Of a stretch of 64,000 nt of DNA, positions 1-64,000 are shown in pieces; position 1 is the first letter of the stretch, and every line of letters starts with the position of its first letter. A program made the translations under genes and the position numbers. Below the pieces are notes generated by a model that was given only the letters and a program-made list of their open reading frames with translations, was not told the origin of the DNA and did not search any database. This stretch comes from Tagaea sp. (GTDB taxonomy: Bacteria; Pseudomonadota; Alphaproteobacteria; CACIAM-22H2): the NCBI GenBank assembly GCA_965279525.1, contig CBDIIB010000004.1, positions 64,001 to 128,000 on the forward strand, read 5' to 3'.

Positions 1-32
1 TAGGCGCCGTCGACGTCGAGATGGATTGCCAT
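1..32 (-). CDS. 5' start of a gene running off the left edge (MAIHLDVDGA...), possibly enoyl-CoA hydratase/crotonase family
   Basis: ATG at 32-30 with AAGGAG RBS, directly downstream of the acyl-CoA ligase; only about 10 codons visible. Confidence 0.4.
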   Translation of the reverse strand, partial: MAIHLDVDGA

Positions 33-43
33 TCGTTGCTCCT

Positions 44-1558
44 TCAGATGCCCGGCCGCTTTCCGAAAGCCATCGCCGCGGCTTCCGCCGAAAGCCGCTT
101 GCGATCCGGCTTGTTGGTCGCCGCCAGCGGAATCTCGTCCCTGAACGAGACGAAGCGGGGATGTGCGAAGGCCGGTCCGTTCGCGAGCGCGAATGCCTTC
201 ACGTCGGCCTCCGTCGCGGCTGTGCCGGGCGTGCGGACCACGAAGGCGAAGGGAACGGTCCCCTTCACGTCGTCGGGTACCGGCACCACGCAGGCCTGAT
301 GGATTCCGGGCATCCGTTCGAGCAGGCGTTCGACCTCGCCGGGCCAGACGTTCTCCCCGCCGACGACGAACATGTCGTCCGCGCGCCCGACGAAATAGTA
401 GAAACCGTCCGCGTCCCGCCGGAAGATGTCGCCTGACCTGTACCAGCCGTCGCGCAGGACTTCGGCGGTCTTCGCAGGCAGGTTCTTGTAACCCTCCATC
501 ATCATCGGGTTGCGCATGTAGAGCACACCCTCGTCGGGTCCGGGGCCCTCGCGCAGTTCGACCTGGCTGCCCGGAACAGGATAGCCGCAGGCAAGCGGCG
601 GGCGCGGGATGCCGGCCGGATGGATGCCGAAGGGGGCCGGCCCCGCTTCGGTCGTGCCGTAGCTGTTGTTGATCAACGCCTTGGGGAAGATCGACTGGAC
701 CTTGTCGATCAGGGCCTGGGTGAGCGGCGCCGAGCCCATCGTAACGTTGGTCACCGAAGAAAAGTCCAGACCGCCGACAAGCTCGCGCTCGCGCGCGACG
801 AGCGCCAGCATCGTAGGCACCGAGGTCAGCCACGTCACCGCAAACCGCTCGATCGCCCGGGCATAGAGTTTGGCATCGAATGCCGGCAGCAGGACGATGC
901 TCGACCCGGCAGCAAGGGCACCCTTGATGCTGATCGTCGCGTTCATGTGGAACATCGGTGCACCGACGATATAGCGGTGGTGCGAACGGTCACCGTAGAG
1001 CTTCGCCGAGGTCTCCAGCGACCAGCGCTGTGAATCGTGAGACAGGAGAACGCCCTTGGGCATGCCGGTCGAACCCGACGTGTAGAGGATCATCGCCAGT
1101 TCGCGCGGATCGGGCTCGACCGTGTCGAAAGGACCGGGATCCCGGAGTGCTGCATAGCTTCCGTCGTCGAAACCGAAGCCGGGCAGCCCGGCCGGTCGCA
1201 AGTCCGCGCGGTCGCGGTCGTAGAAGACCGCGCGCAGGCCGGAGTCCGAAACGATATGGGCAACAGTCTCGCGTGCGAGCTTGAACGAGATCGGGACCGC
1301 GACCATGCCTGCACGCATGATGCCGAAATAGGCGTAGAGCAGTTCGAGCCGGTTCAGCGACATGATCCCGATGGCATCGCCGCGCGCGAAGCCCTGTGCC
1401 ACGAGCCCGCGGGCCACGGCATCGCACTCGCGATCGAAACTGGCATAGGTCGCCTCGCGCGGCGCGTTCCAGTCGGCAAGATCGATCAGCGCGATCTTGT
1501 CGGGCGAAACCGAGGCATCGAAACAGCGGCCGAGATTGCGGGATGGGATAGGCATCAT
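44..1558 (-). CDS. AMP-binding acyl-CoA synthetase/ligase
   Basis: YTSGSTGMPKG, YGTTE, SGD and GRADD motifs; start MMPIPS with GGAGA RBS (the ORF-track extension to 2767 is spurious). Confidence 0.9.
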   Translation of the reverse strand: MMPIPSRNLGRCFDASVSPDKIALIDLADWNAPREATYASFDRECDAVARGLVAQGFARGDAIGIMSLNRLELLYAYFGIMRAGMVAVPISFKLARETVAHIVSDSGLRAVFYDRDRADLRPAGLPGFGFDDGSYAALRDPGPFDTVEPDPRELAMILYTSGSTGMPKGVLLSHDSQRWSLETSAKLYGDRSHHRYIVGAPMFHMNATISIKGALAAGSSIVLLPAFDAKLYARAIERFAVTWLTSVPTMLALVARERELVGGLDFSSVTNVTMGSAPLTQALIDKVQSIFPKALINNSYGTTEAGPAPFGIHPAGIPRPPLACGYPVPGSQVELREGPGPDEGVLYMRNPMMMEGYKNLPAKTAEVLRDGWYRSGDIFRRDADGFYYFVGRADDMFVVGGENVWPGEVERLLERMPGIHQACVVPVPDDVKGTVPFAFVVRTPGTAATEADVKAFALANGPAFAHPRFVSFRDEIPLAATNKPDRKRLSAEAAAMAFGKRPGI

Positions 1559-1566
1559 GTTCTCCG

Positions 1567-3042
1567 TTATGCGGCTGCAGCCATGCGCCCGGCGATCCGC
1601 CCGCCGACGAAACTTTCCGCGATGTTCCCGCCCGACATGTAGAGATGGCCGAATACGCTGCCTAATTCGCCAGCGACATAAAGATTTGGCACCGGACTGC
1701 CGAACGCGTCGAGGACCCGCTGTTGCGGATCGTGGGCGAGCCCACCCTGCGTGTTCGAGACGATCGGCCAGACGGCGGCTGCCGAGAAGGGTGGTGTGGC
1801 GATCGGCACCATGCTGCCGGGCGGCCGGCCATAAGCATCGTCCCGGCCGGCAGCACATGCTTCGTTCCATGCGGCGACTGTCCGCTCGAAGGCTGCTGGA
1901 TCGATGTCGAACTTCGCGGCGATTTCCGGGAGCGTGTCGGCCTGCGTCAGGATGCGGGCATCGAAATCCCGCGGCGTGCTGTCGCGATACTTCGCGGCCA
2001 CGCCGGCATCGTTCCAGGTTGGCGCGCTTAGCGGATAGCGCTCGCGGCCCTTGGCATCGATCAGCATCAGGGATGGAACGCGCGGAAAGCACTGGCGGAC
2101 CGGGTCGAAGTGTTCGAGCGCGCGATGCCCGGTATCCTGCATGTAGGGATCGTATTCGTTCATGAAGCGCCGCCCGTCGCGGTCGACGAGGATCCATGTC
2201 ATCGCGATGTCCTCGCGCAAGCCATCCGCCGGGTTCCAATCGGGCAGCCGCTTGACGCGCACACCGAATGGATAGGCCGGGTCGGGATGCCGGAAGCCGT
2301 ACGACCCGTGAAAGTGCCACATGTGCCAGAGCTGCGCGCCGGCGGCCTGCCCCATGCGGATGCCGTCGCCGGTGTTGAACGCCACGGCGGCCGACAGGAC
2401 GGGCTTCAGCACCCAGTGCTGGAGCTGCAAGGCCGGGTCGGCTTCGAAGCCGCCGCACGCGAGGACAACGCGGCGTGCCGGAATCGCCGTTCCGCCGGCG
2501 ACGATGCCGGCGGCGGCACCGCCGGCCAGGACGAGCCGCTCGACGGGCGTGCCGAGCCGTACCTCGATGCCGCGCCGTTCGACGTTGCGGCGCACGACTT
2601 CGAAAATACGCGCACCGGCCGGCGATCCGCGGACGTCCGGATAGCTCCGGGCGGGATCGAAGCCCGGGAAATCCTCGACATAGGCAAATCCGAATGTCCG
2701 GTAGCCGGGCAACGGATAATTCGCCGGCGAGGGCCGCACGTCGAGTTTCGCGCCGACCGGTTCGCACAGGGTGCGCGCAAACTCGGCAAGCCCGGCCATG
2801 CCATTCGCCAGCTCGGCAAGGACGGGCTCCGGCGTGGTCCCGGCGTTGGTGGCGACAAGATAGGCAAGTGCTTCGTCCGCGTTTCCGGCAATGCGCAGGC
2901 CGCCGGCCGAGCAGACCGAGATGCCGCCGGGAACCTTGCCTTTCTCGACGATCAGCACGCGCGCACCCGCATCGTGCGCGGCGATCGCCGCCACGCCGCC
3001 GGCAAAGCCATAGCCCACGACGATGACATCGTACCTGGTCAA
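1567..3042 (-). CDS. FAD-dependent oxidoreductase, FAD_binding_2 family (fumarate reductase/3-ketosteroid dehydrogenase-like flavoprotein)
   Basis: DVIVVGYGFAGG, LACGGF, NTGDG and LYVAGE motifs. Confidence 0.85.
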   Translation of the reverse strand: MTRYDVIVVGYGFAGGVAAIAAHDAGARVLIVEKGKVPGGISVCSAGGLRIAGNADEALAYLVATNAGTTPEPVLAELANGMAGLAEFARTLCEPVGAKLDVRPSPANYPLPGYRTFGFAYVEDFPGFDPARSYPDVRGSPAGARIFEVVRRNVERRGIEVRLGTPVERLVLAGGAAAGIVAGGTAIPARRVVLACGGFEADPALQLQHWVLKPVLSAAVAFNTGDGIRMGQAAGAQLWHMWHFHGSYGFRHPDPAYPFGVRVKRLPDWNPADGLREDIAMTWILVDRDGRRFMNEYDPYMQDTGHRALEHFDPVRQCFPRVPSLMLIDAKGRERYPLSAPTWNDAGVAAKYRDSTPRDFDARILTQADTLPEIAAKFDIDPAAFERTVAAWNEACAAGRDDAYGRPPGSMVPIATPPFSAAAVWPIVSNTQGGLAHDPQQRVLDAFGSPVPNLYVAGELGSVFGHLYMSGGNIAESFVGGRIAGRMAAAA

Positions 3043-3794
3043 GTGCCGAGCGCCCGCAGTCCTACGACGAGCTCGCCGACCATTGTCGCCAGCACCGTCC
3101 GGCCCTTCTCTGCGGTCGCCGCGCGCGGGTCGCCGCGCACGCCCGAAACGCTGTGGTCGGGGCCGGCGGCGGGATCGTCGCGGAAGATCGACGGCACGTA
3201 GAAGACCGTGTTGGGCTCGCTCAGCATGTTGCCGTAATCCTCGACCGCGCGGTCGAGATGCACCCGCTCGGGTGCGATCGCCATGACGACCGACGTTTCC
3301 ATCTCGTCGGCATGCCCGCCCAGCTTCTGGCGCATCAGGCCGCGATTGGCGCTTCCGAGTGCGCGGATATTGGCAACGGGGATGCGTACGCCCTTCTTTT
3401 CGAGTGTTTCGCGCACGACGACGGTGACTGGCCCCTCGGTCGACACGCCGGTGTTCACGATGGCGATGCGTCGCGCCTTGTGCCGGATCAGCCCGTCGAC
3501 GATGTCGTGCAGCACGGCGGCGAAGGTTTCCGGGCGCAGATGCTGGCTACCGGGGTAGCCGACAAAGGCGGGGTAGTAGCCGAAATCGACGACCGGCGCG
3601 ACGAGCACGGGAAGTTCCTTCGCAACACCGTCGCACAGCGCGCGGGCGACGAGATAGTCGGTCTGCATGGGCAGATGCGGTCCGTGTTCCTTCGCGCGCG
3701 CACCGATGGGGATCAGGACGGTCGCCTGCTCGATCCGGGCGGCGACTTCCGGCCAGGTCAGGTCCTCGATCCAGGCCCCAGGTGTGTCGGTCAT
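3039..3794 (-). CDS. Creatininase-family amidohydrolase
   Basis: LTWPEV, EHGPHLPMQTD, GGHADEMETS and GVRGDPRAATAEKG motifs. Confidence 0.85.
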   Translation of the reverse strand: MTDTPGAWIEDLTWPEVAARIEQATVLIPIGARAKEHGPHLPMQTDYLVARALCDGVAKELPVLVAPVVDFGYYPAFVGYPGSQHLRPETFAAVLHDIVDGLIRHKARRIAIVNTGVSTEGPVTVVVRETLEKKGVRIPVANIRALGSANRGLMRQKLGGHADEMETSVVMAIAPERVHLDRAVEDYGNMLSEPNTVFYVPSIFRDDPAAGPDHSVSGVRGDPRAATAEKGRTVLATMVGELVVGLRALGT

Positions 3795-4882
3795 AGGTAA
3801 AGCTCCAGGAAGCGGCGGATGTCGGGTGCCCAGATATGCTGGGCGTTGCTTTCGAACAGATGACCCTCCCATGGCAGGAAGCCATAGGGCGGGTAGATCT
3901 TCGACCAGACGATGCGGCCGTTGCCGGCCAGCGATGCCGCCAGTTCCTTGGTCGGCCGGATGCTGTAGTCGTTCTCGGCCTGGATCAGGAAAAGCGGCAT
4001 CTTCACGCGGGATGCGGCACCAAGCATCAGCTCCCGCAGCTTTGGCGTGTTGTCCCAGTTCATGGCCGCACCGGCGAAGTCGATAGCGCAGGTGAAGCGG
4101 TCGGTCTTCGAGGCGGCGAGCAGCGTGGTGGTCCCGCCGAAGGACGAGCCGAACACGCCGACATGTTCGGCGCGGATCTCCGGCATAGCTGCAACGTAAT
4201 CGAGTGCGGCAAGAATGTCGGCACTTTCGCGATCGAGGCGCGTGGAGACCTGCTCGTCGTATTCGGGCGTGCCGAAAGGGGCGCTGGCTTCCTCGCGCCA
4301 GCCGGGGCCGGGCGAATTCCCGTAGCCGCGCCGGTGCGGCAGGAACGACGCGATGCCCCACGACATCAGCAGGGCCGCCCCTTCAGGCCGGCTCACGTCG
4401 AGCGAGCCCTGCTGGATGCCGCTGCCATGATTGCGGATCAGGCAAGGAAAGGGGCCGGCGCCGGGCGGAAGGTAGAGATAGCCCGCAAGCTCGCGCCCGT
4501 CGGACATGAATTTCACCTCGCGCGGCACGATGGGCAGGCCGTGCAGTTCGACCGGCCGGATGCCGTTTGCAAGCGGTGCGTCGTCCTCGACGACGACCAC
4601 ACGGTCGAACGCGTCGATATTCGTACCCATTTCCTTGCGGACCGCCTCGAACGCCGGGCTTGCCGCGCGCGCGACCAGATCGACGTCGTGGCTGGCCTTG
4701 TCCGGAAAATCGCACTCCCACGTCACGTCCGGTACGCGGCCGGTGCTGCCTTCGGCGCGCACGAAGACGCGCCCGGAACGCAGGCCGATGGACAGGCGAA
4801 CCGCGCAGGCCCGCCGGCGGGTCGCGAGGACGGCTTCTGCGCGCCCGGGTTTGGCGAAATAGTGCGTGCGTTCGATCAGCAT
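3791..4882 (-). CDS. Fusion of an N-terminal NIPSNAP/ABM-like small domain and an alpha/beta hydrolase (dienelactone hydrolase/S9-like)
   Basis: N-terminal ERTHYFAKPGRAEAV...WECDF; C-terminal NHGSG, GSSFGG nucleophile elbow, END and GH. Confidence 0.75.
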   Translation of the reverse strand: MLIERTHYFAKPGRAEAVLATRRRACAVRLSIGLRSGRVFVRAEGSTGRVPDVTWECDFPDKASHDVDLVARAASPAFEAVRKEMGTNIDAFDRVVVVEDDAPLANGIRPVELHGLPIVPREVKFMSDGRELAGYLYLPPGAGPFPCLIRNHGSGIQQGSLDVSRPEGAALLMSWGIASFLPHRRGYGNSPGPGWREEASAPFGTPEYDEQVSTRLDRESADILAALDYVAAMPEIRAEHVGVFGSSFGGTTTLLAASKTDRFTCAIDFAGAAMNWDNTPKLRELMLGAASRVKMPLFLIQAENDYSIRPTKELAASLAGNGRIVWSKIYPPYGFLPWEGHLFESNAQHIWAPDIRRFLELYL

Positions 4883-4892
4883 CGGGTTTCCA

Positions 4893-5827
4893 TCAGTTCG
4901 GGAAATGGCAGCGGACGAGATGGCTGGCGCGGCGTTCGGCAAGGATCGGATCCTCGACCCGGCAGCGCGCCTGCGCCTTGGGACAGCGCGGATGGAAATG
5001 GCATCCGGTCGGCCGGTCCCGCGCGCTCGGAATCTCGCCGGCAAGCGGCGGCGGCGCAATGGAATCCGCCGTCGGTTCGGGGACGGCCGCGATCAGCGCC
5101 TGCGTATAGGGGTGGGCGGGCCGCTCGAAGATGTCGGCTTCGCTGCCAAGCTCGACGATGCGGCCCAGATACATCACGGCAACCCGGTCGCCGACATGCC
5201 GGACGGCGCCCAGATTGTGCGAGATGAACAGCATGCTCAATCCGAAGCGCGCACGCAGGTCGCGCAGCAGGTTCAGCACCTGGGCCTGGACGGACACGTC
5301 GAGCGCCGACGTCGCCTCGTCGCAGACGACGATGCGCGGATTGGAGGCAAGGGCACGCGCGATCGCGATGCGCTGGCGCTGGCCGCCCGAGAAAGCATGG
5401 GGATAGCGTTCGCCGGCATCCGCCGGCATGCCGACGACCGATAGCATCTCGCCGACCCGCTGAGCGCGCGCCCCGGCGTCGACACCTGCCGCGCGCATCG
5501 GCTCGGCAACAATGTCGCGAACGCGCATGCGGGGATTGAGCGAGGAAACCGGATCCTGGAACACGGCCTGGATCTGGCGGCGCAGCGGGCGCATGCGCGA
5601 TTCGTCGAGGTCGGTGACATCCTGCCCCGCGATCTCGATGCGGCCGGCGGTGGCGGGCAGGAGCTTGAGGATCATGCGGGCAAGCGTGCTCTTGCCGCAG
5701 CCGGACTCGCCGACCACGCCCAGGGTCTCTCCTTCGGCCAGCGTGAAGCTGACGTCCTCGACGGCGACAAGCGGGCGCGCGCCGCCGCCGAACGTGCGGC
5801 CGAGGCCGCTGACCTTCAGCACGTCGC

Positions 5828-5831
<4 letters not shown>
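4893..5831 (-). CDS. Oligopeptide/dipeptide-type ABC transporter ATP-binding protein
   Basis: GESGCGKS, FSGGQRQR and CHFHPRC motifs; GTG start overlaps the upstream stop. Confidence 0.9.
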
Positions 5832-6823
<992 letters not shown>

Positions 6824-7696
6824 CTAGCGCCCCTGCAGCTTGGGATCGAGCGCGTCGCGCAGGCCGTCGCCCAGAAGATTGAACCCGATGATCGTCGTGC
6901 CGAGCGCCAGGCTGCCGAACAGCGCGAGATAGGGGTCCGTCCGCAGGGCGGGCAGGCCGTCGCGGATCATGCCGCCCCAGCTTGCCTGCGGCTCCTGGAT
7001 GCCGAGGCCGAGGAAGGAGAGTGTGGCCTCCGCCATGATGATGAAGCCCACGCCGACCGACGCGCGCACCAGCAGCGGTGCCGCGATGTTGGGCAGGAGA
7101 TGGCGCCAGAAGATCATCGCCGTCGAAGTACCTGCGACGATGGCGGCGTCGATATAGAGTTCCTCGCGGATCACGAGCACGAACGAGCGCGTCAGGCGCG
7201 TGATGCCGGGCCACCAGACGAGGGCAAGGGAGACGACGACGGTCAGCGGGCCTGTTCCCATCACGGAAGCGACGAGGATCGCGATGACGACCTCCGGGAA
7301 GGCGAGCATGATGTCGACGATCCGCATCAGGATCGAATCCGTGCGCCCGCCGACATAGCCCGCGAGCATGCCCAGGGTCGTTCCAACGGCGAGCGTGATC
7401 GCGAGAACCGCGCCTGCGACGAGCAGCGAAGTCTGCGCGCCGGCGATCAGGCGGCTGAGGATGTCGCGTCCCAGCTTGTCCGTTCCCAGAAGATTCGGGC
7501 TTCCGGGCAGGGCCCACGTATTGAAAAGGTCGGTCTCGTCCGGCGGATGCGGCGTCAGCAACGGCGCCAGCAGGGCGATCGCGACGACGAATGCGACGAT
7601 GGTGCCGCCGATGACCACGTTGCGCTGGCGGGCAAGCCGGCGTGCCAGCCGGCGCCAGTCGAGGCCCGCGGCAGGCGCCGTGGTGGCCGAACTCAT
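6824..7696 (-). CDS. Peptide-type ABC transporter permease (DppC-like)
   Basis: LGTDKLGRD and NLLGDGLRDALDPK motifs; TM segments. Confidence 0.9.
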   Translation of the reverse strand: MSSATTAPAAGLDWRRLARRLARQRNVVIGGTIVAFVVAIALLAPLLTPHPPDETDLFNTWALPGSPNLLGTDKLGRDILSRLIAGAQTSLLVAGAVLAITLAVGTTLGMLAGYVGGRTDSILMRIVDIMLAFPEVVIAILVASVMGTGPLTVVVSLALVWWPGITRLTRSFVLVIREELYIDAAIVAGTSTAMIFWRHLLPNIAAPLLVRASVGVGFIIMAEATLSFLGLGIQEPQASWGGMIRDGLPALRTDPYLALFGSLALGTTIIGFNLLGDGLRDALDPKLQGR

Positions 7697-8631
7697 GCCT
7701 GCACCATGCGCTGGCGGATGCGCGGATCGATGATCGCGTAGGCGACATCGACCAGCAGGTTGATCAGCACGAAGAAAGCCGTGAACAGCATGACGATGGC
7801 CATCGCGACGGGATAGTCGCGTGCGAATACCGAATCGATCGCCATCCGGCCAAGGCCCGGAATGTTGAATATCGTCTCGACGACGAATGTTCCGCTGATG
7901 AGTCCGCCGAAGATGATGCCCATCGAGGTCAGCAGCGGGACCATGATGTTGCGCAACGCATGGCGCAGGATCACGACCGGTTCGCTCAAGCCCTTCGCCC
8001 GGGCCGTGCGGATGTAATCCTGCCCGAGCACTTCCAGCATGAACGTGCGGGTGAGGCGGGCGATATAGGCCGCACTCGGGATGGTCAGGATCAGGACCGG
8101 CAGCACGGCCTGGTCGAGACGGCCCCAACCGGCGACCGGCAGCACGCCGAGCTTGATCGCGAACGCATAGACGAGAAACGTCGCGACGGCGAAATTCGGG
8201 ATCGACAGGCCGGCAACGAGCACGAGGATGATCGCCGTGTCGGTCGCCGTGTTGCGCCGGATCGCCGCGATCACGCCGGCAAGCGTGCCGACGGAGGCGC
8301 CGAGGCCGAGTGCGGCCATCGCCAGGAGCGGGCTGATCTTCAGCCCGTCCTGCAGCACTTCGACGACGGGGATCCGGACATAGCGGTACGACATGCCGAA
8401 ATCGCCGGTCAGGATGCCGCCGACATAGACGGCAAACTGCTCCCACATCGGCCGGTCGAGGCCGTATTCGGCACGCAGCCGGGCGGCCATCTCCTCGTTC
8501 GAGGAGTGGTCGCCCAGCATCACCATGACGGGATCGCCCGGCAGCGCGTAGGTGGCAAGAAACGTCGCGACGAGCACCACCGCAAGCACCGGCACGATCA
8601 TGACCAGCCGCCAGACGACGAACCGCAGCAT
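7693..8631 (-). CDS. Peptide-type ABC transporter permease (DppB-like)
   Basis: PGDP, YIRTARAKGL and DPRIR motifs. Confidence 0.92.
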   Translation of the reverse strand: MLRFVVWRLVMIVPVLAVVLVATFLATYALPGDPVMVMLGDHSSNEEMAARLRAEYGLDRPMWEQFAVYVGGILTGDFGMSYRYVRIPVVEVLQDGLKISPLLAMAALGLGASVGTLAGVIAAIRRNTATDTAIILVLVAGLSIPNFAVATFLVYAFAIKLGVLPVAGWGRLDQAVLPVLILTIPSAAYIARLTRTFMLEVLGQDYIRTARAKGLSEPVVILRHALRNIMVPLLTSMGIIFGGLISGTFVVETIFNIPGLGRMAIDSVFARDYPVAMAIVMLFTAFFVLINLLVDVAYAIIDPRIRQRMVQA

Positions 8632-8646
8632 GTGCGGGTTACGCCT

Positions 8647-10197
8647 TTACTTGATCTCCGTCGTTATGAAGCGGTCGAAGCCGAAGGGCGTGATGGAAGC
8701 GTTCGTCACGTTGGGCTTGATGAGCGCTACGTTCGCGGGCATGGGAAGGGGGGCCGCACCCATGTCTTCGATATAGACCAACTCGGCCTGCCGGTAGAGC
8801 GCGAAGCGCTTCGGGTTGTCGACGGTGCCGACGGCTTCGTCGATCAGCGCATCATACTTGGCATTGCTCCAGCGTCCCCGGTTATACGGGCTCTTCGAGT
8901 GCCACATCTGCTGGAGATAGTACATCGCGTCCGGATAGCCCGACGTCCAGCCCCAGGGGAAGAACGCGATCTCGCCGGCGTTCATCCCGCGGATGAAGGT
9001 GGCGCGCTCCGCGACGTTGACGTTCACCTGCATGCCCAGCGTGCGGTTCAGCTCGTTGGCATAGTAGGTGAGCTCGTCCTTGAAGACGGCCGTGCAGGTG
9101 ATGTCGATCGGCGGCAGCCCCCGGCCGCCCGGATAGCCTGCTTCGGCAAGCAGCTTCTTGGCACCTTCTGGATCGTATTTCGGCTTGGGCAGGTCGGCGA
9201 AATAGCCGGCCACGCCCGGCGTCGTGACGCCGTGGAGCTGGAAGGCGGCGTTGTCGTAGAAGCCGCGGATCATCGCGTCGCGGTTGATCGCCATCGAGAT
9301 CGCCTCGCGCACGCGCTTGTCCTTGAACGGCGCGTAGACGTTGGCGTTCATGCCGAGATAGCGCGACTGCGCGCGCGGCACGACATGGCGCTCTTTCTGC
9401 TTGCTGGCGTCGCGCATCACGCGACGCAACGTGTTCTCCTGCACGTCGAGAAAGTCCAGCTCGCCGGCTTCGTACTGCGACAGTGCCGTGTCGCCGCTGG
9501 GGATGACGAGGAAGCGGATGCCGTCGATCTTGGGCGAACCGGCCCAGTACGCCTTGTTCGCCTCGATCTCGACATGCACGCCGCGGCGCCATTCCTTGAA
9601 CTTGTAGGGGCCGGTGCCGGCCGAGACGCTACGGACCCAATCCACGCCCTTTTCAGCGACGATGCCGGAATCCATGAACCAGATCGGATAGATCGGGAAC
9701 AGCACGTCGGGCTTCGTGAAGCGCACTTCGATCGTGTGGTCGTCGACGATCTTGATTCCGGTAAGCTCCTTGGTCGTCCCGGCCTTGACGGCCGCAACAC
9801 CGATGATGTTGGCGACGTAGCCGGCTCCGAGGCCCGCCTTGGTATCGGGGGCGGCGAGCTGCTCCATCGTGTACTTCACGTCCTTGGCCGTGAAGGCCCG
9901 GCCGCTGTGGAACTTGACGTTCTTGCGCAGATTAAAGCGGAACCCGTGTTCGCCCGGCAGGGCGGTCCAGGATTCGGCAAGCACGTTGATGATCTTGCCG
10001 TCCGGCGTGTAGTCCGTGAAACCTTCGTAGACATTGCGGATGACGCGGCCGGCGATGATCTCGGAATAGGTGATCGGATCCATCATGGCCGGATCGCCGG
10101 TGACGTTGATCCGGAGCGTCTTCGCGTCGACCGGGGTGGTCAGTGCCAGGGCCGCCAGCATGACGGCAAACGCGCTGCTGATGTACTTCATCGCCAT
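8647..10197 (-). CDS. ABC transporter substrate-binding protein, family 5
   Basis: Signal peptide; LAESW, VKFHSG and GTGPY motifs. Confidence 0.9.
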   Translation of the reverse strand: MAMKYISSAFAVMLAALALTTPVDAKTLRINVTGDPAMMDPITYSEIIAGRVIRNVYEGFTDYTPDGKIINVLAESWTALPGEHGFRFNLRKNVKFHSGRAFTAKDVKYTMEQLAAPDTKAGLGAGYVANIIGVAAVKAGTTKELTGIKIVDDHTIEVRFTKPDVLFPIYPIWFMDSGIVAEKGVDWVRSVSAGTGPYKFKEWRRGVHVEIEANKAYWAGSPKIDGIRFLVIPSGDTALSQYEAGELDFLDVQENTLRRVMRDASKQKERHVVPRAQSRYLGMNANVYAPFKDKRVREAISMAINRDAMIRGFYDNAAFQLHGVTTPGVAGYFADLPKPKYDPEGAKKLLAEAGYPGGRGLPPIDITCTAVFKDELTYYANELNRTLGMQVNVNVAERATFIRGMNAGEIAFFPWGWTSGYPDAMYYLQQMWHSKSPYNRGRWSNAKYDALIDEAVGTVDNPKRFALYRQAELVYIEDMGAAPLPMPANVALIKPNVTNASITPFGFDRFITTEIK

Positions 10198-10288
10198 TCT
10201 CCTTGCGCGTCCGGCACGGGGGCGCCGGAAACTCGTTAAGCGCAAATACTGCGTCCTATTGTGCGGTGCGTCAACGCGCTCCTGAAGG

Positions 10289-11302
10289 TTACGGAGCGAC
10301 GATCACCTTGCCAAAAACCCCCCGTTCGTCGAGGAGCCGCATCGCATCTCCGGCGCGCTCCAGGGGGAAGCGCTCGGGGTGAAGGACGGGCGTCAGGCTC
10401 CCGTCCTTGACCATTTCCAGAAGGGCAAGCACGTCGGCGCGGCCCCAGCCGTTCGATCCGACGATATTGAGCTCGAACGTCCAGATGAAGCGGATATCCT
10501 CGGGCGGATCGTAGCCGGCTGTGGCACCGCACGTCAGCATGCGGCCGTCGCGGCGCAGTACGCGGAGCGCCTTGGTCCAGGTCTCGCCGCCGGTGAAATT
10601 GACGACCACGTCGACGCCGCCTTCGTCGCGCCGGGACGTCCGCGCGCGGCCAAACAGCCGGTGGCACTCCGCTACCCAATCCGCCGTCGCATAGTTGATC
10701 GCGACATCGGCACCCAGGGCACGCAGATGGTCGAGCTTCGCATCGCTGGAGGCGCAAGCCACCACGCGTGCGCCGGCGCGGCGGGCCAGCTGCACGCAGC
10801 AGGTTCCCACGCCGCCCGAAGCGCCCAGGATCAGGATGGTCTCGCCGGCGCGCAGTTTTCCGCGCTCCAGCACCATGCGATGCGCGGTGCCATAGGCCGT
10901 GGGCAGGGCGGCCGCCTCGGCATAGCCGATCGCCGGATCGAGCGGAATGCACATGTGCGCCGGGACGCGGACGAGTTCGGCAAGGCCGCCATCGAAGGTC
11001 TCGCCCATGAAGCCGCGCCCGACGCGGTCGATCGGGTCGACCAGCACCCGGTCGCCCGGACGCAGGTCGGTGACGTCGCTGCCGACGGCGGCAATGTCGC
11101 CGGCCGCGTCAATCCCCATAATGAGCGGAAAGGGGATCTTGATCCCGGGCATGCCCTTGCGCGAGAAGACGTCGTGGTAGTTGAGCGCGCACGCGCGCAC
11201 GCGCACGATTACGTCGCCGGGACCGGGCTGTGGATCGCGGTAGCTTGCCTCGAATGTCAGCTTCTCGAGGCCACCATGTTCGCGGATGACGACGGCACGC
11301 AT
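10289..11302 (-). CDS. MDR-family (zinc-binding ADH/quinone oxidoreductase-like) oxidoreductase
   Basis: ALNYHD, GASGGVG and FGKVIV motifs. Confidence 0.88.
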   Translation of the reverse strand: MRAVVIREHGGLEKLTFEASYRDPQPGPGDVIVRVRACALNYHDVFSRKGMPGIKIPFPLIMGIDAAGDIAAVGSDVTDLRPGDRVLVDPIDRVGRGFMGETFDGGLAELVRVPAHMCIPLDPAIGYAEAAALPTAYGTAHRMVLERGKLRAGETILILGASGGVGTCCVQLARRAGARVVACASSDAKLDHLRALGADVAINYATADWVAECHRLFGRARTSRRDEGGVDVVVNFTGGETWTKALRVLRRDGRMLTCGATAGYDPPEDIRFIWTFELNIVGSNGWGRADVLALLEMVKDGSLTPVLHPERFPLERAGDAMRLLDERGVFGKVIVAP

Positions 11303-11315
11303 CGGCTCTCCTTAT

Positions 11316-11945
11316 CTAGGGGCTGGTGAGAACCAGCTTGCCACGCGGCGTCTCCAGTTCGGCAAGGAAACCGGCCGTGAGCGCCCGCTCGACGCGGACC
11401 GGAACGCCCAGCGCGCCGTAGATCGCCTCCAGCCGTTCGCGATCGGGATGGAGGGCGACGAAGTTCAGCAGCCGGAGGCCGCGCGGCGTCGAGCCGGACG
11501 GGTGCGGGGAGTTGCCCCAGTCGATCGCGAACGGGACCGAGTCGCCGAAGGCCTCGTCGCCGAAATAGAGGATCGACCAGTCGAGCCGAACGCCGTCGGC
11601 CCGCGTGCGGCCCATCGAGACCGGCCCGCGGATCGGGATGCCGGCCGATTCCGCCGCAAGGCGCATCGCCGCGAGATCGTCGCTGCGCACGGAGAAGGCG
11701 GTCAGTCCCGGGCGTGGCTGGGCCGCGATGCGTGCGCCGCGCGTTCCGGCGAGATCCTGTGCGGGATCCGGCGCGATGATCTCGAAATAAAGGCCGTTGC
11801 CGAGCGACAGCAGGCTGTTGCGCGTGCCGAAGCCCGCATGCACGCCGCCGCGCGCCGGTTTCACGCCGGACAGCACCGTGAAAAGCCGCTCGCCGGCTTC
11901 GAGATCGGGTGCCCCCCAGAGAATGTGATCGAGTTCCACCGTCAT
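11316..11945 (-). CDS. VOC/glyoxalase-like protein (Glyoxalase_3 type)
   Basis: LDH, GGVH..GTRN, YFEIIAPD and PFAIDW motifs. Confidence 0.85.
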   Translation of the reverse strand: MTVELDHILWGAPDLEAGERLFTVLSGVKPARGGVHAGFGTRNSLLSLGNGLYFEIIAPDPAQDLAGTRGARIAAQPRPGLTAFSVRSDDLAAMRLAAESAGIPIRGPVSMGRTRADGVRLDWSILYFGDEAFGDSVPFAIDWGNSPHPSGSTPRGLRLLNFVALHPDRERLEAIYGALGVPVRVERALTAGFLAELETPRGKLVLTSP

Positions 11946-11957
11946 CCGCGTTTTCCT

Positions 11958-12383
11958 TCAGGTCTTGCTGAGATAGACGCCGCGCCCGCTTGCGACAAGC
12001 GCCCCGGCCTCGTCGTGGATGCGTGCCTCGGCCGTGCATAGCGTACGCCCGAGCTTGAGGACGCAGGCCTTTGCCAGAAGCGGGCCAGGCATGGCCGGCC
12101 GATGGAAGTCGACGCGCATGTCGACCGTCGGTAGGCCATGGCCGAGATGCGCCGCGATCGCATAGTCGCCGGCGATGTCGACGAGCGCGCCGAGGATGCC
12201 GCCATGCGTGTATCCGATCCCGGCGACGGAAACGAACTCGGGCCGCCAGGGCATCAGCAATTCGACTCCTTCCTTTGACAATGCGTGAAGGCGCACACCA
12301 AGCCATTGGTGAAACGGAGATCGGCGCACCATTTCGTCGAGCGCCCCGAATGCGATCGGGGGATTGTCGGCCGAGGCGGTCAT
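11958..12383 (-). CDS. PaaI-family hotdog thioesterase
   Basis: HGGILGALVD and TVDMRVDFHRP motifs. Confidence 0.88.
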   Translation of the reverse strand: MTASADNPPIAFGALDEMVRRSPFHQWLGVRLHALSKEGVELLMPWRPEFVSVAGIGYTHGGILGALVDIAGDYAIAAHLGHGLPTVDMRVDFHRPAMPGPLLAKACVLKLGRTLCTAEARIHDEAGALVASGRGVYLSKT

Positions 12384-12765
12384 TCCAGTCGCAAGGCCAT
12401 AGTGGCGCTACCTGTCCGCTGACATTCAGGTGGATGGAGGGAGAGAGCTTCCCCCCGTTCCGGGTGGCTTTCAATAACTTAAGCGCTTCGGCGCCTCCGT
12501 CGTCGACCTAGCCGACACGCCCCGCCCGACGCCGCCGATCGGGCAGCGCCCGCACGCCAGCCCCCATCACAATCTCGTGCACGCCGTTCAGGGCGTCGAC
12601 GTCGATCTTAAGGTTGCCGATGGAAGAATCGTTGCCTGTGGCGGAAAGCTCGTGACGGCCGACATTCGCGAACTGATCGCCGGAGTACATTCGATAGTGC
12701 CGGGTCTTCTGTCGCTCAGACCGTAAAAAATCCCACTGCCTGGCAACCGGCGCGGGCTTTGTCGT

Positions 12766-13461
12766 TCAGGTGCCCACCATGAATCTGTAGCCCACACCGG
12801 GCTCCGTCAGGATGAAGCGTGGCGCGGCAGGATCGTCGCCTAGCTTCTCGCGAAGCTGCCGTACGTAGACCCGCAGGTACTGCGTATCGGCGACGTGCGC
12901 CGGCCCCCACACGCGCTCAAGGACCATCCGGTGTGTCAGGACCTTGCCACCCGCCTGGGCAAGCAACTTCAGCAGATCGTATTCCTTCGGCGTGAGCTTG
13001 ACGTCCTCGCCCGCCAGCCGGACGCGACGCTGAACGAGATCGATTTCGAGGTCGCCGCTGCGGATGACGGGTTCCGAACCGGATTCCTGCAGTCGATGGC
13101 GCAGGGCAGTCCGCAGGCGTGCGAGCAGTTCAGGCATGCCGAAAGGTTTTGTCACATAGTCGTCCGCTCCCTCGTCGAGGGCCCCGACTTTCTCGTCCTC
13201 GCCGGCACGCACCGACAGCACGATGACCGGTACGGCGGAGAACTCGCGGATACGCGTCAATGCCGTGTGCCCGTCTTCGTCCGGTAGGCCGAGGTCGAGG
13301 AGTACGGCATCCGGCTTCTCGCGCGCGACGGCGGCAATGCCTTCGCGGGCGGTCGCCGCCTCGATCACGGTGTCGCCCTCGGCCTCCAGCGCCACGCGCA
13401 ACAGCTTTCGCAGCTGCGGCTCGTCGTCGATGACCAGGACGCGGCGCTTGGGTGCGTTCAT
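12766..13461 (-). CDS. kdpE: KdpE response regulator
   Basis: OmpR-type REC-wHTH; TQYLRVYVRQLREK; operon context. Confidence 0.95.
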   Translation of the reverse strand: MNAPKRRVLVIDDEPQLRKLLRVALEAEGDTVIEAATAREGIAAVAREKPDAVLLDLGLPDEDGHTALTRIREFSAVPVIVLSVRAGEDEKVGALDEGADDYVTKPFGMPELLARLRTALRHRLQESGSEPVIRSGDLEIDLVQRRVRLAGEDVKLTPKEYDLLKLLAQAGGKVLTHRMVLERVWGPAHVADTQYLRVYVRQLREKLGDDPAAPRFILTEPGVGYRFMVGT

Positions 13462-16181
13462 CTCGGCTCCGGCCGGGCTTCGTCGGGCTGCGGATCGACC
13501 GGCAGGTCGACGATCGCGCGCGTACCGTAGCTGTCGATGATCGGGCTTTCCAGCCGAACCGTCCCGCCGTGCGCCTCCACGAGGCCACGACAGATCGCAA
13601 GCCCCAATCCGGTTCCGGCGATCTGCCGGTCGCCCCAGCGCCCATCTTCCCCGCCGCGCACGCGATAGAACTTGTCGAAGACGCGCTCGAGATCGGTGGC
13701 AGGGACGCCTCGGCCGCGGTCCTCGACGGTGATTCGCAGCCGCGAGCCGATTACGGAAATCGCAACGGAGATCGACGTGCTGTCCGGCGAGTATTTGGTC
13801 GCATTGTCGAGAAGATTGTAGAGAGCCTGTCCGAGCAGTGTCGGATCGACACGCAGCAGCGGCAGGTTCGGGCTGGCGGATACGGTCACTTCGCGTGCTG
13901 GAAGTCGCTTGCGCAGTCGCGCCACGGCGGTACCGGCGAGTTCGCGTACATCCGTCCAGTCGCGCCGAAGTGCAAGTGCGCCACCCTCCAGACGTGTCAT
14001 ATCGAGCAGGTTGCCGACGAAACGCGCGAGGCGTTCGGATTCCTCGTGGATCGCGTCAAGGAGCTGCCGGCGCGAATGTTCGTTGAGGCCGCTGCCAGTC
14101 CGCAGCGTGGAAATGGCCCCGGTGATCGTCGAAAGCGGTGTACCGAGATCGTGGCTGATCGACGAGAGCAGTGCGGCCCGCAGCTTCTCGGATTCGGCAA
14201 GCACCTTGGCCTCGCGCATTTCGGCGTCAAGCCGCATGCGGCCAATCGCGATCGCGGCCTGATCGGCAAGCGCGTCCAGCAGGCGACGCGCATCGGGATC
14301 GAGTGATTTGCCATTCGGCGGCCGGATGCCCAGTACGCCGACCGGTCCCGCCGCCGTGCGCATCGGCACATAGAGCCGCTCGGCCGACGGCAGCGTGCCG
14401 GAGCCTAGGCCAGCCGCTTCACCCTTGTCGCGAGCCCAATGGGCGGCCGCCCAATCGCCGGCTGGCAGATCGTCCTCGGGTGGATAGCCGCCGCGCACGA
14501 CAAGTCGCTCGTCCTGGCCGAGCAGCACGACGGTGCCGGCGCCGAGCATCGTCGCCACCTGATGGGCGACGATCCAGACAAGGTCGTCGAGAGCTGCAGC
14601 GGCGGCGAGTTTTCGCGCGAAGTCGTAGAGGGCCGCGGTCGTACGAAAGCGCCGGCGGGCATCGGTCGCCTGCTCGCGAACGCGGCTGGCCTGACTCGAG
14701 AGCAGGACAGCGACGACGACGAAGATCGCCAGCGCCAAGATGTCGCGCGGGTCGCCGATAGTCAGCGTCAGGTAGGGCTCGACGAAGAAGAAGTCGAAAA
14801 CCAATGTGGCCAGCAGCGAGGCATAGAGCGACGGCGACAGGCCGAAGCGTACTGCCGTGTAGATGATCGACGTGAGCAGCAGGATCGGCTCGACGTTCGG
14901 CGTGTCGAACTGCAGGCGAAGCAACCAGCACAGCCCGGCTGCAGCGAAAACGGCACCTGTCGCCTCAATGAATGGCCGTGGCCCCTGGGCCGCACGCGCG
15001 GCAAGCCGGACACGCAATGCGGCGGTGAGCCTTTCGCGCGCCGACGGGCCGTCCGATGGCACGATGTGCACGCCGATCGCATCGTTTGCGCGGATCAACT
15101 CGTGCACGAGAGACCGGCCAAGCCAATCACGCCAGCGCGGCCGTCGGGTCTTGCCGATTACTATTTGGGTGATGTTCTGGCCGCGCGCGAGATCGAGAAT
15201 CTCGGCGACGACGTCGGATGTGGGGATCACGCGCGCCTCGCCGCCGAGCCGATCCGCAAGCTTCAGCGCATCGGCAATGCGCGTCTTTGCGGCCTCGTCG
15301 AGGCTGGCGTGGTGCGGGGTCTCGAAATTGACCGCCATCCATTTGGCACCGATCTGGTCCGCCAACCGCCTGGCCGCGCGAACGATGGGGGCTGGATCGG
15401 GATACGCTGAGATGCAGGCGAGGATGCGCTCGCCCGCCGGCCACGGCCCCGGAATCGCCTGACGCAACATCAGCCCGACCATCTGGTCGTCGACTCGTTC
15501 GGCCGTGCGGCGAAGCGCCAGTTCGCGCAAGGCGGTCAGGTTGCCGGGCCGGAAGAAGTGCTCGACCGCTCGTTCGGCGTTTGCGCCCTTGTATATCTTG
15601 CCTTCCTTAAGACGCTTGATCAGGTCATCCGGCGTGAGATCGACGAGTTCGATCGCGTCGGCGCGCTCGAGTACGGAATCCGGCAGCGTCTCCTGCACCC
15701 GCACGCCGGTGATTTTCGCGACGATGTCGTTGAGGCTTTCGAGGTGCTGGACATTCAGCGTCGTCCAGATATCGATGCCGGCGGCAAGCAACTCCTCGAC
15801 GTCTTGATGGCGCTTGGGGTGACGCGATCCCGGCGCGTTCGTATGAGCGAGTTCGTCGACGAGCAGCAGGCCCGGCCGGCGGGCGAGGGCTGCGTCGATG
15901 TCAAATTCTTCGATCTCGTGCCCGCGATGCACGAGTTTACGGCGGGCGAGGACCTCGAATCCGTCGAGCTTGTCAGTGGTAGCGTCGCGATCATGTGTTT
16001 CGATGATGCCGGCGACGACATCGATCCCCTCGGCCTTGCGCGCCTGAGCTGCTTCAAGCATCGCATAGGTCTTGCCCACGCCGGGGGCAGCACCCAGGAA
16101 CACCTTAAGGCGGCCGGACCCTTCGGTCTTGGCGACCGCCAGTAGCGCATTCGGATCCGGGCGGTCGTCGGCGTTGGTCAT
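13458..16181 (-). CDS. kdpD: KdpD sensor histidine kinase
   Basis: GAAPGVGKT, DELAHTN, Usp domain, 4 TM, GAF, SHDL H-box, HATPase. Confidence 0.97.
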   Translation of the reverse strand: MTNADDRPDPNALLAVAKTEGSGRLKVFLGAAPGVGKTYAMLEAAQARKAEGIDVVAGIIETHDRDATTDKLDGFEVLARRKLVHRGHEIEEFDIDAALARRPGLLLVDELAHTNAPGSRHPKRHQDVEELLAAGIDIWTTLNVQHLESLNDIVAKITGVRVQETLPDSVLERADAIELVDLTPDDLIKRLKEGKIYKGANAERAVEHFFRPGNLTALRELALRRTAERVDDQMVGLMLRQAIPGPWPAGERILACISAYPDPAPIVRAARRLADQIGAKWMAVNFETPHHASLDEAAKTRIADALKLADRLGGEARVIPTSDVVAEILDLARGQNITQIVIGKTRRPRWRDWLGRSLVHELIRANDAIGVHIVPSDGPSARERLTAALRVRLAARAAQGPRPFIEATGAVFAAAGLCWLLRLQFDTPNVEPILLLTSIIYTAVRFGLSPSLYASLLATLVFDFFFVEPYLTLTIGDPRDILALAIFVVVAVLLSSQASRVREQATDARRRFRTTAALYDFARKLAAAAALDDLVWIVAHQVATMLGAGTVVLLGQDERLVVRGGYPPEDDLPAGDWAAAHWARDKGEAAGLGSGTLPSAERLYVPMRTAAGPVGVLGIRPPNGKSLDPDARRLLDALADQAAIAIGRMRLDAEMREAKVLAESEKLRAALLSSISHDLGTPLSTITGAISTLRTGSGLNEHSRRQLLDAIHEESERLARFVGNLLDMTRLEGGALALRRDWTDVRELAGTAVARLRKRLPAREVTVSASPNLPLLRVDPTLLGQALYNLLDNATKYSPDSTSISVAISVIGSRLRITVEDRGRGVPATDLERVFDKFYRVRGGEDGRWGDRQIAGTGLGLAICRGLVEAHGGTVRLESPIIDSYGTRAIVDLPVDPQPDEARPEPR

Positions 16182-16193
16182 GCAGACTTTCGG

Positions 16194-16754
16194 CTACGGC
16201 CGCAGTGCGTCGAGGGCAAGATTGAGGCCGAGAACATCGACCCGTGGCTGCCCCAGTATGCCGAGTTCCCGGCCGTACGTGAACTGTGTCAACAGGTTCC
16301 GGACCCGGGCTTCCGGTAACCCGAGTGCGGCGGCAACCCGCGCGACCTGGCGCTCGGCGTTTGCAGGCGAGATATGCGGGTCAAGGCCGGATGCGGATGC
16401 CAGAACAGCATCTGCAGGCACCGGCTTCGGCCCTCCAAATGTTTCGACGTCGATCTTCACGCGCTCGATAAGCTTGGCCGACGTCGGCCCTAGATTGGCA
16501 CCGCCGGAAGACGTCGGGTCATAACCGCCGCTGCCGGCGGCAGACGGCCGTCCGTGGAAATATCGGCCGTTGGCGAAATTCTGGCCGATCAGTGCCGATC
16601 CGATGACACGACCGTCGCGTTCGATCAACGAGCCGTTAGCGGAATGGCGAAACGCAATCTGGCCGATACCGGTAACCAGCAGCGGATAGAGCACGCCGCA
16701 AATCACCGAAAACGCGATCAGTAGAACAAAGGCAGGGCGGACATGGACGTACAT
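16194..16754 (-). CDS. kdpC: K+-transporting ATPase subunit C
   Basis: ANGSL, GSALIGQ, YFHGRPSA and ASASGLDPHISP motifs. Confidence 0.95.
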   Translation of the reverse strand: MYVHVRPAFVLLIAFSVICGVLYPLLVTGIGQIAFRHSANGSLIERDGRVIGSALIGQNFANGRYFHGRPSAAGSGGYDPTSSGGANLGPTSAKLIERVKIDVETFGGPKPVPADAVLASASGLDPHISPANAERQVARVAAALGLPEARVRNLLTQFTYGRELGILGQPRVDVLGLNLALDALRP

Positions 16755-16762
16755 GGCAAACC

Positions 16763-18802
16763 TCACGCGAGCCCGAGGGCGGAAACGAGAATGTCGACGG
16801 CCTTGATGCCAACGAACGGAACGAGGATGCCGCCCAGCCCGTAGACGAGCAGGTGACGGCGCAGCAGTTCGCCGGCCGGCATCGGGCGATAGGCGATGCC
16901 CTTCAGCGCCAGCGGGATCAAAGCCACAATGATCAGGGCGTTGAAGATCACCGCTGACAAGATGGCGCTTTGCGGCGTGGCCAACCCCATGACATTGAGC
17001 GCGCCTAGCTGCGGGTAGGCGGCGACGAACAGTGCCGGGATGATTGCAAAGTATTTCGCGACGTCGTTGGCGATCGAGAACGTCGTCAGTGCGCCGCGCG
17101 TCATGAGGAGCTGCTTGCCAATGCCGACGACCTCGATCAGCTTGGTCGGGTTCGAATCGAGATCGACCATGTTGCCGGCTTCGCGTGCAGCCTGCGTGCC
17201 GGTCTGCATGGCGAGTCCGACATCGGCCTGGGCGAGGGCGGGCGCGTCGTTCGTACCGTCGCCGCACATCGCGACCAACCGGCCCTTGGCCTGCTCGGCG
17301 CGGATGAAAGCGAGCTTGTCTTCGGGCGTCGCCTCGGCGATGAAATCGTCCACGCCAGCCTCGGCGGCAATGGCCGCGGCGGTCAACTTGTTGTCGCCGG
17401 TGACCATCACAGTGCGCACGCCCATCCGGCGAAGCTCGGCAAAGCGCTCGCGGATTCCGGCCTTGACGATGTCCTTCAGGTAGATGATGCCGAGGAGACG
17501 AGTACCTGTGGTACCCGTCTCCGCGACAGCCAGTGGCGTGCCGCCGCTGCGCGCGATGCGTTCGACCTGTTCAGCCACCACCGTCGGCAGCGGGACGCCT
17601 GCGAACCGTACGATAGAATCGACGGCCCCTTTGCGGATCCGCCGTCCCGGCAGGTCGACACCGGAAATCCTGGTCTGCGCAGTGAAGGGGACGAACACGG
17701 CCGAAGGGTCGCCGGCGGGCGCCGCTCCAAGCCGTTCCTGGGCGAGACGGACAATCGAGCGTCCTTCGGGCGTCTCGTCGGCGAGCGAAGCGAGAAGGGC
17801 CGCCTCGGCGAGCTCCCGCTCTGATACGCCCAGTGCGGGCACGAAGGCCGTCGCCATGCGATCGCCCAGCGTGATCGTCCCGGTCTTGTCGAGCAGCAGC
17901 ACATCGACGTCGCCGGCCGCTTCGACCGCGCGGCCCGACGTCGCCAGCACGTTGAACTTCACTAGCCGGTCCATGCCCGCGATCCCAATCGCCGAGAGCA
18001 GACCGCCTATGGTGGTAGGGATCAACGTCACGAACAGCGCGACCAGAACCGTCAACGACAGGGCAGCTCCGGCGTAGGCCGCGAATGCTGGCAGCGTCGC
18101 GACGACCACGACGAAGATCAGCGACATCCCGGCGAGAAGAATGTTCAGCGCGATCTCGTTGGGCGTCTTCTGCCGAGAGGCTCCTTCGACGAGGGCAATC
18201 ATCCGGTCGAGGAAGCTCGATCCCTGTGCCGCCGTGATCTTGACCTTGATCCAATCCGACAGCACGACCGTGCCACCGGTGACGGCCGATCGGTCGCCGC
18301 CAGACTCCCGGATGACCGGGGCAGATTCGCCGGTGATGGCGCTTTCATTGACCGACGCGATGCCTTCGACGACGGAGCCGTCGCCCGGGATCGTGTCGCC
18401 CGCCTCGACCATGACGACGTCGCCAACCTCTAGCTCGGTCGCGGACACCTTCTCGTATATGTCGCCGGGGCCGTATACGATTCGCTTGGCCCAGGTCTCG
18501 GTCTTCACCTTGCGCAACGCGTCGGCCTGCGCCTTGCCGCGCCCTTCGGCGACGGCTTCGGCGAGATTGGCGAACAGGACGGTGAACCAAAGCCAGGCCG
18601 CGATCTGCCCGGAGAATCCCGCTGCCTGGTCGCCGGCAAGATCCCGGGCGAAGGTGAGAGTTGCGACGCCAGCAACCACAGCAGTGACGAAGATGACCGG
18701 ATTGCGGACGAGGCCGCGCGGATCGAGCTTGGCGAAAGCCGCGCGGACAGCCGGCAACAGGATCGCGGGGTCGAAAAGCGAGATTTCCTTGGCGCGTGCC
18801 AT
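16763..18802 (-). CDS. kdpB: K+-transporting P-type ATPase subunit B
   Basis: TGES, DKTGT and [10 protein letters not shown] motifs. Confidence 0.98.
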
Positions 18803-18826
18803 GGTCGTTGTTCCTTTGCTGCGCGA

Positions 18827-20536
18827 TCAGAAGGTCTGGCCGGCAAGCATCGCGAAATGCTCGACGATCGGACCGAGAGCGAGGGCCGGGAAGAAGCTGA
18901 GGCCGCCGACGACCAGGATCGTGCCGGCAAGCAGCACGACAAACAGCGGCCCGTCGGTCGGGAATGTGCCATCGGAGGCGGGCACGCGCTTCTTGGCGGC
19001 AAGTGCACCAGCCAGGGCGAGCACCGGCACGATGATCGCGAAGCGCCCGACCAACATGGCGATCCCAAGCGTTGTATTCCAGAAGTGCACATTGGCTGTG
19101 AGGCCGGCAAAGGCCGAGCCGTTGTTGCCGACGGCCGACGTATAGGCGTAGAGCGCCTCGGAGAAGCCGTGCGGGCCGGCGTTGTTGAGCCCGTCGAGCG
19201 CGCCCGGCCAGAGCAGGGCGAGGGCCGTAAAGGCCAGAATGAGGACTGGCGGGACAAGTACGACGAGACTTGCGAGCTTGACTTCGCGCGCCTCGATCTT
19301 CTTGCCGAGATATTCCGGTGTGCGCCCGACCATCAGGCCGGCGACGAATACCGCAATCACCGCGTAGACCAGCAGGCCATAGAGACCGGAGCCGACGCCG
19401 CCGAACACGATCTCGCCGAGTTGGATCATGAACATTGGCACGAGGCCGCCGAGCGGCGTGAAACTGTCATGCATCGCGTTGACCGAGCCATTGGAGGCGG
19501 CGGTGGTGACCACGGCCCAGATCGCCGACCAGGCGATACCGAAACGGGTCTCCTTGCCCTCCATGTTGCCGTCGGCGGGATCGAGACCAAGTGCGATCAG
19601 GATCGGGTTGCCGGCGGCTTCGGCTGCATAGCAGGCCAAGAGACCGCCGAGCAGAAGTAGGGTCATCGTCGCGAGCAGGACGGTTCCCTGGCGCGAGGCA
19701 CCGACCATCCGGCCGAACGTGACGGCGAGGGCGGCCGGGATTGCCAGGATCGCCCACAACGACAGTAGGTTCGTCCACCCGTTCGGGTTCTCGAACGGGT
19801 GGGCGGAGTTGGCGTTGAAGAATCCGCCGCCGTTGGTGCCGAGTTGCTTGATCGCGATCTGCGAGGCGACCGGGCCCAGCGCGATCGTCTGTGAGGCGCC
19901 TTCGAGCGTTGTTGCCTCGACATTGGCCGAAAAGGTCTGCGGCATGCCGAACGCTACGAAGGCGATGGCCAGAACCAGCGAGACCGGAAGCAAAACATAA
20001 AGAGTCCCGCGCGTCAGGTCCGCCCAGAAGTTGCCCACGCCACGCGCTTCGACGCGCGCAAACCCGCGCGCCAGCGCCAATGCCAGTGCGATGCCGGTCG
20101 CCGCGGAAACGAAGTTCTGCGTTGCGAGACCGACCATCTGCGACAGGTGGCTCATCGTCGACTCGCCGGCATAGGACTGCCAGTTCGTATTGGTGACGAA
20201 GCTCACGGCCGTATTGAACGCCAGATGCGCATCGACCGAAGAGAGATCGTTGGGATTGAGCGGCAGCACGTCCTGTAGCCGCAGTAGCGCATAAAGCAGG
20301 ACGAAACCTGCGGCGTTGAAGGCAAGCATCGCGCCGACATAGCCGAGCCAGCCCTGATCGCGCGTCGCATCGATGCCGGCAACCCGGTAGAGACCGGCCT
20401 CGACGCGCCCGACGAGTGGGGACAAAAATGTCCGTTCGCCAGCGAAGACGCGCGCCATGTAAACGCCCAGCGGGACGGCACTGGCGAGGACCAGGCCAAC
20501 GACAAGCAGAATCTGCAGCCATCCCATCGGGGTCAT
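18827..20536 (-). CDS. kdpA: K+-transporting ATPase subunit A
   Basis: TNTNWQ, GTNGGG, SNGS and NNGSAF selectivity motifs. Confidence 0.98.
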
Positions 20537-20564
20537 GGCAGGTACTCCGGTTCTCTCGTGTGTT

Positions 20565-20651
20565 TCAGAATTTCTCGGGCGCCAGCAGGGCGACCGCGAG
20601 ATAGATAAAAAGGGCGATTGCGACCGCGCTGCCCAGGATCAGCTCGAACAT
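20565..20651 (-). CDS. kdpF: KdpF small subunit ([28 protein letters not shown])
   Basis: 28-aa hydrophobic ORF ending YL..ALL.PEKF directly upstream of kdpA; absent from the ORF track. Confidence 0.92.
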
Positions 20652-20661
20652 CGGATATCCC

Positions 20662-20745
20662 TCACAGCCGCGTGCAGGCGCGCGCGAACAGCGCCATCGC
20701 GGCGAACAGGCCGGTCCCGAGTGCCAAATAGAGAAGGTCTTCCAT
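20662..20745 (-). CDS. 27-aa hydrophobic peptide upstream of kdpF (MEDLLYLALGTGLFAAMALFARACTRL)
   Basis: ATG with GGAGG RBS, one TM segment, stop 10 nt before the kdpF start. Confidence 0.75.
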   Translation of the reverse strand: MEDLLYLALGTGLFAAMALFARACTRL

Positions 20746-20820
20746 GTCCGCCTCCAACGTTGAGGCCGGGACTATGGATCCGAGTGCCGTAGCCGTTCGA
20801 TGCGGAACTCAGGGCTGTGG

Positions 20821-20838
20821 CATAAGGATTTCATAAGG
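20821..20838 (-). promoter_or_regulatory. Putative KdpE binding site
   Basis: Direct repeat CATAAGG-N4-CATAAGG (11-bp period, OmpR-family spacing) about 75 bp upstream of the kdp operon. Confidence 0.6.
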
Positions 20839-20845
20839 GCGATTT

Positions 20846-20954
20846 ATTGCTCTTGGTTTCCACCCATTTCCCTCCGTTGCCGGAAGTCATGGAAACCGCC
20901 TCGAAATCATCGAATAGTCGAGAAACTGGGGGACTGGGAGTCGTTGGTTCGAAT
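20846..20954 (+). repeat. att-like junction copy 1: arm sequence plus degenerate tRNA-Pro(GGG) anticodon loop to T-loop
   Basis: About 45/51 identity by eye to 57017-57067, followed by CTGGGGGACTGGGAGTCGTTGGTTCGAAT. Confidence 0.75.
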
Positions 20955-20985
20955 ACGGCAAATCACGGGCTCAGGCCGCGCCCTG

Positions 20986-21312
20986 TCATCGGCGGAGCGA
21001 TAGAATATACGCCACGATATCGTTGATCTCGTTTCTGGTCAGGGCATTGCTCGGCATGCGCTGATGCGGGGTCTGCAGCAGGACGTTGAGACTGATCGAA
21101 GTGGTCGAGGTAAGTGCTGCAACTGCAGCAAAAGCCGGGGCCGGATCGAGGGCACTCGATTGCCCGGATTCGCCCGTGTTGTGGCACGAGGCGCACAAGC
21201 GCTCGGATGTCTCGCGGCCGCGATCCGCGTCGCCGGCAGACTGTGCGATGGCTACCGGTGCGGACGCAATTATCGCTCCAAAGACGAGTGGAATGAGTGC
21301 GCGCTTCAACAT
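20986..21312 (-). CDS. Small periplasmic monoheme cytochrome c
   Basis: Signal peptide, CASCH heme motif, distal HQRMP Met. Confidence 0.88.
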   Translation of the reverse strand: MLKRALIPLVFGAIIASAPVAIAQSAGDADRGRETSERLCASCHNTGESGQSSALDPAPAFAAVAALTSTTSISLNVLLQTPHQRMPSNALTRNEINDIVAYILSLRR

Positions 21313-21393
21313 CTTCTGTCCTGCCTGACTGCGGCCGCCAGTTTGCGTTTGCCGTTAACCGACGCTAGCGACCGGCGTTTCGGCAGTACAGGT

Positions 21394-21408
21394 TCGGATT
21401 CTACCCAA
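21394..21408 (-). promoter_or_regulatory. FixJ-like box (TTGGGTAGAATCCGA)
   Basis: Copy of the recurrent 15-mer, about 80 bp upstream of the cytochrome c gene. Confidence 0.5.
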
Positions 21409-21654
21409 TCCAGCCGTCAGCCAGATCTTGAACTGGCGTTCCACACTATCGGATTTCGGCGATCGGCCCCGGTGAAGTTCGGCCAGATCCAGCCTCTCGA
21501 ACCGGTCGTCGAGATGCAGCAATCTCTCATTCTGCTTGGTTCAAGAACTCGGTCAGATCATTCGTCGTGTTCATCGCGGCAAGCGAGGCGATCTGGTTCA
21601 TGAGCTGGCGACGCAGGTCGCGCGACGGCAAATGAGCGGTGGCTTCCGGAAATG

Positions 21655-21686
21655 AAAAGGCCCGCCACTTCGCAGTGGCGGGCCTT
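21655..21686 (-). terminator. Rho-independent terminator after the lipoprotein gene
   Basis: AAGGCCCGCCACT-N4-AGTGGCGGGCCTT hairpin with a short U-tract on the minus strand. Confidence 0.75.
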
Positions 21687-21711
21687 CCTGCGTCAGGCGT
21701 GTCCGGCGAGG

Positions 21712-21954
21712 CTAGCGCCAGATCGGCCGGCCGAGATTGATCTGGCTCTCGTTCGTGAGGGCACCGGTACCGGCACCCACGGCACCGCCGATCAGCGCAC
21801 CCTCGATCGGAGCGCCGACGATGAGCCCGCCAAGCGCACCGACACCGGCACCGATGCCGGCACCGCTCATCGCGCGATCGCCCGTGCTGTTTCCGCAAGC
21901 GGACAGCGCAAGCATCAGGGCGAACAGGGATCCCGTCGATATGATGCGTTTCAT
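21712..21954 (-). CDS. Small glycine-zipper lipoprotein (OsmB/YMGG-like)
   Basis: Lipobox LSAC, GAGIGAGVGA repeats, AGGAGA RBS. Confidence 0.85.
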   Translation of the reverse strand: MKRIISTGSLFALMLALSACGNSTGDRAMSGAGIGAGVGALGGLIVGAPIEGALIGGAVGAGTGALTNESQINLGRPIWR

Positions 21955-22097
21955 GTTCCGTCTCCTCGTGTACTTTCCCGAACCGGGCAGGATTGCGCGG
22001 GTGTGGGGTGCAATTGCCGCTCGATGGGCAACCCTGTCTTCGATTGTCTGGATATGGTTGAACGGCCGGACCCGGCCGGATATTCCGTCCGTGCGCG

Positions 22098-22556
22098 CTA
22101 GCCGGGCAGCTTGCGGCCGGCCATGAACCCGCCGACGAGGGCGAGTGCTGCCAGCTGCATCGGCGAGAGTGACTTCGAGAGCTGGGCCAGCCCGGCCAGC
22201 GCAGGGGCGGCGGATGCCGCACCGTTGCCGGTCAGTGTGTCGATCACGGCTGCAAGGCCGTCGGTCTGGATGGCGTTGCCGGGAGCCGCCTTGGTTCCTT
22301 CTCTCAGATGCTTGCGGCAGCCGACCGCCAGTGCCGCGACCGCCGCGGCACCGACGGCGAACGCAGCGGCAAGGATAATCGCCGCTTCCGGGGCAGTGAA
22401 GCCGTCGAGCAATGCCCGATAGACGGCAAGGCTCACGAACCCCAGGGCGATGGCACCGAAGGCCCACGACGTCGCCACGACCAGAAGCCATGCGGCGCGT
22501 CGTTCGAGCCACCCGTCCATTGCATCGCGGACCGGAAGCAGGAGAGGTGCGAGCAC
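22098..22556 (-). CDS. Membrane protein, YqjE/holin-like partner of DUF883
   Basis: Two TM helices plus C-terminal ALVGGFMAGRK; follows the ElaB-like gene. Confidence 0.65.
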   Translation of the reverse strand: MLAPLLLPVRDAMDGWLERRAAWLLVVATSWAFGAIALGFVSLAVYRALLDGFTAPEAAIILAAAFAVGAAAVAALAVGCRKHLREGTKAAPGNAIQTDGLAAVIDTLTGNGAASAAPALAGLAQLSKSLSPMQLAALALVGGFMAGRKLPG

Positions 22557-22562
22557 TGCCCG

Positions 22563-22877
22563 TCAGCCGCGCGAGCGGGTGACGAGGGCGATCGACATGC
22601 CGATGCCGAACGCGATCAGCACCGCCATCAGCGGATTGTGCTCGATCCCGGCCTCGACCTTGGCGCCGACAGCCTTGACCTGCGTCCGGGCATCTGCGGC
22701 CGTGTCGGAGATCTTGTGTCCGACATCGGAAACGACTTCGGCGACGCGAGATCCTGCGGAGCTTGCCTGATGCTGGATCATGGTGCCGACGGATTCCGCA
22801 AGCTTCCCGACTTCTTCGCGCAGGGCGGCAATGTCGTTCGAGAAGTCACCGATGGGCGGATCGATATGCTTTGTCAT
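22563..22877 (-). CDS. ElaB/YqjD/DUF883-family membrane-anchored stress protein
   Basis: DIAALREEV coiled coil and C-terminal IEHNPLMAVLIAFGIG anchor. Confidence 0.85.
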   Translation of the reverse strand: MTKHIDPPIGDFSNDIAALREEVGKLAESVGTMIQHQASSAGSRVAEVVSDVGHKISDTAADARTQVKAVGAKVEAGIEHNPLMAVLIAFGIGMSIALVTRSRG

Positions 22878-22968
22878 CTGTATTTCCATTCTCGGCAGCT
22901 GTTCGCTGCCGTTGCGGGGTTGAGAGTTGTTGGGGTGGAGCGGTGTGGGAACAATCGCACGTGACAAC

Positions 22969-23424
22969 TCACAAGGATGGAGCGCCGATCGAGATCCATT
23001 GCGATGTCGCGCCGTCGAAGCGGACGGCGTCGGCATTCTGGAGGGACTGCCGCGATGCCCGGATGACGAGGAGGTTGCTGTTGCGCCGGTCGGCGATCTC
23101 GACGGAATCGATCGGGATCTCGATATTCTTGTCGCCCGTACCGAGTGTCGCTCCGACGCCGACGATCAGGCCCGTGATCCGGCCGGTGACCGGCGACATG
23201 ACGACGTCGCTGACCCGGCCGATGACGATATTGCCCGTGCCATGGACATCGCGATTGAACCAGTCCAACGGTGGTGTTGCATGGATCAATTCTCCGGTCG
23301 GGAGCGCAGGACGCTGAGGCGACCGGACTTCGGTTCGCGGCGCCCATGCCGTGCGGTCAGCCGTCGCGATGTCGTCCGTGACGAGGAACACGAGGGCGAA
23401 TGCCAGGATCGTTGCCGTCTTCAT
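22969..23424 (-). CDS. Exported PRC-barrel domain protein
   Basis: Signal-like N-terminus; IGRVSDVV..LIVGVGATLGTGDKNIEIP. Confidence 0.75.
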   Translation of the reverse strand: MKTATILAFALVFLVTDDIATADRTAWAPRTEVRSPQRPALPTGELIHATPPLDWFNRDVHGTGNIVIGRVSDVVMSPVTGRITGLIVGVGATLGTGDKNIEIPIDSVEIADRRNSNLLVIRASRQSLQNADAVRFDGATSQWISIGAPSL

Positions 23425-23470
23425 CGACTTGCGCTCCCCCGGTTTCCGGACAGGATCGAAGCATAGGCCG

Positions 23471-24100
23471 CTAGCGGACCGCTGCGGCAGCCTCGGAAAG
23501 TACCCTATCGGCTTCGAGTGGCGGACCGACTCGTGACAAGGCATCGACCGCATGCACGTCGATGCTCGCGGGAATCGCGGAACGAAGGACGGTCCGCGCG
23601 CGTGCGATCTCGAGTCCGTCGCCATGTGCCATGACAAGGCATCCGTTGGCGTTGACTGCGAACTCGTAACGCACGACGTGTTCTCCCGGAATTCCGATGC
23701 CGCTCAGCACGGTGCCCAGCCGGGCCATCGATGCGGCGGCTCCGTCGGCGAAGTCCGTCGCCCGCCTGGCGAGATACCCCAGTGCCACGACCGGGGTGGA
23801 TGGTTCGGCGGGCGCGACATTTGCGTCGAGAAGCGTGCTTTCTATCTCACTCCAGAATGCGGTCCGATTACCAGCGTGGCGGGCCGGAGCCGCACCATTT
23901 GCAGGAGAAAGACCAGGTCCTCGCCGGGGATACCCTTTGCCGACGATGCTAAGGCTCCCCGTTCCGAAGCCGACATCGATCAGTCGCATGATGGCCGGCC
24001 CGGCTTCACGATGATCGGCAAAGATGGCGACGACGATGTCGGCGATCCTGATGGACTGGGTCGCGAGTTGGGGCGAAGCAGGGCGGCGTCGATGGGGCAC
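23471..24100 (-). CDS. General stress protein-like (DUF1269/YflT-like), diverged
   Basis: VVAIFADH..LSIVGKGY and GIGIP.EHVVRYE..V..G..LVMAHG motifs. Confidence 0.65.
   Translation of the reverse strand: MPHRRRPASPQLATQSIRIADIVVAIFADHREAGPAIMRLIDVGFGTGSLSIVGKGYPRRGPGLSPANGAAPARHAGNRTAFWSEIESTLLDANVAPAEPSTPVVALGYLARRATDFADGAAASMARLGTVLSGIGIPGEHVVRYEFAVNANGCLVMAHGDGLEIARARTVLRSAIPASIDVHAVDALSRVGPPLEADRVLSEAAAAVR
23493..23507 (-). promoter_or_regulatory. FixJ-like box (TAGGGTACTTTCCGA)
   Basis: About 70 bp upstream of the PRC-barrel gene start at 23424. Confidence 0.6.
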
Positions 24101-24177
24101 GTCATGTGTCTTTCGTTCGGGGAATTGTCCGACTGATCCTTAAAACAATGACAGCCACTGGAGGGTTGGCGGCAGGG

Positions 24178-24192
24178 TCGGAAAATACCTAC
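24178..24192 (-). promoter_or_regulatory. FixJ-like box (GTAGGTATTTTCCGA)
   Basis: About 78 bp upstream of the general stress protein gene. Confidence 0.6.
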
Positions 24193-24451
24193 GCGCGGAC
24201 CGGGTACTCAGGCCGGAGATATCCGCTGCAATTCGAGGGATTTGACGCACAGCGACTCATGCGTGTCTGTGATGCCGGTTGCGGCGCCACGACTGGAAAG
24301 CCGCGTTCGTCCGATGGAGCTCGCTCGAAGGATCGAGTCATTCGAAAGCAGGCGTGTCGTGCCGCCGCCCGCGCGATGTCGTCGGGTTTTCGGATTCACG
24401 GAACGGGCAATTTTGTGTCGCGTTCGTGCAGGAGCGTTCGGGTACTTACCT

Positions 24452-24466
24452 TCGGAAAGTACTCAG
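24452..24466 (-). promoter_or_regulatory. FixJ-like box (CTGAGTACTTTCCGA)
   Basis: 14/15 identical to the box at 28968; lies in the divergent intergenic region upstream of the hybrid kinase. Confidence 0.6.
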
Positions 24467-24572
24467 TCAGATTCGGCGAATATGCGCGTCAATTTCGAAA
24501 CGTGTCGTCTGTATCCGTGGTAGCCTCGCTACTCGAACGGGTATCGGCCGCGACATCAAAGAAAGAACCAGA

Positions 24573-27500
24573 ATGCGCAATGGCTCGTCCCCGGCAGGCA
24601 AGAAAGCGGATGCGGATGCGAACGCAAGGAAGCGTTCGAAGATCATCCCGCACAACACGTCTTCCCATACGACGATCGTCGGAATCGGTGCGTCGGCTGG
24701 CGGACTCGATGCCTGCCGGAAGTTCGTCGGTGCCGTACCGGCGAAAAGCCAGATGGCGTTCATTCTCATACAGCATCTCGAGCCCACACATGAAAGCATG
24801 ATGGTCGATCTGCTTTCCGACCATACCTCGCTCGTCGTTCATCAGGCCATCGACGGCGCGGAAATCGAGCCCAACACCCTCTATGTGATTCCGCCGGGGA
24901 CGTATCTTTCGATCGTGCGGGACAGGTTGCAGGTGTCGCCGCCGGACGCCCGCCACGGCGCGCGCCTTCCGTTCGACTTCCTTCTCCACAGCATGGCTGA
25001 CCAACTCGGCGCGCGTGCGATCTGCGTCGTCCTTTCGGGAACCGGGGCGGATGGCAGCTTGGGCCTGCGTGCCGTCAAGGCGGCCGGCGGGCTCGTCGTG
25101 GCACAGGATCCCGACGAAGCGGGATATGGCGGCATGCCCCGAAGCGCCATCATGACCGGTGCCGTCGATCTGGTGCTTCCCGTCGCGAAGATCCCGCAGG
25201 CTCTCATCGACAAAGGCAACATGCGTGTCTCCCGGGGCGTCCGGACAGGCATGCGTCCGGCCACGGTCGGGCCGGACGATGTCGGCGAGGTCGTCGAGAT
25301 CCTGCGGACGATGACCACGCACGACTTCTCGCTCTACAAGACGGGCACGTTGCGTCGACGGATCGAGCGGCGCATGGCGATGGCACCCGTGGGTCCGGTA
25401 AACCTGCCGAAGTATCTCGAGATGCTCCGATCCGATGCGAGCGAGCGCGACATCCTCGCGAACGACCTGCTCATCAACGTCACCCAGTTTTTCCGCGATC
25501 CGGAAGTTTTCGACCTGCTGGCCAAGAATGTCGTTCCCGATCTCCTGCATGCGCACAAGTCCGGCCAGACCCTGCGCGTATGGATCGCAGGCTGCAGCAC
25601 GGGCGAGGAGGCATACTCTCTCGCGATGGTCTTCCGGGACGCGATCGCGGCGGCGCAAGCCAACATCAAGATCCAGATATTCGCATCGGATGTCGATTCC
25701 GGCGCGATCGCCCATGCACGGGAGGGGCTGTATTCCGACACGATCGAATCCGACGTAAGCGCCGACCGGCTTTCGCGCTTCTTCACCAAGGAAGATGACG
25801 GCTACAGGGTGCTGCCCGACCTCAGGTCGATGGTTGTCTTCACGGTCCAGGACCTGCTCGCGGACCCGCCGTTCTCGCGGCTCGATTTCGTATCGTGCCG
25901 GAACCTGCTGATCTATCTGAGCCCGGAGGCGCAGGCGAAGGTGATCGCGCTGTTCAACTTCGCCCTGGTCAAGGGTGGCATCCTCCTGCTGGGCGGTGCG
26001 GAGACCGTGCGCAACCCCGACGCGCGGTTCGAGGAGATATCAAAGACCGCCCGCATTTACCGGCATGTCGGCAATCGCGACGAACCCGGGATGAGTGCGG
26101 CTTCCGTCTTCTCGGAGAGCATCCGTGCTCCGGTCCGTCCGAAGGTCGGTCAGGCCCCGTCGCGGCAGTCGATGCTTGCCGAACTTTGCCGGCGACTGGT
26201 GCTGGATAGCTTTGCGCCGGCCGCCGTGCTCATCAACCGCAACCACGATTGCCTGTTCTCGCTCGGCCCCGTCGACCGTTATCTTCGTCTGGCTCAGGGA
26301 CCACCCACGCACGATCTGCTTTCGATGTTCCGGGAGGGGACGCGGGTCGTCCTCCGGGCGGCGATCGAGCGGACGTCACGGGAGAATATCCGCGTCGTGG
26401 TGCCGGGCGGCCGGATCGAAAGGGATGGTGTCGAGACCGCATTCAGCATTTCGGCGCAGTCCGTGGTCAGCGAAGGAGAGCAGCTTTTCCTGATCTGCTT
26501 CATCGACGCGCCGAAGAGCGCGCAGAAGCGGATGCCGACTGCGACGGAGGAGAACGGGTCGCGGACCGCCGAGCTGGAGCACGAACTCGAGTCGACCCGT
26601 CTCGAACTCCAGGGTGCGATCCGCAATCTCGAGATCTCGACGGAAGACCAGCGGGCGATCAATGAAGAAGCGCTGTCGGTCAACGAAGAATACCAGTCGA
26701 CCAACGAGGAGCTCTTGACCTCGAAAGAGGAACTCCAGTCGCTCAACGAGGAACTTATCGCGCTGAACGGGCAGCTGCAGGAGACGCTCGAACGCCAGAG
26801 GACGACATCGAGCGATCTGAAGAACGTTCTCTACAGCACCGACGTCGCGACGATCTTCCTCGATCGGGACTTGAATATCCGCCTCTTCACGCCGGCGACG
26901 CGCTCGCTGTTCAACGTCATCCCGGGCGACGTAGGGCGGCCGCTGGCCGACCTGCAGTCGCTCGCGTCGGATTCGAACCTTATGGCGGAAGCACAGTCGG
27001 TGCTGGAAAATCAGGTGCCCGCCGAGCGGGAAGTCGAAACGGCGAAGCGCGAATGGTTCGTGCGCAGGATCGTGCCCTATCGGTCGCACGACGACTCGGT
27101 TCTGGGCGTCGTCATAACGTTCAACAACGTCACCGACCGCAAGAATATCGCCCTGGCACTTGAAGCGGCGAAGCATCAGGCCGAGCAGGCGAACCTCGCG
27201 AAGTCGCGTTTTCTCGCCGCCGCGAGCCACGATCTGCGCCAGCCGCTGCAGACGCTTGCACTCGTCCAGGGCCTCCTCGCCAAGACCGTCGACGCGACGA
27301 AAGTCCAGAAGCTCGTGGTCCGCCTCGACGAGACACTCGGCGCGATGTCGGGGATGCTGAACACGCTGCTCGACATCAACCAGATCGAATCGGGCATCGT
27401 GCAGGCGGAGCTCACGAGCTTTCCGCTCGCGGAAATGCTTGCCCGGCTGAGGGACGAGTTCACCTACTATTCGGAAGCGCAGGACGTCTCGCTCCGGTTC

Positions 27501-28538
27501 GTTCCGTGCAGTCTTTCGGTTTCCAGCGATCGGTACCTGCTCGAGCAGATACTCCGCAATCTTCTGTCCAACGCGCTCAAGTATGCGAAAGGCGGCAAGG
27601 TTCTGGTCGGGTGCCGCCGAAGGGCCGGGAAGGTCGTGATCGAGGTCTGCGACAGCGGAATCGGCATTCCCGAATCCGAACTCGATGCGATTTTCGAGGA
27701 ATACCACCAGGTCGGCAACGTCGCCCGCGAGCGCAATCGGGGGCTGGGCCTCGGTCTGTCGATCGTCAGGCGCCTCGGAATTCTTCTGGGACACAAGATC
27801 GCCGTCCGGTCGAAGCTCGGACATGGATCGAAGTTCTCGATCGAGATTCCGGACCGTGTCGCCGTAACGCCTGCGACGCCGGAAGCATTGCGCGGCAAGC
27901 TCGACGGCGGTGCAACCCTCAAGCGGGCCGGAACGATCCTCGTCGTGGAGGACGACCCGGAAGTCCGCGAACTGATCGAGATGCTGCTCGTCGACGAGGG
28001 GCACCGTGTCGTCGCGGCACCGGACGGTATCGCCGCACTTGAACTCGTCCGGCGCGGAACGGTGCGGCCAGATCTGGTCCTGACCGACTACAATCTGCCC
28101 AACGAGGTCGACGGGCTGCAGGTCGTGATGCAGGTGCGCGAGAAGATCCAGAGACTGGTTCCGGCGGTCATCCTGACCGGGGACGTCACGACCGAGACGT
28201 TGCGCAAGATTTCGAGCCAGAACTGCGTCCATCTCGGCAAGCCGATCAAGGCGGCCGAGCTATCGGAGCTGCTCCAGCGTTTGTTGCCTGCCCGAAGACC
28301 TTCCGAGCCTTCCGTCAATCCGCAGGCAAAGGCGGGCGGAGGCCCGGACAGCATCGTGATCCACGTCGTCGACGACGACGATGGCGTGCGCGATGCGCTC
28401 TGCGACGTTCTCGAAGGGAACGGGCATGTCGTCCATCGCTATGCGACGGGCGAGACGTTCCTTGCCGAATACCGGCCGGCCGGGCGGGCAGGGATGCCTG
28501 CTGGTCGACGCCTATCTGCCGGGCATGAACGGTCTTGA
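24573..28538 (+). CDS. CheB methylesterase-CheR methyltransferase-PAS-histidine kinase-REC hybrid (frameshifted within its second REC domain)
   Basis: GASAGG/QH/GADG CheB triad, GCSTGEEAYS and CRNLLIY CheR motifs, SHDLRQP H-box, GLGLGL G2 box, VLTDYNLP REC, second REC start IHVVDDD. Confidence 0.92.
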   Translation: MRNGSSPAGKKADADANARKRSKIIPHNTSSHTTIVGIGASAGGLDACRKFVGAVPAKSQMAFILIQHLEPTHESMMVDLLSDHTSLVVHQAIDGAEIEPNTLYVIPPGTYLSIVRDRLQVSPPDARHGARLPFDFLLHSMADQLGARAICVVLSGTGADGSLGLRAVKAAGGLVVAQDPDEAGYGGMPRSAIMTGAVDLVLPVAKIPQALIDKGNMRVSRGVRTGMRPATVGPDDVGEVVEILRTMTTHDFSLYKTGTLRRRIERRMAMAPVGPVNLPKYLEMLRSDASERDILANDLLINVTQFFRDPEVFDLLAKNVVPDLLHAHKSGQTLRVWIAGCSTGEEAYSLAMVFRDAIAAAQANIKIQIFASDVDSGAIAHAREGLYSDTIESDVSADRLSRFFTKEDDGYRVLPDLRSMVVFTVQDLLADPPFSRLDFVSCRNLLIYLSPEAQAKVIALFNFALVKGGILLLGGAETVRNPDARFEEISKTARIYRHVGNRDEPGMSAASVFSESIRAPVRPKVGQAPSRQSMLAELCRRLVLDSFAPAAVLINRNHDCLFSLGPVDRYLRLAQGPPTHDLLSMFREGTRVVLRAAIERTSRENIRVVVPGGRIERDGVETAFSISAQSVVSEGEQLFLICFIDAPKSAQKRMPTATEENGSRTAELEHELESTRLELQGAIRNLEISTEDQRAINEEALSVNEEYQSTNEELLTSKEELQSLNEELIALNGQLQETLERQRTTSSDLKNVLYSTDVATIFLDRDLNIRLFTPATRSLFNVIPGDVGRPLADLQSLASDSNLMAEAQSVLENQVPAEREVETAKREWFVRRIVPYRSHDDSVLGVVITFNNVTDRKNIALALEAAKHQAEQANLAKSRFLAAASHDLRQPLQTLALVQGLLAKTVDATKVQKLVVRLDETLGAMSGMLNTLLDINQIESGIVQAELTSFPLAEMLARLRDEFTYYSEAQDVSLRFVPCSLSVSSDRYLLEQILRNLLSNALKYAKGGKVLVGCRRRAGKVVIEVCDSGIGIPESELDAIFEEYHQVGNVARERNRGLGLGLSIVRRLGILLGHKIAVRSKLGHGSKFSIEIPDRVAVTPATPEALRGKLDGGATLKRAGTILVVEDDPEVRELIEMLLVDEGHRVVAAPDGIAALELVRRGTVRPDLVLTDYNLPNEVDGLQVVMQVREKIQRLVPAVILTGDVTTETLRKISSQNCVHLGKPIKAAELSELLQRLLPARRPSEPSVNPQAKAGGGPDSIVIHVVDDDDGVRDALCDVLEGNGHVVHRYATGETFLAEYRPAGRAGMPAGRRLSAGHERS
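28472..28483. repeat. (CCGG)3 tandem repeat at the frameshift site
   Basis: ACCGGCCGGCCGGGCGGGCAG; deleting one CCGG gives EYRPGGQGCLLVDAYLPG. Confidence 0.85.
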
Positions 28539-28971
28539 ACTTCTGCTGCATCTGCGGTCGATCGGCGATCCCCTGCCGTCCATCATGATCACGGGCAGCG
28601 GCGACGTGTCGATGGCCGTCGACGCGATGAAGGCCGGGGCCCTCGATTTCATCGAGAAGCCGATCGGTGCAAGGGAGCTATCGGACTGCGTCTCGCGCGC
28701 GCTCGATCTTTCGAAGAACTCCGGAATGCTGGCGGCGTGGAAGGCCAAGGCGGCCAAGCAGTTGTCCGGCCTCAGCGCCCGCCAGCGCCAGATCATGGAG
28801 ATGGTGCTTGCCGGACACCCGAGCAAGAACATCGCTGCCGATCTCGGCCTGAGCCAGCGCACGGTCGAGAATCACCGGGCCGCGATCATGCGCAAGACTG
28901 GCGCCAAGTCGTTGCCGGCATTGGCGCGGCTGGCGCTTGCCGCCGTCCACGGCGGCGCCGAAACCCCCTGA
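28484..28971 (+). pseudogene. Out-of-frame C-terminus of the hybrid: rest of REC2 plus FixJ/LuxR HTH
   Basis: CLLVDAYLPG, AMKAGALDFIEKP and LSARQRQIM..GHPSKNIAADLGLSQRTVENHRA, all in the +1 frame. Confidence 0.85.
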
Positions 28972-28982
28972 GTAGTTTCCGA
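28968..28982 (+). promoter_or_regulatory. FixJ-like box (CTGAGTAGTTTCCGA) upstream of PRC-barrel-pgaABCD
   Basis: Overlaps the hybrid's stop codon, about 105 bp upstream of ATG 29089. Confidence 0.62.
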
Positions 28983-29088
28983 AGCTTCCGACGGGTTGCG
29001 GGCACCCTCTAAGGTGCCGACATGTCTGGATTGTCTTCGGCGGGCGCCCGCCTGCCGACACGATCGCAGGAAGAGGGTCCACCCACGC

Positions 29089-29481
29089 ATGAAACGGTCA
29101 TCGGCAGCTGCCGCGATAGCATTCGCATGTTCGGTTTTTCTCGCCGGTCCGGCGTTCGCCCAGGGAGCGCCACAGGTCATCCTGATCGAGCGCGTCGACG
29201 TCCAGAAAATGTCCGCGGGGTACCGTGCGACGAAGATCGTCGGCAGTTCGGTCGTCAATGAGGCGAACGACAAGATCGGCGAGATCGAGGACCTTCTCGT
29301 CCAGGCGAGCGACAGGGTCCTCTACGCGGTCCTTTCGGTCGGCGGCTTCATCGGGATCGGCGAGCGGCTGGTCGTCGTGCCGTTCCAGGGCCTGCGGATC
29401 ACCGACGACAGGATCATGCTCCCGGGCGGCACCAAGGCGGCCCTGCTCGAACTCGCAGAATTCAAATATGCGGTCAAGTGA
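29089..29481 (+). CDS. Exported PRC-barrel domain protein
   Basis: Signal peptide; YRATKIVG..KIGEIEDL..AVLSVGGFIGIGERLVVVP. Confidence 0.9.
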   Translation: MKRSSAAAAIAFACSVFLAGPAFAQGAPQVILIERVDVQKMSAGYRATKIVGSSVVNEANDKIGEIEDLLVQASDRVLYAVLSVGGFIGIGERLVVVPFQGLRITDDRIMLPGGTKAALLELAEFKYAVK

Positions 29482-31945
29482 CGCCGTCCTCGCCTGCCTG
29501 CTTGCCCTCGGCCTGCTTGGCGCAGGTACGGCGGCCGCCCAACCTGCCTGGCACCGGGAACGGATCGAAGCGGTCGACGGGGCACGTCGCGGGCAGACGG
29601 CACCCGCCCTCACGATTCTCGATCGGCTCCAGCGCGAGCATCCAGACGATATCGGGGTCCTATACGACCTGATCGTCGTGTCGGTCTGGGCGCGGCAGGA
29701 CGCGGAAGCGCTGCAGCTCTACGCGCGTCTGCCGCAAGGCGTGCCTGCGGACTATGTGCTCGAAGCCGTCGGCGTGGCGCTCCGGCGGACCGGCGATCCG
29801 GCGGCGGCACTGGCCCTCTATCGGCAGGCCCTGCGCCGATCGCCCGACAACCCCGAATTCCGCGCCGGCGAGATCCGCTCGCTCGCCGATCTTGGCGACA
29901 CGGCGCCGGCCCTCGCGATCGCGGACGCCGATCTGGCCGCACGCGGCGAGCATGGCGACGTGCTGCTGGCCGCGGCCTATGCGGCCTCGAAGAGCAAGCG
30001 CCCCGTCGTCGCGTTGGTGTATCTCGACCGGGCACTCCGTCTCGACCCGGCGAACCGCGAAGCCCGCCACGACCGGATCGTCGCGATCGACGAGATGGGT
30101 GCTCCGCAGGTGGCAAGGGCGCTCGCCGAGGCCGAGCCCGGGCTGCTGTCGGCCGCCGAGCTGCGGCGTGTCGAAGGCAACGAAGCGGCTGCCCTCGTGC
30201 GATGGGGCGTGCTCGAACCGCCGAGCGAAGAGCTGCGCTTCGCCGCCAGCGACCGGGCGATCGCGGCACTCGACGCGCTGATCGCGCGCTGGTCGCTTGA
30301 GGGCGAGGCGGCACAACCCGACATTCTGCGCGCGCGCTTCGACCGGATGGTGGCACTGCGCGACCGCGTGCGGATGGACGACGTGCTTGCCGAATATGCC
30401 GCCCTGACGCGCGAAGGCGCAGACCTGCCGGGGTTCGCGACTGTCGCGGCGGCGGACGCGCATCTCTACACGCGCCAGCCGGAGATCGCGCGCGACCTGT
30501 TCCGCCAAGGGCTCGCCGTCGATCCGCGCAACCCCGAGACGCGCCTTGCCCTGTTCTACGCCCTCGTCGAACTCGACGACTTCACGGCCGCCTACGACGA
30601 GGCCGACCGCGCCGCGTCCGACCAGGCGGTGTGGCTCTATCTGAAGGGGCTCACCGATCCCGTCCCGAACCCCGATCGCGCGACCGCCGATTTGACCGCA
30701 GCCAACGCACGCCTCTTTGCCGACGAGCTCGTCGAAGCCTATCGACGCATCTCCGCGATGGCCGAGGCCGCACCCAACAATTCCCGTTTCCGCACGGCAC
30801 TGGCGAATGTCTATGCCGCACGCGGTTGGCCGCGGCTGGCGGCACAGGAATATCAGGTCAGCCGCGCGCTGGTCCCGAGGAACGTGTCGAATGAGGTCGG
30901 CGAGGCAAGGAACCTGCTACAGCTTCGCGAGTACCGGTCGGCCGAGACGCGGGTCGCGGACCTGGTCCGCCGCTTTCCCGAGAATCTCGAAGTGCGGCGG
31001 CTTGCCCGTCTCTGGGACGTCCACAACATGGCCGATCTGCGGATCAACGCCGAGCGGGGGATCCGGTCCGCCACCAGCATCCAGGGCGGCTCCGGGCTGT
31101 CGCTGGGCGCGCAGGTCTATTCCTCGCCGTTCAGCTACAACTGGCGCATGTTCGCCGCCGCCGCAATGGTCAACGAAGGCCTGCCGGCAGGCGAGGGTGC
31201 GATAAATCTGCGCCGGTCGGCGCTGGGTTTCGAGTATCGCGATCCGTCGCTCGTCGCGAGTCTGGAAGGCACCCTCAGCGTCTATGGGCCTGAAAAGGGG
31301 AACACGCTGTGGAGCGGCATCGGCGGCGGACGGGCGGGCGCGCGCGCCCAGGCGACATGGAGCACCAGCGACAAGTGGCAGGTCGGCGGGACGGCCGAAA
31401 TTTTCGCGCGCGACACGCCCCTGCGCGCATTGCGCAACGGGATAACGGCCGATGCGGCATCGGCACGGATCGGCTATCGGGAAAGCGAATCTCGCCAGTA
31501 TGTGCTCGATATTTCCGGGATGACTTTCTCCGACGGAAATCGTCGCGCCGGCATCGGCGGGCGATACGTCGAGCGCCTGTGGACGTCGCCGAGGCTTGCC
31601 ATCGACGGAACTCTCGGCGTTGCCGGAACGCGCAATAGCGCCGACGCCAACAGGCCCTATTTCAACCCGAAGCAGGACGCGCTCGTCTCGTATGGCGTGG
31701 CGATCGTGCAACCGATCTACCGGCGTTACGAGTTCGTCTACGACCACCGCCTCGTCGTCACGCCGGGCATCTACTGGCAGCAGGGCTTCGGCAGCGGGAC
31801 GGCGTTCAACGTTCTCTACGAGCATCGCGTGCGCGCCAACGACGTATTCGAAGCCGGGCTCGGCCTCAGCTACGGCCGCCAGCCCTATGACGGCAATCTC
31901 GAAACCAACATGGCGGTTCTCTTCAACACAAGAATCAGGTTCTAG
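29468..31945 (+). CDS. pgaA: PNAG export porin (TPR plus beta-barrel)
   Basis: TPRs, RARFDRMVAL, ARGWPR, YFNP, PYDG, terminal Phe; operon context. Confidence 0.92.
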   Translation: MRSSDAVLACLLALGLLGAGTAAAQPAWHRERIEAVDGARRGQTAPALTILDRLQREHPDDIGVLYDLIVVSVWARQDAEALQLYARLPQGVPADYVLEAVGVALRRTGDPAAALALYRQALRRSPDNPEFRAGEIRSLADLGDTAPALAIADADLAARGEHGDVLLAAAYAASKSKRPVVALVYLDRALRLDPANREARHDRIVAIDEMGAPQVARALAEAEPGLLSAAELRRVEGNEAAALVRWGVLEPPSEELRFAASDRAIAALDALIARWSLEGEAAQPDILRARFDRMVALRDRVRMDDVLAEYAALTREGADLPGFATVAAADAHLYTRQPEIARDLFRQGLAVDPRNPETRLALFYALVELDDFTAAYDEADRAASDQAVWLYLKGLTDPVPNPDRATADLTAANARLFADELVEAYRRISAMAEAAPNNSRFRTALANVYAARGWPRLAAQEYQVSRALVPRNVSNEVGEARNLLQLREYRSAETRVADLVRRFPENLEVRRLARLWDVHNMADLRINAERGIRSATSIQGGSGLSLGAQVYSSPFSYNWRMFAAAAMVNEGLPAGEGAINLRRSALGFEYRDPSLVASLEGTLSVYGPEKGNTLWSGIGGGRAGARAQATWSTSDKWQVGGTAEIFARDTPLRALRNGITADAASARIGYRESESRQYVLDISGMTFSDGNRRAGIGGRYVERLWTSPRLAIDGTLGVAGTRNSADANRPYFNPKQDALVSYGVAIVQPIYRRYEFVYDHRLVVTPGIYWQQGFGSGTAFNVLYEHRVRANDVFEAGLGLSYGRQPYDGNLETNMAVLFNTRIRF

Positions 31946-31947
31946 CC

Positions 31948-33888
31948 ATGCGCGTCATGTCCACTCTGCTTGCGATTTTCCTCGCATATTCGGTTCCGAC
32001 ATCCGCAAGCGCGACTTTCGTGGCGCTGGCCTACCACAATGTCGAGGACGCGGATCCCGACCAGTCCTTCCTCGGAATCACGACGGACAAGTTCGTCTCG
32101 CAGCTGAGCTGGCTCCAGCGCAACGGCTACCGGCCCGTCACCGTCGACGCGATCCTCGCCTCGCGTGACGGCGGCCCGCCGCTGCCCGACAAGGCGGTGC
32201 TGCTGACGTTCGACGACGGCTACGCAAGCTTCGGCACGCGCGTGCTGCCGATCCTGAAGGCCTTCCGGTTTCCCGCGGTGCTGGCGGTGGTCGGTGCATG
32301 GATGGAGCCTGTTCCGGTCGTGCAATTCGGTGACCGGCGGGTCGCGCGCGAGCAGTTCCTGTCGTGGGACCAGGTCCGCGAGATCGCGGCGTCCGGGCTC
32401 GTCGAGATCGCATCGCATACCTACGACCTGCATCGGGGCACGACTTCCAATCCGCAGGGGAACTCGGCGCCCGACGTGACGACCAAGAGCTTCGATCCGG
32501 CGACCGGAGATTACGAGACCGACACGAAGGAGCGCCGCGACCTGTCGGGCGACAGCGCCAGGATCGTGGCCGCGATCGAACGCGAGACCGGGAAGCGGCC
32601 GCGCGTGACGGTCTGGCCCTATGGTGAGCACAGCGAAAGCGCAATATCGATCGTGACGGCCAGCGGCATGCCGATCACGTTCACGCTGGTGGACGGATCG
32701 GCGTCTGTCGACAGACTCAGCGCGGTCCAGCGCCATCTGGTCAGTCCGGATCCGGCAATCGGCCAGTTCGTCTCGGAGCTGCGCAATCTCGACGTCGTGC
32801 CGCCCCAGCGGATTGTTCATGTCGATCTCGACTATGTCTACGACGACGATCCGGTCCAGCTGGAGCGGAACCTCGACCTTCTGGTCCAGCGCATCTACGA
32901 CATGCAGATAAGCACGGTCTTCCTGCAGGCGTTCGCGGATCCCACGGGCAGCGGCCTTGCGGGCGCGGTCTACTTCCCGAACCGGGTGCTGCCGATGCGC
33001 TCGGACCTGTTCGACCGAGTGTCCTGGCAGCTGCGCACGCGGGCGCGCGTCAAGGTGTTCGCGTGGATGCCGGTCCTGGCATTCGATTTCGGCGATCGTG
33101 TCTCTCCCGTGCTCGCGTGGGACCCGTCGACCGGAAGGGCGGTGCAGGATCCCAAGGCCTATCGCCGCGCTTCGCCCTTCGACCCCGAGGCGCGGCGGCG
33201 CATCCTGATGCTCTACGAGGATCTGGCGCGCTTCACGCCGTTCGAGGGGCTGCTGTTCCACGACGACGCACAGCTCTCCGATTTCGAGGACGCGAGCCCC
33301 GCTGCACTCGCGGCTTACCGGAGTGCCGGATTTCCGGAATCGATCGGAACGATTCGAGCCGATCCGGCAATGATGCGGCGCTGGACCCGCTTCAAGACCG
33401 ACGCGCTTCTGGCATTCACGCAGGAATTGACGGCCCGGGTGCGCCAGTTCCATTCGCCGATGGCGACCGCGCGCAGCCTCTATGCCGGCCCGGTCCTGGA
33501 TCCGGACGCCGAAGCATGGTTCGCGCAGGATCTCGGCCGGTTCCTGTCGACCTACGACTACGCGGCCGTGATGGCGATGCCAGCGATGGAGAACGTGCCC
33601 GCGGCGGAAGGACAGGCATGGCTCGGGCGGCTGGTGGCGGCTGTCGCCCTCCATCCCGAAGGCCTCAAACGCACGATCTTCGAGCTTCAGGCCGTCGACT
33701 GGCGGGACAGGGCAGGGGACGGCGCGCGCCGGATACCGACAGCCATCCTGGCCGAGCAGATGCGGCTGCTGACCCGGCTGGGCGCGCTGAACTTCGGATA
33801 CTACCCGGACGATTTCGTCTCCGGGCATCCGGATGCACGGGAACTGCACCGCGATTTTTCACTCCAGTCGTATCCGTATCTAAGATGA
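31948..33888 (+). CDS. pgaB: PNAG N-deacetylase/glycoside hydrolase
   Basis: LTFDDGY, SHTYDLH, HVDLDYVYD, LFHDDA and GYYPDDF motifs. Confidence 0.95.
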   Translation: MRVMSTLLAIFLAYSVPTSASATFVALAYHNVEDADPDQSFLGITTDKFVSQLSWLQRNGYRPVTVDAILASRDGGPPLPDKAVLLTFDDGYASFGTRVLPILKAFRFPAVLAVVGAWMEPVPVVQFGDRRVAREQFLSWDQVREIAASGLVEIASHTYDLHRGTTSNPQGNSAPDVTTKSFDPATGDYETDTKERRDLSGDSARIVAAIERETGKRPRVTVWPYGEHSESAISIVTASGMPITFTLVDGSASVDRLSAVQRHLVSPDPAIGQFVSELRNLDVVPPQRIVHVDLDYVYDDDPVQLERNLDLLVQRIYDMQISTVFLQAFADPTGSGLAGAVYFPNRVLPMRSDLFDRVSWQLRTRARVKVFAWMPVLAFDFGDRVSPVLAWDPSTGRAVQDPKAYRRASPFDPEARRRILMLYEDLARFTPFEGLLFHDDAQLSDFEDASPAALAAYRSAGFPESIGTIRADPAMMRRWTRFKTDALLAFTQELTARVRQFHSPMATARSLYAGPVLDPDAEAWFAQDLGRFLSTYDYAAVMAMPAMENVPAAEGQAWLGRLVAAVALHPEGLKRTIFELQAVDWRDRAGDGARRIPTAILAEQMRLLTRLGALNFGYYPDDFVSGHPDARELHRDFSLQSYPYLR

Positions 33889-35198
33889 TCGCGGGCCTGT
33901 TCGGCACAGCACTGGTATTCGCGATCGCGGTGCTGGCGAAGCTCGGCGGTTTCCTGCTGCAGTTCGTCTTTCTCTATCCGCTGTTCATGTCGTTCCTGTG
34001 GATGGTCGGCGCGGTCTATTTCTACTGGCACTGGGAACGGCGGGGCGTGCGTTCGGAGAGTCCTCCGGTCATCGAGAATCCGCCGATGGTCTCGATACTA
34101 GTGCCCTGCTTCAACGAAACCGCGAATGTCGCTGAGACGATCGCGGCTGCGGTCGCGCAGACCTATCCGAACTTCGAGGTGATCGCGATCGACGACGGCT
34201 CGAGCGACACGACAGGGGCGGTCCTTGACCGCCTGACTGCGGCATATCCGATGCTCCGGGTCGTCCACTTTGCCGGGAACCAGGGCAAGGCGATGGCGCT
34301 TCGCATGGGCGCCCTTGTCGCGCGCGGGGAGTTTCTGGTCTGCATCGACGGCGATGCCGTCCTCGATCCCGACGCGACGACGTACATGGTGCGGCTTCTC
34401 GTCAACAGTCCGCGCGTCGGTGCGGTAACGGGAAATCCCAGAATCCGCACGCGTTCGACGTTGCTGGGCAAGCTCCAGGTCGGCGAATTCTCGTCGATCA
34501 TCGGACTGATCAAGCGGGCGCAACGCATCTATGGCTGCGTCTTCACGGTGTCGGGCGTGATTGCCGCTTATCGGCGGGCCGCACTGCACCGCTGCGGATA
34601 CTGGAGCCTCGACATGATCACCGAGGACATCGACGTGAGCTGGATGCTCCAGGCAGATCACTGGAGCATCCAGTACGAGCCCGACGCGCTGTGCTGGATC
34701 CTCATGCCCGAAACGTTCGGGGGCCTTTGGAAGCAGCGCCTGCGCTGGGCGCAAGGTGGGGCGCAGGTCTTCCTGAAGCAGATCCGCCACATGTTCGCGT
34801 GGAATCGCCGGCGGATGTGGGGCGTGCTTATCGAGTACTGCCTAAGCCTCGCGTGGGCCTTCGCGCTGGTCCTGACATTCGTGCTGTGGGGCATCGGCAA
34901 GTTCGTCGCGATGCCCGAAGGCCTAAACGTCGCAACCATCCAGCCGCCGGCATTCTGGGGGCTGTTGCTGGCCACGACGTGCCTTGCCCAGTTCGCGTTG
35001 GCACTGCTGATCGAGTCACGCTACGAAACGCGACTGTTCCGGCTGATCTTCTGGGTCATCTGGTATCCCTTCTTTTTCTGGATACTGACATTGACGACGT
35101 CGCTCGTCGGATTCGCCAGGGCGCTCGGGCAATTGCGCGGCAAGCGCGCGTTGTGGACAAGCCCGGATCGGGGGATCACGTCATCCGCCCGTCGCTGA
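33885..35198 (+). CDS. pgaC: PNAG synthase (GT2)
   Basis: PCFNE, DDGS, DGD, TED and QRLRW motifs. Confidence 0.96.
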   Translation: MIAGLFGTALVFAIAVLAKLGGFLLQFVFLYPLFMSFLWMVGAVYFYWHWERRGVRSESPPVIENPPMVSILVPCFNETANVAETIAAAVAQTYPNFEVIAIDDGSSDTTGAVLDRLTAAYPMLRVVHFAGNQGKAMALRMGALVARGEFLVCIDGDAVLDPDATTYMVRLLVNSPRVGAVTGNPRIRTRSTLLGKLQVGEFSSIIGLIKRAQRIYGCVFTVSGVIAAYRRAALHRCGYWSLDMITEDIDVSWMLQADHWSIQYEPDALCWILMPETFGGLWKQRLRWAQGGAQVFLKQIRHMFAWNRRRMWGVLIEYCLSLAWAFALVLTFVLWGIGKFVAMPEGLNVATIQPPAFWGLLLATTCLAQFALALLIESRYETRLFRLIFWVIWYPFFFWILTLTTSLVGFARALGQLRGKRALWTSPDRGITSSARR

Positions 35199-35638
35199 TA
35201 ATCGACAGCTCGGGCAAGCGGCCGGCCTGGCGCCGGCGGCTCGATTGGCTGCTTTCGGCGGGGATGTGGATTCTCTATCTCTATTTCGTCCGCGAAGCGT
35301 TGGCTGACATTTATGAGCTTACGATCGAGGCTTTCGCGTGGGCCTTCCAGGGGGCCGACTGGCCGGAGTTGCCGTCAATGTCGCGTCTCTACGGCACGTT
35401 GCTGACGTACGGCATCATTGCCGTAGCCAACGGCGCATTGCTTATCGCTTGGGCGCTCTACAATCAGGTCCGGTTTCGCGGACAGGATCGTCACGTGGCG
35501 CAATCTCCTGTCGTTCCGGCCGATCTTGCAGTGCTCTACGGGGCTTCGGTCGCCAGCGTCGAAGCTTGGCAGTCTGCGCGGATACTGACGATGCGACACA
35601 GTCCAGATGGCACTTTGATCGATGTCGACATCAAATAG
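35183..35638 (+). CDS. pgaD: PNAG biosynthesis protein PgaD (start uncertain)
   Basis: LIID.., two TM segments, LIAWALYNQVRFRG; follows pgaC. Confidence 0.85.
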   Translation: MRPSLIIDSSGKRPAWRRRLDWLLSAGMWILYLYFVREALADIYELTIEAFAWAFQGADWPELPSMSRLYGTLLTYGIIAVANGALLIAWALYNQVRFRGQDRHVAQSPVVPADLAVLYGASVASVEAWQSARILTMRHSPDGTLIDVDIK

Positions 35639-35863
35639 ATCTCGGTATTGCAGTTTGACCCTTCGGATATTCGTCTACGCTGGATTCCACTCCTTGCCTG
35701 AAAATGCGGAGACGACCATGTGATTGTTCTTGTTCGTTCTGTCGGGAGGAAAATGGCATTTCCCGTTGCCGCGCACCACCCTGCGCCGATTTAATTTTGA
35801 GCTCTAGGATGATCAAGTTGGTGAGGCAATTCCTTGTCGCTGCTTCTTGTCGCTGCGACGGAG

Positions 35864-36577
35864 TCAGGCCGCGACGTATCCGCCATCGACCGGGATCATC
35901 ACGCCATTGACAAGCTTCGCGGCCGGCGATGCGAGGAAGACGGCGGTCCCGGCCAGTTCGTCAGGTTCGGACCATCGGTGCGTCGGGAGACGGGCAAGAA
36001 CCTTCTCGTTGAAGCGTGGATCTTCGCGACCTATCCGGCTGATCTCGGTGCGTATCCAGCCGGGCGCGATCGCATTCACGCGGATGCCGTCCTCGACATA
36101 GGCAAGAGCCAGCGACTTCGTGAGGCCGACGATGGCGGTCTTTGCTGCGGCATAGCCGGGGATCATCGATGCGCCGAAGTACGAGTACATCGATCCGATA
36201 TTGATGATACAGCCCTTCGACGCAGCAAGATGGGGGCGGAATGCGCTGGCGAGGCGCATATTTCCGCCCAGGTGGATGTCGACGATGTCCATGAATACGT
36301 CCGGCTTGTGTTCTTCGTGGCGAAGCAGCCGTCCGGCACAGTGGATGAGGACGTCGAGCTTTCCGGTCTTGGCGGCCAGCGCCGCCACTGCTTCGTCGCT
36401 ACGCACGTCGAGCAACTCGAAGGTGAAGCCCTCGTCGATCGCCGGAGGTTTGATATCGGTGATTATGACCTGTGCGCCGGCGGCACGGAACGCGCGTGCG
36501 AAAGCAGTACCGATACCGCCCGTGCCTCCGCTGATGAGAACATGCTGGCCGGAGACGGAAAAGTCAGGTGCCGACAT
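35864..36577 (-). CDS. Short-chain dehydrogenase/reductase
   Basis: GGTGGIG, YAAAK, NAIAPG and VDGG motifs. Confidence 0.9.
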   Translation of the reverse strand: MSAPDFSVSGQHVLISGGTGGIGTAFARAFRAAGAQVIITDIKPPAIDEGFTFELLDVRSDEAVAALAAKTGKLDVLIHCAGRLLRHEEHKPDVFMDIVDIHLGGNMRLASAFRPHLAASKGCIINIGSMYSYFGASMIPGYAAAKTAIVGLTKSLALAYVEDGIRVNAIAPGWIRTEISRIGREDPRFNEKVLARLPTHRWSEPDELAGTAVFLASPAAKLVNGVMIPVDGGYVAA

Positions 36578-36610
36578 AGGATTCCTCCGGCGTTGCTTCG
36601 ATCCGGCAGT

Positions 36611-38557
36611 CTACTCCGCATCGCTTCCTGCAAAGGCGGAAGTTGTCGATCGGGCCGAGTTCCACAGGCCGATTACCCGGCGATAGCGGGCGGCAATGTC
36701 GGATACGGCATGCTGATCGTCGATCCGATCCGCAAACCACGCTTCCGCCGTCGACCAGAATATGTGCCGACCGACCGCAAATCCCTTCACGAGATCCTCG
36801 CTGCGGGCTGCGGCGAATGCGGATGCGAGGTCGTCCTCATTCGAATCGAGGCCGAGGATGACGATGCCGCGGCAGTTGTGGTCATTTCTGCGCACGATGT
36901 CCGCCACGTCGCGCCAGGCAGCTATCGTGCCCATTGGCGGAAGCTTCCACCAGTCGGGCTCGAGCCCGGCTTCGTAAAGACGCCCTACGGCTTCGGCGAC
37001 GAGCCTGTCCGTACCGGCTTCCGAGGTTCCGGGTGGAATCACCTCCAGCAGCCATTCGTGGCCCGATGCCTGGCAGTGAGCCTGAAGCGACAGCAGCTTC
37101 GCTTCCTGGGCCAGACGCAGATCGGGCGCATCGTCCGCGCGGTACATGACAAGGACTTTGGCGACGTGCCCGGCTGGCCACGTGCGAAGGAGTGCAGGAA
37201 GGCCATTCCCGGCTTCGAACTCGAGCGGGCAGGAACCGGGTAGCTCGACAGGCCGCGCGATCCATCGCTCGCCCTCGCCGAGCCGGTGAAGTGCCGTGCG
37301 ACCAAAGCGGTCGTCGACGATCGAGCCGGCGCCGGAACGATCGCCGACGGAAAGCGCTGCTTCCGCGATCAGGCCTTTGAAGTTCTCAATTTCGGGCACG
37401 CCTTTTCCATGTCTGGCGGCAAGATCCTCGAATTGCTTGCGATGGTCGAAGGCCAGAGCCGTCACGACTGGCCAAGGCCGGCGTCCCGTCGTCACGCGAT
37501 GCAGGCGCATGATCTCGGGATCGGTATCGAGCCGGCGAAGCCGCCCGGCGCGCGCCAACAGGCTCTCCATCTCCGCCCAGCTTGGCATCGCGGGCGCGCA
37601 GCCGTGACGCGATACGACAAGAGCGCCGCACGCATTCGCATAAGTCGCGGCCGTTCGCCAGTTCTCCCCCCGGAGCCAACCGCGGAGCAGTCCGGCCATA
37701 AAGCCGTCACCGGCACCGAGGACATTGAAAATCTCAACCTTGAATCCCGGACAGTCTATCGCGTCCGCGAAGGTGCTCGGAATCTGGCCAGTAAAGATCG
37801 TGCAACCGTGCCCGCCACGCTTGACGACGAGAGTTGCTGCTGTGACGGCACGCAGACGGTGGAGGGCTGCAAATGTATCGGTGCTGCCGCCTGCAATATG
37901 GATCTCTTCCTCGGTTCCGACGATCAGGTCGCAGAGAGGTGCAATACCCTGCAGGTGCTCGGAGATCCTGTCGGACGCGATGAAGCGCTCCTCGCCCAAT
38001 CCATGTCCTGCAAGACCCCAGAGGACGGGACGATAGTCTATGTCGAGGACGACCTTGGTTCCCGCCGCGCGCGCAAGGGAAATCGCGTGACGGCTGGTCC
38101 GATCGACATGCTGCGTTGAAAAATGCGTGCCCGTCACCAGCAATGCCCGCGCGGAGGCGATGAATTCAGCGTCGAAGTCCTCTGGCGATACGGCCATGTC
38201 AGCGCAGTTTTCGCGATAGAAGATCAGCGGGAAGGTGGATTGGTCGCGGATGCCCAGCAGGACGAGCGCCGTCAGGCGGTGCGGATCGGTCCGGACATGG
38301 CTGACGTCGACACCTTCGGTGCGAAGTGCTTCGCGAACGAAGCGGCCCATATGCTCATCGCCGACCCGGGCGAGCATGGCAGGTTTGAGGCCCAGGCGTG
38401 CCGCGCCGACCGAGATGTTCGCAGGGCAGCCGCCGAGATACTTCGCGAAGCTGGACATGTCCTCGAGCCGGCCACCGACCTGCTCGCCGTACAGGTCGAC
38501 TGCAGCGCGACCAAGTGCCACAAAGTCCAGCGGTCGCTGTTCGGGCGAAAGGGGCAT
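36611..38557 (-). CDS. iolC: 5-dehydro-2-deoxygluconokinase with C-terminal DUF2090/aldolase domain
   Basis: GRAAVDLYG, FYRENCAD, GAGDGF, AFDHR, PDWWKL and GFAVGR motifs. Confidence 0.93.
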   Translation of the reverse strand: MPLSPEQRPLDFVALGRAAVDLYGEQVGGRLEDMSSFAKYLGGCPANISVGAARLGLKPAMLARVGDEHMGRFVREALRTEGVDVSHVRTDPHRLTALVLLGIRDQSTFPLIFYRENCADMAVSPEDFDAEFIASARALLVTGTHFSTQHVDRTSRHAISLARAAGTKVVLDIDYRPVLWGLAGHGLGEERFIASDRISEHLQGIAPLCDLIVGTEEEIHIAGGSTDTFAALHRLRAVTAATLVVKRGGHGCTIFTGQIPSTFADAIDCPGFKVEIFNVLGAGDGFMAGLLRGWLRGENWRTAATYANACGALVVSRHGCAPAMPSWAEMESLLARAGRLRRLDTDPEIMRLHRVTTGRRPWPVVTALAFDHRKQFEDLAARHGKGVPEIENFKGLIAEAALSVGDRSGAGSIVDDRFGRTALHRLGEGERWIARPVELPGSCPLEFEAGNGLPALLRTWPAGHVAKVLVMYRADDAPDLRLAQEAKLLSLQAHCQASGHEWLLEVIPPGTSEAGTDRLVAEAVGRLYEAGLEPDWWKLPPMGTIAAWRDVADIVRRNDHNCRGIVILGLDSNEDDLASAFAAARSEDLVKGFAVGRHIFWSTAEAWFADRIDDQHAVSDIAARYRRVIGLWNSARSTTSAFAGSDAE

Positions 38558-38565
38558 GTGCGCTC

Positions 38566-39411
38566 TCAAGATTGCTGCGCGGCGAGCCGATGGCCGAGCG
38601 ATACGACAAGGCTTTCGGCAAGACACATTGGCGCCACGAGAGAACGGAAGGGACGGTCGCGCCGTTCCGCGATCTCGAAGCAGACGGTCGCGTGCTGCGC
38701 CAGCGGCGACAGGGGGCTGTCCGTAAATGCGATTACCGGAACCTTGCGTGCGGCGGCCTGCTCGACCGCCGTGACCACGTCGGGCGAATAGTCCTTGAAG
38801 CTTACGGCGACGATCGCGTCTTCCCGCGATGCCATGCGCGCATGCCGGATTGCGGTGCCGGCAATGCTGTCGATCAGGAATGCCTGAAGATCGAGACGGG
38901 AGAGGGCGTACTGCAGATAGAACGCGACAGGAAAGGAGCGGCCCTGGCCAAGCAGGTGGATTGCCTTTGCCTTGTCGAGCAGCGTCACCGCGCGCTGGAG
39001 ATCGCGTGTCGAGACGCCGGCGCGAAGTTCCTCGAGTGCGCCGATATCGTCCGCCACGAACTGGTCGAGAACGGCCTCGGACGAGCCACCCTGTACGCTG
39101 CCGCGACTCCGCCCTCCGGAGGGCATCGACGCGATCCGTTCCCGATAGCTGGGCGCTGCGTCGGCAACGAGCCGGGAGCGGAATACCTGCTGCATCTCGC
39201 TGAACCCGTCGAATCCGAAACTGTTCGCGAAGCGGATGATGCTTGAAGGCTGGACTCCGATCTTCTCGGCCAGCGCCGCGACCGTATCCAGCGCCACTTC
39301 GTTGGGGTGCTGGATCGCGAACTCGCCGATCCGCCGCAGGCGGTCGGACAACTCGGGATGGCGGCGCGCGATCCGGCCGCGCAGGTCTTCGTAGGACTGA
39401 AGTGCAGGCAT
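38566..39411 (-). CDS. iolR: RpiR/MurR-family regulator (IolR-like)
   Basis: HTH VQPSSIIRFA..GFSEMQ plus SIS domain; adjacent to iolC. Confidence 0.85.
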   Translation of the reverse strand: MPALQSYEDLRGRIARRHPELSDRLRRIGEFAIQHPNEVALDTVAALAEKIGVQPSSIIRFANSFGFDGFSEMQQVFRSRLVADAAPSYRERIASMPSGGRSRGSVQGGSSEAVLDQFVADDIGALEELRAGVSTRDLQRAVTLLDKAKAIHLLGQGRSFPVAFYLQYALSRLDLQAFLIDSIAGTAIRHARMASREDAIVAVSFKDYSPDVVTAVEQAAARKVPVIAFTDSPLSPLAQHATVCFEIAERRDRPFRSLVAPMCLAESLVVSLGHRLAAQQS

Positions 39412-39431
39412 CGAACGCTCTTGGCACAGGT

Positions 39432-39506
39432 GGAACGAAAATTCGACTTTACAGTAGAAATAGAATATGTATTCTATCGGCGAAACACAATAGAATAATA
39501 ATTCCA
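39432..39506. promoter_or_regulatory. Putative IolR operators (three GAA-N6-TTC sites)
   Basis: GGAAcgaaaaTTC, palindrome ATAGAATA-tg-TATTCTAT (39460-39477) and AGAAtaataaTTCC in an AT-rich divergent spacer. Confidence 0.65.
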
Positions 39507-39518
39507 AGTGAGGCACGC

Positions 39519-40424
39519 GTGAGTCAGACCGCACGAATTGGCTTCATCGGCGTCGGCATGATGGGGCACGGAATGGCGAAGAACCTTGTCGAGAAAGGCT
39601 TCGCGACCGTCGTGCTCGGCAACCGGAATCGCATACCCGTCGACGATCTCGTCAAGCGTGGCGCCGTCGAGGGGCGCAACCCGGCGGACGTCGCGGCCAG
39701 AAGCGACATCGTCTTCCTGTGTGTCACGGGCTCGCCGCAGGTCGAGGCGATCGTGTACGGCCCAGACGGACTTCTGTCTGCGGCGCGCAAGGGGCTCATC
39801 GTCGTCGATTGTTCGACCAGCGAGATGGAATCGTCGGAACGGATACGCGACGCCTTCGTCCAGGTTGGTACGGCGTTCGCGGATGCACCGTTGGCGCGGA
39901 CGCCAAAGGAGGCGGAAGAGGGCAGGCTCAATTCGATGGTCGGTGCGGACGAGGTGACGTTTGCCGCGATCCGCCCGGCGCTCGCGACTTTCTGCGAAAA
40001 CATATTCCATGTCGGCGGGCCGGGCGCCGGGCACAAGACGAAGCTGATCTACAACTTCATCGCGATGGGGCATGCCGCCCTGATCGCCGAAGCGCTTGTC
40101 GCTGGCGCCAGATCCGGCGTCGATCTCGAGAACTTCGCGAAGGTAGTTGCCGGTGGCGGTGCCAACAGCGGGATCTTCCAGCTGATCGTTCCGAAGGCGC
40201 TTGCCGGCGACTATGGCGGCCTCCAGTTCGGTCTGGGTCTCGCGCAGAAGGACCTCCGTTACTACACGCACATGACCGAAGCGCTGAACCTGCCCAGCAT
40301 GATGGGCGAGGCGGTGCATCAGGCGTTCGTTCAGGCATCGGCGCTCGGCTTCGCGTCGAAGTTCGTTCCGTCGCTGATCGAGGCCCAGGAGAAGATCACC
40401 GGCGTAAAGATACGGAAGCCGTGA
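39519..40424 (+). CDS. Beta-hydroxyacid dehydrogenase (3-hydroxyisobutyrate DH/tartronate semialdehyde reductase family)
   Basis: GFIGVGMMG, DCST, DAP, KLIYN and KDLRY motifs. Confidence 0.9.
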   Translation: MSQTARIGFIGVGMMGHGMAKNLVEKGFATVVLGNRNRIPVDDLVKRGAVEGRNPADVAARSDIVFLCVTGSPQVEAIVYGPDGLLSAARKGLIVVDCSTSEMESSERIRDAFVQVGTAFADAPLARTPKEAEEGRLNSMVGADEVTFAAIRPALATFCENIFHVGGPGAGHKTKLIYNFIAMGHAALIAEALVAGARSGVDLENFAKVVAGGGANSGIFQLIVPKALAGDYGGLQFGLGLAQKDLRYYTHMTEALNLPSMMGEAVHQAFVQASALGFASKFVPSLIEAQEKITGVKIRKP

Positions 40425-40489
40425 CCGACAACCATTCCGACCCGACAACCGAAAATGCGGCGAATGCCGCGACAGGACAGGAGGAACGC

Positions 40490-41791
40490 ATGATTAAGAA
40501 CAGGGACGTATCGCGGCGCCGGCTTCTGAAGGGAAGCGCAATGGCGGCGGCCTTGGCCGGGACGGGGACCTTCTTCGGGCCGTGGACGCACACGCGCGTT
40601 CTGGCGCAAGGCCAGAAGAAGCCGATCAAGATCGGCTTTACCTGCGATGCAAGCGGCCAGTACGGCGATAGCGGCCAGGACGACCTGCGCGGATGCCGCA
40701 TGGCGATCGATGAGTTCAACGCCAAGGGCGGCGTGCTCGGCCGCAAGGTCGAATGGATCACGGCCGATACGGAGACGAATCCCGCGACCGGAAGCCGCAT
40801 CGCCGAACGCTTCATCACGCGCGATGAATGCGGATTCCTCGTCGGTGCCGTTCATTCGGGGGTCGCCAACGCGATCACCCAGGTCGCCGCCAAGTACGGC
40901 ACGATCTATCTCAACACGAATTCGAGCGCGCCGAGCGAAGCGGGCGAGAACTGCAACAGGATCAAGTTCGTCTGGGACGGCAACGGCAGCAACTTCGCGA
41001 CGGCGACCGTTCGGGCTGCCATCAACTCGGTCGGCAAGAACTGGATGCTGCTGACCAACGACTATGTCTGGGGCCATTCGACGTCGAATGCAACGAAGGC
41101 GCTGGTCGAGGCGGCCGGCGGCAAGATCATTGACAACCTGCTGGTGCCCCAGAATACGCGCGACTTCACGGCCTATCTCCTCAAGATCCAGCAGGCGAAG
41201 CCGGACGTGGTCGCGGCCGCCATCGGCGGTGACGACATCAAGGCGCTGCGTACGCAGGTCGCCCAGCTCAAGCTCGACGGCAAACCCGCCTGGATCAACA
41301 ACCAGCAGGATTGGCCGGACGTGTGGGGCGCTGGTGCGGACAGCCTTTTCGGCGTCTTCGGCACGACCTGGTATCACAAGCTTCCGCTGCCCGGCGTCGC
41401 CGACTTCGTCAAGAAGTGGCAGGTCGCGAACGCGAATGGCCCGATCCCGGTACCGGGGAACGTGTCCTACAACGGCTACATGGCGACGCGTGAACTCCTG
41501 CGCGCGATCGAGCGTGCCGGTGGTACCAACAACATCAAGGTGATCAAGGAACTCGAGAATCTGAAGGTCTCGGCGGCCGATCGCATGCAGCACTTCGATG
41601 CCTACATGGATCCGGTCACCCACCAGATGCAGCAGACGATCTATCTGGCGCGGCGGAACATGAAGCCGTCTGATCCGTCCGATCTTTACGAAGTTATCAG
41701 CTGGATTGACGCCAAGGCAGCCGCCGACACGGCCGCGGCAGGAAAGTGCAAGCTTGCAGCCTACGACCAGGTTCCGACTTTCGAACTTTAG
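40490..41791 (+). CDS. Liv-family ABC substrate-binding protein with Tat signal
   Basis: SRRRLLK twin-arginine motif; NAKGGVLGR, DYVWGH and DFTAYL. Confidence 0.9.
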   Translation: MIKNRDVSRRRLLKGSAMAAALAGTGTFFGPWTHTRVLAQGQKKPIKIGFTCDASGQYGDSGQDDLRGCRMAIDEFNAKGGVLGRKVEWITADTETNPATGSRIAERFITRDECGFLVGAVHSGVANAITQVAAKYGTIYLNTNSSAPSEAGENCNRIKFVWDGNGSNFATATVRAAINSVGKNWMLLTNDYVWGHSTSNATKALVEAAGGKIIDNLLVPQNTRDFTAYLLKIQQAKPDVVAAAIGGDDIKALRTQVAQLKLDGKPAWINNQQDWPDVWGAGADSLFGVFGTTWYHKLPLPGVADFVKKWQVANANGPIPVPGNVSYNGYMATRELLRAIERAGGTNNIKVIKELENLKVSAADRMQHFDAYMDPVTHQMQQTIYLARRNMKPSDPSDLYEVISWIDAKAAADTAAAGKCKLAAYDQVPTFEL

Positions 41792-41804
41792 GTCTGCCTC
41801 CCGA

Positions 41805-41834
41805 GGGCCCGGATGCGAATTCGCATCCGGGCCC
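41805..41834. repeat. Perfect 30-bp palindrome after the binding-protein gene
   Basis: GGGCCCGGATGCGAATTCGCATCCGGGCCC. Confidence 0.85.
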
Positions 41835-41858
41835 GTTCATGTTCCATCGGAATCTATC

Positions 41859-42779
41859 TTGTTGAATCTGCTGCCTCATATCCTCAACGGCATCACGCTT
41901 GGTTTGCTGTTCGCGCTGATTGCCCTTGGCTTCATGCTCATTGTCGGATTGATGGAGCAGATCAATCTTGCGCACGGGTCGCTGTTTGCGCTCGGGGCCT
42001 ATCTGGCGTTCGTCATTGTGTCGGGGCGACTTCCCGTGCCGGTCGAATGGGTTCGCGACTGGCTGCTCGTCCCTCTCGCCTGGCGCTATGTCGCAGCACT
42101 CGTCGTTGCCCCACTGCTGACGGCGCTGGCGGGCATGGCGCTGGAGCTATGCGTGCGCCGTACCTATGGCAAAGACCCTCTCTACGGGCTTCTGCTGACA
42201 TTCGGTGCCGCAATGGTGATCGAAGAACTCATCCGTCTTGTCTGGGGAACGAGGGACTATGTCTTGCCGGTACCACCGTCGATCAGCGGCGGCATGATCT
42301 TCTGGGATTTGATCTGGTCCACCTACCGCTTCTACGCGGCGGCGTTTTCCATCGGCGCGATCGCGCTGGTCTGGCTGTTCATCGAGCGCACGCCGTATGG
42401 CGCCATCATCAAGGCAGGCGCGCACGACAGCGAGATCGTTCGGGCACTAGGAATTGATCTGACCCGGCTGCGACTATATGTGTTTGCCTTCGGCACGCTG
42501 CTGGCTGCACTTGCCGGAATCATCGTGGCGCCGATCTGGGGCATCCGCCCGCATATGGGGGTCGATGCCGTCGTGCCGGCGTTCCTGATCATCGTGCTCG
42601 GCGGCGTCGGAAGTTTCTGGGGTGCGGTCGCTGCAGGCATCCTTGTCGGCATGGTTGTCGGCGTAAGTGGTGCCTACGCGTCGGAATGGTCCCTCCTGTC
42701 GATGTACATCCTGCTGATCGCGGTCGTTACGTTCCGGGCCCGCGGCCTGTCGGGCAAGAAGAGCCTACTCGAGGCATGA
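41859..42779 (+). CDS. Liv-type ABC permease (LivH-like), start uncertain
   Basis: NGITLG, INLAHG and VLGGVGS motifs. Confidence 0.88.
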   Translation: MLNLLPHILNGITLGLLFALIALGFMLIVGLMEQINLAHGSLFALGAYLAFVIVSGRLPVPVEWVRDWLLVPLAWRYVAALVVAPLLTALAGMALELCVRRTYGKDPLYGLLLTFGAAMVIEELIRLVWGTRDYVLPVPPSISGGMIFWDLIWSTYRFYAAAFSIGAIALVWLFIERTPYGAIIKAGAHDSEIVRALGIDLTRLRLYVFAFGTLLAALAGIIVAPIWGIRPHMGVDAVVPAFLIIVLGGVGSFWGAVAAGILVGMVVGVSGAYASEWSLLSMYILLIAVVTFRARGLSGKKSLLEA

Positions 42780-43801
42780 CGATGGCGCGCCAAGGTTCCG
42801 ATGCGACGCGGCTTGTCACGCCCGCCATGCTTGTCGTGGTGGGGGCAATGGCAAGCCTGCCGATGTGGATCGGGCAGGTTGGGCTCTATCCCTATATCGG
42901 GATCGAGATCGTCATATGGGCGATCTACGCGCTCTCCTTCAATCTTCTGCTCGGATATACCGGTCTGCCGTCGTTCGGGCACGGAGCCTATTTCGGGATC
43001 GGCGCCTATGCGTTCGGCCTGTTCCAGCAGAACGTGATGCCCGGCCTGTGGCCGTGCCTTGCAGCCGCCGCCGGAGCGGCGGCGATCGCCGGCCTACTGG
43101 TCGCCGCGTTCATTTCCCACCGACGCGGCATCTACTACGCGTTCATGACGATCGCGTTCGGCCAGGTCTTCTGGGTCGTCGCGATCAAGTCGCATGCGAT
43201 CACGGGCGGCGAGGATGGGCTTCTGCGCATTCTGCGGGCACCGGCGGACTTTGGTGTCGTCGCATTCGATCTTCGCGACAATGTCGCGCTCTACTACTTC
43301 GTGCTGGCGGTTTTTGCGGTGGTTCTGGTCGGACTGTGGCGTCTCGTCAATTCGCCCTATGGCCGGGTACTCCAGGCGGTTAAGCAGAACGAAACGCGTG
43401 CCGCATTCATCGGCTACAATGTCTGGCTCTACAAGTTCTCCGTTTTCGTGCTTTCGGCCGGGCTTTCCGGGCTTGCCGGCGGGCTTTTCGCCATGGCACA
43501 GACATCGGCATTCCCCGACGTGATGAGCCTTCACTATTCCGGCTATGTCGTGATGATGACCCTGATCGGCGGCGGTCTGGTCAGCTTCTGGGGACCGGTC
43601 ATCGGAGCGGCCCTGTTTCTGCTGGCGCGCGACGCGATCGGCGCCGTAACGACCGCCTGGATGCTGTGGTTCGGCCTGCTCTTCATGCTTGTCGTCCTCT
43701 TCAAGCCAGAGGGAATAGCCGGCTGGTGGCAGGATTTCCGTCGCGATGGCGCCGGGCGCATGCCGGGTCTTGCACGCCTTCGCATGCTGTTCGGGGGCTG
43801 A
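42776..43801 (+). CDS. Liv-type ABC permease (LivM-like)
   Basis: GYTGLPSFGH, TGGEDG and KPEGI motifs. Confidence 0.9.
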   Translation: MTMARQGSDATRLVTPAMLVVVGAMASLPMWIGQVGLYPYIGIEIVIWAIYALSFNLLLGYTGLPSFGHGAYFGIGAYAFGLFQQNVMPGLWPCLAAAAGAAAIAGLLVAAFISHRRGIYYAFMTIAFGQVFWVVAIKSHAITGGEDGLLRILRAPADFGVVAFDLRDNVALYYFVLAVFAVVLVGLWRLVNSPYGRVLQAVKQNETRAAFIGYNVWLYKFSVFVLSAGLSGLAGGLFAMAQTSAFPDVMSLHYSGYVVMMTLIGGGLVSFWGPVIGAALFLLARDAIGAVTTAWMLWFGLLFMLVVLFKPEGIAGWWQDFRRDGAGRMPGLARLRMLFGG

Positions 43802-43805
43802 ACCG

Positions 43806-44549
43806 ATGGCGCTGTTCGAAGCCGAGAACCTTCAGATGCGCTTCGGCGACCGGACGGTGCTCGAGAACGTCACACTGAGCTTCGGTACAGGAAAGCTATA
43901 CGGCATCATGGGACCAAATGGGGCAGGAAAGACGACCTGCTTCAACGTCCTGACCGGCCGCTATCGGCCGACGCGCGGGCGCGTTCGGATTGACGGCGAG
44001 GACATTACCGGCTTGCCGCCGCACCTGATCGCGCGCAAGGGCGTTTCACGCTCGTTCCAAATCATGAATCTGTTCAATGACTTCTCGGCGCGCGACAACG
44101 TGATGACGGCACTCCCGGCAATGCGAGCTCGCGGCTTCGAAACATGCCGCGCTGTCGCTTCCGACACACGGCTTGCCGACGAAGCCGAGGCCATCCTCGC
44201 GCGCGTCGGCCTTGCGGGAAAAGGCGACGTCCGGGCTCAGAGCCTTTCCTATGGCGACCGACGTGCGCTGGAGATTGGCGTGGCGCTGGCGGCGGCACCC
44301 CGCGTCCTGTTCCTCGACGAGCCGACATCGGGTCTCGGCAGCGACGGGACGGCACGCCTTGCCGGACTGATCGAAACCTTGAAGGGCCAGCTCACCATCG
44401 TTGTGATCGAGCACGACATGCCGTTCCTGTTTGGCCTAGCCGACGAGATTTCCGTTATCCACTGGGGGCAGGTGATCGCGCGGGGCACACCCGACGAACT
44501 GCGCGCCAACGACTGGGTCCGGCGCTCCAATCTCGGCAAGCTCCAATGA
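43806..44549 (+). CDS. Liv-type ABC ATPase (LivG-like)
   Basis: GPNGAGKTT, LSYG, DEP and IEHD motifs. Confidence 0.9.
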   Translation: MALFEAENLQMRFGDRTVLENVTLSFGTGKLYGIMGPNGAGKTTCFNVLTGRYRPTRGRVRIDGEDITGLPPHLIARKGVSRSFQIMNLFNDFSARDNVMTALPAMRARGFETCRAVASDTRLADEAEAILARVGLAGKGDVRAQSLSYGDRRALEIGVALAAAPRVLFLDEPTSGLGSDGTARLAGLIETLKGQLTIVVIEHDMPFLFGLADEISVIHWGQVIARGTPDELRANDWVRRSNLGKLQ

Positions 44550-45244
44550 TCCTCGATCTGGCCGACATCCGGACCTATTACGGAGAGACGCAGGCGCTGT
44601 TCGACGTATCGCTGTCGATCGGAACGGGCGAGGTCGTTGCGCTGCTCGGACCCAATGGAGCCGGCAAGACGACCACGCTTCGCTCGATCCTCGGCCTGAC
44701 GCGACCGCGTGCCGGTCGTATCCGTTTCGACGGGGTAGACGTGACGGCGTGGCCGACGCACCGAATCGCCCAAGCGGGTGTCGGTTGGGTGCCAGATGAT
44801 CGGCGCCTCTGCCCGACGCTGACCGTCGCGCGGAACCTTTCGATTGCCCGCAAGAGCACGCGGTTCCGCGGCTGGTCCGTTAAGGAAGTGTGCGGGATAT
44901 TTTCGCCACTCGAATACCTGATGGAGCGAGAAGCCGAGAACCTCTCAGGCGGCGAAATGCAGATGGTCGCCATCGCGCGTGCGCTCCTCGGGTCGCCGGG
45001 ACTTGTGCTGTTCGACGAGCCGAGCCAGGGGCTTGCACCCAAGATCGTGCAGGATGTTCTGTCGACGATCCTGCATCTGAAGGAAGAGGGGATTTCCGTG
45101 CTTGTCGTCGAGCAGAATGCGGAGGCGGCACTGAGCGTTGCCGACCGCGCCTATATCCTCGATCTCGGGCGCGTCGTCTGGTCGGGTCCGGCGGCGCAGC
45201 TGCGCGAGGATCCGGCGTTGCGACGTCGACTGCTGGGAGCCTGA
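44546..45244 (+). CDS. Liv-type ABC ATPase (LivF-like)
   Basis: GPNGAGKTT, LSGGE, DEPSQGLAP and VEQN motifs. Confidence 0.9.
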   Translation: MILDLADIRTYYGETQALFDVSLSIGTGEVVALLGPNGAGKTTTLRSILGLTRPRAGRIRFDGVDVTAWPTHRIAQAGVGWVPDDRRLCPTLTVARNLSIARKSTRFRGWSVKEVCGIFSPLEYLMEREAENLSGGEMQMVAIARALLGSPGLVLFDEPSQGLAPKIVQDVLSTILHLKEEGISVLVVEQNAEAALSVADRAYILDLGRVVWSGPAAQLREDPALRRRLLGA

Positions 45245-45245
45245 T

Positions 45246-45881
45246 ATGGCCGATCCGCTGCTGAAGCTTGATAGCCTCGAGAAGACCTATTCGCGCGGAT
45301 TTCTCCGGCGGACGACGACATTTTCGCTGTCGGCGGATCTTTCGCTTGCTGGACGCCAGATCGTCGGCGTCGTCGGCCCGAACGGGGCGGGAAAGACGAC
45401 GCTGTTCGAGATGATGACCGGCAGCAACCGGCCGACCGCCGGGCGAGTGCTGGTCGCTGGACGGGACATCCACCGCGTCCGCTACCGTGAACGCGACCGG
45501 CTGGCGGTCCACTATCACCAGTCCTATCAGGTGCGGAGATTCGCGCGGCGCCTGCCGAATTTCATGCTCGACCCGGCCGGGTCCAACTATCCGCTCGTCC
45601 ACCTCTTCGACGAGCCGCAGTTCAATACGCAGGACGGCTATATCGGCTTCATGCTCGACTTCTTCCGCACGCTGCGCGACGAAGGTCGTCTCGTCGTCAT
45701 CTGCCTCCATCCGACGGCCCGCTACCATCTCGAGATCCTGCGCGAGATATGTGCTGGATTCCTTCTCGTGTCGGGCGGCACGGTTGCGTCGTTCCGGGAC
45801 TTTTCCGCACTGATCGACGATCCTCGGGCACGCCAGTATCTCGGCAGCGAGATGACACGACAGGCCGAGGCTGTCGCATGA
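45246..45881 (+). CDS. Atypical short ABC-ATPase-like protein lacking the helical subdomain and signature motif
   Basis: Walker A GPNGAGKTT, Walker B VHLFDEP, H-switch ICLH; no LSGGQ. Confidence 0.8.
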   Translation: MADPLLKLDSLEKTYSRGFLRRTTTFSLSADLSLAGRQIVGVVGPNGAGKTTLFEMMTGSNRPTAGRVLVAGRDIHRVRYRERDRLAVHYHQSYQVRRFARRLPNFMLDPAGSNYPLVHLFDEPQFNTQDGYIGFMLDFFRTLRDEGRLVVICLHPTARYHLEILREICAGFLLVSGGTVASFRDFSALIDDPRARQYLGSEMTRQAEAVA

Positions 45882-46624
45882 GCGGATTTGGGAACGGGCA
45901 GGTGGCGCTGGTCACCGGAGCAGCCGGCACGATGGGGCTCGCGTGCGCCCGGATGCTCGTCGATGAAGGCTATGTCGTCGCAATGGCCGATATCGATGCG
46001 GCCAGGGTCGACACGCTTGCGGCGTCGCTTGGCGGGAATGCCCGGGGATTCGCTTTCGACGTATCTGACCCGATCGCCGTCGAAGCCGCTTTCGTCGGGA
46101 TCGAGACGAAGCTCGGGCCTGTCGCGGTGCTTGTGAACAACGCTGGCATCCTTTCGAACAACAAGGCGGCCGAGACGTCGCCCGCCGAATGGCGCCGTGT
46201 CATGTCGATCAATCTCGACGGCGCCTTCTGGCTATCACGGCTCGCTTTGCCTGGAATGAAGGCGCGTCGTGGCGGGCGCATCGTCAATACCTGCTCGCTT
46301 GCGATGAAGTCGGGCGGATTGACGGCCGGAACAGCTTACACGACGTCGAAGGGCGCCCTGCAGGCATTGACCTTCTCGCTCGCGCGGGAAAGCGCAGCGC
46401 ACGGCGTGACCGTGAACGGCGTGGCGCCGGCCTATGTCCGGACGCCGATGGTGACGGAACAACTGGACGAATCGCAGCGCCAAGCATTGCTCAGGCAGAT
46501 CCCTGTCGGCCGCTTCTGCGAGCCGGAGGAGTTCGCCCACTGTATCCGGTTCTTCCTTTCGCCGTTGAGCGGGTTCATAACCGGCGAGATACTGGACCTG
46601 AACGGCGGACTGCACTTCGACTGA
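45878..46624 (+). CDS. SDR oxidoreductase (FabG-like)
   Basis: TGAAGTMG, NNAG and YTTSK motifs. Confidence 0.9.
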   Translation: MSGFGNGQVALVTGAAGTMGLACARMLVDEGYVVAMADIDAARVDTLAASLGGNARGFAFDVSDPIAVEAAFVGIETKLGPVAVLVNNAGILSNNKAAETSPAEWRRVMSINLDGAFWLSRLALPGMKARRGGRIVNTCSLAMKSGGLTAGTAYTTSKGALQALTFSLARESAAHGVTVNGVAPAYVRTPMVTEQLDESQRQALLRQIPVGRFCEPEEFAHCIRFFLSPLSGFITGEILDLNGGLHFD

Positions 46625-46632
46625 GGAAGACG

Positions 46633-47472
46633 ATGGCAACGCGGAAAAAACCGGCGGCACGCGGCCGGATCACGCCGAATGTCGATTTCACGGCCGAGCT
46701 TCGCCGGATATTCGATCTGACTGGAGACGTGGCACTGCTGCCCGGCGGCTATGGCGGGCTGGGCGAGGCGATTGCCTGGGGTCTCGCCATGCGTGGCGCG
46801 ACCGTCGTCATCGCAGGCAGGGACCGGGCGAAGGCGGAGAAGCTTGCGCAAGCGCTTCGTGCGGCAGGTCACGACGCCTATGGCATAAAGATGGACGTGA
46901 ACCGGATTTCCGATATTCGCAACTCGATCGCGCGTGTTGCCCGACGTTTCGGACATATCGACATACTGGTGAATTGCGTCGGCATCCAAATCGAGGAAAG
47001 TCTGGCAGACGTCACCGAGAAAGCATTTGACGCGGTTTACCGCACGAACCTGAAGGCGGCGATGTTCATCGCCCAGTCGGTGGCCAAGCACCAGATCGCC
47101 AGCGAGCGAGGTGGCAGGCAAATTCATCTGCTGTCGGTCCGATCCCAGCTCGGAATTCGCGGGCGCGGCTACTCGGCCTACTGTGCCACCAAGGGCGGCC
47201 TAGTCATGCTGGTGAAGCAACATGCCATGGAGCTGGCGCCTCACGGGATCACCGTCAACGGCATCGCGCCGACATTCGTCTATACGGACCTGATCCGGCA
47301 CGTCATGCAGAATCCAAAGTTTCATCGCGCGCTAATCGAGCGAATCCCGCTCGGGCGGCTCGCCAATCCCAAGGATGTCGTCGGGCCGGCGATTTTCTTT
47401 GCCTCTCCCGCATCCAGCTTCGTAACTGGTCAGATTGTCTATGTCGATGGTGGCATTACCGCCAGTCAATGA
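46633..47472 (+). CDS. SDR oxidoreductase (gluconate 5-dehydrogenase/KduD-like)
   Basis: GGYGGLG, YCATK, RIPLGR and VDGG motifs. Confidence 0.85.
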   Translation: MATRKKPAARGRITPNVDFTAELRRIFDLTGDVALLPGGYGGLGEAIAWGLAMRGATVVIAGRDRAKAEKLAQALRAAGHDAYGIKMDVNRISDIRNSIARVARRFGHIDILVNCVGIQIEESLADVTEKAFDAVYRTNLKAAMFIAQSVAKHQIASERGGRQIHLLSVRSQLGIRGRGYSAYCATKGGLVMLVKQHAMELAPHGITVNGIAPTFVYTDLIRHVMQNPKFHRALIERIPLGRLANPKDVVGPAIFFASPASSFVTGQIVYVDGGITASQ

Positions 47473-47689
47473 CCGTGACGGCAGTGGCGGTACGACACGC
47501 AGCGATAACGTTGATCTACCCTTTCATATCGTACGTTCCGGTACAAACCGGGTCTGTGGTTGCCATCCCAGTTGACGGTCAATAGGATAAAACTCGACCG
47601 TTGACGTCACGTGCTCTCTATCAGGACGACCCGACGGTTGAAAAAGTACGCACGCGAAAAGCGAAGCGTAAAAATCTCGGGAGGAATGC

Positions 47690-49591
47690 ATGAAATCCAC
47701 CATGCTGTGGCTTGCTGCCGGTGTTGTGGCCGGGGCATTGCATTTGGGGGCAACGCCGCCGGCGCAGGCCCAGGGACTTCCCCGGGATATTCCCCGGAAA
47801 GAGCTTCTGATCCTTGAAAATCCGGAAGGTACGGTAAAGAACGCCGGGTGGTTCAACATCTGGGCGATCAACGCGAACAGCCAGTCGAATGGCCTGCAGC
47901 AGGCCGCACTCGATACCCTCTGGTACATCGATCCCGACAAGGGCATTGACGGCGTCTGGGACAACTCGCTCGCCGCTGACAAGCCCGCGTACAACGCCAA
48001 TTTCACCGAAATGCGCGTCAAGCTCCGGCGCGGAATCTTCTGGAGCGACGGCGTCGAGTTCTCGTCTGCTGACGTGAAGTTCACGGTCGAGATGATGATC
48101 AAGACGCCCGGGATGCGGTGGAGTGCCGCCCTGTCGAACTCGGTTGCGTCGGTCGAAGCCCCCGATGCGGAGACCCTGATCTTTAAGCTGAAGCAGCCCA
48201 ATTCGCGCTTCCACGCGCTGTTCACTGTGCGTTGGAACGCGATCTGGATCGCGCCGAAGCATGTCTTCGAGAAGGTCGCCGACCCGAACAAATTCGCATT
48301 CGAGAAGCCGATTTCGCTTTCGGCCTACGTGCTGCACAGCCACGACCCGGACGGTAAATGGTACATCTGGCAGCGGCGGGAAGACTGGCAGCGGACGTCG
48401 CTCGGCCGCTTTGGCCAGCCGGCACCGCGCTATCTTGCATATGTCGATCCGGGCCCGCCGGACAAGCGCGTGATCGCGCAGATGAACAAGGAACTCGACG
48501 TCGTCCACGATATCACGCCCGAAGGCATGTTCACGCTCGCGCGGCAGAACCCGACTTCGAAATCCTGGTTCAAGGGATTTCCGTTCGGGCATCCCGATCC
48601 GACATTGCCGTCCGCGATCTTCAACACCCAGCTCGACATGTTCAAGAACCGGGATGTCCGCTGGGCGCTGACGCTGCTGGTCGACATCAAGGCCGTCGCG
48701 ATGGCGTCCTATCGCGGTGCCGCGACGATCTCGCCGATTCATGTGCCGCCGACCGGGCGTCACCCGGAATTCTACCACGAGCCGATGCAGGACTGGCTGG
48801 CAAACTTCGAGATCGATACCGGCAAGCGCAAGATCAAGCCCTATGATCGGACGATGGCCAAGCAGATCGCGGACAGCCTGCGTCCGTCGATGGGAAACCA
48901 GATCCCGTCCGATCCGGCAGAGGTCGCACGCGCGTTTGGCACGGGTTGGTGGAAGCCCGACCAGGCGGCCGCGACCGAACTGCTCGAGCGGGCAGGGTTC
49001 CGCAAGCAGGGCAACAACTGGCTGAAGCCCGACGGCACGCCGTTCACGATCCGGGTCGTCGTGGAAGGCGATGCACGCCCGATCATGACGCGCGCCGGCT
49101 CGATGATCGCCCAGTCTTGGCGCCAGTTCGGCATCGACGCCAAGGTCGACGTCGCGCAGGGCACGTTGCTGACGCGCCGCGCCGCAGGCGACTTCGACGT
49201 CATCCTGAGCTGGAGCGTCGAGACCTGGGGCGGGCATCAGGACCTGTCCTTCTTCATGGACAGCTGGCACTCGGCATTCGTCGCCGAGCCGGGCAAGCCC
49301 CAGCCGTCGCGCAACTGGCAACGGTGGTCGCATCCGGAACTCGACAAGCTGATCGAGACGATCCGGACGATTGACTTCGACGACCCGAAGGGCATCGAGC
49401 TTGGCAAGGAGTTCGTCAAGCTCGCGATCCGCGAAATGCCGGTCATTCCGCTTATGTCGTACAACGTGTTCACGGTGGCCGACGAGACCTATTGGACCGG
49501 TTTCCCGACGGCCGAGAACCCGTATGCCAACCCAGTCACGAACTGGGGCAACTCCCGCTACATGTTCGTGAAGATCAAGCCCAAGGACTGA
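47690..49591 (+). CDS. Family 5 ABC substrate-binding protein (oligosaccharide type)
   Basis: Signal peptide, WSDG..F..DVKFT, YWTGFP; GH51 context. Confidence 0.9.
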   Translation: MKSTMLWLAAGVVAGALHLGATPPAQAQGLPRDIPRKELLILENPEGTVKNAGWFNIWAINANSQSNGLQQAALDTLWYIDPDKGIDGVWDNSLAADKPAYNANFTEMRVKLRRGIFWSDGVEFSSADVKFTVEMMIKTPGMRWSAALSNSVASVEAPDAETLIFKLKQPNSRFHALFTVRWNAIWIAPKHVFEKVADPNKFAFEKPISLSAYVLHSHDPDGKWYIWQRREDWQRTSLGRFGQPAPRYLAYVDPGPPDKRVIAQMNKELDVVHDITPEGMFTLARQNPTSKSWFKGFPFGHPDPTLPSAIFNTQLDMFKNRDVRWALTLLVDIKAVAMASYRGAATISPIHVPPTGRHPEFYHEPMQDWLANFEIDTGKRKIKPYDRTMAKQIADSLRPSMGNQIPSDPAEVARAFGTGWWKPDQAAATELLERAGFRKQGNNWLKPDGTPFTIRVVVEGDARPIMTRAGSMIAQSWRQFGIDAKVDVAQGTLLTRRAAGDFDVILSWSVETWGGHQDLSFFMDSWHSAFVAEPGKPQPSRNWQRWSHPELDKLIETIRTIDFDDPKGIELGKEFVKLAIREMPVIPLMSYNVFTVADETYWTGFPTAENPYANPVTNWGNSRYMFVKIKPKD

Positions 49592-49610
49592 GCGAGTTCT
49601 GTTGACGCGG

Positions 49611-49638
49611 GCGGGCCGGCGCTTCGGCGCCGGCCCGC
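49611..49638 (+). other. GC-rich cUUCGg hairpin after the binding-protein gene (likely mRNA stabiliser)
   Basis: GCGGGCCGGCGC-TTCG-GCGCCGGCCCGC with no U-tract. Confidence 0.7.
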
Positions 49639-49668
49639 ACCGATGCGAGCGGACGGGTACTTCGATTC

Positions 49669-50673
49669 ATGCGTGTCTACGCAAGATACTTTTTCAGTCG
49701 GTTTCTCCAGTTCCTGCTTGTCGTGTTCATCGGCGTCAATCTCGCCTATGTCATCACGCACGCGACGCCGATCGATCCGATCGAGCACACGGTCTCGGTC
49801 GCGACGGCGTTCGGTCATACCGCACCGGAAGCCGTTGCGGCGATGCGCGAGTCGCTGCGGGAACTCTACGGGCTGACGGGCACGCCGCTGGAGCAGTACG
49901 TCAATTTCTGGCGCCGGGTCCTCGTCGCCGATTTCGGGCCGTCGCTTTCGGCCTTTCCAACACCGGTTTCCACTCTCATCGGCCGTGCGACTCCCTGGAC
50001 CGTCGGACTGCTCGGTGTCGCGACCGTCCTGACATGGTGCATCGGAAATCTGCTTGGCGGGCTCGCCGGCTACTACCGCCGGAACCGTCTGTTGAAGGCG
50101 TTCGGGATCATCGCCATGGGACTCCACCCGATGCCTTACTACATCGCGGCGATCCTCCTGCTCATCGTCTTCGGGTTCGTCTGGCCGATCTTTCCGATCA
50201 CCGGCGGCTCGCAGATGAACCTCGCCCAGGGATGGACATTCGACTATGCGCTGTCGGTGGCGCGGCACTCGGTGCTGCCGCTGCTCTCGCTGGTCCTCGT
50301 CGGACTCGGCGGCTGGTTCGTCGGGATGCGCAGCCTAGTTTCGAACATCGTCACCGAAGACTACGTCATCTACGCCGAGCTTGCCGGCGTCGACCGCCAG
50401 CGGATACTTACATCGTACATCATGCGCAACGCCATCGCGCCGCAGGTCACGGGCCTTGCGATTTCGCTCGGCCACGTCTTTTCGGGTGCGCTGATTACCG
50501 AGCGCGTATTCGGGTATCCGGGAATCGGGTCGCTGCTGGTGGATGGCGTGAATGCCGGCGACTACAGCCTTGTGCTCGGCGTGACGACTGTTTCGATCCT
50601 TGGCGTGTCCATCGCCGTGTTCGTGATCGACCTCATCTACCCGTTGATCGATCCCCGTGTGACGGTGACCTGA
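49669..50673 (+). CDS. Peptide-type ABC permease
   Basis: DFGPS, FGYPGIG and IDPRV motifs. Confidence 0.9.
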   Translation: MRVYARYFFSRFLQFLLVVFIGVNLAYVITHATPIDPIEHTVSVATAFGHTAPEAVAAMRESLRELYGLTGTPLEQYVNFWRRVLVADFGPSLSAFPTPVSTLIGRATPWTVGLLGVATVLTWCIGNLLGGLAGYYRRNRLLKAFGIIAMGLHPMPYYIAAILLLIVFGFVWPIFPITGGSQMNLAQGWTFDYALSVARHSVLPLLSLVLVGLGGWFVGMRSLVSNIVTEDYVIYAELAGVDRQRILTSYIMRNAIAPQVTGLAISLGHVFSGALITERVFGYPGIGSLLVDGVNAGDYSLVLGVTTVSILGVSIAVFVIDLIYPLIDPRVTVT

Positions 50674-50676
50674 GAA

Positions 50677-51543
50677 ATGCTCGTCATCATCCGCGACCTG
50701 CTGCGCCACAACGGCGATTTCCTCGCGGGCATCCTGCTAACGGGGTTCGTCGTCCTGATGGCGTTGCTTTCGTTCGTCTCGCCGTATCATCCTCTCGACC
50801 AGTTCGTGGCACCGCTCGACGTTCCGCCATCAGCCGGCCACTGGTTCGGCACCACGTCGCGTGGCCAGGATCTGTTCTGGCTTCTTGCCTATTCGATCCG
50901 CAACACGCTGGCCTTCGGCATTCTCGTGGCGATCATCAGCCGCGTGCTGTCGCTTTCGATCGGCCTTCTCGCGGGTTATCGCGGTGGCTGGGTCGATCGG
51001 ATTTTGATGTCTATAAACGATACCTTTATCGTGATCCCGCTGTTCCCGATCCTCGTCCTCTTCTACTTCGTCATGCGCGACAACATGTCGTGGGTCCTGC
51101 TGGCCATCCTCACGGCGTTTCTCGGCTGGTCGTACGACGCGCGGCTGATTCGTTCGGTGGCACTCAGTCTCAGGAACCGGGAGTTCACGCAGACCGCCAT
51201 TTTTTCAGGAATGAACACGCGCGAAATCCTCGCCCGGGAGCATTTGCCCTTCGTGCTTCCGATCGTGTTCTCGACGACGCTCAACAACATGAATTGGTCG
51301 ATCGGCCTCGAAGTGACATTGGCGGTGCTGGGGTTCACCGACATCAACCGGCCTAGTGTCGGCGGGATGATCTATTGGGCAAACCAGCACAGTGCGGTGG
51401 TTTCCGGAATCTGGTGGTGGATCGCTTTTCCCGTCGGTCTGGTCGTGATGCTGTTCATCGGGCTCTACCTGCTGGCGGTGTCAATGAACGAGTACATCGA
51501 TCCGCGTTCCCGCCTCGATCGCATGGGGGGGCAGGGCAAGTGA
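50677..51543 (+). CDS. Peptide-type ABC permease
   Basis: HWFGTTSRGQD and YIDPR motifs. Confidence 0.9.
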   Translation: MLVIIRDLLRHNGDFLAGILLTGFVVLMALLSFVSPYHPLDQFVAPLDVPPSAGHWFGTTSRGQDLFWLLAYSIRNTLAFGILVAIISRVLSLSIGLLAGYRGGWVDRILMSINDTFIVIPLFPILVLFYFVMRDNMSWVLLAILTAFLGWSYDARLIRSVALSLRNREFTQTAIFSGMNTREILAREHLPFVLPIVFSTTLNNMNWSIGLEVTLAVLGFTDINRPSVGGMIYWANQHSAVVSGIWWWIAFPVGLVVMLFIGLYLLAVSMNEYIDPRSRLDRMGGQGK

Positions 51544-52580
51544 ATACGAGCATCGATGCCGCCCGACCGGCGGCCGACGGCGCTCCAGGTCCGGTCGTGT
51601 CGGTACGCGACCTGCGCGCCTGGTACCGGCTATCGATGTTCGGCGTGGCGCGCGAGGTCAAGGCGGTCGACGGCGTCAGTTTCGAGATCCGGAATGACGA
51701 GATCTACGGGCTTGCGGGGGAGTCGAGTTCGGGAAAATCGACGCTCGTCAAGACGATCGCCGGCGCGATCCGGCCGCCGCTGGAGATCGTCGGGGGCGAG
51801 ATCGCCTTCAGTTTCATGGCGGGTACGGACGGACTCCACCGGGCATCGCGGGAGACGGCCGCACAGGTGCGCTGGCGGCATCTTTCCTACGTGATGCAGG
51901 GCTCGATGAGCGTCCTCAATCCGGTGCGCCGTGTCCGGGCGTCCTTCGTGGACTTCGCGTTCCGCCACATGGGGCTAGACGGAGCCGGATTCGATGCGGC
52001 TGTCGTCGCCCATCTTGAACGCGTTAACCTCGGCGCGTCGGTGCTCGACGCATATCCGCATGAATTGTCGGGTGGCATGCGCCAGCGCGTCACGATCGCG
52101 CTGGCAACCATCTGCCGGCCGAAGTTCGTGATTGCCGACGAACCGACGACGGCGCTTGACGTCGTCGTGCAGAAGGATGTCCTCGGCATGTTCCGGGGGA
52201 TCCAACGGGAAATGGGATCGTCTGTCCTGTTCGTCACGCACGACATGGGTGTCCACGCCCATCTGACCGACCGTTTGGGCATAATGTATGCAGGCCGGCT
52301 CGTCGAGGAGGCTCGGACCGCCGACCTGTTCGCGCGCCCCCGGCATCCATACACCCGGCATCTGATCGAATCTCTGCCCCGGATCGGTGACGACAAGCCA
52401 CGGCGAGGGCTTGAGGGCGCACCACCGAGCCTGGCGGATCCGCCGGACGGGTGCCGGTTCCACCCACGCTGCAGCTTTGCAACGGATCGTTGCCGCCGCG
52501 AGGTTCCGCAGATGACCGTGGTCGCACCGGACCATCGCGTCGCGTGCTTCGAGCGCGACCGGGTCGAGGCGGCGCAATGA
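51540..52580 (+). CDS. Peptide-type ABC ATP-binding protein
   Basis: GESSSGKS, LSGGMRQR and CRFHPRC motifs. Confidence 0.9.
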   Translation: MNTSIDAARPAADGAPGPVVSVRDLRAWYRLSMFGVAREVKAVDGVSFEIRNDEIYGLAGESSSGKSTLVKTIAGAIRPPLEIVGGEIAFSFMAGTDGLHRASRETAAQVRWRHLSYVMQGSMSVLNPVRRVRASFVDFAFRHMGLDGAGFDAAVVAHLERVNLGASVLDAYPHELSGGMRQRVTIALATICRPKFVIADEPTTALDVVVQKDVLGMFRGIQREMGSSVLFVTHDMGVHAHLTDRLGIMYAGRLVEEARTADLFARPRHPYTRHLIESLPRIGDDKPRRGLEGAPPSLADPPDGCRFHPRCSFATDRCRREVPQMTVVAPDHRVACFERDRVEAAQ

Positions 52581-53404
52581 CGGCGGCACTCCTTGAACTG
52601 GACGCGGTCTCGAAGACCTTCAGCCGGGGCGGCATCCTGTCCCGCGAGCGGATCGAGGCCGTCATCGACGTGAATTTCCGCCTCGACGGGGAGCGGGCGG
52701 AGATATTCTCGATCATCGGTGAGTCGGGGTCGGGAAAGTCGACGATCGCCCGAATGATCCTGGCGCTCCAGTCACCGACGTCTGGGCGTGTCAAGTTCAG
52801 GGGCAGGGATCTATCCGAGATCCGGACAAAGGACGAGCGCCAGAACTTCATGGCGTCTGTCCAGCCCGTATTCCAGAACCCGTTCGAGGCCTTCAATCCT
52901 CTGAAGCAGCTGGACCGCTATTTGTTCATGACCTGTCGACGCTTCACAGGCGTTCGCGACGAAGGCGCAGTCCACGCCGCGGCGGATGCGGCGCTCCGGC
53001 AGGTCGGGCTGTCGCTTGCCGAGGTACGCGGTCGTTATCCCCACGAACTTTCGGGCGGCCAGCTCCAGCGCGTGGCGATTGCCCGGGCGCTGGCGTCGAA
53101 GCCGTCCCTGCTGGTGGCGGACGAGCCGGTCTCGATGGTTGACGCATCGCTACGGGCGTCGATCGTCGCGCTCTTCTGCAAGCTGCGGGACGAGTTGGGA
53201 CTTTCGATCGTCTACATCACGCATGATCTGGCGACTGCCTACTCCATCTCCGACCGCATCGTCATCATGCAGAAGGGCCGGATCGTGGAAAGCGGCGAAG
53301 CGCGGAGCGTGCTTGCCGATCCGAAGCACCCGTACTCGCGCAAGCTCAAGGACTCGGTTCTGGAGCCGCTTGCGCCCGGCGACACCCCGATGTTCGCCCG
53401 CTGA
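52577..53404 (+). CDS. Peptide-type ABC ATP-binding protein
   Basis: GESGSGKS, LSGGQLQR and DEPVSM motifs. Confidence 0.9.
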   Translation: MTAALLELDAVSKTFSRGGILSRERIEAVIDVNFRLDGERAEIFSIIGESGSGKSTIARMILALQSPTSGRVKFRGRDLSEIRTKDERQNFMASVQPVFQNPFEAFNPLKQLDRYLFMTCRRFTGVRDEGAVHAAADAALRQVGLSLAEVRGRYPHELSGGQLQRVAIARALASKPSLLVADEPVSMVDASLRASIVALFCKLRDELGLSIVYITHDLATAYSISDRIVIMQKGRIVESGEARSVLADPKHPYSRKLKDSVLEPLAPGDTPMFAR

Positions 53405-53442
53405 ATTTTCGTGCATTCCAACAAACGAGACAGGAACTCGCC

Positions 53443-54993
53443 ATGAGAAACGCCAACGTACTTCTCGACCGGAACTTCTCCATCGGCCGTACGGATCGCC
53501 GTCTCTTTGGTGCCTTCGTCGAGCATCTCGGGCGCTGCGTCTACGGCGGAATATTCGAACCGGGCCACAAGACTGCCGACAAGAGAGGATTTCGAGGCGA
53601 CGTCCTCGCGCTTGTCCGTGAGCTCGGCCCCACGATCATGCGGTATCCAGGCGGCAACTTTGTCTCGGGCTACAACTGGGAAGATGGGGTCGGGCCTGTC
53701 AAAGAACGGCCGGCACGGCTCGATCTCGCGTGGTTCTCGACCGAGCCGAACAGTTTCGGAACGAACGAGTTCATGGACTGGTGCGTGGCCGCGGGCATAG
53801 AGCCGATGCTGGCCGTCAATCTCGGGACACGCGGGGGCGACGCGGCCCGAAATCTGGTCGAGTACTGCAACCACCCCGGAGGTACCTACTATTCCGATCT
53901 CCGGAAGAAGCATGGCTGGGAGAAGCCGCACGACATCAAGTTCTGGTGTCTGGGCAACGAGATGGACGGTCCATGGCAAATGGAGACGAAGACCGGCCGC
54001 CAGTACGGAGCTGTCGCACGCGAAGCGGCCAAGATGATGCGGTGGATCGATCCGTCCCTTGAACTCGCGGCCTGCGGATCGTCGGCGCGCTCGATGCCGA
54101 CTTATGGCCAGTGGGAAGAAGAAGTACTCGAGGAGACCTTCGAGCAGGTCGATTTCATTTCCCTGCACACCTATCTAAACAACTACAACGGAGATACTGC
54201 GGCCTTCCTCGCCTGTCCGGACTTGATGGACAACTTCATCGACGAAGTCGTGGCGATCGCAGATTCGGTCGCCGCCAAGCGGCGTTCGACGAAGCGCGTC
54301 ATGCTCGCCTTCGACGAATGGAACGTCTGGTATCGCACGCGCCGGCCGCGCGCCAACCGCATCAAGCCGGGTTGGCCGGTCGCCCCGCCGATCCTCGAGG
54401 AGATCTACAACATGTCCGATGCGCTCGCTTTCGGCGGTGCGTGCATCTCTCTCCTAAATCACGCGGATCGCGTAAAGACGGCATGCCTTGCCCAGCTTGT
54501 GAACGTGATCGCGCCCATCATGACCGAGACTGGCGGCCCGGCCTGGCGCCAGACGATCTTCCATCCGTTTGCGCAGATGAGCCGGTATGGGCGCGGCGAC
54601 GTTCTCCGGACGAAGATCGAAAGCGATACCTACGATGCCTCGTACTATGATCCTCGCGGTGACCAGGATCTCTACTTCCCGATCAAGAACACGCCTTACC
54701 TCAAGCTCGCGGCAGTCGCGGGCGAGGACGGGAAATCGTTGTCTTTGTTCGCATTGAACCGCGATCTTTCCGGCGAGCTACGGGTGAGAGTCGATGCCCG
54801 GGGATTCCATGGGCTCAAGGTGGTGTCGGCCGAGGAGTTGCGGCATGATCGGCTCGACGCGGTGAACTCCAAGAATGATCCGGAATGCGTATCGCCTGTG
54901 CCTCTGGAGGGAATTTCAGTCGCGGACGGCATCGTGAACATGACCCTGAAACCGGCTTCGTGGAATGTCATCCGGCTCCAATCGACGAAATAG
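53443..54993 (+). CDS. abfA: Cytoplasmic alpha-L-arabinofuranosidase (GH51)
   Basis: EHLGRCVYGG, RYPGGNF, GNEMDG (acid/base), FDEWN (nucleophile) and AQLVNVI motifs. Confidence 0.95.
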   Translation: MRNANVLLDRNFSIGRTDRRLFGAFVEHLGRCVYGGIFEPGHKTADKRGFRGDVLALVRELGPTIMRYPGGNFVSGYNWEDGVGPVKERPARLDLAWFSTEPNSFGTNEFMDWCVAAGIEPMLAVNLGTRGGDAARNLVEYCNHPGGTYYSDLRKKHGWEKPHDIKFWCLGNEMDGPWQMETKTGRQYGAVAREAAKMMRWIDPSLELAACGSSARSMPTYGQWEEEVLEETFEQVDFISLHTYLNNYNGDTAAFLACPDLMDNFIDEVVAIADSVAAKRRSTKRVMLAFDEWNVWYRTRRPRANRIKPGWPVAPPILEEIYNMSDALAFGGACISLLNHADRVKTACLAQLVNVIAPIMTETGGPAWRQTIFHPFAQMSRYGRGDVLRTKIESDTYDASYYDPRGDQDLYFPIKNTPYLKLAAVAGEDGKSLSLFALNRDLSGELRVRVDARGFHGLKVVSAEELRHDRLDAVNSKNDPECVSPVPLEGISVADGIVNMTLKPASWNVIRLQSTK

Positions 54994-55048
54994 AACGCCC
55001 CCCGCGGCGTCCAGATCCGGCACGCGCCGATCGGCAGCCGGGAAAGCC

Positions 55049-56017
55049 GTGGGTTTGGCAGAGCGTCCGCTTGCACACAGTTTTCTTGCTGTGGACCCTG
55101 CGCGGCAGTTCGCGGTCATACGTGGGCTTGCGTCGCCTGTGCGGATCCGGATTCTCCAGCTACTTCGCCGCACTGGACCACTGAATGTGAACCAGATCGC
55201 CGAGGCGCTCGGACTTCCGCAGTCGACTGTCGCGACGAACGTGCAGATTCTTACGGAAGCAGAACTTATCGAGACGTCGCTAGGAAAGGCGAGCAAGGGC
55301 CAGCAGAAGATATGCTGGGCAAGGTTCGACGAGATCGTCATCCAGCTTGCGCCTGATCCGCCAAATCGCGAGACGAATCTGGTCGAGGTCGAGATGCCGC
55401 TTGGCCTTTACACCAACTGCGAGGTGTCGGCGCCTTGTGGCATGTGTTCGACGGACCGGATCATGGGCGTACTCGATGTTCCGAGCCTCTTCCTTGATCC
55501 GGTACGCGTCCAGGCCGCGCTGATCTGGTTTGGCCGGGGATTCGTCGAGTACAAATTTCCGAACAATGCAAAACTTGTGAACCGGGGGGTCGAAGCGCTG
55601 GAGTTCGAGCTGGAGCTTTCGTCCGAGGTTCCTGGAACGAACAAGGATTGGCCGTCCGACATCTCCGTGTGGGTCAACGATGTTCCGGTGGGGATCTGGA
55701 CCGCCCCCGGCGACTATGGAGATCGTCGTGGCCGATTTACGCCGCGGTGGTGGAAGCTCGAGGGTTCGCAATACGGGGACCTGACGACATGGAGGATCGG
55801 GGTGGATGGCACCTCGATCAACGGCAAGCGCGTTTCGAATGTCGGCCTGTCGAAGCTCGGTCTGCCCGATCATCACTCCATTCGCCTGCGCATCGGTATC
55901 GACGACAAGGCTAAGCGGCCCGGCGGGGTAAACATATTCGGCAAGGGATTCGGAAATCATGGTCGCGACATTGTCATGCGACTTCGACTGTCGCCGCGCC
56001 ATCTGTCGCCGGCGTAG
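55049..56017 (+). CDS. ArsR-type HTH regulator of the GH51-associated family
   Basis: LASPVRIRIL HTH, PCGMCS, LELSSEVPG, WPSDI and SQYG motifs; start uncertain. Confidence 0.85.
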   Translation: MGLAERPLAHSFLAVDPARQFAVIRGLASPVRIRILQLLRRTGPLNVNQIAEALGLPQSTVATNVQILTEAELIETSLGKASKGQQKICWARFDEIVIQLAPDPPNRETNLVEVEMPLGLYTNCEVSAPCGMCSTDRIMGVLDVPSLFLDPVRVQAALIWFGRGFVEYKFPNNAKLVNRGVEALEFELELSSEVPGTNKDWPSDISVWVNDVPVGIWTAPGDYGDRRGRFTPRWWKLEGSQYGDLTTWRIGVDGTSINGKRVSNVGLSKLGLPDHHSIRLRIGIDDKAKRPGGVNIFGKGFGNHGRDIVMRLRLSPRHLSPA

Positions 56018-56081
56018 GTCGGCTCGAAACAAGGAAACGACGCGGCCAACGGCTACGTCATGACAGTACGGAGGAGCAATC

Positions 56082-57011
56082 GTGGCATCGATCTACACAC
56101 GTTACACCGGAATGTTTCCGATCGCCCCGACGCCATTCCACGACAACGGGGACCTTGATCTCGACGGCCAGCGCCGCGTGCTGGACTGCATGATTGACCA
56201 AGGTGTTGACGGTATCTGCATCCTTGCGAATTACTCCGAGCAATTCCTGCTGACGGATCACGAGCGCGATACGCTACTGGATATCTGCCTCTCGCACGTC
56301 GCCGACCGCGTTCCGGTCATCGTCACCACCAGCCATTTCAGCACACGGATCGCCGCCGAGCGGAGCCGCAAGGCGGCCAAAGCCGGCGCGAAGATGCTGA
56401 TGCTGATGCCGCCCTATCACGGGACCGCACTGCGTGCCGACGAGGCCGGCATCCTTGAGCACTTTGCCGCAGTCGCCGAGGCAAGCGGCCTGCCGATCAT
56501 GGTGCAGGATGCGCCGCTGAGCGGCGTCACGATGTCGGCATCCTTCCTCGCGCGGATGGCCAAGGAAATTCCGAGCGTCTGTTATTTCAAGATCGAGGTG
56601 CCGTTTGCCGCCGACAAACTGCGTAGCATGATCGAGCTTGGCGGCAAGGGTATCGTCGGGCCGTTCGACGGTGAAGAATCGATAACGCTGATGGCGGACC
56701 TCGAAGCCGGTGCAACCGGTACGATGGCGAGCGCGCTGCTGCCCGATCTGATCCGCCCGGTCGTCGTCGATTTCCTCGCCGGCCGCAGGAAGGACGCGTA
56801 TGACGCCTATTCGCGGATACTGCCTCTGATCAACTACGAAAACCGGCAGTGCGGCTTGCGCGCGACCAAAGTGGCGATGAAGGAGGGCAAGGTGATCAAG
56901 AGCGATGCCGTTCGCCATCCTCTAAAGGCGCTCCATCCAGCAACTCGCGCCGGTCTGCTCGACATTGCTGGCCCTCTCAAACCGATGGCCCTCCGTTGGG
57001 GGCATAGCTGA
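56082..57011 (+). CDS. araD: L-2-keto-3-deoxyarabonate dehydratase (DHDPS family)
   Basis: LANYSEQF, PPYHG, QDAP, YFKIE and DGEE motifs typical of L-KDA dehydratase; arabinose context. Confidence 0.85.
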   Translation: MASIYTRYTGMFPIAPTPFHDNGDLDLDGQRRVLDCMIDQGVDGICILANYSEQFLLTDHERDTLLDICLSHVADRVPVIVTTSHFSTRIAAERSRKAAKAGAKMLMLMPPYHGTALRADEAGILEHFAAVAEASGLPIMVQDAPLSGVTMSASFLARMAKEIPSVCYFKIEVPFAADKLRSMIELGGKGIVGPFDGEESITLMADLEAGATGTMASALLPDLIRPVVVDFLAGRRKDAYDAYSRILPLINYENRQCGLRATKVAMKEGKVIKSDAVRHPLKALHPATRAGLLDIAGPLKPMALRWGHS

Positions 57012-57016
57012 TTTCC

Positions 57017-57188
57017 ATTGCTCTTGATTTCCATCCATTTCCCTTCGTTGCCGAAGTTCATGGAAACTGTCATTCAAATCATTGAATAACCGGAAGTCTG
57101 GGGGACGCAGGTTCGAATTCTGCCGCTCCGCCCATCAAAGAAGCCCGCCGACCGGAACTCCGGTCGGCGGGCTCGTCATTTCGAGGTG
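57017..57188 (+). repeat. att-like junction copy 2: arm, tRNA-Pro(GGG) 3' half remnant and terminator hairpin
   Basis: CTGGGGG anticodon loop, GCAGG-TTCGAAT-TCTGC T-arm, CGCTCCGCCCA end, then hairpin 57142-57173. Confidence 0.8.
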
Positions 57189-57207
57189 TACTGTCGGATC
57201 ACGCCAG

Positions 57208-57239
57208 AAAAATGCGCCGGGCAGTTCGGCCCGGCGCAT
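57208..57239 (-). terminator. Rho-independent terminator of the ssuA-like gene
   Basis: ATGCGCCGGGC-N6-GCCCGGCGCAT with a U5 tract on the minus strand. Confidence 0.7.
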
Positions 57240-57326
57240 CGAAACAAGTCGTTGCGCCAGGCATCGCCGATCTGCCGTGGTCGACGGGCGCGACGAATTG
57301 AATGGGCGGGATCGAGATACTCGGTC

Positions 57327-58286
57327 CTACTCCAGCATGAATGCGGAAGGGGATATCAGGTCCTTGCGGACGTCTATCTTGTTGCGCAGCATTCCGGCCT
57401 CGACCATGAAGTCCTGATCGGCGCCCAGATTGGCGACATCGTTGTCGGTCATGCGTAGCGCGAAATCGTAGTAGGTCAACATCTTGCGCGCGTCGTCGAT
57501 GTCGATCTTCTGGTCATCGGCGGCGAGTTTCAGCGCTTCCTCCGGGTTGGATTTCATGAACGCCAGTGCCTTGCGATGAGCGGCGAGATAGGCCGCAACG
57601 ATCTGAGGGTGCTTGTCGAGGAGGTCGCCGCGCACAGCGATAACCGCCGTCGGCTCGAGAAGTCCGGCGCCCGACGCGATCACTCTGCCGCCGGCCTTCT
57701 CGACCACCAGTGCGTTGTTGCCTGCGAGCGTTGCGGCATCGACCTTGCCGGCCAGCAGAGCGGCTCTGGCCGATGGCAGGTCCATACTGACATGCTCGAT
57801 ATCGGTCAGCTTCATGCCGTTCTTCGCAAGCGCTGCCGCGAGCAGCTGATGCAGCACCGTTCCTTTGGGCCCAGCGACTGTCTTGCCTTTTAGCGATGCG
57901 ATGTCGGCTGGCCCATCCGCGCGCGTGAGGATCATGTAGGCTTTCGCTCCCCGGCTGTAGGTGGCGACCGCCTTGACGTCAATCCCGTTGGCCCGGCCCA
58001 GGATGGCTGACGATCCACCCAACACGCTGGCGATGTGGATTTCGCCCGCGGCAAGTGCCTGCATCTGCTGTGCTCCTGACGTGATCTCGGGCGATTCGAC
58101 GCGGATACCGAGTGGCCTGTACGCTTCGTCGAGATAGCCCTTCGCCCGCATGACGATCGAGGGCATGTTGAAAGGCGCGGCAACATATGTGACGCGAAGC
58201 GTTTCGATTTTCTGGGCACTCGCATGCGAAAAGCTCGCCAGAAATGCGACTGCCGCGATCGTGGAAAGTCGGATGGATATCTTCAT
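57327..58286 (-). CDS. SsuA/TauA/NitT-family substrate-binding protein
   Basis: Signal peptide, SLKGKTVAGPKGT and GKVDAA; AAGGAG RBS. Confidence 0.88.
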   Translation of the reverse strand: MKISIRLSTIAAVAFLASFSHASAQKIETLRVTYVAAPFNMPSIVMRAKGYLDEAYRPLGIRVESPEITSGAQQMQALAAGEIHIASVLGGSSAILGRANGIDVKAVATYSRGAKAYMILTRADGPADIASLKGKTVAGPKGTVLHQLLAAALAKNGMKLTDIEHVSMDLPSARAALLAGKVDAATLAGNNALVVEKAGGRVIASGAGLLEPTAVIAVRGDLLDKHPQIVAAYLAAHRKALAFMKSNPEEALKLAADDQKIDIDDARKMLTYYDFALRMTDNDVANLGADQDFMVEAGMLRNKIDVRKDLISPSAFMLE

Positions 58287-58299
58287 GGTCAGGTCTCCT

Positions 58300-59040
58300 T
58301 CAGGGATTTGTCCTTCGATCCTCGCCGGCTTCGAAGCCGGCAATGATCGCGCGGCGGAGTTCGACGATTGCCGAATCCGTCGGATCGCGCGGGTGCGGGA
58401 GGGGATTGGCGTATCTTTCGGCGATGACGCCGCGTTCCATCAGGCACACGCTGTCGGCGAGCAGGGCGGCTTCTTCGATGTCGTGCGTGACGAATACGAT
58501 CGTCGGCCTCAGGTGCCGCCAGACGGTGACGAGTTCGGCCTGCAGGCGGCGGCGCGTCATCGCGTCCAGTGCCGCGAACGGTTCATCGAGCAAAAGCAGA
58601 TCTGGCCGCGTTACGAGGGCCCGGGCAAGACCCGCCCGACTTGCCATGCCGCCCGACAACTGGTTGGGCCGCGCCTCGGTGAAATCGCCAAGACCCATCA
58701 CGTCAAGGACCTCGGTGACGCGAGCGGCTATGTCGGATTTCGGCAGACGGCGTTCCAGTGCGAAGCCCACATTTCGCGCGACGCTGAGCCAGGGCATCAG
58801 CCGTGGTTCCTGAAAAACATAGCCGACACCCGAAGTATCCCGGCCGTTCCGCACGATCGTTCCGGCGGTCGGCTGTTCGAGGCCGGCGAGAAGGCGCAAC
58901 GCCGTCGTTTTGCCGCAGCCCGATGGGCCGACCAGTACCGTGATGCTTCCCGCGGGGAGCTGCAGGTCGAAGTCGCGCAACGCCGCGACCTCGCGCCCGT
59001 CGATCCTGTAGGACTTCGAGATCGCACGGCATTCAAGCAT
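58300..59040 (-). CDS. SsuB/TauB-family ABC ATPase
   Basis: GPSGCGKT, FQEPRLMPW, LSGGM and DEPFAALD motifs. Confidence 0.9.
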   Translation of the reverse strand: MLECRAISKSYRIDGREVAALRDFDLQLPAGSITVLVGPSGCGKTTALRLLAGLEQPTAGTIVRNGRDTSGVGYVFQEPRLMPWLSVARNVGFALERRLPKSDIAARVTEVLDVMGLGDFTEARPNQLSGGMASRAGLARALVTRPDLLLLDEPFAALDAMTRRRLQAELVTVWRHLRPTIVFVTHDIEEAALLADSVCLMERGVIAERYANPLPHPRDPTDSAIVELRRAIIAGFEAGEDRRTNP

Positions 59041-59815
59041 GGGATTCGCGTGGCTGGTCGACAGGCACCCAAGGCCAGGCACGGGCGATGGCGCGGCGGA
59101 AGAGCCAGTCGCTCGCCAGGCCGAGAATGCCGATCATGATCACGCCGACGACGACGATGTCGGTACGCGCGAGGTTCTGCGCGTCTTCGATCAGATAGCC
59201 GAGCCCCGCCGAAGACGCGACGAGCTCGGCACCCACGAGTGCTCGCCAGCCTTGACCGAGTGCGATGCGCAAGCCGATCACGACGGAAGGCAAGGCCGAA
59301 GGCAGGACGATGCGCAGCAAGATCTCGTTGCGCGAGAGCCCGCTCACACGGCCGACTTCGATCAGCTTCGGGTCGCACTGGGCAACTCCGCCGGTTGTGC
59401 CGAGAAAGATCGGGAAGAAACAGGCAAGCGTGATGATGCCGACTTTCTGTGTCTCGCCTATCCCGAGCCACAGGATCAGAAGCGGGATCATCGCAAGTGG
59501 CGGGATCTGGCGCAGGAACTCGAGCGGCGGTTCGACGATCGTCCGTACCCATGCGATGCTGGCGAAGACGAACGCGACGACGAGCGCGAGCAATGTCGAC
59601 AGCGCGAAGCCGGCCGCCAATCGGGTGACGCTGATCCGGATATGCTTGGCGAGTTGGCCGCTTTCGAGCAGCTCCTGCGCGGCGTCCGCGACCAAAGACG
59701 GTGACGGCAGCAGTGCACGCGAAACGCCGGTCGTGGCGACGCCAACGGCCCAGATCACGACGATCGCGATCGCGACGAGTGGCCAGACGGGCAGGGTCGG
59801 TCGGGGTTGCGGCAT
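59033..59815 (-). CDS. SsuC/TauC-family ABC permease
   Basis: LPSP, IPPLAMIPL and AELVASSAGLG motifs. Confidence 0.9.
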   Translation of the reverse strand: MPQPRPTLPVWPLVAIAIVVIWAVGVATTGVSRALLPSPSLVADAAQELLESGQLAKHIRISVTRLAAGFALSTLLALVVAFVFASIAWVRTIVEPPLEFLRQIPPLAMIPLLILWLGIGETQKVGIITLACFFPIFLGTTGGVAQCDPKLIEVGRVSGLSRNEILLRIVLPSALPSVVIGLRIALGQGWRALVGAELVASSAGLGYLIEDAQNLARTDIVVVGVIMIGILGLASDWLFRRAIARAWPWVPVDQPRESHA

Positions 59816-59996
59816 GTGCGTCAAACCCGCACGAACGCGCGCTGGTTCCGCCGGAAGCCGGTATCAGGGCGGGCTGCTGTGTGGATGACAATTGTAGTCG
59901 TGGATGAGGTAATTTCCATTGATTGCCAGTTAGTTAAGAAGGTGGAGCGGAGGCTCGTCAGGACGCCGGGTTGGGGGAGGCGTTCCCACATGCCAT

Positions 59997-60020
59997 ATTG
60001 CAAATGCCTCGCAATTGCAC
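59997..60020. promoter_or_regulatory. Fur/Mur-family-like operator
   Basis: TGCAAAT-N7-AATTGCA inverted repeat in the divergent promoter region. Confidence 0.55.
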
Positions 60021-60080
60021 TACCTGTCAACATGAAATGGTGACTGCATATGGCTGCGCGCTTGAAATCGTTGCTGGGGA

Positions 60081-60695
60081 ATGATGACCGCGAAACCACC
60101 CGTCTTCGTGCTCTCGCACCGCGGCGGCGTACCGTCACCGTTCGAGGAATTCGTTCGCGAAGGCCGGATCGACGGGGTGTGGGAATGGGACCTGACGCCG
60201 CAGATGATCGCCGAAGCGAAAGGCGTGCTTCTGACGATCCATCTCGATCAGGTGCGCGCGATGGAATGGCGTGAAGGATTCGGCTCGATGCTCGCGCGCG
60301 GCGGGCGCGTTCTGATAAATGGCCATGTCGAGCAACCGTTCATCGACGGCGTCGGGCGCTTCATGCCCAGCGGCCGCACCCGTACACACCTTCGGCTTTC
60401 GGCACTCGGCATGCATCCGCTGTTTGATGGCGTGGATCGACTTGGTTTCGAGACGCGGCGCGGCGTGGCCGGTTTCTACGGCCGCGGCCACAACGCGATG
60501 CCGCGTGATGCGCAGGCGCTGACCGGAGTCGGCCCCGCCGCGGCACCCCTCGACTGGATCTGGCGACGCGCGGACGGGGGTGCTGTCCTGTCCCACGCCG
60601 GCAACGACCTGTGGACAAGCTGCGACGAGACTGCCGTCATGCATCGTCTGGCGGCGAACATCGTGCGATGGCTCGGACACGAGACGGAGCGGTAG
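60081..60695 (+). CDS. Conserved-looking hypothetical protein (possible class I glutamine amidotransferase-like fold)
   Basis: HPLFDGV, RRGVAGFYGRG and HAGNDLW motifs; good codon usage. Confidence 0.7.
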   Translation: MMTAKPPVFVLSHRGGVPSPFEEFVREGRIDGVWEWDLTPQMIAEAKGVLLTIHLDQVRAMEWREGFGSMLARGGRVLINGHVEQPFIDGVGRFMPSGRTRTHLRLSALGMHPLFDGVDRLGFETRRGVAGFYGRGHNAMPRDAQALTGVGPAAAPLDWIWRRADGGAVLSHAGNDLWTSCDETAVMHRLAANIVRWLGHETER

Positions 60696-60697
60696 GC

Positions 60698-61306
60698 ATG
60701 CTCGCGACATTGCAGCCAGGTGCTTCCTATCACGTCGCGACGCTTGAGGATCCGCGCTACGAAGCGCTGTTCGAGCGGCGCATCCGGCCCGAATCTCTCG
60801 ACGCGGCGTCGCTCGATGGGGTGAAGGTCATGCTCGTGCCCTGTCGCACGAATCCACTGCGCCTCGCCGGCCGCTGGCCAGTCATGCGCGATTTTCTCGG
60901 TCGTGGCGGCGTGCTGGTTGCGATGGGCGAGACCTTCCAGAACGAATGGATACCTGGCGTATCGTTTCATCCGGAAGAAGCGAACTATTGGTGGTGGCTG
61001 GAAAAGGGCGCGGATCTTGGCGTCAGGTTAGCCGTGGCCGACCATCCGCTGCTGAATGGCCTCGGCAAGGCTGACGTCACCTGGCATCTGCATGGCTGGT
61101 ACGACCTGCCGCCGGATGCGCGCCCGCTGATCGTCGATCGCGAAGACAGGGCTTTGATGTACGAGGACAGGGCAAGCTTCGGCGGACAGCTGATCGTGAC
61201 AAGCCTTGATCCCTGCTATCACCATGGCTCCCATTTCATGCCGGCGACGACGCGGTTTCTGGATGGATTCCTCCCCAATCTCGCCGGCCTTGCACTCGGT
61301 CGCTGA
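60698..61306 (+). CDS. Conserved-looking hypothetical protein, partner of the upstream gene
   Basis: NYWWW, HPL, WHLHG and TSLDPCYHHGSHFMPATTRF motifs; starts 2 nt after the upstream stop. Confidence 0.72.
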   Translation: MLATLQPGASYHVATLEDPRYEALFERRIRPESLDAASLDGVKVMLVPCRTNPLRLAGRWPVMRDFLGRGGVLVAMGETFQNEWIPGVSFHPEEANYWWWLEKGADLGVRLAVADHPLLNGLGKADVTWHLHGWYDLPPDARPLIVDREDRALMYEDRASFGGQLIVTSLDPCYHHGSHFMPATTRFLDGFLPNLAGLALGR

Positions 61307-61337
61307 GTTCGCGTGGCATTGGAGCGCTCTCATGCAG

Positions 61338-61420
61338 TGGGGCGCAGGTTCGATTCCCGTCGCCTCGACCATCAATGTAGTCCGTCGATCGGAACTCCGG
61401 TCGGCGGGAATTTCGATGTG
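61338..61420 (+). repeat. att-like junction copy 3: degenerate tRNA 3' end plus the same hairpin as 57142-57173
   Basis: GCAGGTTCGATTCCCGTCGCCTCGACCATCAA followed by GTCCGTCGATCGGAACTCCGGTCGGCGGG. Confidence 0.72.
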
Positions 61421-61632
61421 ACGTAGCCACACGAAGCTTGGATATCCGATCGACACGGCACCAGCGGCGTTCTTTGCGCTGCGCCGACAACTCGCTCGTC
61501 ACCTGATGCCGGAAAAGACGGTTCACAACCATAATGACATTGACTGTATGTCGCGATGACTCCTAGGTTGCTTTCCTGGAATCGGCGGTGTCGACGGGAG
61601 TGATGGTTTTCGTGCCTGCGCTTGTGACGGAA

Positions 61633-62136
61633 ATGGGGATCGAGCCGACGCCGCCGGGGCGCACGAACCCGGGCCGCATCGCCGTCCGTCTGGCGAAAGA
61701 CCGCGCGGATCTGACGGCGATGATGGAGCTAGGCCGCCTGCTCCACGCGGAAAGCCGGTTCCGCAAGCTGCCCATCGACGAAGCCCGCCTGATGGAAATC
61801 GGCCGGATGGGGCTCGCAAAGGGCAATCCGGGCCTGATCCTGGCCGAACGGCAGGGGCGCCTTGTCGGCATGGCCATCGTGGTCGCCGGCGAGCACTTTT
61901 TCTCGGTCGCCAAGGCGGCCACCGTGCAGCTCGTCTATGTCCATCCGAAGGCGCGCGGCAGCCGCGCCGCCATCCTGCTGTTGCGCGCGCTCCGCCGCTG
62001 GGCGATCGAGGCCGGCGCCGAGGACCTGCACGTCAACAACACGACGGCCATCCACGCGGACCGCACGGACCGCTTCCTCAGACACATGGGCTTCCGCCAG
62101 ACGGGCGGGAACTATGTGCTGGAAGGGGTGCGATGA
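61633..62136 (+). CDS. GNAT acetyltransferase, resembling phage-associated GNATs
   Basis: VYVHPKARGS and FLRHMGF motifs; start uncertain (61588-61633). Confidence 0.8.
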   Translation: MGIEPTPPGRTNPGRIAVRLAKDRADLTAMMELGRLLHAESRFRKLPIDEARLMEIGRMGLAKGNPGLILAERQGRLVGMAIVVAGEHFFSVAKAATVQLVYVHPKARGSRAAILLLRALRRWAIEAGAEDLHVNNTTAIHADRTDRFLRHMGFRQTGGNYVLEGVR

Positions 62137-62236
62137 GACATTCTGCGGTGACCCTTAGCCATTGGCCGAGACGGGCGCGTGCTCGGCGCTCTGGGCACGC
62201 TGAGTATTTTGGAGACCTACATTGTCGGGAGCGCGC

Positions 62237-63460
62237 ATGTCAGGCCGGAAATCTGCAATCTCCCGACGCTACTTCAGCCGCTTGACCGCAGGAGGATTCG
62301 TTTCCATGTCCGCTGCACCTGCCATATTGTCTCACGGCGCCAAAGCGCTGGCGCAGGGGGCGTCAGGAATGATTGGTGGCGGGCAGATCAGGTTCGTGCG
62401 GCAAGGCGGGTGGCGGATCGTCCCCGATTATCCGAAGTTCCCATACAACACGATCGATTTCCGGTTCGCTCCCGATGGCAAGCGGGTTGGGGTCCGGTCG
62501 GGAAGCAATCTTACGGTTTACGATTTTCCGTCCGGGCGGGAGGTTTGCAGAATCCTGCATCCGTCTTTGCCTCAGCGATATAGCTTTTCATTCGGGCCGG
62601 AAGGTCGCTTCCTGATCTCGTCTCCGCCGATGCTGAAGCCGCTTGTCGAACGCCCGACAATGCTTGCGAAGTTTATTGATTCGGAAACAGGGAAGACAGT
62701 TCGGGAAATCCCACTAGCTGACGTTGGGGCGGATATCGTTGGGGCGGGATCGCCTATCTGGACGTCTCCAACTGGCGAAATTGCTGTTGTCGGAGCCAAT
62801 GCCGGTAACAAGGGTTCTGCGATTGTCGTTGTCGATCTGAACTCACAGTCCATACGACATGTATTGAATCAGACTTCGGGTTCGGCGCACTTCTCACGTG
62901 AGATGGCGATTTCTTCTGCTGGTATCCTGGCGGTCCAAGAGCAGAACGGGAATCGATACTGGGAACCATCGAAGCTCAATCTGTTCGATCTCGAAACCGG
63001 TAAACGGATCGCTGTACTGCCGGCCAATCGACCGATGCTGACGGCAGTCGCGTGGAGTCGAGATGGCTCGCGGCTGTATACGGCCGGCAATGCACCCGCG
63101 ACTTCGCTGGACCTCCGCAACGATCCCGAGAAGGCGAAGATCGAATGGGGGGAAGCCGAACCGATCTGGGTCTGGGACGGTCAAGCACATGCGCGGATCG
63201 GGGTAATTTCGGAACCAAAAGCTCCGGTGGATTGGTTTGCGCCGTCACCGGACGGGAGGTTGTTGTGTGCAATTCGCGCCAAGCGCAAGGGCGGGCTCGG
63301 AGCGGGACTGAGCGTCTGGCGGCTGTCGGACAACGCCGAGATATTCAGTTACGAGACGCCCGACGCAAGGCTGATCAACGGAGCTGCATTCACGCCCGAC
63401 GGCAGCCACCTCGCGTGGCTGGAGCTCGATGAATTCAAAGTATTTCAGGTTGCCGGGTAA
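62237..63460 (+). CDS. WD40-like beta-propeller protein with putative Tat signal
   Basis: SRRYF N-terminus; repeats FAPDGK, WSRDGS, PSPDGR and FTPDGS; lower GC than the flanks. Confidence 0.8.
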   Translation: MSGRKSAISRRYFSRLTAGGFVSMSAAPAILSHGAKALAQGASGMIGGGQIRFVRQGGWRIVPDYPKFPYNTIDFRFAPDGKRVGVRSGSNLTVYDFPSGREVCRILHPSLPQRYSFSFGPEGRFLISSPPMLKPLVERPTMLAKFIDSETGKTVREIPLADVGADIVGAGSPIWTSPTGEIAVVGANAGNKGSAIVVVDLNSQSIRHVLNQTSGSAHFSREMAISSAGILAVQEQNGNRYWEPSKLNLFDLETGKRIAVLPANRPMLTAVAWSRDGSRLYTAGNAPATSLDLRNDPEKAKIEWGEAEPIWVWDGQAHARIGVISEPKAPVDWFAPSPDGRLLCAIRAKRKGGLGAGLSVWRLSDNAEIFSYETPDARLINGAAFTPDGSHLAWLELDEFKVFQVAG

Positions 63461-63510
63461 TGCAAATGGCCGCAAAAATTTTTACACAAAAAACACGTTA
63501 AGATAGCGCA

Positions 63511-63720
63511 ATGATTACTGCCGCAAACCTGAAGGCGTTTGCTTCCGATGCATATGCGCCCGGAACAACGCAGGGGATTCCGCCAGGAAGTACGATCATT
63601 GCCCAAAGCGCGCCCTCGCCGCTTACGGGATTTCAAGCGGTCGCATACAAGACGGCGGATGGGGAGTTGGTCCTCTCGTTCAAAGGATCGGACAGCCTTT
63701 ATATCGGCCAACCCGTATAG
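63511..63720 (+). pseudogene. N-terminal fragment of a lipase class 3/Mbeg1-like (often RTX-linked) protein
   Basis: ASDAY..TGFQAVAYK..GELVLSFKGSD; ends before any GHSLGG motif, within the convergent gene. Confidence 0.6.
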
Positions 63721-64000
63721 GTCGAGATGCCGCGCTTGCGCAGCTGGCCGCCGATGATCACGCGCTGGATCTCCGAAGTGCCTTCCCAGATCCTGTCGAC
63801 GCGGACGTCGCGATTGAGGCGTTCGACCGGGTTCTCGCGCATATAGCCGCGGCCGCCGAAAATCTGGACGGCCTTGTCGAGCACGCGGCCGGCCATTTCC
63901 GAGGCCTGCAGCTTGATTGCGCTCGCGCGCGCGTGGACGAGTTTCCTGTCCACGCCGCTGTCGATCTCCCAAGCGACGCGATAGACGAGACTCTTCGAGG
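63699..64000 (-). CDS. Acyl-CoA dehydrogenase, 3' part (5' end beyond the window)
   Basis: AVQIFGGRGY and RIWEGTSEIQR motifs. Confidence 0.92.
   Translation of the reverse strand, partial: SKSLVYRVAWEIDSGVDRKLVHARASAIKLQASEMAGRVLDKAVQIFGGRGYMRENPVERLNRDVRVDRIWEGTSEIQRVIIGGQLRKRGISTYTGWPI

Follow-up and report, generated by a model that had tools for sequence, protein, structure and literature searches.

A MAC1-type sensor fused to a FixJ-family DNA-binding domain and a promoter box predicted to activate general stress genes

What does a sensor that combines CheB, CheR, a histidine kinase, two receivers and a DNA-binding domain control, and do the genes around it form its regulon? The question is raised by positions 20986-35638 of a 64,000-nucleotide stretch of Tagaea sp. 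DNA (the window), where such a sensor lies between small stress and envelope genes and pgaABCD. The initial annotation had read this locus as a self-contained regulon, in which a single methylation-adapted protein drives a stress and biofilm programme and travels with its targets as one unit.

The domain order given for the sensor, CheB-CheR-HK-REC-REC-LuxR, was confirmed with Pfam (CheB, CheR, PAS, HisKA, HATPase, REC, REC, GerE), and the full architecture is CheB-CheR-PAS-coiled coil-PAS-kinase-REC-REC-FixJ-type HTH. It is not a single open gene, as the frame is broken at 28472-28483 (+), where three tandem CCGG units reflect a 4-nt duplication. The break falls within the second receiver. 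The N-terminal frame of this MAC1-type sensor (24573-28538, +) encodes CheB-CheR-PAS-coiled coil-PAS-HisKA-HATPase-REC1 and the start of REC2, followed by 20 out-of-frame residues, and terminates at 28538; the rest of REC2 and the FixJ-family HTH are in a different frame (28480-28971, +). The same break was present without indel in the contigs spanning it from four of four runs, which represent two samples of one study and possibly include the source sample. The window copy is unable to produce the HTH in frame; the truncated protein is possibly still a kinase in trans.

Intact relatives are numerous and include genes of cultured strains, e.g. Nitrospirillum iridis, Roseiarcus fermentans and Xanthobacter autotrophicus. 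The CheB Ser/His/Asp, the kinase His and both receiver Asp residues are conserved in the homologues, and the intact ones have a phospho-Asp receiver followed by a GerE HTH (FixJ/NarL-type at family level), which the frameshift splits in the window. The catalytic Ser41/His68/Asp135 of CheB and the SAM-site motifs are conserved, and the CheB and CheR folds match 1chd and 1af7, respectively. The CheB domain has no receiver, and classical CheB-P feedback is therefore impossible within the protein. The coiled-coil region is one continuous helix of about 90 residues with five heptad-spaced Glu-Glu pairs (residues 698-727; 26664-26753, +), which are candidate methylation sites: nine of their ten positions are invariant in 101 sequences, and the tenth is E or D. 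The pairs were judged against the receptor methylation consensus, i.e. Glu/Gln pairs in heptad register. Members of the MAC1 (methyl-accepting coiled-coil) class are described as single chains that join CheB and CheR to a coiled coil with glutamate pairs and to a histidine kinase (bioRxiv 10.1101/2022.05.07.491037; PMC6943060), and the protein, with both enzymes, the paired-Glu helix, HisKA and HATPase_c in one chain, fits this class by sequence. Methylation-adapted signalling appears plausible from the conservation of the sites.

The genes on both sides of the sensor had been said to share a 15-bp box. The motif TTCGGAAANTACTCAG is found exactly at 24451 (+) and 28968 (-), and with up to three mismatches there are five matches against 0.68 expected. 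The box proved to be longer and more general than first described, comprising 18 bases, T[GA][AG]GTAG[TA]TTCCGA-N2-CT, and a weight-matrix scan of the window returned exactly five sites, all within 21386-28990. Box 1 (21390-21407, -; score 19.8) is a variant in front of a cytochrome c gene, its -10 position reading TAGCGT, box 2 (23489-23506, -; TATGCT) lies about 60 bp upstream of the first PRC-barrel gene, and box 3 (24174-24191, -; CATTGT; score 28.8) precedes a general stress protein gene. Box 5 (28969-28986, +; TAAGGT; score 33.3) is the top-scoring site of the window and stands ahead of the second PRC-barrel gene and pgaABCD. Of the two exact copies, that at 24448-24465 (box 4, -) is degenerate: it has neither CT tail nor -10 element, and no gene starts nearby in its working direction. 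It occupies the position where homologues carry a box driving a divergent gene.

The left neighbours are all on the minus strand, and Pfam agreed with their earlier labels for the small secreted cytochrome c (20986-21312; PF00034, PF13442), the Gly-zipper lipoprotein (21712-21954; PF13441), of which 78% identical copies adjoin four genus homologues, and PRC-barrel protein 1 (22969-23424), as it did for the second PRC-barrel protein on the right. The ElaB/DUF883 and general stress labels have no Pfam match of their own. The ElaB/DUF883-like protein (22563-22877) has a DUF883-named cluster as its first ESM Atlas match (0.96), and its membrane partner (22098-22520; holin-X-like, no Pfam match) resembles Phage_holin_3_6 clusters (ESM Atlas, 0.90), which is a lead only. 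The YflT-like general stress protein (23471-24100, start uncertain) has 35-40% identical homologues that match YflT (PF11181). PRC-barrel 1 is likely the first gene of a unit reaching the Gly-zipper gene, judging from operon spacing.

The tie between the box and this regulator family was upheld both at the homologue loci and across genomes. The 71 independent homologue loci, selected by protein alone, hold 171 boxes, spread over 60 of them, compared to 1.4 in shuffled sequence, and six of the seven loci without an HTH in the fetched DNA had no box. When all sites were considered, related genomes and loci in these counts not being independent, 247 of 249 were outside genes called with a home-made caller. 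Of 247 sites, 136 have a TA-N3-T -10 element at offsets 42/43, compared to a mean of 2.1 (max. 6) for other offset pairs and at most 6 in the opposite direction; the strict element is absent there from the other 111. The box occurs across the Alphaproteobacteria and at two Burkholderiaceae loci ahead of stress genes, its targets being general-stress genes (PRC-barrel, Dps, CsbD, BON, YflT-like, DUF3309) and a single-domain receiver gene. This pattern supports an activator-like site at sigma-70-type promoters. Within the genus, the nine of 21 genomes with at least three exact boxes are the same nine that have a REC-HTH match of E 4.4e-54 or better. Among 250 genomes of the class, where a lone exact match is at chance level (a reversed control pattern matches 14), the box is present in six of the seven with the best REC-HTH matches and usually lies no more than a few kb from the gene; the helix of the seventh is of FixJ type. 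Of the 52 genomes with weaker FixJ-like matches, just two have the box. Genomes G020, G033 and G040 encode CheB-CheR fusions and have neither a close REC-HTH match nor the box. Across genomes the box tracks this HTH subfamily, whereas FixJ-like proteins do not predict it.

The regulator itself is found in several forms. CheB, CheR and HTH are in a single frame at 47 of 71 homologue loci, and the gene is split between CheB/CheR and HTH at 12. The box accompanies the HTH across four architectures: it persists, with its regulon, alongside forms without CheB/CheR (the C2 paralogue, G012 and G019) and alongside kinase-less forms (PAS-HTH, stand-alone REC-HTH). The C2 paralogue, an intact PAS-kinase-REC-REC-HTH protein on contig C2, most likely serves the five local and twelve scattered boxes in this genome.

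On the right side, four pga genes in order were confirmed, each above its family cut-off: pgaA (29468-31945; TIGR03939), pgaB (31948-33888; TIGR03938), pgaC (33885-35198; TIGR03937) and pgaD (35195-35638; TIGR03940), all on the plus strand and preceded by the gene for PRC-barrel protein 2 (29089-29481, +), which overlaps the pgaA start. A core output they are not, as pga was found at none of the 71 homologue loci. It is present in two of the 21 genus genomes and box-driven in both, directly in G003 and behind the PRC-barrel gene in the window. Close pga relatives in metagenomes likewise adjoin boxes, and at two such loci box-driven PAS-GGDEF-EAL genes flank pga. The pga genes are accessory, and the connection to PNAG is peripheral.

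The tRNA-Pro att remnant reported beside the locus is real but degenerate, an att-like 3' fragment of tRNA-Pro(GGG) (20926-20954, +) identical to C4:33405-33433 in 26 of 29 bases. An arm of about 80 bp precedes it and is common to other remnants of the same tandem array; more copies are at C4:44016, 56547, 62881 and 121098. The next remnant (57098-57130, +) closes a segment of 36 kb that also contains inositol and sugar catabolism genes, and none of ten tyrosine integrase matches (PF00589) lies within C4:33373-121130. Travel of 20986-35638 as one unit is thus not supported here. The flanking tRNA 3' repeats typical of integrative islands, degenerate at 20926 and 57098, are intact in one relative, G019, where two tRNA-Pro 3' copies enclose a segment of 8.1 kb taken up by the regulator and five boxes, and there mobility is supported.

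We consider it likely that the family represents a MAC1 kinase fused to its own transcription factor, which activates from the box with a stress output, and that the C2 paralogue serves this function here. It is possible, though somewhat unlikely, that box and HTH act as described and that CheB/CheR, instead of tuning the kinase by self-methylation, act on a different substrate or serve structurally, as a dispensable input module of an ordinary hybrid two-component regulator. The forms lacking CheB/CheR have the same boxes and targets, which agrees with such a module, as do the 12 split loci and the missing CheB receiver; against it, the five pairs match the receptor methylation pattern and are nearly invariant, the catalytic residues are intact, and 47 loci retain all three parts in one frame, while many split copies are from metagenome assemblies and may reflect sequencing errors. 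That another factor reads the box, such as a host FixJ or an alternative sigma factor, e.g. EcfG, the gene being merely co-inherited on stress islands, is highly improbable. The box does resemble FixJ sites, its targets overlap the EcfG regulon described for Sphingomonas melonis (PMC6599016), and no regulator match was found in G187, which has a box cluster, or in G176 and G255, with two boxes each. However, G000 has no separate FixJ-like match, 50 of the 52 FixJ-like genomes have no box, and boxes are scattered among housekeeping genes only in genomes carrying the HTH. The FixJ-type site GGGAAA[CT]TAC gave two matches in the homologue loci against 1.0 in shuffled sequence, and EcfG-type GGAAC-N-GTT promoters (GGAAC-N16-19-CGTT) were found in two of 247 box regions and at 12 of 4094 G000 genes. 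NepR was above cut-off in none of the 21 genus genomes, nor in four of five other regulator-bearing genomes, its profile having only 35 positions and genome G000 being 97% complete.

Two further explanations concern the window copy. Slippage at CCGG that restores the frame in part of the population, or translation restart ahead of the break giving a receiver-crippled, constitutive HTH, could still yield an active DNA-binding product; we regard this as distinctly unlikely. The frame is broken at a short tandem repeat, a purine-rich stretch precedes an ATG of the HTH frame at 28426, the HTH is little changed from the family, and the C-terminal domain of FixJ is constitutively active; the local boxes and pga are also intact, 10 of 14 pga differences from a second strain being synonymous. 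Set against this, no other allele was seen in any contig, though rare variants drop out of contigs, and the repeat is in none of 55 homologue regions. When 101 sequences are ranked by divergence at conserved positions, that of the window comes 100th (6.5% compared to a median of 2.7%), as expected under relaxed selection, in a set assembled around a different query, and the paralogue accounts for the intact boxes. Very unlikely, too, is the annotation's own version, a self-contained stress-plus-PNAG module moved as one unit and run by the window gene. The confinement of the window's five boxes to this locus, the box-driven pga in both genus genomes having it, the metagenome relatives beside boxes and the G019 segment between tRNA-Pro copies favour it, but the gene is broken, an intact paralogue is present, of the 22 sites in the genome 12 belong to neither regulator cluster, and no tyrosine integrase was found in the array. 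The neighbourhood is not conserved either: each window neighbour occurs at 0-6 of the 71 loci, pga at none, and even G003 has a different order and set of genes. As a general rule the self-contained module is largely refuted, and it survives only as a lineage-specific arrangement.

For the preferred reading, the MAC1 kinase with its own transcription factor, the following mechanism may be proposed. The PAS domains would respond to a cytoplasmic cue and thereby set kinase activity, which CheR and CheB would tune by methylating and demethylating the Glu-Glu pairs in the coiled coil. The C-terminal receiver would be phosphorylated by His886, and the FixJ-family HTH would dimerise on the pseudo-palindromic box, the centre of which, by the promoter geometry seen at the sites, lies about 46 bp ahead of the start site, beside the -35 position. 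The HTH would there recruit the housekeeping sigma-70 polymerase to promoters with only the TA-N3-T -10 element. The output would be a general-stress and envelope gene set with members varying by genome; the box-driven single-domain receiver, together with REC1, probably acts in feedback as a phosphate sink, and pgaABCD has been wired in via the box in one pga clade. More tentatively, and with less than even confidence, we suggest that in this MAC1 subfamily a single polypeptide provides an entire general stress response, with cytoplasmic sensing, adaptation by self-methylation and a sigma-70 regulon under its own box. The system would spread by way of plasmids and small cassettes targeted to tRNA genes, capture promoters scattered over the host genome and replace PhyR-NepR-EcfG where that is absent.

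If this is correct, a MAC protein would for the first time have an output assigned to it, with chemotaxis-style adaptation acting directly on transcription, and a second route to the general stress response in Alphaproteobacteria would be indicated. The family offers a built-in readout, i.e. a defined box, fixed promoter geometry and named target genes, and a one-promoter reporter could test both tuning by CheB/CheR self-methylation and the identity of the signal. Such an output would be the first testable one for a sensor class described in 2022 as experimentally uncharacterised (bioRxiv 10.1101/2022.05.07.491037).

Within the chemosensory superfamily, MAC proteins form a widespread branch that has been discussed as either ancestral to chemotaxis systems or left over from them. 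With MAC1, or the KEGG-style 'CheB/CheR fusion protein', the present family shares CheB, CheR, coiled coil and kinase in one chain; it adds two receivers and the FixJ-family HTH, and its output is transcription with a predictable box and target set. The REC-LuxR module, the PAS-kinase input and the site core GTAGTTTCC resemble FixL-FixJ of S. meliloti and B. japonicum. FixJ of S. meliloti is reported to bind GTAGTTTCCC / TAAGTAATTTCCCTTA, similar to the box (PMC4999443), and the best solved relative of the module is of the FixJ family (5xso, E 2e-40). FixJ orthology was rejected, the NCBIfam FixJ scores being 241.6 (C2 paralogue), 190.6 (stand-alone form) and 159.1 (window fragment) against a cut-off of 255. 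The recognition helix is SQRTVENHRA, compared to SPRTIEVYRA or SPRTVEIHRA of FixJ type, the site ends in CCGA-N2-CT, and the targets are stress genes instead of fixK/nifA, with no Crp/Fnr among 60 target proteins scanned. Unlike FixL, the kinase is fused and NahK/ErcS-like (below cut-off), with no FixL-type assignment. Similarity to PhyR-NepR-EcfG is found in target kinds, PRC-barrel, Zn alcohol dehydrogenase and glycosyltransferases being among those reported for that system (PMC6599016), and in the single-domain receivers and HisKA_2 kinase of the circuit. An activator and a sigma-70-type -10 element here take the place of the sigma-factor partner switch; G000 has a single PhyR_sigma2 match, which was rejected as PhyR, being an ECF sigma factor of 181 aa encoded next to a membrane anti-sigma-like gene. 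The enterobacterial Rcs phosphorelay likewise has small lipoproteins of the envelope and BON proteins among its targets, and its box is also pseudo-palindromic, with a length of 14 bp. Its LuxR-family response regulator RcsB acts on capsule genes via a promoter-proximal box (PMC5829831), as the HTH may do on its targets, by functional analogy only. RcsF, IgaA and HPt parts are lacking here, and the sensor is instead cytoplasmic, with methylation enzymes in one polypeptide. In enterobacteria pgaABCD is controlled by NhaR, CsrA and c-di-GMP, whereas the pga genes described here, although all four proteins pass the TIGRFAM cut-offs, sit behind the box.

The 15-base box of the initial annotation was confirmed, with two exact copies in the window. 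A looser pattern was derived from five loci of the genus and the window, and was then tested on 71 independent homologue loci picked by protein alone (retrieved with an alignment spanning kinase to HTH, from the best 80 of 532 matches). It gave 171 matches in 60 of the 71 loci, while five approximate dinucleotide shuffles gave 1.4 on average. Read in the direction of the target gene, the consensus is T[GA][AG]GTAG[TA]TTCCGA-N2-CT. With a matrix trained on the same 71 loci, and thus not as an independent test, 247 of 249 box sites were outside called genes. The -10 element TA-N3-T was found at offset 42 or 43 from the box in 136 of 247 distinct sites, while other offset pairs averaged 2.1 and reached at most 6, and no single offset in the opposite direction exceeded 6. 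Such a fixed spacing in one direction puts the box centre near -46 and the CT tail at the -35 position, a geometry that would be that of an activator touching sigma-70 polymerase. A generic sigma-70 consensus scan gave nothing above shuffles, as is expected when promoters are activator-dependent.

The matrix detected five box sites in the window and no further ones at score ≥ 10. Of these, three carry TA-N3-T and a fourth carries CATTGT; the fifth, at 24448, lacks both the tail and a -10 element. Activation of the regulator's own gene via the box upstream of it was rejected, as in the homologues inspected this box faces the divergent gene. In the window, no trace of the receiver or Dps gene that is usually divergent here was found at 24050-24600. 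The exact box strings retrieved no bacterial-regulation paper by title among the part of the matches examined, and a search for RcsB literature found nothing. In the open literature searched, no paper on the box or the regulon was found; one may exist in subscription journals, RegPrecise or supplements. The comparative case that the box would serve an activator of a stress regulon is strong, and we consider this reading very probable.

In the genus, the nine of 21 genomes with at least three exact boxes are the same nine that have a REC-HTH match at E ≤ 4.4e-54. Four others have one box, two of these beside a PAS-HTH protein, and eight have none. The 20 genomes outside the genus contained no box, among them seven with FixJ-like matches of 38-44 %. 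In 250 genomes of the class the box was present in 12 and a reversed control pattern in 14, so single matches mean little alone; two or more boxes were present in seven genomes, compared to one for the control. Six of the seven best REC-HTH matches in this set have a box, approximately 1-9 kb from the gene, and the seventh (G227) has a FixJ-type helix. Boxes accompany 2 of the 52 weaker matches, and four box-bearing genomes have no match at all. The boxes of G187, G176 and G255 are not accounted for by any matching regulator; one locus of G187 (L120, on C43) has five boxes within 7 kb and no regulator was found, the genome being rated 100 % complete.

The box-associated HTHs shown all have SQRTVENHRA or a one- or two-residue variant of it and are 70-88 % identical to the window HTH, the FixJ-like HTHs being 41-55 % identical to it. 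The FixJ sites of S. meliloti are GTAGTTTCCC and TAAGTAATTTCCCTTA in the available part of PMC4999443, and these make the box a plausible site for an HTH sister to FixJ. A FixJ-type word was not enriched in the 71 loci, and host FixJ or EcfG as the reader of the box was rejected on both distribution and motif. The 1229-aa CheB-CheR kinases of G003, G005 and G006 were not supported as partners of the stand-alone REC-HTH proteins, as their architecture differs and they are unlinked; four of their loci together have one weak box site (14.6). Stand-alone REC-HTH proteins occur in G003-G006 and G008 (L098-L101 and L105), each with a divergent box. Proteins of 333-342 aa with PAS and an HTH of the same subfamily, having no kinase or receiver, are encoded at L102:8065-9093, L103:5895-6923 and L104:4708-5709; their genes belong to the same small-gene cluster, where the boxes are weaker. 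This PAS-HTH protein is a one-component derivative.

The regulon had been described as self-contained, which does not hold. The source genome contains 22 box sites at score ≥ 16 (one in the reversed genome): five in the window locus, five around a paralogue of the regulator on contig C2, and 12 elsewhere. Several of the scattered boxes precede lone PRC-barrel, YflT-like, DUF3309, dehydrogenase or HisKA_2 kinase genes among housekeeping genes. The paralogue is an intact, 754-aa PAS-kinase-REC-REC-HTH protein, 62 % identical to the window regulator in the kinase part and 73 % in REC2-HTH, and it is the simplest source of the activator in this genome. The small-gene cluster of the paralogue ends about 1 kb from a tyrosine integrase gene (L025:1738-3009; C2:373740-375008).

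All the domains reported for the window regulator are present, but they are split over two frames and the local copy is broken. Pfam placed CheB, CheR_N, CheR, PAS_10, HisKA, HATPase_c and one receiver in frame from the ATG at 24573; a second frame, which ends at 28971, holds a partial receiver and the GerE HTH. The frames join at three tandem CCGG (28472-28483), the first stopping at 28538; read through with X, the product has 1465 positions. An assembly error was rejected as the cause, since contigs from all four runs (two samples of a single study) bridge the point without an indel, although contigs drop rare variants. One bridging contig had 16 differences elsewhere; the 15 listed are all beyond 32160. 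Ranked by departures from conserved positions, the window regulator was 100th of 101 sequences.

The homologue in G003 is intact, 1451 aa long and 53 % identical to the window regulator. As query it found 3337 proteins at E ≤ 1e-40 among 8000 scored; the 120 relatives listed all have GerE, and 100 of them are 1380-1520 aa long. In the 71 loci CheB, CheR and HTH were in a single frame in 47, cut by a contig end in 5, split in 12, and without an HTH in the fetched DNA in 7. The 12 splits, between CheB/CheR and the HTH, include isolate genomes (L062, L085), and L121 is split likewise; such splits may reflect sequencing errors, or the input module may have been lost repeatedly.

In an AlphaFold2 model covering the first 857 modelled residues, CheB and CheR are followed by a PAS-like domain missed by Pfam, then by a helix of 90 residues, another PAS and the kinase helix; domain packing is unreliable at a mean pLDDT of 70 and pTM of 0.36. 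Foldseek matched the model to CheB, CheR and tandem-PAS structures. In 101 sequences, five EE pairs with 7-residue spacing (residues 698-727) were nearly invariant, as were the catalytic and phospho-acceptor residues. The architecture is the MAC1 layout, of the methyl-accepting coiled-coil class. For tuning of the kinase by methylation the comparative case is moderate, and such tuning may or may not occur with about equal probability. The available parts of the sources state that MAC proteins lacked experimental characterisation as of 2022 (preprint 10.1101/2022.05.07.491037) and enter them as a class in MiST3 (PMC6943060). The architecture is of an already annotated, but unstudied kind. In the literature searched on CheB/CheR fusions, no study of this family appeared, whether in connection with LuxR, a stress response or MAC1.

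The genes left of the regulator and pgaABCD were as described, with weaker support for the labels ElaB, partner and stress protein. A perfect GC-rich hairpin directly 3' of the Gly-zipper gene (21657-21686) is likely the terminator of the PRC-barrel 1 unit. Co-localisation among homologues had been proposed as a check, and the box proved to be conserved but the gene list not. By tblastn with the window genes, which gives lower bounds for small proteins, pgaA-D, cytochrome c and the partner gene were each found in none of the 71 loci, PRC-barrel 1 in one, ElaB-like in two, Gly-zipper in three, PRC-barrel 2 in five and the stress protein in six.

The proposed wiring to PNAG synthesis holds as an accessory link: one pga clade is repeatedly linked to the box system. 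Two of the 21 genus genomes have pgaB, and in G003 pga is part of the regulator cluster, and a strong box immediately precedes pgaA. In metagenomes (best 80 of 156 pgaB loci) boxes were present at three of the eight closest loci (63-73 % identical), and the 72 distant loci had none. Of the three box-bearing loci, two seem to come from a single organism, and two have a REC-HTH of the subfamily and box-preceded PAS-GGDEF-EAL genes. On the metagenome contigs L125 and L127 (54-55 % GC), pgaABCD is flanked by such genes, a PilZ gene and REC-HTH; their boxes lack the usual AG flank, and L125 has no box upstream of pgaA. In a second strain, 10 of 14 differences in pga were synonymous.

The suggestion that the system travels as a unit beside a tRNA-Pro remnant fits G019, where a CheBR-less regulator, five boxes and about 12 small genes occupy an 8.1-kb stretch with an intact tRNA-Pro 3' copy on either side. 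In the window, two degenerate remnants (20926 and 57098) bound a 36-kb segment; the regulator-pga region takes up its first 14.7 kb, the remainder being inositol and sugar catabolism. This includes an IolC-like kinase/aldolase, an RpiR regulator, ABC transporters and an arabinofuranosidase (35864-57011), with no boxes. Behind the tRNA-Pro(GGG) at C4:33373 come five 3' remnants and at least five tandem cargo segments (C4:33373-121130), each segment closed by a 3' remnant with a shared arm of about 80 bp. No tyrosine integrase was found in this array, which looks like integrase-less cassette stacking. The kdp operon (13003-20536) is 91 % identical to that of G019 (L023:10642-18001), which also adjoins a tRNA-Pro remnant and the regulator cluster, in the opposite order. 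The REC-REC-HTH module was found on 25 plasmid records.

A downstream ORF could be assigned for 183 of 249 box sites, and families were obtained by scanning 60 representatives against Pfam. The largest target group was a single-domain receiver (23 loci), followed by PRC-barrel (11 sites), Dps-like ferritin (10), CsbD (10), YflT-like (7) and OmpA (6). Smaller groups were DUF3309, BON, SPFH, Ysc84, glutamate-decarboxylase-like, Zn dehydrogenase, ClpB, Usp and glycosyltransferases. One of the boxes in the source genome lies ahead of paired genes for a PAS-HisKA_2 kinase and a single-domain receiver (C4:664071-665575), components typical of PhyR-type stress signalling; NepR was not found in this genome. 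With a short profile, NepR was above cut-off in none of the 21 genus genomes and in one of five other carriers tested. That the box regulon replaces a PhyR-type response is only a hypothesis, because the NepR profile is short and many regulator-bearing hosts belong to groups with PhyR. The box targets overlap the EcfG regulon of Sphingomonas melonis, as given in the available part of PMC6599016; despite this overlap, the EcfG motif was present in only 2 of 247 box regions.
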